Of a stretch of DNA of 64,000 nucleotides, positions 1 to 64,000 are shown one piece after another. The number at the start of each line of letters is the position of its first letter. The first letter of the stretch is position 1. Both the position numbers and the translations under genes were made by a program. The stretch is from Glaucostegus cemiculus (Eukaryota). The notes under the pieces were generated by a model. The model was given only the letters and a program-made list of their open reading frames with translations, ran no database searches and was not told the origin of the DNA. Location of the stretch: assembly GCA_976551045.1 (NCBI GenBank), contig CDPCPM010000095.1, positions 19,468,001-19,532,000 of the forward strand. The letters run 5' to 3'.

Positions 1-1394
1 GATCAGATTCAAACTTGTGTCTCTGGATCAATGGTCCATAAATCAGGGCAACCAGTTCTGTAACTAAACCAGTATGCCACCATAGCTGAGTTATGAATAT
101 TCATGATGTAGTGCTGCATCTTGAGCTGTGCAAGAGCCCAGAATTGGAGGAGCACATAAATCTCAAAAGAGAATGCAAAGCTGTGATGAGATCATGGAGG
201 GATTTGAAAACCAGGATGAGAATTGTAAAATCAGGGCTGCCTTTTGTGGGACACCATGTTGGAAAGCAAGGACAAGGGTGCATGTCACTTGGAGAAACTT
301 AAGAGTGGGGCAGCAGAGTTTAGGATGACTTCATCTTCATAAGAGACAAAGTAGGGTCTGAGAAGGGGCTATTAATGTATGGAGGTGGTTTAGGTACCAG
401 AATCATCATCCAGAGTAACAATCCAGCAACCTGATTTCAAATCCCACCTTGGCATATGTGGAATTTAAAATCAAATAATCTGGAATTCAAAAAAACCTAC
501 TGATTGTTTGATAAACAATTTAGTTCACTAATATCTTATGGGGAAATAAAATCTGCTGTCCTTACCTCATCTGTCTTGTATGTGACTCCAAACACACCAA
601 TATGATTGACTCTTCAAACAGTCTCTGAAAGGGCTTGATAAACTAAGGGCAATTAAGGAAGAGCAATAAATGCCAGCCTTACTCACATCCTGAAAAATAA
701 ATAAATGCACAGATCTTTGGCACTTGACTGCAAGCAGTGTCACTCTAACCAACCAACGGGCATGGAGGAGGTGATATAATTTGGGGATCTAGCCAAGGAA
801 TTCCTGTAGCATAGATCAAGGTTGTTCAGTACTGCTTTAATTGCAGTCCCTGGCAGTACATATCTGGGTTTCTCTGGCCTGTAATGAACTGCAGTGCTGT
901 GGGTGGTCTCTGCCAATGGTTTGTAGTCTGGACTAGTTTACTTTGGTCCACATGTGGACATCATTAATGTGTTTCTGGCAGCCTTCCCCAGTGCTTTTGA
1001 CGTGAAAGATTGCATTTATTTTCTCAGCACTTTTCTCCCAGCTGTTTTCCCTCTCATTGAAACTTGAACCATCGTGGATGCCTCTCCGAAAGTTAGTGTT
1101 TATTTTATAATAATTCCTTACAGAGTAAGTTCACCTCTCCATTCTGAAAATACAATGTCTTGCATGACTTTATTCATACCTTTCCCTGTTACAGGTCACA
1201 ATAGTTATTGGCATAATAATCTGAAATTAACATTGTAGTCCTATGGGGCCCAAATGTCCTATAAGGTTCGATTGTGTGGGCAAACAGCTCTGATAGAGGA
1301 ATAAAATGAGGAAAAATGATAGACAGAATATTGATTTAAGATAACTGACAAAAGAACTGGAGAGTAGATGAGAAATGATTTTAAAGTCAGAAAG

Positions 1395-2135
1395 ACATAC
1401 AACATAGAAACAGGCTCTTCAGCCCATCGTTCCTGAACTGACTATCCATCACCTGTATATACTAATTCCATATTTTATTCTCCCCACATTCCCATCAACT
1501 CCCCCCTTGATTTGACTACTCGCCTACATAATACAGGCCCTCTCCAGGGGACAAGCACCCCAACTTACGGACAGCCTGCACGTGCGAATGAGCGTTTGGG
1601 AGATCGGCGGGATGGATGGGGATGGATCTGCTGGCGGCTGCTGTGGGGCTGCAGGTACCTTACCCCGGGTTGGAACGGGGACATTTGCGTGGGCCTTCTC
1701 TCCCCAACCTTCCCTCAAGCCACAACACTCGGGAGCTGGGCCGACCCGAGCAGAGTCGGGAGCACTGAGCAGACTCACCCACTCACGGTGTCAGTGAGGC
1801 CGGCTGGTGGCCGCTCTTCCCGCACCTGCTTGCTCTCCCGTCACAGCTGTTTCTGTGACCCTCTCTCACACACTCCTTCTGTTCACCTCCGACTTACCAA
1901 CAGCTCAGATCATGAACACCTCTCAGGAACAGAACCCCGTCGTAACCGGGGGACTGCTTATAGATACAATGGAGAGTTAACCTACCAACCTGCATGTCTT
2001 TGGGATGTGGAGGAAACCCACACGGTGGCAGGAAGAACATGAACGTTCCACACTGGCAGCTCCCAAAGTCAGGATTGAATCCCTGTCTCTGGTGCTGTGG
2101 GCAGCAGTTCTACTCACTGTGGCACGGTGCCACCA
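1395..2135 (-). mobile_element. tRNA-derived V-SINE (HE1-like, CR1-type tail), split by a DNA-transposon insertion
   Basis: Tail 'catagaaacaggctcttcagccc' at ~1402 and V-domain-like 'gggatgtggaggaaacccacacgg' at ~2002. Body interrupted at 1534-1960. Confidence 0.65.
1534..1960. mobile_element. Non-autonomous Tc1/mariner (Tigger-like) element
   Basis: TA flanks with degenerate TIRs (ta|caggccctctccagggg ... cgtaaccgggggactgctta|ta). GC-rich interior inserted inside a SINE. Confidence 0.55.
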
Positions 2136-3411
2136 AATGAAGTGAGTGCTTCTTATCTGAAGTCCATATCACTCCTTAAATAATATATCTGAAGTCTGAG
2201 CAAATATGGGTACAACAAGTAATGTCCCTGCCAAAATTAAAAGTATAACACAAATGATAGGAAAGAATTTATGTCAATCTATTCACTTAGAAAGAGAACT
2301 TCTAATATAAATAACAAAATAAACCATGTCAAGAGATCCTGGTAAAATATAATGAATAATCGGTGCATAGCTGAGGCATAATTGGTCTGGGTGATTTGCC
2401 TAGAGGGGCACAGTTAAAAATTATGCCCAAGAAGTGAGACAAAAATTAAGTGAAACTTAAAAATGAGTAAGAAAAATGATGTATTTTTTTCTGGTGACCA
2501 TCAGTATGAACCATTCTGCTTGCTGTATTTCTAGGGGATAGGCCTAGCATTTGGAGAGCATATTTAAACTGATACGAGAGACAAATGATCCTTGTAATCT
2601 TTGTACTGTAAGAAAGAAAGCATTGGAATTTGATAATACATTGTTCAACATTGCAAAATTAAACTGGGCCTTAAATGATTTGATAAGGTCAGATATTATG
2701 TTGGCAGTCATGAGTCCAAACTCAGAAGAAGGAACTAAAACACTCTTTAAGTTTAACCGCTTTATGTAGAGGATGATGGGTGTAGAACTGATTGTCACTA
2801 ATTATTCTTGAGGCTGAGCCCATAAATTGTTTTGAAAGGGAATTAAATAGACATTACATAAAAAAGCTGCCAGAGTGTAGCATGTCATTGCTGGAAGCTG
2901 TTTTATTCTTATATTATTAAAGTTCAGCATCTCTTTCTGAATTTTTTTTTATGGCGGTAACTGCGTTGAGGGTGTGTCCACAAGATTGTTGCACCACAAT
3001 TGATTCTTTGGTACAGTTTAAGGCTTGTCTGCATTATTGGAAGGTGTTCACTGCAGCAGACCCTGCGAGACCTGCCTTAAACCCTGAGCTGTGAGTGCCC
3101 AGAACTGCCAGAAATGGAAACTATCCCATTCCCCAGTTATCAATGTCATTTCACAATAAAAATTAATAAAAGGGAAAGGGATAAAAAATGATGTCACCCC
3201 GAGGAACAGTGTGACTCATAGATCAATCCCACCCAGAAGGTCATTTAGCACTTTACCCTTTCTTTGAAGTAGCAGTTGAATTAATCTCATTCACCTCCCC
3301 CATCCTGTTCAAGCATTGGTCCAATTCATCATTGGAAGTTAATTATGAAGTCACTTTCATACTTGTAAAAGCAGGGTTGTAGTAGTGGGCGATTTTAACT
3401 TTCACAATGTA

Positions 3412-3630
3412 GTCATAGAGCACTACAGAACAGAAACAGGCCCTTTGGCCCATCCACTCCATGCCAGCCTGGTTTCCTGCCTCGTCCCATCTACCTGCAC
3501 CTAGACCATCAGCCTGCCACACCCCTCTCATCCATGCAGCCATCCAAACCTCTCTTAAACATTGCAATTGAACCCACGTCCATCACTTCTGCTGGAACCT
3601 CGTTCCACACTCGCACTGCCCTCTGAGTGA
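3412..3630 (-). mobile_element. CR1 LINE 3' end fragment
   Basis: Encodes FTQRAVRVWNEVPAEVM...FKRGLD, the CR1 ORF2 C-terminus, plus a CR1 tail. Confidence 0.8.
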
Positions 3631-4244
3631 AAGCAATCTCAGTCAGTATTGACAGAGATTGCCTTAGAGTAAAGAGCCTACATGAGGTGGAATTTGTTAA
3701 ATGACTCCAGGAAAGCCATGAGTGGAGAGGTCCTACTATGGAGGGTGCTGTACTCCAGCTTATTTTAGAGAATAAGAATGCAAAGTGGTGGGTGTGTCTG
3801 AGGAAGAACACTGTGCACAACTCGGTAAGCTTTAAGGTAGGCTTGGAAAAGGATGGGGTTGGAACTAGAATTAAGGTCTGAATTTGGGGGAAAGGCTGCC
3901 TTCAACAGTACAATACAAGACCTGATGAAAGTAGATTGGGAGCAACTGCTAGAGGGAAAAAAGGCATGAAAAAAGTGGGAGGTGTTTAAAAGTGAAATAC
4001 CAAGAGTTCAGAGTCAGTACGTCCTTGTAAGGGTAAGAAGTAAAGATAGTAAGATGAAAGAACCTTGCTTAACAAAGCAAATTGAAGGTTTGATCAGGAA
4101 AAAGAAGGAAGCATGTGACAGATGTCAGAAAATGTTAGCGAGTGAGTCCTTTGAGGTTAATGGAGGAGATAGGAGAAATCTTAAGAAAGCGGTTAGGAAG
4201 GCAAAAAAGAAGTGGCCCTGGCCACAGAATTAAAGCCTTTGCTT

Positions 4245-4670
4245 TCATCCCTCTGTCTTCTTTACCCCTTCTCTTTTCCCTTCCCTTCCCTGCCCTTACG
4301 ACCTGCCCTCACCCACACCTTCCTCCCTCTGGTTCCCCACCTCCTTGCCTTTATTCCATGGTCCACTGTCCTCTCCTATCAGATGCCATCTTCCTCAGCC
4401 CTTCTCTTCCACCGATCACCTCCCAGCTTTTCACATCACCCCCACTCCCCAGCTCCACCTCCCTACACACCTACCTTCCCCCGTCACCTGGATTCACCTA
4501 TCGCCTGCCAGATTGTACTCGTCTCCCTCCCTCCAAGCTTCTATACTGCCTTCTGCCCACCTTCTTTCCAGTCCTGATGAAAGGTCTCGGCCAAAAATGT
4601 CGACTGTTCATTTCCCTCCATCGATGCTGCCTGACCTGCTGCGTTCCTCCAGCATTTTGTGCGTGTTGCT
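4245..4670 (+). mobile_element. Penelope-derived non-autonomous repeat (pseudo-LTR-like) with degenerate hammerhead motif
   Basis: Pyrimidine-rich body, then cagtc-ctgatga-aaggtctcggcc-aaaa-atgtc-gactg (4569-4606), then the family terminus 'gatgctgcctgacctgctgcgttcctccagca'. Confidence 0.75.
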
Positions 4671-5995
4671 GAAGAGAATTCCAAAACCTTCTGTAGAACG
4701 ATTAGAAGCAAGAAGGTAGTGGGGGGAAGAGTCGATCCCCACAGGGACCAAAAGGGAAGTTTTTGTGTGGAGCCAGAAGATACGTTGGTGTCCTGAATGA
4801 ATACTTTGTGTCGGTATTCACTGGGAAGAAACATGGGTAGGATGGAGAGCTAGGAGAGGTGTATGTTGATAGTCTCAGGGAAGAGGAAGTTTTACCAATA
4901 TCAACGCACATGAAATCGATCCCAGGGTGTTACGGGAAGCAAGGGAGAAAATTACTGGGGTTCTGATGGAAATATTTTGCAAGGTCTTTAGTCATGGGCG
5001 AGGTACTGTAAGTCTGGAGAGTAGCTGATGTTGTTCCCATATTCAAGAAGGGCAGTAGGGATGAGCCAGGAAACTACAGGCTGGTGAGCCTTGCGTCAGC
5101 AGGAAAACTTGGAAAAATTCATGGGAATAGGATTTATGATCACTTGGAAAAGCAGGAGTCAGCATGGCTTAGTGTGTGAGAAATCTTGCCTCACAAATCT
5201 GAGTTTTTTGAGGAGGTTACCAAGATGAAGGCCGGGCAGTAGATATGGTGCACCTAGACATTAGCAAGGCTTTTGACAACATCCCGCACGGTAAGCTGGT
5301 CCAGAAAGTTATGGCAGGTGGGGTCCAAGGTGATTTGGCAAACTGGATCCAAGATTGGCTTGGTGAATGGAGGCAGAGGACAGTAGTGGAGGGTTGGTTT
5401 CCTGACTAGTCTGTAACTCACGGTGTACTAAGGGATCGGTGCTGGTATATAAATAACTTGGATGAGAATGTCTGTGGTCTGATGAAATTTGCTAATGACG
5501 TTAAGGTTGGTGGAATTGTAAATAGTGAGGATGGTTGCCTTGGGATACAGAGGGACATAGATCATCTGGAAAGTTGGGCAGAGTGGTGGCAGATGGAATT
5601 TAATCCAGGTAAGTACGAGGTAATATATTTTGGGTCATCTAATACTGGTTGTTCATATAGAGCAAATAGCAGGGAAATGTTGATGCACAGAGAACCTTAG
5701 GGTGCAAGTTTGTAGCTCCCTGAAAATGGTGACACAGGTGAATAGGGTAATGAAGAAGACATTTAGCTTGCTTACCTTCGTAGATAGGGGTATTGATTAT
5801 AAGAGCCAGGACATTATGTTGCAGCTGTACAAAACATTGGTTCGGCCACCCTTCTGAGTATTGTGTGCAGTTCTGGTCACCGCACCATGGAAAGAATGTG
5901 GTAGCACTAGAAAGAGTGTAGAAGAGATTCATTGGGGTGTTTTCTATAATGGAGGGCTTTAGTTACAAGGAGATGTTGAGTAGGCAGGGATTGTT

Positions 5996-6558
5996 ACATA
6001 GACCATAGAACATTACAGCTCAGTACAGGCCCTTTGGACCACAATGTTGTGCTGACATTTTATCCTGTTTGTAAGATCAATCTAATCCTTCCCTCCCACA
6101 TTGCCCCCTCCCCCAACTTCTCTATCAACCATGTGTCTATCTAAGTGTTTCTTAAATGTCCCTAATGTATCTGCCCCCACAACCTCTGCCGGCAGTGCGT
6201 TCCACACACCCACCACTCTCTGTGTAAAACAACTTCCCCCTTATATTTTCCTCCAATCACTTTAAAATTATGCCCCCCTGGTGTTAGCCATTGTCGCCCT
6301 GGGAAAAGTCTCTGTCCACTTGATCTACGCTGCTTATCATCTTGTACACCTCTATCAAGTCATCTCTCATCCTTCTCCTCTCCAAAGAGAAAAGCCCTAG
6401 CTCACTCAACCTATCCTCAGAAGACATGCTCTCCAATCCAGGCAGCATCCTGGTAAGTTTCCTCTGCACCCTCTCTAAAGCTTCCACATCCTTACTACAA
6501 TGAGGCAACCAGAACTGAACACAATGCTCCAAGTGTGGTCTGACCAGAGTTCTATAGA
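5996..6558 (-). mobile_element. Young CR1 3' fragment nested in the older + strand CR1
   Basis: LYRTLVRPHLEHCVQFWLPH...ERVQRKLTRMLPGL. The host CR1 resumes at 'ctggagcacaggagactgaagggtgac'. Confidence 0.9.
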
Positions 6559-6829
6559 GCTGGAGCACAGGAGACTGAAGGGTGACCTTATTGAGGTTTA
6601 TGAAATTATTAGGGGCAAAGACAGAATAGATAGTTGCAGGTTTTTTCCATGAGTAGGGGAGTCTAAAAATAAAGGACATTTGTACAGGTGAGAGGGAGAG
6701 ATTTAAAGGAGATCTGAGGGACAATTTTTTCACACAGATGGTGGTGGGTGTGTGGAACAAACTGCCGGAGGAGGTGGGCACAATTCAGTGTTTAGGAGAC
6801 ATTGGAACTAGTGCAAGGATAAGGAAGGA

Positions 6830-7240
6830 TTTAAATTAGTTTATTGTCGCATACTCCAAGGTGCAATGAAATTCATTGCTTGCGTGAAGCTAACAGAGTA
6901 AACAGTATACATGGTAGTAACAAATACAGCGATGCAAAACAACAGAGGATGCAAAATATGGTGCAAACTGAGGTAGTGCAAAAAGAACTGCTAAAGTGAC
7001 AATAACAGAAGAGGTAGAATGAAGGTTCAAGAATGAAGGTTCCACACCTCCAAGAAGGGGGTGTGGAAGAGGTGATTAGTTCAGGAGTCTGACAGCAGTG
7101 GGGAAGAAGCTGTTCTTGAGTCTGGTCCTCGGGGCTTTCAAGCTCCTGTATCTTCTCCTAGGAGGTAGAAGAGAGGAAAGGGAAGGGCCAGGGTGGCAGG
7201 GATCCTTGATGATACTGTACTGTTGGACTTCGTGATGCTA
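6830..7240 (-). mobile_element. Rex1/Babar-type LINE 3' fragment
   Basis: 'gggaagaagctgttcttgagtctgg...tcaagctcctgtatcttctccc' matches the 3' region of the Rex1 copy at 33015-34242. Confidence 0.6.
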
Positions 7241-7469
7241 TGTGGTGTGGGCCAAATGCAATTGAGTGGGATCTGCGTGATTGGGCATCTCAGTCAGCAT
7301 TGACGAGTTGGGCTGAAGGGTCTGTTTCCATGCTTCACACCTCGATGATTCTGTCCATCCTTCAAGATTGTGCGTTCTCAATCACCATGACTTTCCCATG
7401 AAGAGATTTTGCTTGGAAAGAGGGCCTTCAGTACACAAAGTCTACAAAGACTATAAAGTACACATTTTT

Positions 7470-7730
7470 ATACCAAAACTACACTAGTCCCATTTTATTC
7501 TCCCCCCATTCCCATCAATTCCCCCCAGATTTTATCACTCACCTACACACTCTGGGCAATTTACAGTGGCCAGTTTACCTACCAACCCGCTCATCTTTAG
7601 AATGTGGGAACAAAGCAGAGCGCCCGTAGGAAACCCACACGGTCACAGGGAGAATATGCAAACTCCGCAGAGACAGGAAGGGCTGCTGGAGCTTTAAAGC
7701 AACAGCTCTTCATACTGTGCCACTGTGCAG
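7470..7730 (-). mobile_element. V-SINE (HE1-like)
   Basis: 'aatgtgggaacaaagcagagcgcccgtaggaaacccacacggtcacagggagaatatgcaaactcc' is the V-domain on the minus strand. Confidence 0.7.
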
Positions 7731-8484
7731 CCTGTGCCAGCTTGCTGTAAAATAATACTTCCCTCATGGCATCTCTGATTCTTTTACCAATTACTTTAAA
7801 ACCTGGCAATCCTTCCTTCATTGCTCATAGTTCCTCCTTACGTATGCTACTAGAATTTGTTATTTTTAACATCTCTCTCAAATGTTGTCAGCTCTGAGGA
7901 GAACATCTTCCCAGAGATTCCTGGCTTACATAAAACCAGAGAACCTGCAGTCCAGGCACAAGCTGATCAGAATGTTTTATTGTATGTGTTAAAGCTCAAT
8001 CTATGTAATTTATTTATCAAAACTATTTTGCTTTTAATATTTATAATGTCCCGGAGTATTATCCATTCTATTTTGAATTACTAATTAGGTGGGAAATGAA
8101 TCTGTCTCCCTTGTCATTGACTCATTGATGTTGTACATGCTGAATTGTCCTTACTGTATGTGCACAGGAATACCTCAGGAATGTCTTAAGTTTTTATATG
8201 TAAGGCTTTGCTGATGGGAATCCCTGAGCTGTTGTACAAGAAGAGGATGAAGTCTGGTGTCAAACTTTTCACAGTTACATTGTCTAGTTCCAGATGCCCC
8301 ACCTCACTCATGCAGAAAGGGGTATCAATGGTACCTACTAATTTACCTAAATCAAACTTCAACAGGAGTCACCGGGAGAAACTCTCAGCTGGGTTGGTGG
8401 TGTAAGACACACAATGTCAGTTCAACTGCTTGTGTTGCAGTTCAGTAGAATGGAAAATCAAGATTTTCTTTATAACTTATAAAT

Positions 8485-8890
8485 TTTCAGGATCTGGATA
8501 TCACTGGCAAGGCCAGCATTTGTTTCCCATCCTTTGAGAAGAAGGTGGTGAACAGTCTTCTTGAAGAAATGCAGTCCTTCCAGTGAAGGTCCTCCCACAG
8601 TTCTGCTGGGAGGGAGAGTCCAAGGATTTAGACCCAGCAAGGAACACTGATATATTTCTAAGTTGGAATGGAGAGCAACTTGAAGGGGAAGACAGTGGTT
8701 TTCTCATGCACAATCTTGGTGGTAGAGGTTGTGGCTTTGGGAGATGCAATCAGAGTTGTCTGGGTGCAATCTGCCGATGTTACACCAGGCAGCCTGTGAA
8801 CTTGCAGTGGAGAGAAGGAACATTTAGCGTGGTGGGTGGAATGCCAATCAAACAGACTGCCTTGTCCTGGATGGTAACAGCTCATCTGAT
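8485..8890 (-). mobile_element. Old LINE (CR1/L2 group) 3' fragment
   Basis: Tail 'ctggcaaggccagcattt' and body shared with 55345-55780 and, in opposite orientation, ~30050-30470. Confidence 0.55.
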
Positions 8891-9552
8891 ACCATCTGTT
8901 TGAGACCCAGCCTAATATTCCCCTTTCAGAAGAGGAGAAAAGAAGTTGAGGAAAATTGGAGAAATATAATAACATTAAAGAACATGAGTTCTTCTTTGTT
9001 ACTTCATACAATTTAAAATTCCTTGGCCACTGCCAATATCTCCCCACCCTTTAAGTGGGAAGTGGGTGTGTCAATGCCTGAGGTAACTGGTTCTTTGCTG
9101 ATCCCACCCTTTCCCAAAGGAATTACCTCATTGCCACTTGGCACTTTCCAATAGCAGCAGAGCAGGATTTGGAAAGGATTTTTAAAACGCAGCAGCAGTA
9201 ATGTTGGTTTGGAGCACGAGTGTTTCACATTGTTTTGGACGGTGCCTGTATGTAGTTTCACAGATTTGTCGCATGTTTTTAAATGTGAGGGAGCTCCTTG
9301 CGAGAAGTTGCAGAAGACCAACTGTTAGTTTTAGTTCTTTGCCCCCTTCGTTCCCCAGTCTGATCCAAGTACCAGATTAATATTTTTGGCCCATTTAGCC
9401 CACAGAAATAGCATCGACGTCAATGTCTCCAAGTGTGGTTCTCAATCAGAAAGGTGATGTAACCATCCCCTAAGTAGGTGTAAAAAGCAAACGGCTGGAG
9501 GAGCTCAGCGAGTCAGTGCAGCATCCGTGGAGACAAAGGGCTGGTCAACCTT

Positions 9553-9793
9553 GGGCGGCACGATAGCATAGCGGTTAGCGCGACACTGTTACAGAGCAGG
9601 CGATCGGGGTTCGATTCCCGTCGCTGACTGTAAGGAGTTTGTACATTCTCCTGTGTCTGCGTGGGTTTCCTCTGGGTACTCCGGTTTCCTCCCACGTTCT
9701 AAAAGACGTACGGGTAGGTTAATTTGGGGGTTTAAAACAAAAATGGACTAGTTGGGCCAAAAGGGCCTGTTACCACTTTGTAAATAAAAAAAC
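9553..9793 (+). mobile_element. Young tRNA-derived V-SINE inserted into a PLE-derived fold-back repeat (~9490-9905)
   Basis: Pol III A box 'tagcatagcgg', B box 'ggttcgattccc', V-domain 'gtgggtttcctctgggtactccggtttcctcccac', A-rich end. Confidence 0.85.
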
Positions 9794-10597
9794 CCTAAAG
9801 TGTCGTCAGTCCATTTGCCTCCACAGATGCTGCTTGACTGGTTGAGTTCCTCCAGCAGTTTGTTTTTGTCCTGGATACCAGCGCCTGCAGTCTCTTACGT
9901 CTCCTAAAGTAGAGTTTCTGATTCAGGGTGGGATAAGCAGTCAATCTAAGCTCTGAGGTAACTGTTTCTCTGCTGATCCCACCCTTTCTCATGATTTCCC
10001 TTCATTTCTCGAAGTACAAAAGTTAAATTCAACTTTTTTTGAAGAAAGAACATAAATATTTTAAATAAATTATATTAATACATACGGCTTTTGGTTACAC
10101 ATTAAATATTTTTAGAGATTTCCATTACTCATTTACTAGATTCATCAATGGATTTAGACTATCTCCACAAGTTATCGGAGATGAAGTGCAAATTGTGTTG
10201 AAGCTCTCAGCTGTACTGGGGTTGGAATTACTAGTGAGAGCTAGACTGAGGTGGGTTCTGTGAGGTTGTGTGGTGTCGCATGCAGGAGTGCACTTGAACT
10301 GGGTTGGAGAGGGATCCAATGGCATAGTGCTTAAATTACTAAAGTAGAAGATCAAATACCTATACTGATAATGCTGAGACATGATGCAATCCCCACTGGG
10401 ATAAATTTGGTTAATTAAATAAATTCTGGCATTAAAAAAGATTGGAATTAATGAGAACATACTGGACACTGTAAGCTTGTGTCTGGTTCACTAATGTCCT
10501 GGCTTAAATGGAGAGCCAGACCCACACTATATACTGGTTATAAGCTGCCCTCTGAAATGGGCAAGTTACTCAGTTCAATTAGGATTGATGATAAGTG

Positions 10598-10920
10598 ACG
10601 GCACAATGGTGCAGTGGCTTGTGCTGCTGCCTTTCAGCTCCTGTGACCCAGGTTCAAGCCTGACCTTGGGCACTTTCTCCCTGTGACCACATGACTTTCC
10701 ACCAGGCCCTCAGGTCTCCTCCAACATCCCAATGATGTGTTGGTGGGCTAGTTATTCACTGTAAGTTGCCCTTAGTGTAGATGGGTGGTAGGAAAATTGT
10801 GGCGGAGATGATGGGCATATGAGAGGGAATTGGTTTCAGGGAGATAAGTGAGGCAATGGGACTGAAGATGTTTTGAAAACAGGTTCGATCTGATGGGTCA
10901 AATGGTCTCCTTCTGTGTCA
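10598..10920 (+). mobile_element. V-SINE (HE1-like), diverged
   Basis: 'ggcacaatggtgcagtgg' A box, 'ggttcaagcc' B box, degenerate V-domain, CR1-like tail. Confidence 0.65.
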
Positions 10921-12324
10921 TGTGGCAAAAAGCAAAATGACCAGTGATGTCCACAACCCATAAATGAATTAAAACTGAAATAGGTTAGTGGAATATTAGT
11001 TGGAGTTCCTAGCAGGATTACTTTGGGGCTTTCAGATAGAATCCAGCTTAAATGATGAATCAAGTTAAAAGGAACTCATTGCTGTAAGACTATATCAGTG
11101 CCTTGTTGAATTGTGAGACCTTGTCTTTCCTGAATATAACAAATGCATATGCCTAATGAACTTAACTGGAGTTATCTTCCATTCCCCATTCTAAAGCAAA
11201 ACAGCCTGAGTTCTTAATTAAATTAAAAAAAATATTGCATGGTCCTTAATCATAATTTTCAGCAGAAGAACTCACTTCACTGCACCATTAATATTCTTAC
11301 TCGCTTACATTGCAAGTTGATTAAATAAACCAGATTATTTCATGTTACTGTAATCAAAAGAATCATCTTACATGTACCAGTAAGCAATATAAGTAATGAA
11401 TTTGGGAGGTTGATTTTGAATGTGATGCTTGGAGGACTCTTGAGCATTGCTCCCCATCCCGATGAATAACCCCCTGCACTTCCACCAACACCCCCCCCAG
11501 CCCCCTCCTCACTGTGATCTCAAAAGCATTTGACCATTTGTAAAATCTTGCAACCGCTTCACTTTTATTGGTGTCTGAATGCTGGTTTCTTACAAGTGAA
11601 CCATATAGCTACAATTATCAAGTGAATTTATGTTCATGGTTTGAATTGCATTGATATTGTGGGATTCTAGAATGATATAGAGGAGAGTATAAGTCAGGCA
11701 AGTCAAATAATGTAACAATAATCAAGGACAGGACAGAAAACTACTGTCCTTTAAACATGTAATTCATTTAAATCATATAACTATTACAGCAAAATCTATT
11801 TAATAACCATAAATTACATTGATATTTTATGTGGGTTGGCATGATATAGTGTTTTAATTAATCTTTTGGTGGAAGATAATCAAAGCATAAATGGCTGTTT
11901 GCAGATGATTAACAGCAATTTTTGAACACTCCACATACTTTAATTTCACGCCTGTCTCCTATAAAATCTGATTCATAAATTCAAGTGAGCAATTGTGAAA
12001 TGGCGGTGGGACTTTCTTTCTCAACGTGCAGAGACAGAGGTCTAGACTTTAAATTACATTCTAATGGACTGAGAGTTATTATAGGGGGCCTCAGCAACTT
12101 TATAGTTACATTCATAAACTGAGTGGGAGGTCATTTTGACATTTTTGGAATTCCTTTCAATTTTTACTACACTATATATTACACATCATTTTTTTTAGCA
12201 TTCTTTAGGTGGATGACAAATTCTCTATTTGTGTCCAGAGAGCTTTAAATGTCAAATGTGGTTTATTTGGTAACTCTCTGATTTCCACGAGAAGCAGCTT
12301 CAGTGCAAGTCCCAGTCCAGCCGT

Positions 12325-14170
12325 GGACAAAATAAAAACAGAAAATTCTGGAAAAACTCAGCAGGTGAAGCTGCATCTCTGGGAAGAGAAACAGGGGTAA
12401 GATTTCAGGTCGAAGACCCTTCGTCAGAACTGGAAAGGAGACAAAAGAAGATCATAAAACTGTAAGGAGGATTGGGGAAGAGGTCTCTGATAGGGTAAAA
12501 CTAGGGTAACCGTGAGGATAACATGTAAACAAAGTTATCTGGTCAATGAATGAATGGCAGCAGTTAGAGAGTGAGAACATAGACAAAAGGACACTGGCCA
12601 AATAATGTAGGAGTTGCAGAGCAGGAAGACATGCCTGGCAGGTCAATCAGGGCATGTTCTCCACTCCCAAGAGAAACCAAAGGAAGCTGAGTCATTATAC
12701 AGACAGAAAAATTACCTGAAGTTGTAGGATTCAATGTTAAGTTCAGAAGGCTGCAACGAGCCCAGACAGAAGATGAGGTGCTGTTCTTCAAGCTGCAGGG
12801 AGGGTGAGGGAGAGTAGTGTATATCTGATAGGGTTAAACCAGGATAACCATGGGGACAAGGTTATAGAACATAGAGCAGGATAAAATGTCGGCACAACAT
12901 TGTGGGCCGAAGTGCCTGTACTGTGCTGTAGTGTTCTAAGATCTATCTAACCCTTCTCTCCCACATGGCCCCCTATTTTTCTATCATTCATGTGTCTACT
13001 GAAGAGTCTCTTAAATGTCCCTAATGTATCTGCCCCCACAACCTCTGCTGGCAGTGCATTCCACGCACCCACCACTCTCTGTGTATTCCACGCACCCCTG
13101 ACATCCCCCTTATACCTAAAATTATGTCCCTTCATGTTAGCCATTTTTACTTGGTGAAAAAGGTCTCTGACTGTCCACTCAATCTATGCCTCTTATCATC
13201 TTGCACACCTCTATCAAGTCACCTCTCATCCTCCTTCTCTCCAAAGAGAAAAGCCCTAGCTCGCTCAACCTATCCTCATAAGACATGCTCTCCAATCCAG
13301 GCAACATCCTGGTAAATCTCCTCTGCACCCTCTCTAAAGCTTCCACATCCTTTCTATAATGAGGCGACCAGAACTGAACACAATACTCCAAGTGTGGTCT
13401 GACCAGAGTTCTATAGATCTGCAACATCACCTCACAGCTCTTGAGCTCAACACCCCGACTAATGAAGGCCAACACTCCATACGCCTTCTTAATAACCCTT
13501 TCAACCTGCATGGCAACCTTGACGGACCTATGGACATGGACCCCAAAATCCCTCTGTTATCTGGTCAGTGAGTGAATGGGAGCAGTTAGAGAGTGAGAGC
13601 GCAGACAAATGAACATGGACAATAGAATGTGGGAGTTGCAAAATACAGAGCAGGAAGGCATGGCTGGCAGGTCATGCTGGGCAAGTCCTCCACTCTCAAT
13701 GGGGAAAAAAACCAGAAAAAAAATGGGGAGAAAAAAAAGAAACAAACAAGCTGAGTCAATATAGAGGATGGACAACCAATACCGTCGGAGAAATCAAGTT
13801 ACCTGAAGCTGTAGAATTCAATATTGAGTCCAGAAGGCTGCAATGTGCCCAGACAGAAAATGCGATGCTGTTCCTTAAGTTTACTATGGACCTAATTGTA
13901 ACAGTATAGGAGGTCATAAGCCGATAGATCAGAGTGGGAGTGGGATGGAGAAATTAAAGTCGTGGGCAACAGGATGCTCAGGGTCACCTCTGCAGACTGA
14001 ACACAGCTGTTCCACAAAGCAGCCACCCAATCTGCAATTTGGTTTCTCCAGTGCAGAGGGGGACACACCGTTAACACCAATTGGAGGGAGTGCGGGTGAG
14101 TGGCCACTTCAGAGACTGTTTGTGACCCTGGATGGTAAAAAGGGTGGTGGTGAAAGGACAATTTTGAGTA
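12325..14170 (-). mobile_element. Penelope-like element relic in partial tandem (two 3' segments), split by a CR1 insertion
   Basis: Minus strand encodes LEEQHLIFCLGSLQP (~12750-12793) and a degenerate GIY-YIG region (~13800-14150). 12535-12790 is similar to 13556-13870. Hammerhead core at 12398-12432. Confidence 0.7.
12866..13555 (-). mobile_element. CR1 3' fragment with 5-bp TSD
   Basis: ORF 13179-13511 ([24 protein letters not shown]). GTTAT at 12861-12865 and 13556-13560. Confidence 0.9.
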
Positions 14171-14199
14171 CAAAAGTCATGGTCAGTGGTCCAATGCAG

Positions 14200-14510
14200 T
14201 CCGAAGTAAGTGCTGCATTGTCAGAGGTGTTGAATTTCAGGTAAGATGTTGGACCTTGATCAGTTGCCCCTGTTGGTATAGAACATTCCCTGGCACTATT
14301 TTGAGGAAGAACAAGGGAGTTATCCTTGATGCCCTGGCCACTATCTCTCAGTCAACATCGCAATATCTCGTTGTCACCTTGCTGTTTGAGCATGATAACT
14401 GGGAGTACATTGGCTTCTCTGTTTCCCGTACAACAGCAATGACTGCCAAAGCACTTCATTAAAACGCTCTGGGATGATGTCAAGAGGTTTCTCTAAATAC
14501 AAATCTTCTT
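14200..14510 (+). mobile_element. DeuSINE/SacSINE1-like ancient SINE relic
   Basis: 'gtgctgcattgtcagaggtg...ggcactattttgaggaagaacaagggagttatcc' resembles the Deu domain. Confidence 0.55.
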
Positions 14511-14889
14511 TCAATTTCCTTTTTTACTTGCTTGAATTTAGATCTAATTTCTTTCTTCATAATTCTTTCCTGTCATTGTTTGCATACTTATCTCTTTTAT
14601 TAGCTTATTTATTGGTTCCCTCTGCCAGGGTTTATCCTTCTGTGAACAGAATGGTACAGGATGATGAATAAGGTTGCACACATCATGCCCCACTGTGCCA
14701 CCTAATATAGGTGTTTCAGAGTGCCTCATTACTGCTTGTTTTTTAATGTTTTTTTTTCTTCTCTTAACTACTTAGTTAAGAAACTGGAATCCTCATCAAA
14801 TAATGAATTAGACTATGATAGGCAAAGCTAAGGTACACATTTATAATCCATTAATTTAGGATTTCAACTTGATTACAAAGATTTAGGCT

Positions 14890-15240
14890 GACACCTCGCA
14901 GATATACTGAAGGACTGCTGCGCTGGCAAAGGTTTCATCTTTCAGATGGGACTCTGATCTGAGGTCCCATCTGCAGTCTCAGGTACATAAAAATGAACCC
15001 CTGGCACAACTCAGAAAAGGAGCAGAAGGTCAACTCTGGTGCCCCAAGCCACTCAATGCAGCTGAGAAACAGATCATCTATTTGTGAACTCATTTGTGGG
15101 AGCTTGCTGTGGACAAATTGGTTGCTATGTTTCCTACTTTATAGAGTGATTATACTTCAAAAGCAGCTCACAGGCTATATAGTGGAACACTTAGAAAGGA
15201 TGTGGAAGTAGCTACGTAAATGCAAGTTCTTTTCTTTTCC
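14890..15240 (+). mobile_element. DeuSINE/SacSINE1-like ancient SINE relic
   Basis: Deu-domain-like 'catctttcagatggg...gaggtcccatctgcagtctcagg' and tail 'tttgtgggagcttgctgtggacaaattgg...aaatgcaagttctt'. Confidence 0.6.
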
Positions 15241-15434
15241 AATATTTCTCTTATCCCTTCTATCTTTTAAAAAAAGGTCATGAGGCCTATTTCTTTTATC
15301 TCTCCGGACCATTATTCCACATTGGAAAAAGTGTCTGAGGCATGACTGAAACAAAAACACCTGCCTGTTTGGGAAAATAGAAGTTGCAAAACTATTCTTA
15401 ACAGAAGATGGTGGAGGCAGGTAATGTCACTACA

Positions 15435-16145
15435 CAGAATCATAGAATCACAGCACAGAGACCAGCCCTTTCAGCCAACTTTGTCCATGCCAACTGTGAA
15501 GCCGATTAAAGCTAATTCCACCTGCCTGCATTAGGTTCATATCCTTCAAAACCTTCTCGATCCAAGAACCTGTCCAATCCCTTTCAGGCATTGTAATTGT
15601 ACCCGTCTCCACCACCTCCTCTGGCAGCTCATTCCAGTAAACCAGCACCCTCTGTGTGAAAAACCCACACATAAGATCTCTTTTAAGCTTCTCCCTTCAA
15701 CCTGTGCTCTCTAGTGCTAGGCACCTCTGCCCTGGGTAAAAGGCTCTATCTATCCTGTCTATGCCCTACATAATTTTGTAAACCTCCATAAAGTCACCCC
15801 TCAGCCTCTTACATTCCAGTGAGAGGCCTTGCACCTTATTGTCTACCTGCACTGCACTTCCCTGTAGCTGTCGCACTGTACTCTGTATTCTGTTATTGTT
15901 TTTACCCTGTACTACCTCAATGCACTGGTAATGAATTGACCTGTCCGATCGGTATGCAAGACAAGCTCTTCACTGTACCTCGGTACAAGTGACAATAGTA
16001 AACCAATACCAATGTCTTCTTATAACCACAGCTCTCCATTCATGGCGAATCACTTCTGCACTCTTTCTATTGCTGCAACATCCTTCTTGTACTGTGGTGA
16101 CCTGAACCACACACGATACTCCAAGTGTGGTCTAAGCAATGTTTT
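15435..16145 (-). mobile_element. CR1 3' fragment interrupted by a Rex1-type tail (~15826-16012, +)
   Basis: FFTQRVLVYWNELPEEVVE motif. The insert 'ccttgcaccttattgtctacctgcactgcac' recurs at ~52760. Confidence 0.75.
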
Positions 16146-17907
16146 GTAATTTAAGAAGCATCTGGATGAATCACCAAAGCAGAGAAGCTATGGATTAAGT
16201 GCTGATAAACTGGGTTAGTATAGATATGTACGATGGTCAGCATAGACAAGGTAGGCTGACGTTCCTGTTTCTGTGCTGTATGACCCAATGACTATGTGGG
16301 AAGCAGTTAATCAAAAAATAAATGATTTGATTGCAGCCCTTGAGATTACATCAGAAAATTGCTCTTACTGTTATACCAATTGACAGCTAAAGCTTATTCC
16401 AATCCAAATTCACAAAGAAGAGGAAAATCGCATAAAGAAGAGAATTTAAAAGTTTCCTCATTGCTTTGCAAAGAATTCCATATTAAAAATGTTTTTGTGA
16501 TATATGTTAGGAAATCACCATACTTTGCTTGTGGCAGCAACTTATCGAACTGCTACACAATGAGATCTGGATCGGAAGAACCATAGAAACCATAGAACCA
16601 TAGAACAATACAGCACAAAACAGGCCCTTCGGCCCACCTTGTGCCGTCCTTCAAACGTCACACAATCTAACTCTTTCCTCCCACATATCCCACTATTCCA
16701 CAATTCCAGGTGAACTTAAAGGCAAAAGCAGTTGTAAAGTGCCTCAGTTCAATTTAAGGGAGCAAAGGTTTGCAGTCACGTTTCGTTTTCATATTTTTCT
16801 CACAACATAGAAGGAGGCCATCCGACCCATCGACACTGTGGTGGCTCTCAGGGCTATCCCATTAGTTCTATACCTCCACTTATTTCCCTGTAAACTAGAA
16901 TGCCTGCCATGACCATAGGCTGCCCCAGAGCGCTCTAAAGCCAGTGAAGTTGTTTTCAGTAGTACTCATTGTTGAAATGTGAGTGTGGTCAAAAATCCAC
17001 ACAGCATGGCCCTACAGATGGTAATGAGATAATGATCAGAACAATCTGTCTGATGTTGGTTGAGGGAATAACTCCAGCCAGAAATGCTACAATGTGATTT
17101 ATACCTCAGTCTGAGAAGGAAGACCACTTCATCTACAGAGATCCTCTCCAGAAATCCAATGGAATATCAGACCAGGCATTGGCTCCATAGCCTTTGACAA
17201 AGGGGTGAGAACATTTTCTCACCAGGAGTCAAGGTGAGTCACTCACCATGACTCCTTTTGTTGTGGTTCAAAGGTAACACTACATGCAAGTTGTTGTTTT
17301 TTTTCCTTATTTATTTCTGTGAAATTGGATTGAATTATCCTTTCAGTAAGGTCATGTGGGGTAGAAATTCATCCTGTTATATTCCCCAAATACATTGAAC
17401 TCTGCTCCTGAATTTCATCCACTGAAGTCTTAGATAGATACATGAATATGCAGAGTATGGAGGGATATGGACCATGTGCAGGCAGAAGGGATTAGTTTAG
17501 TTATGTGTCATTAGCTTAACTAGCTCAGCACAACATTGTGGGCGGAGGGGCCCTGTTCCTGTGCTATACTGTTCTATGTTCTATGGCAATAGAATTGAAA
17601 TTCAGAAGTCGAATCCAGGGTTACTAAATTACCATGTCCTGCGTTAAACACACACAGCACAGTGCCAAGTCACAAACATAAATGCAAACAACGTGTTTGA
17701 GCCTTCCAGACCAGGGAATGAGCAGCTGAAGGAACAGCACTGGCCTCAGATTCTTGTAAGCAGATAACTGATGTACCTAGCAGCTCCTGCTCCCATCCAT
17801 CCTTTGTGTAGGCGTTGCAAAGACCCCATCCCTGCGGAGGAGTCTGGTGACCCTTATGTCACAGCAGGATAATACCCACTTAAGGTGGAAGTACCAGAGG
17901 ATCTCAC

Positions 17908-17921
17908 CTGTGGAAATATAG
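17908..17921 (-). other. Candidate 14-nt microexon or recursive splice site (host gene unidentified)
   Basis: Minus strand: long polypyrimidine tract ...cttttccag|CTATATTTCCACAG|gtgaga, with no AG for ~110 nt upstream. Confidence 0.5.
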
Positions 17922-18934
17922 CTGGAAAAGACACAAAGGCCCACAGAGAAAAGGGGAAGAGAGGCGAAAAAATTGACAGAGACAAACAATAAAAATACAA
18001 AGTAGGTTTCACATCAGTGAGGGAGTAAATTGCATCTTAAATAGCCTTACTGAATAGACCTCTGTCATTTTAACATATGAATGGGATTATAATTAACCTG
18101 CTGAATGGTTCCCTGATTTATTTGCACCCATTCTCCAGCAGTTCAAAGTGAAATATGGTCAAAAAACAATGATAACCAACACAAAGTAGTATCATTGCTT
18201 TATATAATTAGCATTTTCAGTGCAGCTAATTTTAATTTTTAATAGAAAAATCCGTCAGTAGTTGGGGCTGTGTTTGGTGCACAGCAGCTCCACAACAGGA
18301 TTGTTACCCTGTTGAAGTGGACCCAAAATTAGTGTGAGTGACTAAACTTCCTTTTTTTTCTCAGTGTGGATACGGCAAGTAAATCTGTACAGTTGCATGA
18401 TTAATGCACAACATGTATTTGTTTAAAAAAGTCCTCAATTATGCTTACAATATATAAACATCCAAATTATTTGCTCCTTAAAGCTGATAATGATTTTAAC
18501 TGCCTAGATCTAGTCTTTTGTCACAAATCATTTAACCCCATGAATGATTTGTGAAGATTCTGGCTGGGGTAAGAAACTTGACTGTTCTGGCATTCTGTAT
18601 TGATACTTTATTATCCCTGGCTATTATTTCTATAATATAACTGGCTCCCTTGCAGTGGGAATGATGTCTGAATTAGAATGACTCTTGGATATTTGCCTAG
18701 CACTCAACTCCTCTCAAAGCCCAAGGGTGAAACGATGACTTCCTATAGAAGGAGAGACTTAAAGCAACCCTCGCACACAAGACAAAGCTTATGTGGGGGA
18801 TCCATCACTCATTTCCAACCTCAAATTACACTCCCCTCTCTCAAAAATGAATCATATGACTGCACTCAGTTCTCCAGATACATTATTCTATATCTGATAA
18901 ACATGCTGTTGAAACTCACCGACTCAAACCGTGT

Positions 18935-19650
18935 AGGTCCTTGACAGTGTTGAAGAGCAGAGAGACCTTGGGGTGCAAGTCCACGGCTCATTGAAAGTGG
19001 CTACACAGGTAGACAGGGTGGTTAAGAAGGCTCGTGAAATCCTTGCTTTTGTTAATTGAGATATTGAGTACAGGAGTCAAGAAGCTGTGATGCATCTCTA
19101 TAGAACTCTGGTTAGGCCAAATTTAGAGTATTGCATGCATTTCTGGTCACCTCGCTACAGGAAGGATGTTGAAGCTTTAGAGAGGGTGCAGAGGAGGTTT
19201 ACTAGGATGCTGCCTGGATTAGAGGGCATGTGCTATCAGGAGAGGCTGGACAAACTTTGGCTCTTTTCTCTGGAGCGGCAAAGGCTGAGGGGTGATTTTT
19301 GGAAGTGTATAAAATTATGAGGGGAATAGATAGGGTGGACAAGCCATATCTTTTTCCCATTATTGAGCGATCCAATACCAGAGGGCATGCATTTAAGGTG
19401 AGGGGGGGGTAGGTTCAGAATAGATGTGAGGGGTAAGTTTTTTACTGAGAGAATGGTGGATGCCTGGAATGCATTGCCTGATAGGGTGGTGGAGGCAAAT
19501 CCACTGGGGGCTCTCAAGAAGAGCTGGGATGGGCGCATGAATGAGAGGAAAATGGAGGGATATGGACATTCTGTAGGTAGGAGGGATTAGCTATGTCGGC
19601 ACAACATTGTGGGCCGAAGGGCGTGTTCTGTGCTGTACTGTTCTATGTTC
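18935..19650 (+). mobile_element. CR1 3' fragment
   Basis: ORF 19087-19320 (LYRTLVRPNLEYCMHFWSPRYRKDV), tail 'gggccgaagggc...ttctatgttc'. Confidence 0.9.
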
Positions 19651-19989
19651 AAAACAGAATCTCAAAAAACAAATTTATCATGGTGAAACTTTTCTTGAAA
19701 CCCAAACAAGTTTTCTCCTAATCATAATATCCTAATTGACTTAACTTGGTACTGTGCATCTTTGGACTTCAGCTTTTATCTAACTTGTGCAAAGCAAAAA
19801 GTTGCATATCACCCCTGCACTACACACACTTGTCAAAATGACTGTCTGATGGTCGTCTTAGATCCACCTTTGCTTCATAATCCCCAGTATTCTCACACAA
19901 TAAAAAATATGATTGATCTGAGTCATGAACGTCCCAGCTGATGCATTTTCTTCACTTCTACACCACACATCTCGTTTGTAACCTTAAAC

Positions 19990-20295
19990 TCACAGCTCCA
20001 GTCATGTGGGTTCAATCCCGACCCCTGGTTGATGACTGTGTGGAGATTCTCCCTGTGTCTGTGTGGGCTTCCTCCCACATCCCAAAAATGTGTGGGTTGG
20101 TATGTTAAATGGTCACTGTAAGTTGCCCCCAGTGTGTAGGTGAGTGATAGAATCCGAGGGGGGTAGTGGGAGGTGCGTTGATATGAATGTGGTGGGAATA
20201 AAATGGGTCAGTGTAAAAATCATGTAAATGCTTGATGGACTCAGCAGACCATAGAGCCTATCTCCATGCTGTATCTCTCCATGATTCTAACTCTA
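19990..20295 (+). mobile_element. V-SINE (HE1-like)
   Basis: B box 'ggttcaatccc', V-domain fragment, CR1-like tail. Confidence 0.65.
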
Positions 20296-21689
20296 TGGAC
20301 CACTGCTGTGGTCCCCATAAGTCTTCTCTTTTCCAGAGGACAAAGCTTTCATCTTCCCTGTCAGACAGAACATCTCATTTCTGGTGTCCCATCTGTTAAT
20401 CCATTTCACATGTTCTTCACAGACTCTATGTTCTTATTCTTTTTGTATTATGAAGACCACAACTGTGCACAGTGGGAAACAACTCTGTGTAACTACAATA
20501 TAGGCTTTTATATTACTCAAAGAACATTGCTAATTGATCTTGTGAAACTGAGTCAGTTACCAATGTAACATCGAAGTCAGTGGTTCAGGCCATAGGTAAC
20601 AGCTTCTTAAATCTTCAAATAATTCTTTGAAGCAAAACAGCGGAAATCAATTATTCTCCTGATTTGGTGTTAGGTACAAAGACAGTTGTATTATGAGAGC
20701 ATCTTTCATTTTCCTTTCAGCATGTCTTATAGTGCATTAAGGCTGCTGAAGTATTTTTGAGGTGTAGCTGTTGTTCCAATTTGAGCACACAGCAATCTCC
20801 CACACACAATGGTAAGCTAATGACCAGGTAATCTGTTCCAGTAATATTTTAGTAAACTGTCAGTTGAGGAATGAATATTGGCCTGGACACTGTGGAGAAT
20901 TGTGCTGTGTTACTCCAGAGTCACTACTCTGTCTGACGTGTGGAAAACTACTTCCACTAGCTCTGGGCTTCTCTGAGGCATTCTATCCTATCAATTTTAC
21001 CAGAACCCTTGCCGATTTATTTTATGGTGAGCAAAAGGTCAATTTATTTGCTTTATGAAAACAACTTACATAAACTGAGTGAGTACATCAATTCCCTGCC
21101 TCACTCAAGAATGGTACAGAGTATAATACAAAAATATTCTTTGCTAGGCCCATGACAATATAATTATAATATCTGTCTTAAATCAGTCCTGGCACTCAGA
21201 ATCAGGATTTAGTCAATGCAGCTGGGAAACCACCTACATTATCAAACTTTTAAACATTAGTTGGTAATTTTATTTGACCACAAATGCCAAAGTGTTGGTG
21301 ATACTTTAGCTCATTGAGTCTCTGGAGTTCCTCATATTCAGCCTAGATTTAATTTAGCAGAGTTAAAGAGAATTAACTCTATAACTTCCTTCTCAGAATT
21401 TAAGCAGCATTAATATGATTGACATTTCTCGGTCATTCTTGATTGGTGTCAGGAGTGTAACACATAAAAGTGTCATTCAAAATACAATAGTAAAATACCA
21501 TCTGTCTGAAATACAGATTTATAGATTTCTGCAGTGTAAAGATGAAATTGAATGGCACCCAGCTGTGTGGGAAAGGGGCTCCATTGCCATTCAGTAGAGA
21601 GATTTTGCCCTATTGACATTGAAGGATTGACTGAGTAGATTCAATTAGGATGATATGGCAGTTGGACATGCTTGACTCTGTACTGGAGG

Positions 21690-21990
21690 CACGAGAGACT
21701 GCAGGTGCTGGAATCTGGAACAACAACCTGCTGGCAGAACTCAGCAGGTTGAGCAGCATCGGTGGGGGTGGCAGGGGGAAGGAATGGAGATGGAAAAGTG
21801 TAGGACACGGGAGGGAAAACGGTGGGGAGAAGTGGTGAATTGAATGCACATGCCTGACACCCTGTCTGGGGCTGAAGTGGGAGACCTGGTCCTGATGCAG
21901 GGTGTTAACCCCAAACATCGACAATTCCTTTCCTCCCACAGATGCTGCTCGACCCGCTGAGTTCCTCTCGCAGATTGTTTGTTGATCATT
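21690..21990. mobile_element. PLE-derived fold-back element (inverted terminal arms) with degenerate hammerhead
   Basis: 'gaactcagcaggttgagcagcatc' (~21737) is inverted relative to 'gatgctgctcgacccgctgagttc' (~21941). 'gtcctgatgcagggtgttaaccccaaacatcgac' at ~21889. Confidence 0.7.
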
Positions 21991-22492
21991 GAGTCCCTAC
22001 TCTTGGCTACCAAGTCTGGGTAGGCAGTGGAAAGTGTCGATTTGGATGTGTTTTTGGAGATGACTTGGTCTGTTGAAACCTATTACAGGCACACAAAGTA
22101 GACATGGTACACCAGTGGGCCTTTATTGCCATTCCAGCAAATTGTTTTCTTCTGAATGGCATTGAACGTCTTGAGTGTTGGTGCAGCTTCTCCAAGTAAG
22201 TAGAGGTTAATCAGTCATTTATCTGACTTGAAACTTGTCGATTGTGGAAAGGCTTAGGGGATTCAGGAAATGCAGAACTCGTGGTCTCTGACATGTTGTA
22301 TATGTGACTGGTAACCACCAGAATGATGATGATGGAGCATCTGATGATTGTAATGCCATTGAATAGGTACTTAGTCTGCCCTGTTTTAGAGATGCTCATT
22401 GCAGGCACTTGTATGGTATAAATGTTACTTCTAGTTATCCGCAAGCAGGTTGAAAATATGGACCATCTTCTTACCTGAGGAATCATGATTGG

Positions 22493-22775
22493 ATAAGACA
22501 AGACAAGATATCATTAGTCTCGTGTACATCAAAACACAGTGAAATGCACCTTTTGCATCAAGTGTTCTGGGGGCAGCCCGCAAGTGTCGCCACACTTCAC
22601 CAACATAGCACGCCCACAACTTCCTAACCCGTATGTCTTTGGAATGTGGGAGGAAACCGGAGCACCCGGAGGAAACCCACACAGACATGGGGAGAAAGTA
22701 CAAACTCCTTACAAACAGCCGGAATTGAACCCAGGTCACTGACACTGTAATAGCGTTACGCTAACCGCTACACCA
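22493..22775 (-). mobile_element. tRNA-derived V-SINE with a non-CR1 (Rex1-like) tail
   Basis: A and B boxes plus V-domain on the minus strand. 3' end 'catttcactgtgttttgatgtacacgagactaatgatatcttgtcttgtc'. Confidence 0.75.
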
Positions 22776-22901
22776 CAACAATCAGCAAGCAGTCCACCTC
22801 TCATGCGGTGATGCAGATGGTTGATGGAGCAAAGATAATGACATCTAGGAGGTTGATTGGAGTGAGGAGCTCCTGCAGAGATGTCCTAGGAATGAATAGA
22901 T

Positions 22902-23310
22902 TGTCATGATTCTGAGTACTGGCCCTTGATTTGGTTCCTTAGATGCCTCGTTGTACAGCACATGGATTCCATGCTGGACTGATTGCACAATGACACACAC
23001 CTGAGCCCCATCGGGGGCCTAGCATAAGTACCTGGGTTTCGCTAGCACTAGTTGCCAGAGGATTGGTCAACCTTCAGGTATACTTTGTCTCTTAGCTGCT
23101 TAGAGTGGTCTACTCCAGAGCAGTCCTGTGTTCTCTATTCCTGCTTGAAGATTCAGTTTGTGTTGGGATTACTACTCAGATCTCCGAGGCAAGATTTCCT
23201 TCCAGTTGCTGCCTGTGTTTGGTCCTGAGGAAGTATCCTGACTCCAGTCTTGTACCAGTGTGCTGCATTTGGGTTCTCTGTGAGCTTGCTCTTCAATCAA
23301 CATTGTGACA
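22902..23310. mobile_element. Solo LTR, family A (409 bp)
   Basis: TGTCA...TGACA termini; 5-bp TSD TAGAT (22897-22901, 23311-23315). Highly similar to 39810-40199. Confidence 0.9.
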
Positions 23311-23649
23311 TAGATTGCCCTTTGAAACCAGAACCAACTCTGTTTATGCCAGTTATGAGTTCAAAGTCCTGAAACTTTTTGCTCTGCTTTCCCTTATTTT
23401 ACTTCAGCTTCTGAATGCCACGTTTGGTTCAATCCTTCCCCAAAATCCAGGCTGGTTGCCCTCATCTCATTTTTGAAATTCATCTCTTTTGGCCTTGTAT
23501 GGACCAGGCTGTAGTGAGATTTGGAGCCAAATGATTCTGTTAGAATCCAATCAAATATCCCAAACTATTGTGTTGATTATTGGTTTAAGTACTACTTAAT
23601 AGTACATGAGATACATGTTTTATTCATTTTTTTAAAGATGAATATACAA

Positions 23650-26410
23650 GTTAGGGGTAGAAGTAGGCCACTTGGTTCCTAAAGCCTGCTCTGCTATTTA
23701 ATGTCAGGGCTGATCTGATTATAACCTTAGCTCCTTTCATTCCCCTTGCTTACCCAGAGAGTATGACCTCTGTCTTAAAATTATTCAAAGAACTTGCTTC
23801 CCCTTCCTTTTGAGGAAGAGGCTTCCAAAGACTTACCACAAAAAAGAATTTCTCCTCATCACAGTCTTAAGTAGGTGACCCCTGTTTTTTAAATAGTGGC
23901 CCTTGTTCTAAATTCTCCCACAAGAGGGAACAAACTCTGCACGTCCAACCTGTCAAGACCAGTCAGGATTTTACATCCTTCAATCAAGTCTCCTCTTATT
24001 CATCTGAACTCCAGTGGGAAGAACCCCAGTCTGTCCAACCTTTCCACATAAGACAGCTCAGCCATTTCAGGTATCAGTCCAGTGAATCTTCTCTGAATTG
24101 CTTCCATTGCATAAACATCCCTCCTTCAATAAGGAGATCAATACTGTACACAGTTGTGGGTTTACTAATGCCCTGTATAACTGAAGCATAATCTCCCTAA
24201 GTTTGTGTTCTGTTCTCCTAGCAGTAAACAATAAGCATTCCTAATTACTTGCTGAACCTCTGTCCTGACTCTTTGTGAATTATGCACCAGGACACTCAGA
24301 TCCCTGTGGCTTTCAGAGCTGTTGAATCTCTCACCCTTTAGATAACATGCTTCTTTTTTTTATAGACATTAGGAGCAGAAGTAGACCATTCTGCCCTTCA
24401 AGTCTGCTCCGCCATTTTGAGATCATGGCTGATCCTCAACACTCAATATCCCGTTCCTGCCTTGTCCCCATATCCCTTGATTCCCCTATCTATAAGAAAC
24501 CTATCTAGCTCCTTCTTGAAAGTGCCCAGAGAATTGGCCTCCACTGCCCTCTGAGGCAGTGCGTTCCACAAACTCACAACCCTCTGGGAGAAAAAGTTTT
24601 TCCTCACCTCTGTCCTAAATGGTCTACTCCTTATTCTTAAATCATGCCCTCTGGTCCTGGACTTCCCCAACATCTGGAACATATTTCCTGTCTCTATCTT
24701 GTCCAATCCCTTAACAATCTTGTATGTTTCAATCAGATCCCCTCTCAATCTTCTCAATTCCAGCGTGTACAATCCCAGTCTATCCAACCTCTCTGCATAA
24801 GACAGTCCCAACATCCCCAGAATTAACCTCGTAAACCTACGCTGCATGCCCTCTATAGCCAGGATATCCTTCCTTAACCCTGGAGACCAAAACTGTACAC
24901 AATACTCCAGAAGTGGTCTCACCAGGGCCCTGTACAAATGCAAAAGAATCTCTTTGCTCTTGTACTCAATTCCCCTCGTAATACAGGCCAACATTCCATT
25001 AGCCTTCATCACCGCCTGCTGCACTTGCTCATTCACTTTCAGCGACTGATGAACAAGGACTCCTAGATCCCTTTGTACCTCCCCTTTACCTAACTCCACA
25101 CCATTCAGATAATAATCTGCCTTCCTGTTCCTGCTCCCAAAGTGGATAACCTCACACTTATCCACATTAAACTTCATCTGCCAAGTATCTGCCCACTCAC
25201 CCAACCTATCCAAGTCACCTTGAATCCTCCTAACTTCCTCTACACATGTCGCACTGCCACCCAACTTTGTATCATCAGCAAACTTGCTAATGTTCTTCTC
25301 AATGCCTTCATCTAAATCATTAACATAGATTGTAAACAGCTGCGGTCCCAGCACAGAGTCTTGCGGCACCCCACTAGTCACGGCCTGCCATTCCGAGAAA
25401 CATCCATTCACCCCTACCCTTTGTTTCCTATCTGCCAACCAGTTTTCTATCCAAGTTAATACCCTCCCCCCAATTCCATGAGCCCTCATTTTACCCACCA
25501 ATCTCCTGTGTAGGCACCTTATCAAATGCCTTCTGAAAGTCGAGGTACACAACATCCATCAAATCTCCCTCGTCTATTTTCCTGGTTACATCCTCAAAAA
25601 AAACTCCAGTAGATTAGTCAAGCACAACTTGCCCGTGGTAAATCCATGTTGACTCGACCCAATCCTATCATTGCTATCCAAATATGTCGCTATTTCATCC
25701 TTAATAATGGACTCTAGCATCTTCCCCAGCACAGACATCAGGCTAACCGGATGATAGTTCCCCGTTTTCTCCCTCCCTCCTTTCTTAAAAAGTGGGATAA
25801 CATTGGCCACTCTCCAATCCTCAGGAACTGACCCAGAATCGAGGGAACATCGGAAAATGATCACCAATGCATCCACAGTTTCTAGAGCCACCTCCTTCAG
25901 TACCCTGTTTTAAAACATATTCCTGGCCATAACAAAAAATTTCATGTTTTTCAACATTAAACTCCACTTGACAGATCTTTAACAATTCACTTGACTTATC
26001 TACATCCCCCTGTGATCTTCTTCTGTTCTCTTAAGAGTTTCCCTTCCCACCTAACTTTATATCGTCAACACATTTAGTAGCCAGACCTTTGGTGCCTTCA
26101 TCCAAGTTATTTCTATAAGCTGCGAAAAGTTGAGGACCCAGCACCGATCTCTGTGGCACACCACTTGTTACATCTTGGCAATCATAAAACAACCAATTTA
26201 TGCCTTCTCTCTGTTTCCTGTTGACCAACTGATCATCTACCTACATCAATATATTACCTCCTACACATGGAGTTTTTATTTTTCTGCTCTGACCTTTGAT
26301 GCTGAAGTTTATTGAATGCCATCTACCACCTCACCTTTATTCATAAACATGTTACTTCTTTAAAGAATTCCGATAACTTGATCAACATAACTTCCCTTTC
26401 ATAAAACGAT
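23650..26410 (-). mobile_element. Old degraded CR1 hosting a younger CR1 (24365-25908)
   Basis: ORF 26031-26228 (VTSGVPQRSVLGPQLF). Degraded CR1 3' region at 23650-24350. Confidence 0.7.
24365..25908 (-). mobile_element. Young 5'-truncated CR1 LINE with a largely intact RT region
   Basis: 370-aa ORF 24443-25555 ([33 protein letters not shown]) preceded by frameshifted ORF 25586-25891 (PEDWRVANVIPLFKKG, NYHPVSL). Confidence 0.95.
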
Positions 26411-27561
26411 GATTAAATGCATTAATGGACTAGTTAGGATCTGGTTGATTCAGTCAGGGCAAACCTGGGCAACTCTACATCATCAGTAGACCCTAGTAGA
26501 TACACAGGGATAGATAGACTGAAGACTTACGCGGCACATCAACTGGGACCTTGTCAGAGCCTGGAGCCTTTGCTGGATCCTCTGCATTCAATCGTGCCTT
26601 GATATCGTGTGGAGTGAATAGAATGCGTTGAAGTGTGTATTGAATGTGTGAGTGTGGGTGTCTCAGGAAGTGACTGTGATGCTTCATCCACACAATACCT
26701 CTGCCTGAGGCTGGTTATTTCTTCTTCTGTTCACACATGCTGAGTTGCACCATGAAGACTTACGGTAGAACCATAGAGCAATACATCATGGAAACAGACC
26801 CTTCAGCCCAACTTGTCCATGCTGACCAAGATGCCCCTCTAGTTTCCTGTGGTAGCTAAGAGGACATCTTGTAGAACTTCCATGAGAGTTAGAATTGCTT
26901 TCACTCTTTAAGCGAACATGGAATTATGTTGCACCATGGTGTATATGATAATAATCTAATCTAATCATTTGAGGTTTCTTCCCCTCTGCCATCAGATGTC
27001 CATGAACACTACCTCATTATTCCTCTTTTGCACTATTAATTCATTTTCATAATTTTTATAGCTTGCACTGTGCTGCTGCTGCTGCAAAACAAAACAGATT
27101 TCATGACATATATCAGTGATAATAAACCTGATTTTGATTCTGATTAATAATAACATTTTTCCTCAATACTTCACAAATATGTTTGTAGAACTTCTGGTTG
27201 TGATAACATTACCTGGGATCAAGCTGCTGATTCAGCTAAGAAATAGACGCAATGTTGTTGGTAGGTGTGGAAATGTCCAATCTGAATATAGATCTTATTT
27301 TAAGTGAAACCAGGTTCAGTACCATTAACAATCTCATTAGATGATACTATATGCAAATTCTTATATGCCAGGCAGAGAACGTACATATTTCTTGAATTCC
27401 TTACAATACAGGAGGAAGCCTTTCAGTGCTTTGAGTCCTTCTCAGCCTAGAGTAATCCCATCAGTCCCATTCCCCCACTTAATTCCCTGAAACCTCTTCT
27501 TTCACACATGCCCATTTACAGCCCCTGATTCCTCCACCTTCACACTGAGGGTAATTTACAG

Positions 27562-27935
27562 TAGAATCACAGAGTAATGCAGCATGGAAGCAGGCCCTTC
27601 AACCCAACTTGTCCATGCTGACCAAATGCCCATCTAAGTTAGTCCCATTTGCCCATGTTTGGCCCATATCCTTCTGAACATTTCCTGTCCATGTACCTAT
27701 CAAAATGTATCTTAAATGTTGTTATTGATCCTGCCTCAATGACCTCCTCTGGCAGCTTGTTCCATTTACGCACCACCCTCTGCATGAAGAAGTTGCCCTT
27801 CAGATCCTTTTTAACTCTTTCCGCTCTCACCTTAAACCTATGGCCTCTAGTTTTGGATTCCCTTTCCCTGGCAAAAAGACAGTGTGCATTCACCCTATCT
27901 ATGCCCGTCAAGATTTTATACACTACTATAAAGTC
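27562..27935 (-). mobile_element. CR1 3' fragment nested in a V-SINE (~27410-28100)
   Basis: KTRGHRFKVRAERVKKDLKGNFFMQRVVRKWNKLPEEV. SINE V-domain resumes at ~27975. Confidence 0.8.
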
Positions 27936-28694
27936 AATTAACAACAACAAGGGATATGGGAGGAAACAGAAGCATCTGGGATAAACCACTAGTCACAGGG
28001 AGAATGTGCAAACTCCACATAAACAGCACCAGAGGCAGCCTGAGTCGAGACCCGGTCACTGGAACTATGAGGCAGCTGCACTACCTGCAGTGGCACTTTG
28101 TAGCACCTGTGGTCTTCCAGGAAGAGTCAGTGTTTAACTTTCAATAGAGATTAGGATCTAAAGATTGGAATCAAAGCAGTCCGGCATTGTTGGCAGAGGA
28201 TCAGCTCGGATATACTGAAATAATGAAAGGAATGAACTCATTTAAGTGAACCATGCCAGATATTTTGTTTCCGCTTTACAGGCAGAGTCTAAAGGGTTAA
28301 GCAAAGGCTTCAACAATGCGTCCTGTCAAGTTTCATGTGTAAATTGAGCAGGGTAATTTAATGTAAGTAAATCTGTAGAATGTTCATGAAAGTTGCATCT
28401 AACAATTTGAATAATTGCAAATGCATCTCTTCCACCACCACCTACTGATCAAGTTCTCAATAAGACAGTGAATATCACTAAGTCTTTTAATTATTAACAA
28501 TCTGTGTATGGATACAAAAGATATCCATGAACCTAGTTAACAATTATAAGCTTTGTGTTCTGTTTGACAAAACATACTGACTACTTGATGAAGTTTGAGC
28601 TTTTGTTTTGGGGAGATGAATTTTTCTGTGGCATCAAGAGTTTTATTAATCTCCATAAACCTTTATCAAACACAGGTGATGGAAGCACAATGGC

Positions 28695-28980
28695 AAAGTG
28701 ACACAGCTGGTAGAGCTGATGCCTCATAACTCCATTTCAAGCCTGACTCCCGGTGCTGTCTGTGTGGAGTTGGCACGTTCTCCCTGTGACTGTGTTAGTT
28801 TCCCCCAGCACCTCAAAGGTTAATGGGATGCTGCACATTGCCTCCAATGTGTAGATGAACGGTAGAATCTCGAGGGAGTTGATGGGAATGTGGAGGGAGT
28901 GAAGTGGCTGGGATCAGCGTAAATGGGTGGTTGAAGGTTGGCGCGGACTTGGTGGGCCAAGGGGACTGTTCTTGTGCTGA
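28695..28980 (+). mobile_element. V-SINE (HE1-like)
   Basis: 'gtgctgtctgtgtggagttggcacgttctccctgtgac' with tail 'ggacttggtgggccaagggg'. Confidence 0.7.
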
Positions 28981-28981
28981 G

Positions 28982-30522
28982 TCAGTTGAGACTAGCCCTG
29001 TCTGGCCCAATGATTACAAATTCAATCAGGATCAATTCATGAATGGGGAAATGGGTGTCGCTGGCAAAGCTCAGAATCCCAGAAATGCAGAAGTTGGTAA
29101 AACTTAACTTACAAAGAGCCAAGGTTTTACGTTTGTTTTTATTATACTCAAGCAGGCATGTTCTTGCTTCAACTCACAAAAAGCTGGAGGAAGTCAGCAG
29201 CTCAGGCAGCATCTGTGAGGGGAAGTGGACAATCGTTGTTTCAGGTCGGGATCCTTCATCTGGACTAAGAGAGTAGAGGGGAGATAGCTGGTATAAAGAC
29301 GTGGAGGGGAGGGGTGGAGCAAGAGCTAGCAGGCGTTTTGTGTGTTGCTCCGGATTCCAGCATCTTGGTCAGCATGGACCGGTTGGGCCGAAGGGCAGGT
29401 TTCAGTGCTGTATGACTTTATGAACTCTGTCTGCAGTGTCTCTATTCTAGCTTCTGGCTAGTATCATAAAGTTTCTGGGATCCTGAGTAGACAATGCTGG
29501 AAACAATGCTTACTGTGTGGCAACTTGCTTAAACCCAACACTGTTTTACCTTCCAGATCATTCACCACTTCTTAAAATGTTGCTGAAATTTTGACACCTT
29601 AATCATTCTTTTCTTCTCAGAAGACACCTGAGCTGGCACATAATGAGATCAGCTACAAAAACAGGAAACGGCAGTCTGTTAAAAGCAAAACAATAATATT
29701 TAAAGTTATGTACAGCTCGCAACTCTACAATTCACAATTGCTCACTTACATCATAAGTGTGGAATCTCATTTTAAAAGTTCAGTTCAGGAGCAATTATTA
29801 ACTGCCAATCTCAGCTTCACTTGCTGGTCACTTGGGCTAAACTCAGGATTTAGGATTGGGATTACATACAGGCTAGTTTATGTTGATGTTGTTCAGACTG
29901 GAGTCTGGTGTCACCAAAATCTGAGTATTAAATAACCTGTTCTTCCCAGTAACCAGTCAACGTCCGTGTACTAGGTGCTGGGGATGCTAATTGACTTCCC
30001 AAAGCCTTTATCTCACCTGCAAACATCACCCGTGCGTGACAGAGCTTCCACTGACAGCTCCTACAAAGGTCAAGAAGCTAAACACCATGCAGGATAAAGC
30101 AATTCAGTTGATTCACATCCTAACCTAAATGTCTTCCCCCTCCACCATGTGCATGTGCATGCAATGGTTGGAGCACACACCTTTCATAAAATGTGATCCA
30201 GCAATCTCCCTAAACCTGCAACCTCCAACAATGAGGGCATTCGGCGCTTGGGAACATTCCTATTTGCCCTTCCCCTTTAAGTTGTACGCTAAACTGACCT
30301 GGAAATGTATCATCAATCCTTCATTACTGCTGGTTCTAAATATTGGAACTCCCCACTCAACCACGATCTGGAATGGAACAAGAAGGCAACCGATCACTAT
30401 CTCCTCAAGAGATATTAGTGAAGAATAACTGTGAGTTTTGCCAGCGACACCCATTTCCCCATTCATGAATTGATCCTGATTTATTACTAATCATTGGGCC
30501 AGACAGGACTAGTCTCAACTGA
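28982..30522. repeat. ~90-bp inverted repeat pair (28982-29073 and 30432-30522)
   Basis: 'tcagttgagactagccctgtctggcccaatgatta...aatcaggatcaattcatgaatggggaaatgggtgtcgctggcaaa' is present on opposite strands. Confidence 0.9.
29170..29365 (-). mobile_element. PLE-derived repeat with degenerate hammerhead and inverted tail
   Basis: Minus strand 'agtccagatgaaggatcccgacctgaaac'. Terminal piece 'gttttgtgtgttgctccggattccagcatct' lies in the opposite orientation. Confidence 0.7.
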
Positions 30523-30563
30523 TTCTCATTATCCTGTGAGAGCAAAGTTATTTTTTGGACAAA

Positions 30564-30625
30564 CAGTATGACAATACGATATTAACTGCAATACGATAAT
30601 AGTATGACAATACGATATTAAGTGC
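30564..30625. repeat. Short imperfect tandem duplication
   Basis: 'agtatgacaatacgatattaa' occurs twice with an intervening 'caatacgata'. Confidence 0.8.
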
Positions 30626-31594
30626 ATATAAGTGTCACTTACATATGGTCTGAAAAGGCTCTTCTCAAAACACAAACCTACACCAACTTCTTACCCTGCA
30701 GCATCAGATTTCTGCACGGTCCATGAACTCTACCTCGTTATTCCTCTTTTGCACTATTTATTTATTTTTGTAATTTATAGCAATTTTTACATCTTGCACT
30801 GTACTGTTGCCGCAAAGCAAGAAATTTCACGACATACGTCAGTGATAATGAACCTGATCCTGATTCTGGACTTGATGAGTTTCCTCCCTAAATGAAAAAT
30901 TAAACAGATACACAACCTTTTTTGCCCTGGGTGTGTTTCAGGTGGGTATGCAGTGGGGTGAATTAGCAGCCAGCTACTAGATTAGGAAAAATGCCCCAAT
31001 TATTTTAATTCCTGTGGCCTACTCCCTGTTAGAATCTGCTTTTGTGATATCTCCTAATTAAAATGTTCTCTGCTCTGAGTTAAGTCTCTAATTTAGAATT
31101 CATTTACTAAGAGGCCATTGGATCTACAGATTTTTTTTATATTTTATTGTTCTTTACGATTACCTATGCCATGATTGTTATCCTGATCTCTTTGTATCCC
31201 TTGTACATACATTGATGTTATATATTAATCTGTATTAATTTGAAATTAATAAAAAGATTGAAAAAGAAAGAATTGTTCACATCCTATGACCTGACTAAAC
31301 TAGAACAGGTATGAATATTGTAATTTGCTGAAACAATGGATATGATGAACACTGGGGCAGGATATCTCCTATTCCTTTGCTACATAGAAACGGGCATTGT
31401 ACCATTGGCTAAAGGTTCAGATAGAAGAATTTTAGTTCATTATATAGTTTTGAGCATCATGTGGACTAATGGCATAAAAGAAGAAGAAGGTTCTGAACTT
31501 AGCCGAGGAAGAGAGAGACCACAAAATTTGGCAAAATTCAGCTGCCCGGCACCTGGTCATTCCTGGGATGCAGTTCAAGATCAAGAGTGCACTG

Positions 31595-32110
31595 AGCTGG
31601 GTGCAGAGGAGATTTACCAGGATCCTGCCTGGATTGGAGAGCATGCCTTGTGTGCGGGCTAGGGCTTTTCTCTTTGGAGAGAAGGAGGATGGGATGTGAC
31701 TTGATATAGGTGCATACAGCAAACATTTTGGCGTCAGTCTCAGGGTTTGCTGTATTTTGATTGATGACAAGAGGCATAGATCGAGTGGACAGTCAGATTT
31801 TTTCCCAGGGTGACAATGACTAACATGAGGGGGCATCATTTTAAGGTGATTGGAGGAAGGTATAAGGGAAATGTCAGGGGTAAGTTTTCTACACAGACAG
31901 TGGTGGGTGTATGGAAAGCACTGCCTGCAGAAATGGTGGGAGCAGATACATTAGGGACATTTAAGAAACTCTTAGATAGACACATGAATGATAGAAAAAT
32001 AGGGGGCTATGTGGGAGGGAAGGGTTAGAGAGATCTTAGAATAGGATAAAATGTCGGCACCACATTGTGGGCCAAAGTGCCTGTACTTTGCTGTAGTGAT
32101 CTATGTTCTA
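31595..32110 (+). mobile_element. CR1 3' fragment containing a 36-bp TIR insert
   Basis: ORF 31810-32028 (RGHHFKVIGGRYKGNVRGKF). Insert at 31717-31752. Confidence 0.85.
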
Positions 32111-33014
32111 TAACTCGAGGTTAAGCGGTGAGATCACCTGCTGATCCATCTGACTAGATTCTTGCAATTAGATGTGTGATGGGCACTGAGAGACTGTAAC
32201 ACATGAGGTCTGGGCTTCCCTGAATGACATAAGAAGTAGGAACAGGAATAGATCATCTGGCCCTTTACACCTGCTCCACCATTACGGCTGATCTTTTACG
32301 TCAGTGACATTTTCCAGCACTATCCTCATATTCCTGATTCCCATAATGTTGAGAAACCTATTGATCTTTGCTTTGAATGAACACAGTGATTGAAATTCCA
32401 CAGCACTCCAGGGTAGAGAATTCCAAGATCCTCTGCATGAAGACATTTCTTGTCATCTCAGTCCTGCACAGCCTGACCCTTCTTTTGAAAATATGCCTTG
32501 GTGTCACCTGATCCTTGACTTCTTAGTCAGATGAATCATCAGAACTTTTAAGGATTTTGAATGCTTTGATAAGGTCTTTTCACGTTCTTCAATATTTCAG
32601 AGAATTGGAGTCCCAGTTTATTCAATCACTTCTCGTACAGTGAACTCGCCATCCCTGGAATCAGTTGATTCAACCTTCAATGCCTTTCTTCTCTGACAAG
32701 TACATGCTTTCTGAGGTAAGGTACTTCAGGTGTGGCCTTACAAGGGAACTATACAATTGCAATAAAACTTGATCACTCCAATACTCAAATCCTCTCATAA
32801 TAAAGTTAACATACCATTTGCCTTCCTAATCACTTGTTGTACCTGCACATTGACCTTCAATGATTGTGTGCAAGCACACTTAGGTCCCTTTTAATATCAG
32901 TATTGTCCAATATCTCACCATTTAACAAATACCCTCTCTCTGTGTTATGCACACCAAAGTGGATAACCTTTCTGCATTTGATTTCATTTCTTGTTCTTGC
33001 CCACACACTCCAAA

Positions 33015-34242
33015 TCGGTTTTATTATCTTTGTCTTATATGATGTGAAATTTGTTGTTTTGTGGCAGCAGTACAGTGCAAGACGTAAAAGGCTATAAATT
33101 ACAAAATAAATTAATAGTGCAAATAAAAAGGAACAATGAGGTAGTATTCATGGTTCATGGACCTTTCATAAATGTGATGATGGAGGAGAAGAAGCTGCTC
33201 CTGAATCATTGAGTGTGGGTCTTCAGGCTCCTGTACTTCCTCCCCGATGGTAGTAATGAGAAGAGGGCATGTCCCGGGTGGTGAGGGTCCTTAATGATGG
33301 ATGCCACCTTCTTGAGGCACTGCCTCTAGAAGATGTCCTCGATGGTGGGGAGGGTGGTGCCTGTGATGGAGCTGGCTGAGTCTACAACCCTCTGCAGTCT
33401 CATGTGATCCTGTGCATCGGAGCCTCCATACCAGGCTGTGATGCAACTAGTCAGGATGTTCTCCATTGTACATCTTTATAAATTTGCAAGAGTCTTCGGT
33501 AACATACCAAATCTCCTCAAACTCCTAATGAAGTAGAACTGATGACATGCCTTCTTTGTGATTGCATCAATGTGTTGGGCCCAGGACAGAACCTCTGAGA
33601 TGTTGATGCTCATGAACTTGAAGCTGCTCACCCTTTGCGCCGCTGACCCCTCAATGAGGACTGGTGTGTGTTCCCCCGACTTCCCCTTCCTGTAGTCTAC
33701 AGTCAATTCCTTGGTCTTGCTGGCACTGAGTGCGAGGTTGTTGCGACACCACCCAACCACCTGATCTATCTCACTCCTTCATGCCTCCTTGTCGTCTTCT
33801 GAGATTTTACCAACAACAGTGGTGCCATCTGCAAATTTATAAATGGCATTTGAGCTGTGCTTAGCCACACAGTCATGAGTGTAAAGAGAGTAGAGCAGTG
33901 GGCTAAGCACGCATCCTTGAGGTGCGCCTGAGTTGATTGTCAGGAAGGAGGAGATGTTATCGCCGATCCATACTGACTATGGTCTCACGATGAGGAAGTC
34001 GAGGATCCACTTGCCGGGGGACGTACAGAAGCCCAAGTTTAGAAACTTGGCGATTCATACTGAAGGCTGATGGTTCTGAATGCCAAGCTGTAATCAATAA
34101 ACAGCAGCCTGACATATGTTTTGGTGTTATCTAGGTGCTCTAAAGCAGAGTGGAGGGCTAATAAGATTGCATCCGCTCTAGACTTATTATGGCGGTAGGT
34201 GAACTGCAGCGGGTCCAGGTCCTTGCTCAGGCAGGAGTTAAT
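33015..34242 (-). mobile_element. Rex1/Babar-type LINE, 5'-truncated (RT + DUF1891-like region)
   Basis: LDPLQFTYRHNKSRADAI...YVRLLFIDYSLAF and WCRNNLALSASKTKEL...SWAQHIDAITKKACHQFYFIRSLRRFG. Confidence 0.85.
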
Positions 34243-35899
34243 TCTTGTCCACATCACCCGAAGTCTCTTACTATCCTCCTCCGTGTTCACAAACCAATCT
34301 AGTTTAGTATCATCAGTAAACTTGGAAATACAATATTTATTCCCCTCAGTGTGCATTGTAAATAGCTGGGATTGATTCCTGTTGTACCCCACTAGTCACA
34401 GAGTGCCTATCTGATAACAATTCATTGATTCCCAGTCTTTGTTTGCAATCCAATAATTAATTCTTAATTCACATATTGCCGTCAATTCCATGTGCTCTAC
34501 TACTGTGTGCAACCTTACCAAAAGCTTTCCAAAACTCCAGATGTACTGGTTCCCTATTATTTATTCTGTTAGTCATATCCTCAAAGAATGCCAGAAGGTT
34601 AGTCAGATATGATTTTCCTTTCATAAATCTATGTTGACTCTATGATTCCCTCCAAGATGAAGTGTTTATTACATTCGGCATTATAGATTCCTGCAATTTC
34701 CCTCTCACTGACGTTAACCTGTGGTTCCCTGTGTTCTCTCTGCCCCATTTTTTAAACAGTCAGGTCACATTTTCTCTCATCCACTGGAACAATTCCATAA
34801 TCTATAGGATCTGGAAGATGATAAGTGGAGAATCTGCTATCTCTAAAGCCACTTCTTTCAAAACTGTGCAACGTTGATGATCAGTCCTTGGGATTTATCA
34901 GCTTTCAAGTTAACCAGCTATGCTGGTTCTATATTTTGACAAATACTTAGTTCTTTCAGTTACTCATTCTCGCTGAACAATTCTCTCTTATATCTGACAA
35001 GTTTTATTTGTCTTCTTCAATGAAGACAGGCACAATGTAATTATTTAATACCACTGCCATTTCCTCATTTCCCATTATAACTTCTCCTCTCTCTGTCCGC
35101 AAGGGGCTTACAATTACTGTCACAAGTCTTTTTCTTTATTTTTTATGTACTTATAAAGGCTTTTTATGTTTCCTGCCAATCTACTTTCAGATTCTGCCTT
35201 GCCTTTCTTTACCAATTTCTTTGTTTTCCTTTGCTGAGTTCTAAAATGGTCCCAATCCTCAGGCCTATTTCTACTTTGAGCAACATTCCAAGCCTCGTCC
35301 TTGGATTTAATATTGTCTTTCATTTCTCTTGTCAGCCAAGGATGAATCACTTTTCCTTTTTGATTTTTGCACCTTAAGAGGGATTTTTTTTTGCTGATTA
35401 TGCATTCTTTCTTTTAAGCAGCAACCATTACCTTATGTCAATCGCCATATCTTTCAATAAATTCTCCCAATCAGCCGCAGCCAACCAAAACATAAACAGA
35501 AAATGGTAGAAATATTTAGCAGGTCAGGCAACATCTATGGAAAGAGAAGCAGAATTAACATTTCAGGTCAAAGAACCTGAGTGTTTTCAACACTTTCTGT
35601 TATTACTTCTGATTTTCAGCATCTGTGGGCTTTTTAATTTTCATCCACAGCCAACTCTCTTCTTATACCTTCATGGTTCTCTTTGTTAAGATTTAAGATT
35701 CTGATCTCACACCAAGCCACATTGCTTTCAAAATCAATGCAAGATTCTTTCATATTATGATCACCCTTCCTCAAAGGTGCCTAGACTGGTAAATTATTAA
35801 TTAACAACTTCTCATTGCACAAAATCCATTGATTTCTCAACTATTGATCTAGAAAAATCTCCTTTACATTCAATGAATTTATTTTTCACCTTATTACCT

Positions 35900-36025
35900 C
35901 AAAAAATAGGGGGCTATGTGGGAGGGAAGGGTTAGATAGATCTTAGAGCAGGATAAAATGTCGGCACAACATTGTGGGCCGAAGGGCCCGTATTATGCTG
36001 TAGTATTTTATGTTCTATGTTCTAT
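35900..36025 (+). mobile_element. Isolated CR1 3' tail
   Basis: 'ggggctatgtgggagggaagggttagatagatcttagagcaggataaaatgtcggcacaac', as in the other young CR1 copies. Confidence 0.85.
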
Positions 36026-36984
36026 TACAGCACATTTAACTTGTCTGGTTGAAGTCTTCCATTTTGCACCCCTTTTACATCCATCTTTAACCTCTTGAAT
36101 TATGACACACCCAATATTACAACTATTATTTGGTGGTCTAGAAAAAACACCTACCATTGTTTTCTATCCTTTTTGTCTCTTCTTAGCTCAACACAAAGTG
36201 ATTCTAATTTAACATCGTGATCGTCAAGCCAAGCTCATTCTCCCCACTGCACTGATCAACTCTAATTAGCAAATGCTTAACCACCCATTTTTTTTTTAAC
36301 CTGTCCTTCCAAAATGTCAAATACAATGGAATATTTAATTCTCAGCCTTGGTCACACTGCAGCACATTTCTGTAATTGCAATTAGACCATATCAGTACTT
36401 GTTGTAAATGCTTTGAGCATTCAGATGGAGTACCTTTAATTTTGCTATTTAAACTATTTCCTGTATTTTGACCCCACTTTGTTGTCTGACTTTTTTGGTG
36501 CTGTCTATTTATTTTGCATACAGTATATCTAATTTCCCCTTCCTGCCCCATAACAGCCTACTTTGCACTCTCCCCAATGTTGCTAACACTCCCCCGTACA
36601 CCTCCCAGCAGGACTTTGGTTCTGGCCCAACTGAGATTCAAGCTTCCAATCCGTACAGTTGTGGCCTGCCCACATCTGGTTCCAATGCCTCAGACATACA
36701 TAGCCCTTCCTTCTGCGCCATCTACTTAGCCACGCATTCATCTGTTCTATACTCTTATCTCTGTACTTATTAGCACGCGGCACTAGAAATAATCCTGAGA
36801 TTACTACTTTTGAGGTCTTGTTGCTTAATTTCTTTTCCAACTCCCTTGCATCACTCTTACTCTTCCTGGTCTTACAAGGGAATTATAACAAAAATATATC
36901 TTTTTTGGCCACTTCTGTTAGCAACCCCTTTAATCTGCCCTCTGCAATTTTTGTAACTCGCCGTGGCAGGGCACCCAATCAAAA

Positions 36985-38046
36985 TTGCAATGGAGGCGCT
37001 CGGTGGGTCAGGCAGCATCTGTGGAGGCGGAGACATGGTCGACGTTTTGGGCCGAGCCTCTGCATCAGGACTGAGAGTGCGGAGAGGGGAGAGAGCCGGC
37101 GTAAAATGGTGAGAGGGAGGGGGTGAGGCAGGAGTTGGCAGGTGATAGGTGGAACCGGGTGAGGAGGTGGAGGATGGGCAGATGGAGCCAGGTGGGGGAA
37201 GGGGACAACGGTGGTGGTGAGTTGGGAGATCATGGATGGTGTGTGATTGTTCCCGGAAATGGTTCGTGTGGGTCTTGGGGGTATTAAGAATTCTGGACAC
37301 CGTTTGGTTTACTAACAAAGAGAACTTTATTATAAGCTACAGACGCAGAACGCAGGGCAGGATGGACGGGAACGGGGGTACATTCACTCACACACACGCG
37401 CACTTGGATACCCGCGAGACACGAGAGAGGGATCGCAACAGGGGTAAAATAAACACACACACACACGCTGATGCACACAGGTAATAAGTAACAGTATACT
37501 ACTTCAGACTATAACACTACAGTGCTGGGCCCACCCTAGCACTGGCTCTAACACTACCCAGAGTCTGAGTGGAACACTCCCTGACCATGTGGTGATGCAC
37601 TCTTACTGAAGGTTTCTGTAGTGTTACCTCACTACTCCCAGTTCGTAGAAAGAGAGAGAGCTGGGGGTCTCAGCCCTTTTTATGGTGCTGGAAGGCTGGG
37701 TGGAGCCTTACTGTTACCATTTGAAAGAGCCAATAGTGGAGAGGTCAAGGACAAAAGCCTCTGCCACAGCCAATGGTCAAGGGAGGTCAAAGACAAAAGA
37801 ACTGGTTAGACAGGTTTAGGGTCAAGGGATACTCTCCCACCTGAGGGGTGGGTGGAGCTGCACCTTGATTGACAGGAGGCTAACTTCCGATTAGAAGGAG
37901 CAATACTGTCTTCTGGTCAGCAGGGGTCGGGGGTCACTGCTGTCACGTGACAGTCATGTTGATTTCTCACAACAGTGATTGGTAGAGACTGAAGGAGAGA
38001 GAGAAACAAAGAAAAGGGGGGCAGATGGAGCCAGGTAGGTGGAGGG
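36985..38046 (-). mobile_element. PLE-derived repeat with hammerhead variant, split by a solo LTR
   Basis: Minus strand 'cagtcctgatgcagaggctcggcccaaaacgtcgacc' (37036-37073). The repeat body continues after 37975. Confidence 0.7.
37248..37974 (-). mobile_element. Solo LTR, family B (727 bp)
   Basis: TGTT...AACA termini; 5-bp TSD GTGAT (37243-37247, 37975-37979). Minus-strand AATAAA (37326-37331) and TATA-like 'cataaaaagg' (~37675-37684). Confidence 0.85.
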
Positions 38047-38180
38047 NNNNNNNNNNNNNNNNNNNNNNNNNNNNNNNNNNNNNNNNNNNNNNNNNNNNNN
38101 NNNNNNNNNNNNNNNNNNNNNNNNNNNNNNNNNNNNNNNNNNNNNNNNNNNNNNNNNNNNNNNNNNNNNNNNNNNNNNNN
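38047..38180. other. Assembly gap (134 N)
   Basis: Run of n. Confidence 1.
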
Positions 38181-39809
38181 AGTGGAGACACGAGGCTGCT
38201 GATGCAGAAAAATCATGTCGAGTTTATTGTCAGATGCACAAGTATATATACACACAGGTGCAATGAGACTTACTTGCAGCAGCATCACAGGCACAGAGCA
38301 CATACACTAATGTGATAAGTATGGAAGGTGATAAGTGGAACCAGATAAAGGAGGGATGACAGGCAGGTGGAACCAGTTGAGGGAGGGGATAGGGGACCTA
38401 GCAGTTCAGTGTGTGGGTGGTAGGCAGATGGAAAATTGCAGCTGGTTCACAAAGGTGTCATTAGTCTTGATGAGTCATGAGTAAAAGAGCCCTACTGGCT
38501 TTCTGTGACTGTCTGGCCACTTACAGAAGAGAACAGGTCAAAATATGACAATAAGCCGCCTCTAGTGACTCCACAAAGAGTAAATAACAGAAACAATTTT
38601 AACTAAACTGGATTCCTCTGGGTGGGAAAGTATAAAGTCAATCCATTGTATAAAAGAACAACACAAAATTACTGGAAGTGGGGCGATGAATATGGCATTA
38701 ATTTTTTTCTTTCCTTCAACTTTCCAGAGTAGAGCAGCCAGCTGTAAATCTTGCAGAGGGACAGGGGAGAACTATATCGGATGAAATAATAAATAAAGCG
38801 CAAATTAAAACAAAACCGCAGTGCAGTGGTAGGATCATAGGCTGACAGCAAATGTGTTGTGCGATGCCCATTAAATATAAAATAAGTACACAACAAATTG
38901 ACAATCTGCCCCGAGACTTATAAACACAATTTGACCATTAACTGTGGCAACTGGTTCAGGCAGTTTTACCAGCACTGGTGGTGTTGTTACAGTTGATTGA
39001 AGCCTGTGTGATGTAGTGCTAAAACAAGGTCTGTGCAAACAAACACCAAGAATAGAATCCATTTGGAAAGAAAATTAGATTTTCTGGCAGCACCTGAGAT
39101 AATCAGGCTGCACCAACAGGAGACAATATTCCAGTCCTACAACAGACTGTATATGCGTTCCCTGGGAATTGTCTATTTATCCATGCTGGTTTATGTGCTC
39201 TACACAAGGTTCAACTCATATCTCTTGACTTGTATAGCCTTCCGTTCCTTTCTCCTTCATTTGGTTATGCAGCTTCTCTTTAAATATATCACTGCTCTTC
39301 ATCTTCTTGTGGAAGTGAATATGACACTCTTTCCCCATTCATGAACCCCTTCTCAGATTTATCAGTGGATAATTACGTTTATGGATCGTAGTTTTAGATT
39401 TATCCCAACTAGTGGAAAGATATTTTCTACACTGTTCGCACTGAGTCCTTTCATAGTTGTACAATCACCAACTAGGTCATGTTTCAGCTTTCTCTTTACT
39501 CGAGGAAATTTTTCATTCTGTTGAACCTTTCCTGATTGGAATAACCTCAATTTGCTTTCTCATCCCTTTGAAAGGAACATATCGTTTTTGTAACAAATGT
39601 GGCTGATGAAATATCGGGTGAGTTCCTAGAATCTGGTCTTCTTAAAATTCAGAAGATAGTTTGCTGTGACCATGTAAGTATTCCCCTCCAGATGGAACAA
39701 ATCTGAAGTGACCTTGGAGCAGTTGGTCATGGGTTGGATGGGAATGAAGCCTTTTCTTTGGTTGGTTCCTTTCTAGATATCTGCAGGTCTGGGAATTTCC
39801 ACACACAAT

Positions 39810-40199
39810 TGTCATGATTCTGAGTACTGACCCTTGATTTGGCTCCTTAGGTGCCTCGTTGTACAGCACATGGATTCCATGCTGGACTGATTGCATAATA
39901 ATGCACACCTGAGCCCCATCAGGGGTTTCTGTAGCACTAGTTGTCAGAGTATTGGTCAACCTTCAGGTATACTTTGGTTCCTAACTGCTTAGAATGGCCC
40001 ACTCCAGAGCTGTCCTGTGTTCTCTATTCTTGCTTGAAGATTCAGTTTGTGTTGGGATTACTACTCAGATCTCCGAGGCAAGATTTCCTTCCAGATGCTG
40101 CCTGTGTTTGGTCCTGAGGAAGTATCCTGATTCCAGTCTTGTACCAGTGTGCTGCATTTGTGTTCTCTGTGAACTTGCTCTTCAATCAACATTGTGACA
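39810..40199. mobile_element. Solo LTR, family A (390 bp)
   Basis: TGTCA...TGACA termini; 5-bp TSD ACAAT (39805-39809, 40200-40204). Near-identical to 22902-23310 apart from a ~19-bp indel and scattered substitutions. Confidence 0.9.
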
Positions 40200-41139
40200 A
40201 CAATCCCTGATAGCTCTGTACTTCACTGGCAAGTGAATGTCTTCTCTTGCTCTGTGAGGTAGCCATTCTCTCCAGTATAGGTGAGGCACCTCCCTTGTCT
40301 AAGTTGTCCAAATAAATGCCAGTGGTGGGTGATGGCCAACAAGCCATTCTGATTCCATGCTATAATATATTTCAACATTAATTTCAAAACCTGTGCTCAC
40401 AGAGAACATCAACTGGGCAATGCTACCATGGCTTTTACTATTAAACTGAGATTAAACCAATGTGTTGTGGCAAGACCAAAACAAATCTGCTTTTGGAACA
40501 TTTTTGTTTAATGTTTGTTCACAGCATATATTCTTAGTATTTATCCATATCTATAAAAAAGCAAAGGTAAGCCACAAGTAGTGGTAAAACTGGAGCTAAT
40601 ACTGATTTTTGGATGATCAGGCACAATGGGTGGAATTGATCCTACTGCCTCTCTATTGCTGGGATTCGTATTGTCCAATTTACACTGCCATTCAAAGTCA
40701 AGGCAACCCCAGGAGAGTCTATCGGCATGGAAAAAGGAAAAGTTGGGTTAGTTTTTCTGGTCTAGAGCCTTTGACTGATGAATTCTCTCTGAGGGATTTC
40801 ATTCTTCTTTAGCCCGTTTTGAGAGCTTTTTGTTTGCATGTCCAGTGACATTTCAACCTCGTTACCTTAAGTTCAGCTTTACAGCCCTTAAGCTGGATCA
40901 AAACTTCACATCATTATGGATTTGAGAACTTTTCAGTACTTTGTGTTGTGTTTTGTAGAGACAAAATATATTTTGACACGGAATTGCTATATTGGGAATG
41001 AGTCCTTGGTGTTACAATTTGTTGAGTGGCCCTATTGCTACTATATTGAATGTTCAGATATTGGTCAATTGGTATCATAAATTGAAAAGATATGAGAACT
41101 ATTCAGTGATTCTGAGTAAAGATCTCCATCAGTGTATTA

Positions 41140-41465
41140 AGTGACAGTCAGAGCCTTTTTCCAAGGATGAAATGTCAAATGCTAGAAGACATGCATTTAA
41201 GGTGAGAGGGGGAATGTTTAAAGGAGATGTGCGAGGCAAGATTTTTACACAGAATGCTGGATGCCTGAAATGGGCTGTCAAGGGTAGTGGTGGAAGCAGA
41301 TACGACAGTGATATTTAAGAGCCTTTTAGATAGGCACGTGGATATGCAGGGAATGGAGGGATATGGATCATGTGCAGGCAGGAGAGATTTAGTTTAACTT
41401 GGGATTGTGTTGGGCACAGACATCGTGGGCCGAAGGGCCTGTTCCTATGCTCTACTGTTCTATGT
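41140..41465 (+). mobile_element. CR1 3' fragment
   Basis: 'catgcatttaaggtgagagggg...tttttacacaga' and tail 'gggccgaagggcctgttcctatgc'. Confidence 0.85.
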
Positions 41466-41829
41466 TTTAACTGCCAGCAGACCTGATACATAGTTCCACT
41501 ATTTCATCTCTTTAATTTGGTTTTGCATAATTCAGGGTTTTTTTAAAATAACTGCAGTAAGATTTAAGCAAACTAAATTGATTCATTTATAACAACATTT
41601 TAGTGAGATAAATATTCATTCATTGAAATAAATTTGTATTATTGAAAGGAATATGAAGATGGTTTAATTTACTGACATAATGCATTGAATCAACTCCAGG
41701 CAATATGAATACTGGATAGATCATAAATTGCAGTAGGAATTTGAATAAAATTATCAATAAATCAAATGAATTCCAAGCACATCAAGTCATTATCTACCCA
41801 GAAAATAAAACAAACAAATAAATATGTAA

Positions 41830-42060
41830 CACTGCAGATGTTGGAAATGGCAAATAAAAACAGAAAATGCAGGAAACACACAGCGTGTCAGGCAGGATCC
41901 GTGGCAAGAGAAATAGAATTAAAATTTCAGGTCAAAGACCCTTCATCAGATGTGTGAAAGAGAGAAGATAAGTTAGTTTTCAGTTACAGAGAGGGTGGGG
42001 AAGGGATGGGGCAGGACTAAGGAAATATTTCTGATAAGGTGAAGCCAGAGAAGTGGAGAG
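41830..42060 (-). mobile_element. PLE-derived repeat with hammerhead core
   Basis: Minus strand 'ctgatgaagggtctttgacctgaaa' (~41924-41949). Confidence 0.65.
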
Positions 42061-44654
42061 GAGATGTAAACAAGACATCCTCTCGATGAGTAGACAAAGA
42101 AACATAAAAGTTTTTGAAATGAGGGCAATCCGAGACAGAGTGTAATTTGGAAATCCAGTTAATGGAAGAGTATAATAATAAAGAATAATCTAGAAAGAGT
42201 CACTTAAAAGAATTAGATGTTAAATAGTTTCTCTCGGAAATAGTGAGGATGAAATTGACCTGGAGTGGTCACACAACTTGGGCAACTGCTACTTGGCATC
42301 TCACCTTGAAGGGTTGAAAGGACCCTTTACAATTAACGTTGATTGGAAGTTGAGCAACATGTAAAATGGACTGCCTTTTCACCATCATCTGCTTTCTGTT
42401 ACTTTCCAAGAATGATTTCACCCACGTTACAAATGCTAGTCTTGACCAAAAATAGATGAATTCACAAAATGGATTGAGTGACCATCCAACCTGCAACCTC
42501 CATATCCTAGCAACCTGTGGGACTAGTGTGTGATGAGTTAAAACAACACAGGGATGAGCAGTCAGGTTTCTCTTTGTCTTGGATTTTACTCAGTGGGGTC
42601 CACTGCCCACGCTTTCTGCTTGGATTTCCTACTGCCCTGCTTCAGATCTGGAAGGTAACCCAATGAACCTGATTGGCCAGGGTCTCATATTGACATAATT
42701 CTGTCATGTGTAATGACCAGAATGAGCCCCTCCCACAAAATGGCTGAGGAAATCTCTAGCACATGACAAACTCCCATCTCCAGCTTTGCCATGTGTTAAA
42801 GCTCTCATGGTTTTTATAGGCTTCTAAAATCCCTGGCATTCAGAAGTATTCAAAAGTTATTAAGAATGAAGTAACAATTAGAAAATATTAAAACTGATCA
42901 AACCATTTAAAACATGAAAACACTAAAAAGAACTCTTGGAAATTAGAACAGCCAAAAAAAATATTAACTAAAATAAACAGTAACCTACTATTTAAGATCA
43001 GACAGTTTGTTCTGGAGTGATGCTGTGGCGAATTTTGCCTGCATGTCATGCCTAGCCAAAGATGTAGGGGTTATTGTATGATGAAAACAGGTCAAACATT
43101 TTTGACCTTCTCACCAATTCACTGAGCTCCATTGATTTCTGTGCTGAACTTTCTTAAAGATCACTGCCTGTGGGAGAGACTGGAGTCACGAACAACCACC
43201 TTAGAACAAGTGGAATTTTCATGGCTGCAATCTGTTTCATAGTGAGCTAACAGAAAGTGTGTGCAAATGGAATCAGTGTAGATAGGTACAGACTACATGC
43301 TAGTAATTGGGATAAGTATAGATGGGTACTTGATGGTTGGCATAGACATGGTCACCGTTTCAGATCTGGGTCTTCCTATAATGGTCAGCACCATCACCAT
43401 TGTGGCTTGAGCATGCAGATCTGCCCCCAGTTAGCTCCTGCTGCCTCTGGTTGTGTGCCACCTTCACCTGAAAGAGAACAGGACGTGTGTCAAGGAAGCT
43501 GTTGTGGAGCTTGAGTGATGTTGGTGACACAGTTGAACAGCTGGCAGTGTGTGGAAGCCGTGAGATGCATCTCAAGGCTTTCCACAGCGGCATGTGTGTG
43601 AGGGGAAGGTGAAAAACATGAATGTTGGGAATGTACCCTGATTGATAGGGATTGTTGATGGATGAGTGGTGAAGGATGGTGCTCTGGGTCCAGTTATTGG
43701 ATTACAGCCTCCACTAACCTTGGTCATGCACACGAGGCCATTAAATATTGCATCCTTGAGCTGTACTCCTGCCATTGACTTCATGCATTGCTATTAGATG
43801 GACTTACATTTGACTTACACTAACTGACTGGGAACCACGATGGTCTCCAATGGATAAGAGTCATCAACCTTTCTCCTTTCCAACCTCCTCCACCAAGACC
43901 CCCCAGTTACACTGCAGGAAATCCTTGGCTCACACTCAGTCCCAGGAATGAGCCAAATGTTACTGACTTGGGGTGGCTACTGTGAGTTCCCACCCATGGC
44001 CTCTCAATGCCCGCATTCCAGATGTGCGGTGCCTGTAATGCCAGGCTAAAACATCTGTTAAGTGCATCATTGTGATTTGTCATGCACCATTTTCTGAGCA
44101 GAGGGTGTGTTTCTAAAAGTGCACGGAAGAAATCCTGCCCCTAATTTCTTTAAAAACATGAAGATAAAACACATCAAGATATTAATAATTGAAATTATTA
44201 AAAGGAACTTATCTTCCACTGCCTTTGATGCACACAGCCCTATGCTCTCCATTAAAATTAGGACCCATTGTACATCTTCCTATTAGCAAGTAGAGGCAGC
44301 TCTAAGCAGTACTGAATAGATTTAATTGGTGCTAGCAAGTAATAATGTTAACCCCTAGGCTGAATTGCACAACATTATGACCACCAGCTGCATGAGGGAA
44401 CAATTTTAAATTTACCAAGCAGTTTTTATCACTTTGAATGGACACAGGTTGATTGCATAGTGTAATTCCTAAGTCAATGTTCACGGGCTATTGAATTTCA
44501 CATGGTCAGGCAACCCATCCTCTCCAAGCCTATCTGAACGAGGATGTTCATTAACTTCTCTGCACTGGTATAGCAAGTTGAAAGTGGAGTTGTTGGGTAA
44601 GAGCAGGACCAAATTCAACCACAGTACCCTGGGAGCTAAAATGATCAACTTTAT

Positions 44655-44965
44655 GGGCAGCACAATGGTGCAGCGGGTAGTGCTGCTTCCTCAAAGCTCC
44701 AGAAAGCCAGGTTCGATCCAGATCTCCACTTGTCTGTGTGGAGTTTACATGTTCTTCCTGTGATCGTGTGGCTTTCCAGCCACATCTCAACAAAGTTCTG
44801 GTTGGTAGGTTTATTGGGCCACTATAAATTATCCACCATGTGTCAGTGAATGGTAGAATCTGGGAGGAGTTGATGGGAACATGCGAAGAATAAGTGGGAT
44901 TAGAGTAAATGGGTGGTTAATAGTGGAAGCGGACTGTGGGTTGAAGGGCTTGGGACTGTGGTGTT
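44655..44965 (+). mobile_element. V-SINE (HE1-like)
   Basis: A box 'tggtgcagcgggtag', B box 'ggttcgatcc', V-domain fragment. Confidence 0.75.
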
Positions 44966-45049
44966 TGCTTCTCCAACTAAGTGAACTTCAACCAAGATAT
45001 GTTATGTTCAGCCAATCTCTTACATGGAAGAAACATCAGAATTAAAGAA

Positions 45050-45290
45050 AGGCTGCTGCCGCTGGGAATGTGACCATAAACAGACGTGATTGGAAGGGGT
45101 TCACCCAGATCTAGAGGGAGAGAAACAGTCAATGTTTCCAATCAATGATCTGTCATCAGAAGTGGAGAAAGTTAGAGACAAAACAAGTTTTAAGAAGCAG
45201 AGAAAGAGGAGAAGGAAGCGGAGAGCAAAAGGGCAGGTCGATGACAGGATGGAAGGCAGGAGAGATTAACAAAGAGTGAAGTGGAAGGAT
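45050..45290 (-). mobile_element. Diverged PLE-derived repeat with hammerhead core
   Basis: Minus strand 'ctgatgacagatcattgattggaaacattgactg' (~45126-45159). Confidence 0.55.
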
Positions 45291-45555
45291 GGTTTTGTCT
45301 GACCAGTCATGAGCGAGGGTTAAAAATAATTAATTTGCCAATATAATATTCTACTTCACCTTTATCTTGTTCATATTACGTATGTCCCTATACGTATTTT
45401 TATTTAAGACTATACATTGTGTAACCTTGTGTGAAATTTATGTGGCTGAATACAGCTGAATTCAACTTGCTGCCCAAGGTCCCACGCACTCATACTTACC
45501 TGGTCTGGAAGCTGGGGCCTGGATGAGCTAACTGCATTCCCCCCACCCCCACTCA

Positions 45556-46150
45556 AAGTCTCAAAGTCAAAGTCGAGTTTATTGTCATCTGCACAAGTCC
45601 ATGTATGTGCAGGTGCAATGAAAATCTTACTTGCAGCAGCATCACAGGCACATAGTATCAGATACACAACATTTATAAGAAAAACATAAATTAAACATAC
45701 ATTTTACAATAAAGAACAGAATTAGTATATAAAAACAAAGTTGATTGTAGTGCAAAGTGGTCATAGTGTTGTGATACTGAGGTAGTGATTAGGGTTGTGC
45801 TGGTTGGTTCAAGAACCGAATGGTTGAAGGGAAGTAGCTGTTCTTGAACCTAGTGGTGTGGAACTTCAGGCTTCTGTACCTTCTGCCCAATGGTAGTTTC
45901 AAGAAGATGGCATGGCCTGGATGGTGGGGATCTTTGATAATAGATGTTACATTCTTGAGGCAGACTCTCATGTAGATACTACTAATGGTGGGGAGGGATG
46001 TGCCCATGATGTATTGGGCTGAGTTCACTTCTCTGTGCAGCTTCTTACATTCCTGTGCATTCGATTTGCTGTACCAGACCATGATGCAACCAATCAGGAT
46101 ACTTCCAACAGTACATCCGTAGCAGTCCGTTAACGTGTTCAGTGACATGC
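45556..46150 (-). mobile_element. Rex1/Babar-type LINE 3' fragment
   Basis: ORF 45789-46193: SIIKDPHHPGHAIF...GRRYRSLKFHTTRFKNSYFPSTIRFLN. Confidence 0.85.
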
Positions 46151-47439
46151 CTCCTCCCACTGTGCCGATGAATCCTCCCACAAGGAACAGCAAGGCTTCA
46201 GTGGTGGCTTACCCTCAGCTGGCATTCTGCTCTGAGAACTTCCTCAATGAGACGGGGGCAGAACCTTTCCTCCTTCCAAAGTTGGGAGGCATTTTTAATA
46301 TTTCTTAAGGGTCCCTGATATGGAGGGATATTTAAAAATCATTAATATTGATGAAACTAATTAAAATGATTAAAACATATAAAAACTAAGATAAGCACAT
46401 TAGTACATTAAGAAATAGGATAAAATAAAATAAAAACACTTATCCTTTCTATCCTAATTTCTTGGCTGAGAATCCCCATTGAGGTGCATGGAAAACTGAT
46501 CCTAGAAGAGGTCTTGTTGCATAGGATTTACTGATCGAGATCTTTGTCCTTCCTTTGGGGAACATTGGCATGTTTGGGCTCTGCTGTTGGACTTCAGTGA
46601 CAGAGTGGGGTGATTATAGTGGGTCTGTGTAAATCTGTACTCATGCAAGCAGCTTACTACCGGTAAATCCCTTCAGAACTACCAGCCACTGCTTGCCTAC
46701 TTGGGCCCACTGTCATACGCTGCCAAGATGGGACACAACGGAGCAGAAGATCCTCCAACAAAACCCACAACCTATCACATCACAGGAGTGACAGGTTTTT
46801 ATGGTCATAATAACATATTCCGAAATAAAGTTAAGAAAAATTAGTGCAGCACTAATTGGTTTCATGTTTTTGCAATATTGGATCCAGTGTAATGAAAAAT
46901 TCCCTGTTTACTGCTTAACATTTTGTATCATTTTGAGATTCATTAAAGATTACAGTGGTTGCTGATGATTCATTAATCCAGCTTCATGCCTCACAAGGAG
47001 ACACAAATGGACTCATAATGAATTTGAAATTTAGCCAGCCCAATCACTAGGGGTCATATGTATAGCTGAGAGAAGAATATTTTAGAATATGTCATCTTGA
47101 TGCAAAATGGAATACTCATGAAATCCTGCAGTTTAAAACTGAGTCTTTCTTTCCAAATTGATACAGTTGAGCCTACGAATCTGAACCTTTGTGATATCCA
47201 TTTCCAATGGATCTGTTCAAATTATCACGGTTCAAGAAGCTTCTTCAGACGTTCTCCGGCATCAAGAATCAGTTCTAAATACACAGAGTATAAAAAAATG
47301 TTGGATTTTGACTGCTGCTAATGCTGAATCATATTAAGGGACTGCTGTTGATGATAGGCATGTGGTAATTCCACCTCTAATTTAGTTTTTATATTTTAAT
47401 TAGTTACATCTAATTGCCATTAACAGCCTTCTATCGATG

Positions 47440-47820
47440 TCCAAGGTTAGCCTTCAGGTACAGGAAGTAATTAGGAGGGCTAATAATTTATATTATTGTA
47501 AGCTTTGTTGCAACTGTAAAGGGCTCTGGTGAGAGCATACTTGGAGGACTGATCGTCCAATTTAAGGAAGAACATATTTGACTTGGTTCACTGGATTGAT
47601 TTCTGGAAGGAATGGGTTGTCTTATGAAGAAGAATTGAGTAGATTAGGGCCTATAATCAACAGAGTTTAGACGAATGAGAGATAATCTCATTGAAACAAA
47701 TACAACTCTGATGGGGCTTGACAGAATATAAAGAGAAGATATTTCCCATGTGGGAAATCTAGAACTAGGGATCAAGATAAAGGGGCAGCAATTTAAGACT
47801 GATATGAGGAGGAGGTTCCT
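47440..47820 (+). mobile_element. Degraded CR1 3' fragment
   Basis: 'gagtttagacgaatgagagataatctcattgaaac...tctagaactaggg'. Confidence 0.6.
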
Positions 47821-49396
47821 CCTGTGTTATATTTAGAGGAAGTCAGTGCATCAGATGACTGTGTAATAATTTCTAAGAAACAGCCAGTACTTCAGAACAT
47901 GGTTAAGGCAAACCTCCATCTTTCTTTCTGGAAGGATTAAAGGTGATCTGTTTGTTCTGATGCTTCATCCAAGTGCCCATCTCCACCGCCTCGAACGCAG
48001 CCATGCACTGGAAGCACAACAAGCCTATCCTCATATTTCTCCTACCATTACACGTGTAGGCTTTCCATTCCAGGAGCATGTGTTGAAGCAGTAGTTCCAC
48101 TTAAGGTCTGGTGCTTTAAGAGATTCCTCTGTACCCTTGTGCATGACTCTTACGTGTTAAGTGCTTAAGTTAATCACTTCTCCATCGCCCTACAAGAAAT
48201 TATCAGGTGCCACTTTGACACTTCTATGTGCTACACAGTTCCTGGTTCTGGAAGTTCGATGCACAAGATGTAACTGATATTGTAGGAGTCATCTTAATAG
48301 ATTGTGCAAAAGTGGGTGCAAACATCTGAGTTATGGGTATGTTGCAACTCTCCTGCCTTCATGTCCATGGGCAGCAAGTGATACTGTTTGCCAGTTCCAG
48401 TTATGCTGAAGCAGTGGATTTTTTGCATCTGCACGTTTCATGCCAACTTTGAATAGTTTACATCAACTTAAGTCCCAAATGATCAAAACATGCAAATTCT
48501 CAGTTTAACTGGAGCTGGAGTGAGCCAATTAAATTATCCAATCTGTGCCACATTGAGGTTTTTCCTTTTTTCTCTGACTTCTCTTTAATTTTGGTTCATT
48601 TCTGACTCCCATTTGTCTTAATGAAAAAAAACACTAAATTAGCACAACTGAATGCTCCCGATTAGTCTCTAGACTGCACTGATAGCAGTGAAAGCACCTG
48701 AACGTAAATTTGCCAACAATGTCACAATTGTGACATAAGTAAATGTATCATCTGATCTGAAGGTTACAACATATATTGCATAATCTTCTGCTATTATCTC
48801 TCGTAGAGGAATTATAGGAATGACTTTGGAGACAAATTGAGGCTAGTAACATTTGTATAATAATTTAACATCCCAAAATTCTCATTTGATATATAAAGTT
48901 AATAAGAGGTTATTTACCAGATTCTAAATATATGAGCACCATCTCCTGTCTTCTTGTTACTGCAAGGCCAAGCCGTTTTCTTGTAGGTAAAATAATCATC
49001 AAAATAAGTTGATCAGTGAAAATTATAATTTGTGTGATTTTATATATACTGGATTTTAAGTAGAAAATAATTGCTGCATGAAAGTTCTGGTGACTGATTC
49101 CACAATTCTCGCTCTCATTGGGATACAAGATATTCTCAGTCACTAAATGAGAAACACATTGCAATGAGATTAGGTAGCAAAAGAAATGGTTTATCACACA
49201 GGGAAAGAGCACTTTCTGAATACCAAGGCATTGGCTGTGTGCTCTGATTTAAGTCAACATTCCACTCTGGTACAGGCACTCCCACGTGATGCAAGAGTTC
49301 TATTCCTGGGAACTGTCCATAAGCCGATTTTTCTGTAAGCATGAACTTCTGTTTTCTCTAGTCACCCATATCGTATCACTACATTTGTTATAATTC

Positions 49397-49956
49397 GCAA
49401 AAGTGCTGGAGGAAGTCAGCAAGTCAGGCAGCATCTGTGGAGAGAAATAAACAGTCGACGATTTGGGCCAAGACCCTTCATTATAACTGGAAAGGAAGAA
49501 GTAATAAGCTGAGAGGTGATAGGTAGAAAAGGCGAAGGGTTGAAGAAGAGGGCAGCAGACCATGGAATAGAGGATGGAGGAAGAGATCGGCAGGTCAATC
49601 AAAGTGGGGGTAGGGAGCCACGGGAATGAGGGAAGACAAAGGAGTTGGGGGGGGTAATGGAAGAAAAGGAAGGGTTAGGGTTACTGGAAGTTAGAGAAAT
49701 CAGGGTTGAGGCTGTCAGGCTGGAGACTCCCAAGGCGGAATATGAGGTGTTGTTCCTCCAACCTGCACCTGGCCTCAATGTGGCAGTAGAGGAGGCCGTG
49801 GATAGACATGTCAGTGTGGGAGTAGGATGTGGAATTGAAGTGGGTGGCCACCGGGAAGTCCTGACCGTTGCGGCGGACGGAGCGAAGGTGCTCGACAAAG
49901 CGGTCACCCAATCTGTGTTGGGATTCCAGCATCTGTAGAATTCCTTGTGTCTCTGT
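49397..49956 (-). mobile_element. 5'-truncated Penelope-like element (GIY-YIG C-terminus + pseudo-LTR) with 15-bp TSD
   Basis: RLGDRFVEHLRSV...PVATHFN...LEEQHLIFRLGSLQPDSLN (ORF 49681-49959). TSD catttgttataattc (49382-49396) / cacttgttataattc (49957-49971). Confidence 0.9.
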
Positions 49957-50675
49957 CACTTGTTATAATTCTTTCATTTAATCGAATATTAACCTCAACA
50001 TTACCCATAATTAAACTAGTGGAATATATACTACATCCAGTTGTTAATGAATGTTGTGAAACATTTTATTTTTATTATTACTAGTTTGAAAAATGATTTG
50101 AAAATGTAGGGGAGAATTTGTGCAGTCGGATTTCCATAAGTCGGGTCATTTGCAACCCAGAGATCTCCTGTATACCACAGTCTTAAGTGTTCTCTTACAT
50201 GCGAGATGTTATTCTATGATTTCATCATTTGGTTGGTGTTGTAAATGCCATGGAACTATTTCAGGTGAGTTAGGAAGCTCTTGAAATGCCCCCAACAAAT
50301 CTCCCTACCTTGACCGACATCACTGTAAATGGAATCATCATTGGACTTCTGTTTGGGAGATATTGCCAGAACAAACCAACTGATCCACCTTCTGTTGTAA
50401 CAGATGTGACATCATTTCAAATACGATTCATTGTCCAAAGAACATTTGAACTTGGCAAAGTAATTTATGAGTGTCAATATTATTTATTATTTAAATTAAA
50501 TATTCTTACTTTGTAGGACACGAACACAGTATAATTGAAAATGAAATTTAGGGATGATTCTTTACTCCATTTGTGTGATGAGTTGAATGTGAATTTTGGC
50601 TACCATAACATTTTGATTTCATTTGATATTCTCTCCATTCAGAACTCTTGGCAATTTTCATTAAATCCAATATGA

Positions 50676-50897
50676 ATTGAATCGTGTTGATCGGCTAATT
50701 AACCTTAATTAAAAACTGCCTCAGTATGAGATATGATACAGTTTTAAAACAAAGTTCAAAGCCTGTTAATTCAAGTACAAAACAGCACTGTAGAAAGAGA
50801 GGAGTCGCACATTAGGATTCATTTTGATTTCACTTGAACATTACCCAGCTGTATATGTCTGCACTGGGTTAGATACAAAGCTTTTTGGCCTATTAAA
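50676..50897. repeat. Diverged non-coding duplicon, copy 1 (copy 2 at 54005-54205)
   Basis: Co-linear similarity: 'atcggct...aaaaactgc.tcagtatga.atatgat.cagttttaaaacaaagt...tacaaaacagcact.tag.aagagaggag...tttgatttcacttg'. Confidence 0.85.
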
Positions 50898-51704
50898 ATT
50901 AATTGTCAATATTTTTATTCTAAAGCAAAAGGTGCAAATATTTACATCTATCATGGGGGTAATGTAATTGTAATTACCATTTTTAAAGTAATAGTGCTCA
51001 ATCTAAGTTTAAGGCCCTGCATCTCATCTTTCAGTTTGCAGACTTCAAAACACATTCTAACAAATTCAGATTAAAACTACTGTTCCCTTTTACAGACAGC
51101 AGCTGCTGTTAGTGAACCTGCTACTTTCATTTACATATCCATCGGATCCATTTTTTCCCCACCCCTCTCCATTCTTTTTTGCCTTCGACTATTGTTCTTT
51201 TTGTCATTTAATCTCTCCTATTATTTTCATCTCAGAGATTCCATCTAACTCTTTCTGCCTTCTGTCATTCCCTGACTCCATCCTGGTTTGAAACTTGTAA
51301 GATCTCCAACATCTTCCAGTTCTGATGAAAGATCATCGATTGAAACATAATGCCTCGTGCATCTTCATTACTTTCTATTTGCCTTCTCACCTTTGATCAG
51401 ATATCCATTCACATCTCCCTGCTCAGCAACTGACCATGGCTCTGACATTTTTCAAATGGATTCCAGCAGAAATTCCTTCCTGCATGTTTTGGATTCACCT
51501 ATGATTATAGATACATCCAGGAAATTCATCAATTCTGTACTTAATGTCTTCATCGCATCCCGAGATCCACATTCAACACCACACACCATTGCATACATGT
51601 TCCTAGTTGCTTCCTTCAGCAGCACTAACTCATCTCTAAGGCCTCTTACCTTGCTTTGTTTGTTGCAAACTGCAGTATCTTTCAATACCTTAAGAAGGTG
51701 GCAT

Positions 51705-52215
51705 CTTCTCTGGTTAGACCACACTTGGAATATTGTGTTCAGTTCTGGTCGCCACATTATAGAAAGGATGTGGAAGCTTTAGAGGGGGTGCGGAGGAGAT
51801 TTACCAGGATGCTGCCCGGATTGGAGAGCATATCGTATGAGGATATGTTGAGCGAACTATGGCTTTTCTCTTTAGAGTGAAGGAGGATGAGAGGGGACTT
51901 GATAGAGGTGTACGAGACAATAGAGTGGAAAGTCAGAGACTTTTTCCCAGGGCGACAATGGCTAACATGAGGGGGCATAAATTTAAGGTGATTGGAGAAG
52001 GTATAGGGGGGATGTCAGAGGTAAGTTTTTTTTTACACAGAGAGTGGTGGGTGCATGGAACACACTGCCAGCAGAGGTTGTGGGGGCAGATACATTAGGG
52101 ACATTTAAGGGACTCTTAGATAAACACAGAATTATAGAAAAATAGGGGGCTATGTGGGAGTGAAGGTTTAGATAGGTCTTAGAGCAGGATAAAATGTCGG
52201 CACATCGTGGGCCTC
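51705..52215 (+). mobile_element. CR1 3' fragment
   Basis: [38 protein letters not shown] plus CR1 tail. Confidence 0.9.
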
Positions 52216-52575
52216 TTCTCACTGCTACTGTGGAGCAGGAGGTATAGAAGCCTGAAGTCCCACACCACCAGGTTCAGGAACAGCTACTTTCCTACAACCA
52301 TCAGCTTCTTGAACCAACCTGCCCAACCCTAACCCCACCTCAGCAATGGAACATTATGGACCACCTCTTGCACTACCATGGACAAGTCTCTGTGTCTTGT
52401 TTTGCACAGTCTTTGTTTTCTTCACTGTCTTGTATAATTTATGTATAACTTATGTTCTGTGCATTGTTGTCTGAATCTTTGTGCCTGTGATGCTGCTGTA
52501 AGTTTTTCACTGCACTTGTACCTCACGGTACTTGTGCACATGACAATGAACTCAACTTGATGACTTAACTTGACA
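52212..52575 (+). mobile_element. Rex1-type LINE 3' fragment (another tail at ~52740-52950)
   Basis: 'aggtatagaagcctgaagtcccacaccaccaggttcaggaacagctacttt' ending in 'aacttgatgacttaacttgac'. Confidence 0.8.
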
Positions 52576-53839
52576 ATATCCAAAATTAATATTCATTGAC
52601 GTCCTACATCGCTCATCTGTTATCATGCAATGAGTTCAAAGTGTATAGCTTGCAATCAACCTGGCAGTAAAGTTAAGGATGAATGTACATCGTAATAATT
52701 CAAAATAAGTCTTCCACGTTAAACATGAACTCTTGACTCACAATCTACCTTGTCATGGCCCTTGCATCTTATTGTCTACCTGCACTGCACTTTCTCCGTA
52801 ACTGTTACTGCAATACTATAGTCTGCATTCTGCTATTACATTTCCCTTGTAGTACCTCAGTGCACTTATGTTTTGAGATGATCTGTATGGCTAGTTTGCA
52901 AAACTAAGTTTTTCACTGTATCTCAGTACATGTGACAATGATAAGCCAACACTGAATGAAAGATGCATCAACCTCCACGTAGTAAAGATAACATTAAGTG
53001 TGAATTGGTAATCTTGCAATTATGCTCTAATTGGGTTTAGGAGATAAATAATGTTTCCCCCTGTGCTTTCCAAGATTATTTAAAATTGTTAACTTAGCTA
53101 CAGCATTGAATTGATTCACTGTCAATGTCATCACCATGATTGACCCTTATCCAGATGGGAGTTGCATTGATACTGGAGGAAAATAGATGGAATGCATTAA
53201 CAGTAATATGGATTTTGTAGTTCCAGTATCATTACTATTCTTTGGGCTATTGAGCAGATAATGACCTTAATTGTGAGATAACTGTTGTTTTAATAACATT
53301 GTTAATAATCACAGAATAATGGGCCAAAGGAAAGCACTTTGCCCTTAATTCTGAAAGGGTCAAAGAGAAGTGCTTTGTCTATTTAACCTTGAATAACATA
53401 AATTAAAATAACTATTATTCAACTCCCTCTGTAGGTTTGCACCTCCTTCTCTCTAACCTCTCTGGTCCAATCACTACACTCCACCAATTTTGGCCTCTTG
53501 CACACCCCCAATTACTTTTACTCCATCGTTATTGACTGCTTGTCCCTTCAAGTAGCTTGGTTACATCCATTGGAAAGCATATGCACCAAGACTCGACAGT
53601 TAATTTGCTGGTATGTTAATCAAGCATGTTAACAGTGATAATTGTCAGCCCAATGAATTATACATTTTTAATAGTTTTAATGATTTAAAACAAAAAGTTC
53701 CTGCTAAATAATAGGCAGTAATAGCATAAGAATATCATGGGATGTACATGCTAATAATTCACACAATTTCTGGTCATAATTTATTAGCTCAGGAGTTGGG
53801 TAGAGGGAGGATTGAATGAAGCAGCATTTTAACACAGAG

Positions 53840-53909
53840 CCCTTTGACTAATGCTTCTTAAGTGTGGCCACATTCCCTTTGACTAATGCTTCTTAAGTGT
53901 GGCCACATT
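53840..53909. repeat. Perfect 35-bp tandem duplication
   Basis: ccctttgactaatgcttcttaagtgtggccacatt x2. Confidence 0.95.
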
Positions 53910-54004
53910 GTCCATCAACGAGTGGGCCTCTCACAATCGTAAAGTTTCTCTCAGGTGGACTCACGAGGAAGCTATACCATGATGCGAATTGGACCTTGGC
54001 TAGG

Positions 54005-54205
54005 ATTGAGTAGTGTTTATCGGCTGATTCCTCTTGATAAAAACTGCTTCAGTATGATATATGATGCAGTTTTAAAACAAAGTCTGTTGACTTGACTACA
54101 AAACAGCACTATAGGAAGAGAGGAGATAAATTTGATTTCACTTGGATGTTACTCAGCTGAATATGCCTACATTAGTTTAAATACAGAGCTTTCTGGCTTA
54201 TTAAA
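54005..54205. repeat. Diverged non-coding duplicon, copy 2
   Basis: See 50676-50897. Confidence 0.85.
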
Positions 54206-55241
54206 TGAAGCTTAAGGGCCGATATCAACAAGCCTTGTTCCATGCATTGGGCTCAGATGTAGCACTCTCTACTGCATCCAGACACACTACCCACTCAATG
54301 CTACAAAACCAAATTTATGAAGATATGTCCTTGGATCTCCCAGTCTCCAGTCTATGAAGGATCTCAAGAGTTTCAGATACATTAAGAGCAAACCAAAGGT
54401 TTGGGACATCAAAGGATTGAAATAAGCTTTGCACTGTCTGGGGTAAGCTGATCATGGTAGGGCAGGCTGGGGGAGAAAGTGGGGGGCAACTTGCCTAATG
54501 CAGGTGTTCTCAGAGCAACCCTGGCAAGAAACTGGGATGCATTTCTCCACACTGTAGCCTGCACTGCACTGATGCTTGAGGGAATGAGAATTTTCTGCGC
54601 TGGACTTGATGTGGACTGCTTTGTCCTGCATGGAATCGAGCTTCCTGAATGACCTTGAGTACTTTGAAATGCTAAACTAACATTGGAATCTTAAATGCTC
54701 TATGAACACAAAATTATGCTTAAGATTTTTGAAGTTAATTGCAAAACAATTGCTGAACAAACTTAAAAACTACAGGCTCTTACTGTCACGTCAGATGGTT
54801 TCATCTGGAAAATGCCAATCTCCTGCCTGTCTTTCCATCACCATATACAAAGGCCTGGGTGGAAAGACTCACCCAGTAGCTATGTTTGAGTGATGGGAAG
54901 CCAGTCTTTTATTCATTACCTTCTGCTTCAGAGACAATTTAATCTGCTGGGCCACTTTTACATATTTAAATTTATGCAGAATATTTGAAATTGAATGGCA
55001 GATGCAAAGGATAAATGAAAAAATGTGTTCAAAATATAAATTTCCAGTATACATATCAACATCAATGGTGAGGACACTAAATAAAACAATACTCTGCCAG
55101 CAATGGCCAGAAAGAGATGTCAAACAATCTAATTGGCACTTTGATGCTTGCTATCATAATGAAAAAGAAGCCTTGCATTTATGTAACAAAAAGTGTTGGA
55201 GGAACTCAGCAGGTCAGGCAGCATCTGTGGAGAGAAATAAA

Positions 55242-55279
55242 CAGTCAATGTTTCAGGTCGAGACCCTTCATCAGGACTG
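55242..55279 (-). ncRNA. Minimal type I hammerhead ribozyme motif in a PLE-derived repeat (~55187-55310)
   Basis: Minus strand CAGUC-CUGAUGA-A-GGGUCUCGACCU-GAAA-CAUU-GACUG: intact core boxes, stem I CAGUC/GACUG, stem II hairpin, NUH triplet. Activity untested. Confidence 0.7.
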
Positions 55280-55344
55280 GTGATGAAGGATCTCCATCCG
55301 AGAGCCATCACTGTTGCAATGTAGGATTTGTCTTTTAATTCATT

Positions 55345-55780
55345 TTACAAAATATGGACTTTGCCGGCAAGGCCAGCATTTATTGCCTATCCATTATTAC
55401 CCTGAGTAGGTGGTGTTGAGCCACCTTCTTTAAGCACTGCAGTCCTTCTTGTGAAGGTGATAACACAGTACTGTTGGGGAGGGTGTTCAAGGACTTAGAC
55501 CCAGTGACAATAAAGGAATGGGTAATACATTTTCTAATCAGGAATGTGTGTGGCTTGAAAGGGAACCTGCAGATGATTGAGTCTGTTTACACCTGCTGCC
55601 CATGTACTTCTTGGTGGTAAGAGGTCACCGGTTTAGGAGGTGCTGTTGGATTAGCCTGAGGTGAGTAAAAGCAGTGTATTTTGTTGATGGTCCACACCGT
55701 GGTGCGCTGATGATGGAGGGAATAAATGCTTAGAGTGGTGGATGTGGGTGCCAATCAAATGGAGGGCTTTGTCCTGACTG
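55345..55780 (-). mobile_element. Old LINE (CR1/L2 group) 3' fragment
   Basis: Same family as 8485-8890 ('ggcaaggccagcatttattgcc'). Confidence 0.55.
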
Positions 55781-58634
55781 GGAATGGGCTACTTACTGTT
55801 GTGGCAATGTAGTGGCCAATTTGCACACAGCAAGCTCCCACAAAAAGCTTTCTGTTGATAAGTAGATAATTTAAGTTTGTGCTATTACTTGAGAGATAGT
55901 CATTGCTAATGGTACAAGAGCAAAGTTCCCCTCTCTTTTTTGAAATGATGAACTGGTAACACATGAAAACCAAAGATGAAAGAGCAGGCTTCCTTGGCAA
56001 AGCTTTACATTTACCAAAATGGGTGCGGATGTATATCTCCAGAGCGGGCAGCACCCATTACACACCCACCAGAGTTGAGATACGTAGTCCTAAATGATCC
56101 TTACAGTGAAGGGATAGAACACAAACAAATGGCACCAGCAAGTCAGCAGAATCCATGAGCATTGGGTGTAAGCTGAGGAGATGCGCTCTCTTCTCTGACC
56201 ATGGAAAGCCTATTCCAAAAATTTCTTCTGCAAGAGACACAAGAAGACATCGTGGAGATGTTGTGTAGTAGGCTGAAAATGGGACTTTGCTGATGCACTG
56301 CATTCTTGTGGCAAAGGGCAAACAAACATCAAGTTCCTGTTAACCAGCATCAGGAACTCAGTGGTGGTGTAAGGTTAAATCCAGCTGATGAAATGCTACC
56401 TGATCTGAATGTCCACCGAGTCCCGAACAAGTATTCACAATCTACCCTGTCAGCCACATTAACCTAAGCCAGCTGAAGGAAGACACCAGATGGACAGACC
56501 TTGTCGAAGCAGTGAACCAGGTTTCAGAAGAGACGGATGTTAACAAGGGATAATCAACCCAGGACAGTGTAGGATTTATCAGAATGGATCATGTCACCAA
56601 TTCAGTATCAAAAAAGAGCTGGCTGTGTGCAAGCTGCCTGCCATGCTTCCTGCACTACATCAGAGACTACGATTTAAAAGCAAAGTACTACAGATGCTGG
56701 AAATTTGAAACAAAACAGAAAACATTGGAAATACTCATTGGTGAAGCATCACTAAGCTGAAACATTAGCTCCGTTTCTCACTCCACAGATGCTGCCTCAC
56801 AAGGCCGGCATTCTCTGCTGTACTTCAGAAGGACTCACCAAGTCGTAAAGTTATTTGTGATGTTTTGAAGGGGACATGAGAGGTGCTGAATAAATGTTTT
56901 CTTATTTTATATGCAATCTCCCAGACAGGTTTTGATTGCCTGAGAGAATTGGTGTGGAATTTTACTGGGTATTTCATTTTCCCTTCATGAAGCCTGTTTA
57001 TTTTTCTTGGTTTATTTTGCCGCTGTAAGGCTGTGCTGGAGGAAGCAGGGTGTAGAGGGCAAAGGGAAGGTGTACTTAACAGAGCAATGTGGGACAGTCT
57101 TGATGGTCTTTCCTTTACTTGACACTTTCACATATTACTAAGGCTGCTGAAAGTACACTGAATATCGAACAAGCTATCTCATATTCTACGGTTTCTTTGA
57201 TCGATGAACAAACACCGTGACAGCTCACTCATCTCAAGCTATAACCCGCATTTATTAAGAAACTGATCTGGCAAAAGCAGGAGAAAATATTTGACAAGAC
57301 TGCAAAACTTTACCTTAACCTACACTCCTATTCTCAGAGTAATAGAGTTTTGATGTCCTTGAGTTTCTCCAGAATGACATCCAATTTAGATTGGGTACAG
57401 CGATGCGGTGTTTATACAAGATGTTGAATATTCATGCTGTGTCTTTGCTAACCCTTGCATGTTAAAAGATTGGTGATGCAGAAACTCATTAAATGGCCTC
57501 AATAGTTACACCAAGTCTTTCAAATTTATCTTGAGACAAAGAGTTTTTTTGAAAGAAGGTCTCCCACTACAGAACAAAGCTGTCACTCATATTTGGATCC
57601 AACGGTGCTAGGCTGGTTATCCAGAAATCTGTTTCAAGACATCTATTTCTCTTAGGTCAAGGACAAACCACAAGACCACTTCCTTGTAGGACCTCCTGAT
57701 GAGATAAATGCTTATTTCTATTTCTTTCTCACAGTCTACTCTCTCATTAACTGTTTGTGTCACCGAGGTAGATTTGGAAATTAACATTCATTAAGCAGTC
57801 TACCTATGCAAAGGTGACTTATCCAGCTCTTTGAAGTGACATTAGGACAGACTACATGGTATTTTCATAGAAACTATCGATGGTGAAGAGTAACCAAATA
57901 TAATAAAAATGCAAGGATTGAAATTCATCCTCCATATCAAGCACAAAAAATACGATGTGAAAGCACAAGTGTGTTCCCATATTCCAGTTCTGTTAGTCTC
58001 AAAGTACAATCTTCAGTTACATTGCATGCATTATATAGGTACATGATGGATGAGGAATTTCTATCTTGTAGTCTTCCTTATTTGAAGCAATCCATATTTC
58101 TGATCCCTCATGATCTCTGTTATTTTTTTAATTTAAGCCAAATTTTGACTAGCGAGTTAGATATCTTCAATGGCACAAGTGTTTTCATTACTAAAAGCAG
58201 TCAGCACTGTGTTATCAGGACACACCCTGAAGATTATAGGTTCAAATTATAATGGGGCAGGCTGCGAATCCATCCATTTGTTATGGGACAGTGCTTGGTT
58301 CCGTGAGACAACTATCCACTCTACGCAAAAGTTGCATTTCACTATGTGTTTCGATGTACATGTGACTAATAATAATATCTTATCTTATCTGCAGAATCTC
58401 ATGTCTCCTTTTGTTCTTCTGTTTTGAACATCATATCGCAGAATGGAAGATGTCTGTGTCTGATATCGTTTAATATAGGGTGGCTGTTACATCCAAGCTT
58501 GACAAAGTGACACCTTAGTCCAATGACAAAGTGATCTATGAAGTCAGGTCTCCATTGCGTGGACATTAAACATAATAATCCTATTGCTGTGAGTCACTGC
58601 TCTAACTGTTGAAGGTTTTGTTTATAAAGCTGTG

Positions 58635-58960
58635 GAAAGATACAGGCCCTCTGGTCCACTGAGTCTGCACAACATCGATCTTCATTCTTTTGCACTGCTC
58701 CTATCATAACTCGTTTTATTCTCCTCACATTCATATCAACTCCCATCCAACCAAAGATTCTGCCTCTCACCTACACGCCAGGAGCAATTTACAGTGGACG
58801 ATTCATTTTTGGGATGTGGGATGTGGGAAGAAAATGGAGCACCCAGAGGAAACCCATACATTCAAAGGGTGAACATGCAAACTCCTCGTAGACAGAGGTC
58901 AGGATTGAGCCTGGGTCACCAGACCTGTGAAGCAGCCCTTCTACTAGCAGTGCCACTGTG
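58635..58960 (-). mobile_element. V-SINE (HE1-like)
   Basis: 'gatgtgggaagaaaatggagcacccagaggaaacccata' V-domain. Confidence 0.7.
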
Positions 58961-59027
58961 CTGACTTATCTTTGACTGTTTGCCAGGCATCTGTAGTTTT
59001 ATCTCCATTTTCAATGATCTCTATTGG

Positions 59028-59542
59028 AACACAGAACGCTACAGCACAGTACAGGCCCTTCAGACCACAATGTTGTGCCGACATTTTATCCTGCTCTAAG
59101 ATCTTTCTAACCCTTCCCTCCCACATAGCCTTCTCCGCACCCCCCCCCCCAATTTCTCTATAGTTCATGTGTCTATGTTAGAGTCTCTTAAATGTCCCTA
59201 ATATATCTGCCACCACAACCTCTGCTGGCAGTGCACTCCATGCAGCCACCACTCTCTGTGTAAAAAAAACTTACCCCTGACATCCCCCTTATATCTTCCC
59301 CCAATCACCTTAAAATTATGTCCCCTCATGTTGGCCATTTTCGTCCTGGAAAAGAGTCTCTGACTGTCCACTCGATTTATGCCTCTTATCTTGTACACCT
59401 CTATCAAGTCACCTCTCATCCTCCTCCTCTCCAAAGAGAAAAGCCCTAACTCACTCAGCCTATCCTCATAAGACATGCTCTCCAATCCAGGCAACATCCT
59501 GGTAAATCTCCTCTGCGCCCTCTCTAAAGCTTCCACATCCAC
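59028..59542 (-). mobile_element. CR1 3' fragment (young family)
   Basis: ORF 59198-59542 [37 protein letters not shown]. Confidence 0.9.
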
Positions 59543-60294
59543 CTTTCAGGATAGAAACTTACTGTTGATTGCATGTGCTAAACACTATACATTATCAGCT
59601 GCTCATTATATTTTATTGTGAAATGCAATTCCTTTGACTAACGATGATCATGATGTTTGCTAGTATTGGCAACTCTTGTTGGCAATGTAAAATTGTGTCT
59701 TTGCTTTATTTCTTAAATATCTTACTGATAAAGTAATATTTTACCTGTGACAGGCAAGTTTCTCATCATTGTGTTCAATTCCGTCCATGATTTTGTTCAA
59801 TGCTAATTTTTTAAAAATCTACTTCAGCTTTATAGGCTTACACGGTCAATGCATTGCTCCACATCTTTGCTTAATTATTCACTGTTGGCTGTGCTTTTAT
59901 TTGCCAAGCTCCTGAGTTCTGAAATTCCTTTCTAAACCCTTCCGCTTCTACCACCTTCCTTGTACTCCTTATAACCCTTTTCTTTGACAAGGTTGCTTGT
60001 TCAAAGCTGGTTTGCTAAGTCTTCAGTGAAACAATGCGGGATGTTTTACCTCTCTGGAGGCAAAATTGAAGCTGTTGGAGTCAGCCTTAACACAGAATCT
60101 TCTGTTTTAGCAGTGGGAGTGCTGCTTTGAACTGTGGGTGAAAATTGGGAGACCTGGTGAATTAGTGAGAATTATATGACATTATTTCCCTGCATCGCTA
60201 TCTCTTTCTTTTTGTTTTTGTGACTATGGAGTGAAAGACACTTCCATTTTACTACATGCGTCATACCCAAAGTACTATGAGCAAATAGTTATTA

Positions 60295-60546
60295 CAGCTA
60301 CTCCTCAATTTACGAAAGGGATGATTTCTTGGAAAATATTTCATTAAGTGACGTTTCATTCATCAAAAAGGCTCATTGAAGTGCATTATGTGTTTTCTGG
60401 TACTGTGTTCTTTTTTGGGCAGAGAGTGGGGCACTATTTGCTGTTGTGATAAATAGATTTGTAAATCAAAATCACGTACCCCAAAGAATGAAAGTTGTTA
60501 CAACAGAAATTTGTAAGTCAAGTGTCCATAGATCAAGGAATTACCA
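60295..60546. mobile_element. Old Tigger-like non-autonomous DNA transposon
   Basis: TA flanks with degenerate TIRs 'cagctactcctcaatttacg' / 'catagatcaaggaattacca'. Confidence 0.45.
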
Positions 60547-62019
60547 TAGAACCAATGTGTGTGTGATGTCTTTATCGTCAGATGGTAAAGTAGTTGGCAT
60601 TTCTTTGGGGTGAATTTTCCTGACCAGACCTTCTGCTTGCTCCTGCCTGCCCCCCCCCATCCACCACACGATCCCCACCAATCCCCACTTAGTTACACTG
60701 GCTATCGGGTGTGGGGGGGGGGTGGAAATAATTGGGAGACTTCCAGTGAAGCCTATTGAGGCCCCGGCAGCATACAGACCTTGGGTAACGCTGCCTTGGA
60801 ACACCCCAACGTTCTTTAACACGAGGCAAGGCTGGTGAGGCTTCTTGTCCAATAACAATGTCTATTTTATTGGGAGACATTAAAAAAAATGTAAGTAATA
60901 AAATAAGAAGTAATTAGGTTAACTGGAACCATATTAAAATGCCTACAAACATTGAAGCAAATTAAAATCATTGGTAAAAAGGCATGTATTTCTCCATTCT
61001 CCAGGACAAGGATCCTTATTGAAAGCATCCTCTGCTTCATAAAAGCTGACAGGATTGGTGAAGCAATTCCACAGCTCAATGCTAGACAGTCCAGAGTTGG
61101 AGTGCAGTGACCAATGAGGTACCATCTGTCACTCAGTGAGTCCCACACTTGCTTGTATGAGACCAGCTGGCTGCCTTCAGAACCACTGACCACAGCCAGC
61201 ATGACTTTACCCCTCTGCATAATACAGAGAACACAAGCAGATAAGAAATAGAGCTGGGATTGACAATACCATTTCTCATACTCTTGCATCTATGGCTTAA
61301 CAATGCAAACGTTGTGCACAATAGCTCCTAAGAACAGGGATCTGGATTATCTTGGGATATACAGACAGCATCATCTGTTTGCTCAGCACATGTAATAACT
61401 GAAGGCAGTCTAGTGTTGAGGCACAGCAACTTCAACCTTCCCCACTCACAACGTTCGCTGTTAATCCAGTTTCACTGCAGGACACGTGCTTTGTCTAATT
61501 TCATTCCCGTGCCTGGGAATGATGGGAGTTTGTCATTCAGTGTGATGTCAAGCTATCCAAGGTAGGTGAGTGGAAATACTTGCGATGAATCCAGAAGGAG
61601 ATCAGGAAGAAACATCTGGCAAAGCAGTGAGCTGGGAGTTTTGTAGCTGGAGGAAATGATTCTGTTTGCAGTAAGCCTGATAAATTATAGTTGACTGTAC
61701 TGGTGCTTCCAGCTAAAATGTATGAGGTGCTTAGTGAGTGCAGGGTTGCATGCAAAGAGTGAAAGTGGCTGATGTCTCAAGTGCTTAGCTTGGACTTTGA
61801 AACGATGTGAAATATGTTGAAACAGTTCACATAAATAAACCTCAGAGTTTTTTTTAGAATCACACGTTTAATGTAGCATTTAACATCATGTAAATCCTGA
61901 ACACTTCGCTGATACCTCCATCGCCTTAGTTGTATCATCTCAACACGCTAGTGACTTTGAATCCAATGTATTGAGAATACATATACAAGCACACGTACAC
62001 AATTACACTAAAAGCAAAT

Positions 62020-62238
62020 AATTGCAGGGGCTGTGATTCTGAAATAAAAAAAAACAAAATGCTAGCAATGGCACAGCAGGTAGCATCTGTGGAGAGAAAA
62101 AAGGATTAAGCACTTCATGTTGATGACCTTTCATCAGAACTGATGCCAGGCCATTACCTGTCACATTAATTAACTCTGTTTATCTCCACATGGATGCTGC
62201 TTTACATGCAGAGTGTTTCTAGCATTGTCTGTTTTTAC
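62020..62238. mobile_element. Diverged PLE-derived fold-back element
   Basis: 'agcatctgtggaga' (~62082) is inverted relative to 'tctccacatggatgctgct' (~62183). Central 'tcatcagaactgatg'. Confidence 0.55.
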
Positions 62239-62554
62239 ATGATCATTCTTATACCCGACACTATTCAGATATAGTTCACTCCAAATATCGTGCAAGTTAA
62301 CTTTGAGCTTCCCCTTTTACTCATCGTGATACACTGATTGGGTTTAATATAGTGGGGTGGATCAGACTCTCGTGAAGCCTAAGTACCAGCATGGACTATT
62401 TGGGGCAGGGTGCTGTTTCTGCACTATGTATCGTACACAGCTTGATATGAAATGGAAATAGAAAATGTGAGAAATGCACAACAGACCTGTTAGAAACTGA
62501 ATAAAATATTTATTGGCATGAATAGAAGACTGCCGGCCAACACGAGAAGAGAGC

Positions 62555-63420
62555 AGGCCTAAAGAGGCCTTTTTTTGGTTGGCAAGATGTAGTGAGTGGT
62601 GTGCCAGAGGAATCCATGCTGGAACCCCAACTTCTTACAATTCATATAAAGGTCTTGGATGAAGACACTGAATGTATAATCGCTAACTTTGGTGCAGGCA
62701 CAGATTTGGGTAAAAAGTAATTTGTGAAGAGGACCAAAGAGGACTACAAAAGGACTTTGATAGATTAAGTAATTAATTTTTCAATTTTTTCAATTTTATT
62801 TACAGCATGGTAACAGGCCCTTTTGGCCCTCCGAGTCCACGCTGCCCATTTTAAACCCCCAAATTAACCTACCCGTACGTCTTTGAGAATGTGGGAGGAA
62901 ACCGGAGCACCCAGAGGAAACCCACGCAGACACGGGGAGAACATACAAACTCCTTACAGACAGCGACGGGAATCGAACCCTGATCGCTGGCGCTGTAACA
63001 GCTTCGTGCTAACCACTATACTATCGTGCCACCCCCATTTAGGTTTGATAAATGCAGCATAATTTGGGAAAACATAAAATAGTGTATTTTCACAGAAAAA
63101 TAATAAAAGCAGGGTATATTTTCTAAATCCTGAGAAATTGAAAGTTCTGAGATGCAGTGGGATCTGGTTGTTCGAGTGCATGATTCACAAAAGGCTGGTA
63201 TACAGATACAGCAAGTAGTTAGAATTTTATTATCATCATGAGGTGAATTGAATGCAGAAGAAGACTTCAGTTATACAGGACACCAGGGAAACTATATCTG
63301 CAGTACTGTGTACAGTATTGGTCTCCTGACTTAAGGAGGGATGCTAATACATTGGACAAAGTTGAGAGAAGGTTTATTGGACCAGTACTTGGAATGGGAG
63401 GTTGTCCTGTGAGATGCTTG
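62555..63420 (+). mobile_element. Degraded CR1 RT fragment interrupted by a SINE
   Basis: 'gtgagtggtgtgccagaggaatccatgctggaacccc' (GVP.GS.LGP motif) and 'gtactgtgtacagtattggtctcc'. Confidence 0.65.
62775..63034 (-). mobile_element. Young tRNA-derived V-SINE (same family as 9553-9793)
   Basis: Intact A and B boxes, V-domain and A-rich tail on the minus strand. Confidence 0.85.
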
Positions 63421-64000
63421 GTTTAGAATGTTGGATGTCATCGATGAAGACATTCACACCCATACTACTAACATTTGCTGCAAACGCGCATAGCAGGCTG
63501 ACAGGAAAAACACAACGTTGATCAGTTGGCAATGATGACTAGATGCCAGTGCTACTATTTTGGAGCTCAACACTCCAAAAATGCTTCCTCTTAAACAAAC
63601 AAGATTGAGAATGAGTTCAGCATAAGAAGTAAACTCACCCAAACTCCTGCCAAAGTGCTTCTCCCCAGCTGTTTGAGAGGGGAATAGCAATTGGTTGTTG
63701 GCTGATGTCCTTTGGCTGTTGCTGTGATTCTGATCTCTAGAACTGGTTCAGGTCACAAATATCTCCAGCGAGCTGTGTGCCTGGCATTGATCATGAATAT
63801 TGATGTGATTTACACTGACAAGAGTTCAGACAATGGCCATAAACCCGAAAAAGGGAAGTTGCTCTCAGAACTTTTCTCACCTCAAGTTGCTCAGTGGCAT
63901 GAATATCACATTGCAATTTTTAGATTAGATTTTCTCAGTTTGGAAACTAATTTTTCCTCTCAATAGAAACCAGGACAAACAAGGTTTAAAATCGAATTGG

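Follow-up and report, generated by a model that had tools for sequence, protein, structure and literature searches.

Minimal type I hammerhead ribozymes occur in the pseudo-LTRs (pLTRs) of metazoan Penelope-like elements (PLEs; Cervera and de la Pena 2014, PMC4209133). Their core comprises CUGANGA, an extra nucleotide before 10.1, G10.1-C11.1, GAAA, a palindromic 15.2-16.2 and an NUH triplet, and they have a short stem I and a pyrimidine-rich 5' flank; most are single motifs from truncated elements, some on the opposite strand, with thousands per genome. All of these features are common to the repeat described here. As monomers, the published minimal motifs fail to cleave (PMC4209133). The hammerhead of Poseidon, a PLE of Anolis carolinensis, needs the element's protein, is dispensable for insertion in vitro and gave no RNA-seq read ends (Frangieh et al. 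2024, PMC11167929), and the role of PLE hammerheads is unsettled (PMC8557442, PMC11167929). Variants of the core exist in natural hammerheads, U4C among them (PMC3088659).

The original prediction for the window (the whole 64-kb stretch of DNA analysed here) had listed 12 copies of one such repeat and proposed a retrozyme-like family with possible effects on a host intron. Our analysis indicates that these repeats are very probably truncated, mutated 3' pLTRs of several endonuclease-bearing PLE subfamilies, likely of Neptune type, and that their hammerheads are likely inert fossils.

Parent element and copies in the window

A Penelope pLTR origin had been predicted, and it was supported by the linkage of the motif-bearing module to reverse transcriptase (RT) and endonuclease (EN) sequence and by a locus with two pLTRs. 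Of 30 loci selected by the endonuclease alone, 29 had the module 218-332 nt downstream of the end of the match and on the same strand, and the motif sat at a fixed 250-400 nt past the GIY-YIG stop codon. Upstream, longer copies crossed a pyrimidine-rich stretch and then entered the coding sequence of GIY-YIG and RT. In an arbitrary genome sample (750 kb, as 75 pieces of 10 kb from round coordinates), the module followed RT/EN sequence in 15 of 15 places, and in the window EN sequence adjoins the copies at 12398 and 49452. Thirty further loci were chosen by the N-terminal part of the ORF; three had a well-scoring motif before the ORF on the same strand, and these were extended. One (L297) showed a pLTR-ORF-pLTR arrangement: its direct repeats, 630-660 nt long and 77% alike, enclose RT and EN, and the motifs are spaced 3.1 kb from each other. 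In the other two (L295 and L296) the ORF was immediately preceded by the motif. The repeat is the 3' pLTR of a PLE with RT and a GIY-YIG endonuclease.

Pfam returned two clear matches among 10 fragments; RVT_1 was matched with E 7.6e-7 (score 29.5 against a curated cut-off of 29.6) and GIY-YIG with E 8.9e-4 (score 19.9 against a cut-off of 22.6). The RT-EN linker reads C-X4-C-X2-C in L083 and P0001, and a CX2-5CxxC linker is typical of the Neptune and Nematis clades (Craig et al. 2021, PMC8557442); judged from its sequence, the element is likely of Neptune type. No intact ORF was found among 150 frames scored of 56,963 candidates, the longest having 395 aa. The element protein was closest to gene models of Mobula and Hypanus (60-72% identical, 7 matches among 202 candidates), which makes a ray the likely host. 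Public ray gene models under host-gene names (P0003, P0004, P0007) contain the RT-EN sequence of the element and may be annotation artefacts or exonised copies. At L295:2100-2700, an ATG some 25 nt beyond the cut site begins a reading frame that crosses the tail and continues into the ORF; inserted 3' ends therefore fall inside the first part of the ORF, a feature also of Anolis Poseidon.

A profile search of the window gave 19 matches, 12 on the minus and 7 on the plus strand, with no matches in reversed-sequence controls, and BLAST picked up the copy at 51316 in addition. Homologous sequence was present at all 12 positions of the original prediction, on the strands given there, and the window held about eight further pieces of the repeat (Table 1). 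The single consensus proposed for them stood in part: it equals the CpG-aware majority of subfamily A, but the copies fall into four or more subfamilies that differ in core and stems. Both core boxes were found at hammerhead spacing at 12398, 41920, 45126, 51317 and 55242 only, and no copy in the window combined them with the palindromic stem III. An Rfam scan of the window, which misses the minimal form of the hammerhead, yielded none at E<=10. The minus-strand excess (p=0.36) lies within chance, the split over the window and its 200 kb flanks being 48 versus 38 (p=0.33), and head-to-head pairs supplied 12 of the 19 window matches. The density of the repeat in the window is ordinary for the genome.

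The piece at 13556..14160 appears to be a partial-tandem remnant. The copies at 45132-45193 and 51288-51348 have a common stem II in which an A-U type pair takes the place of the G-C seen in the others, and possibly represent a sixth subfamily.

Table 1. Copies of the repeat, parts of the 55242 copy and LINE fragments in the window
Feature	Position	Strand	Remarks
Subfamily A copy	4253..4693	+	pyrimidine-rich 3' UTR of about 320 nt; AAAA for GAAA in the motif at 4569-4606
Head-to-head pair, partial pLTR ends	9481-9552, 9795-9896	-, +	absent from the original prediction; about 240 nt of a different repeat between
Subfamily D copy	12310..12801	-	last 29 GIY-YIG codons (12801-12715), then 3' UTR, then motif, which retains the boxes but has lost palindrome and stem I
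Second EN C-terminus and 3' UTR piece	13556..14160	-	upstream of the 12398 copy; CR1/L2-type LINE fragment between
Head-to-head pair, subfamily B	21698-21785, 21887-21990	-, +	core CUGAUGC, second box lost
Subfamily A2 copy	29164..29365	-	core CAGAUGA; short inverted piece 29333-29365
Head-to-head pair, partial subfamily D ends	35481..35621		junction 35577/35578
Subfamily B copy	36981..37203	-	core CUGAUGC, AAAA for GAAA
Subfamily D copy	41830..42004	-	palindrome and stem I lost, boxes kept
Old D-like copy	45062..45193	-	palindrome lost, boxes kept
Subfamily A copy	49396..49944	-	GIY-YIG C-terminal coding sequence (49944-49690) directly before, 71% identical to P0001; both boxes broken
Old D-like copy	51288..51348	+	boxes kept; lacks NUH triplet, stem I and 3' part
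5'-truncated PLE pLTR end bearing the 55242 motif	55186..55280	-	starts at stem I front, stops about 60 nt beyond the cut site
Decayed minimal type I hammerhead motif, subfamily A	55242..55279	-	38-mer
Stem I of the 55242 copy	55279-55275 with 55246-55242	-	5 bp
Core of the 55242 copy	55274-55268, 55267, 55254-55251	-	CUGAUGA, extra A, GAAA
Stem II of the 55242 copy	55266-55255	-	4 bp
Ancestral cut site of the 55242 copy	between 55247 and 55246	-	where cleavage would fall
Inverted piece of the same pLTR	55281..55315	+	35 nt, 26/35 identical, head-to-head; overlooked in the original prediction
Head-to-head pair, partial ends	56695..56829		absent from the original prediction
Head-to-head pair, subfamily D ends	62030..62238		junction 62139/62140; both cores broken
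CR1/L2-type LINE RT C-terminus	24443-25558	-	371-aa open frame, RVT_1 E 1.5e-12
Further CR1/L2-type LINE fragments	5678-6777, 12858-13556, 18948-19653, 31599-32111, 51708-52213, 59024-59540		

Hammerhead architecture and its decay

Five subfamily majorities were derived (A, A2, B, C and D). As predicted, the architecture is that of a minimal type I hammerhead, with CUGANGA, GAAA and NUH in type I order in the majorities of A, C and D. Subfamilies C and D have a GUU triplet, and D has U-A at 2.1/1.1 and G.U or A-U at 10.1/11.1. The core is changed in A2 (U4A) and in B (A9C). When copies were assigned from the downstream flank only, position 4 was A in 17 of 30 A2 copies and position 9 was C in 9 of 10 B copies; copies in the window are 29164-29280 for A2 and 21887-21990 and 36986-37083 for B. 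The nearest majority was A2 for 40 and B for 34 of the 188 matches in the arbitrary sample. Our search for papers on U4A or A9C with hammerhead terms found none. Lunse et al. 2017 reportedly described about 150,000 PLE-linked hammerhead variants, which may already include both.

The extra A between 9 and 10.1 was invariant in 109 aligned copies, and a C-G palindrome at 15.2-16.2 was present in all five majorities after CpG correction. Stem pairing was assessed on 101 distinct search-selected copies, the 109 of 130 loci kept being those without gaps. Stems I and II were paired in 86.1% of cells, a value as high being obtained in 2 of 500 shuffles, while slid controls gave 16-37%. For these search-selected copies, the covariation score was 0.203 against 0.200 and was reached by 175 of 500 shuffles. 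There was one clear double change, from C-G (63) to U-A (19) at 2.1/1.1, which represents a single event; covariation thus lends the stems weak support.

The 38-mer at 55242 retains both boxes and both stems, as the original prediction had it. The GAAA box is followed by CAUU. The copy differs from the family majority at 11.1 (55255), 16.2 (55249) and 17 (55247), and all three departures are CpG transitions, in agreement with the earlier interpretation of AUU as a decayed GUC. A G.U pair replaces G10.1-C11.1, and the palindrome needed for a dimer was lost through one of these transitions: the copy reads ACAU, not ACGU, and a dimer would hold two C.A mismatches. A 14-bp hairpin is predicted between 55281-55294, in the inverted piece, and 55260-55273, covering the catalytic box and stem II. 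Taken alone, the 38-mer had predicted pair probabilities of 0.72-1.0 for stems I and II; these fell to 0.000 on addition of 40 nt of upstream sequence, and likewise with 100 or 200 nt of context, where the best fold that keeps the hammerhead was calculated to be 15 kcal/mol worse. Folding thus predicts that the inverted arm buries the catalytic core. No target-site duplication (TSD) was found for this unit. Contigs of three other organisms cover its flanks, from which they differ in about 6-9% of letters; they break off at 55188 and begin again near 55310-55360. Among the contigs listed for these relatives none bridges the insertion, and there is a weak hint that the insertion is common to relatives and old.

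Decay was measured on the 145 of 274 matches that span the motif. Outside CpG sites, divergence amounted to 205/1365 (15.0%) in the core and 1115/7216 (15.5%) in the flank (p=0.71), and 402 of 957 CpG sites (42%) had diverged. The catalytic core decays as the flank does, without selection on the core. In subfamily B the core had diverged at 13/165 positions (7.9%) versus 126/796 (15.8%) in a flank that includes a poorly aligned C tract. The boxes, the palindrome and the NUH triplet were all kept in only 2 of the 145 spanning copies, neither of them in the window, and a descriptor scan for the full motif found one in 750 kb, one in the 200 kb flanks and none in the window. The full motif may be kept in a few thousand copies genome-wide. 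Folding and the published core requirements predict that the copies are unable to cut.

These data bear on the proposal that intact sense-strand copies cut a host intron during transcription and thereby serve a host function. Intronic hammerheads are known in amniotes (PMC6155905), 6 of the 8 unpaired window copies lie on the minus strand, and one full motif in 750 kb would leave a few thousand candidates in the genome. Yet no window copy keeps the boxes together with the palindrome, the core of the 55242 copy is predicted to be sequestered, and its nearest same-strand partners lie about 6-7 kb off and are broken. Neither a significant strand bias nor selection on the core was observed. Moreover, minimal monomers show no cleavage (PMC4209133) and the Anolis motif requires the element's protein (PMC11167929). 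No host exon was found in the 300 of 1385 ORFs scanned: for ORFs outside repeats, Pfam gave nothing in 150 of 296 in the window and nothing in 150 of 1089 in the flanks. Nor was the candidate microexon of the original prediction located. Host-intron cutting is unlikely, and as a host function of intact copies we give it next to no credence.

Abundance, insertion ends and the mode of spread

The arbitrary sample contained 188 matches, 98 on the plus and 90 on the minus strand. This corresponds to 2.5 matches per 10 kb genome-wide, or about 7x10^5 pieces (5.9-8.5 x 10^5) in a 2.85-Gb genome when both halves of inverted pairs are counted, and bears out the high copy number that had been predicted. 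Most copies indeed carry no coding sequence: RT/EN sequence lay within 700 nt upstream in 15 of the 188, leaving 173 (92%) without it, a state that results from truncation.

The 5' ends fell at nearly every position from -800 to +70. Of 188 copies, 182 continued for 55 nt or more beyond the cut site. The 3' ends fell into two clusters separated by about 35 nt, some 60-80 and 100-110 nt from that site, resembling PLE tails. An inverted 5' partner in head-to-head orientation was found for 79 of 188 matches versus 11.6 expected, the maximum in 300 placements being 25 (examples are L260 and L263).

Beyond the position, linkage, truncation, inversion and decay observed here, we infer from the work on Poseidon (PMC11167929) how such copies would arise. 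The RT/EN protein would nick the target and begin to make cDNA at a point 60-110 nt downstream of where the ribozyme cuts; the template RNA would be one left uncut at the ribozyme site, as published for the Anolis element. Synthesis of cDNA would mostly end early or fold back, and most insertions would therefore be stumps of 100-500 nt. The motif in the parent RNA would cleave only slowly, as a dimer or with the assistance of a protein. After insertion, the three core CpGs would decay fast and the remainder neutrally.

A type I hammerhead in non-coding copies at high number had suggested a retrozyme in the published sense, in which tandem hammerhead units give rise to circular RNA monomers that reinsert, and a preprint describes tandem pLTR-derived retrozymes in one chondrichthyan (10.64898/2026.07.22.740005). 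For the present family this is very improbable. Tandem arrays overlapped none of the 274 matches in 1.01 Mb, direct neighbours within 1 kb numbered 54 against 53.1 expected, and only 2 of 188 5' ends lay at the cut site (+27 to +29), past which the 3' ends run. Furthermore, the minimal PLE motif lacks the contacts between loop 1 and loop 2 that retrozyme hammerheads have (PMC7229834). With neither tandem arrays, nor an excess of direct neighbours, nor a fixed unit in the 1.0 Mb examined, the idea of a retrozyme-like family is not supported.

The 5' ends showed one local excess, at the front of stem I (-5 to -3), where 25 of 188 were found versus about 2.4 per base on either side (3.5-fold). 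This would be expected if part of the short copies were a SINE-like non-autonomous unit, whose RNA starts near the stem I front and is copied in trans by the PLE protein. Among 273 matches, 45 started there, and none of them continued upstream into the pyrimidine-rich parent sequence. TSD-like repeats were present in 5 of the 27 such starters without an inverted arm, versus 0.6 in shuffled sequence, although one of these calls is doubtful, being the remnant of an inverted arm. The 92% of sampled matches without a coding neighbour also fit such a unit, and a polypyrimidine tract with CAG ends exactly at the stem I front, where an RNA end or junction is conceivable. The peak nevertheless comprises 13% of copies, against 5' ends at almost all other positions, and 23 of the 45 starters are fold-back junctions, which may reflect microhomology between the mutually reverse-complementary arms of stem I. 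Since subfamily sequences are, in addition, common to short and long copies, we consider a SINE-like unit unlikely and favour truncation of pLTR-bearing PLE copies.

Two splice-like motifs border the 3' UTR. In each of the five groups, the majority sequence closes the ORF with G-TAA, which gives a donor-like GTAA (L031-L060, L170-L194 and others; at 49690 and 12715 in the window), and the polypyrimidine tract with CAG stops inside stem I and is kept even where it does not pair. They resemble the intron of D. virilis whose end lies at helix I (PMC4209133) and the Penelope intron (PMC2377424). None of the 67 EN ends with a downstream motif joins stem I directly, as a spliced copy would, the shortest spacers being 38 and 105 nt. 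The motifs would be compatible with an intron over the 3' UTR. Splicing that completes stem I was rejected, as the exon ends fail to complement the 3' arm in A or C. A broader scheme appears doubtful: that A2 and B were amplified with U4A and A9C cores, cleavage being dispensable for the spread of Penelope, that the stem I front is the 3' splice site of a pLTR intron starting at the ORF stop, and that RNA from there is copied in trans in a SINE-like manner.

Comparison with known systems

The repeats belong to a very abundant PLE family of ray type, the arrangement of which has itself already been described. Caution is called for with hammerhead-like motifs spaced at 4-5 kb in such genomes, since they are debris of transposons. 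At the same time, five related subfamilies with natural changes in core, triplet and stems, together with the record of their spread, would provide a test set for whether cleavage matters to transposition.

Compared with the minimal hammerheads of Cervera and de la Pena (PMC4209133), stem II is here just 4-5 bp. That study reported 4,000-9,000 descriptor matches in coelacanth and Xenopus, against about 7x10^5 mostly decayed pieces here; the file of its supplement searched here holds no shark, skate or Callorhinchus entry, and the U4A and A9C cores are absent from the part of its alignment used for comparison. With the EN+ PLEs of the Neptune or Nematis type (PMC8557442), the element has in common RT, the CX2-5CxxC linker and, at the C-terminus, GIY-YIG, as well as strong 5' truncation, partial-tandem pLTRs, an inverted truncated 5' copy and an optional tail of 30-40 bp; unlike in those elements, an intact ORF was not seen. 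As with Poseidon (PMC11167929), insertions end downstream of the ribozyme at two tail-defining sites and copies span the cut site, but Poseidon is of another clade, and the ends here, which lie beyond the cut site by about 60-80 and 100-110 nt, are known from sequence. Non-LTR retrozymes (Cervera and de la Pena 2020, PMC7229834; Li et al., 10.64898/2026.07.22.740005) likewise have a type I hammerhead, are non-coding and are tied to PLEs. They are, however, tandem units of 150-450 bp, typically with canonical hammerheads, whereas the family described here is dispersed, inverted, variable in length and of the minimal type.
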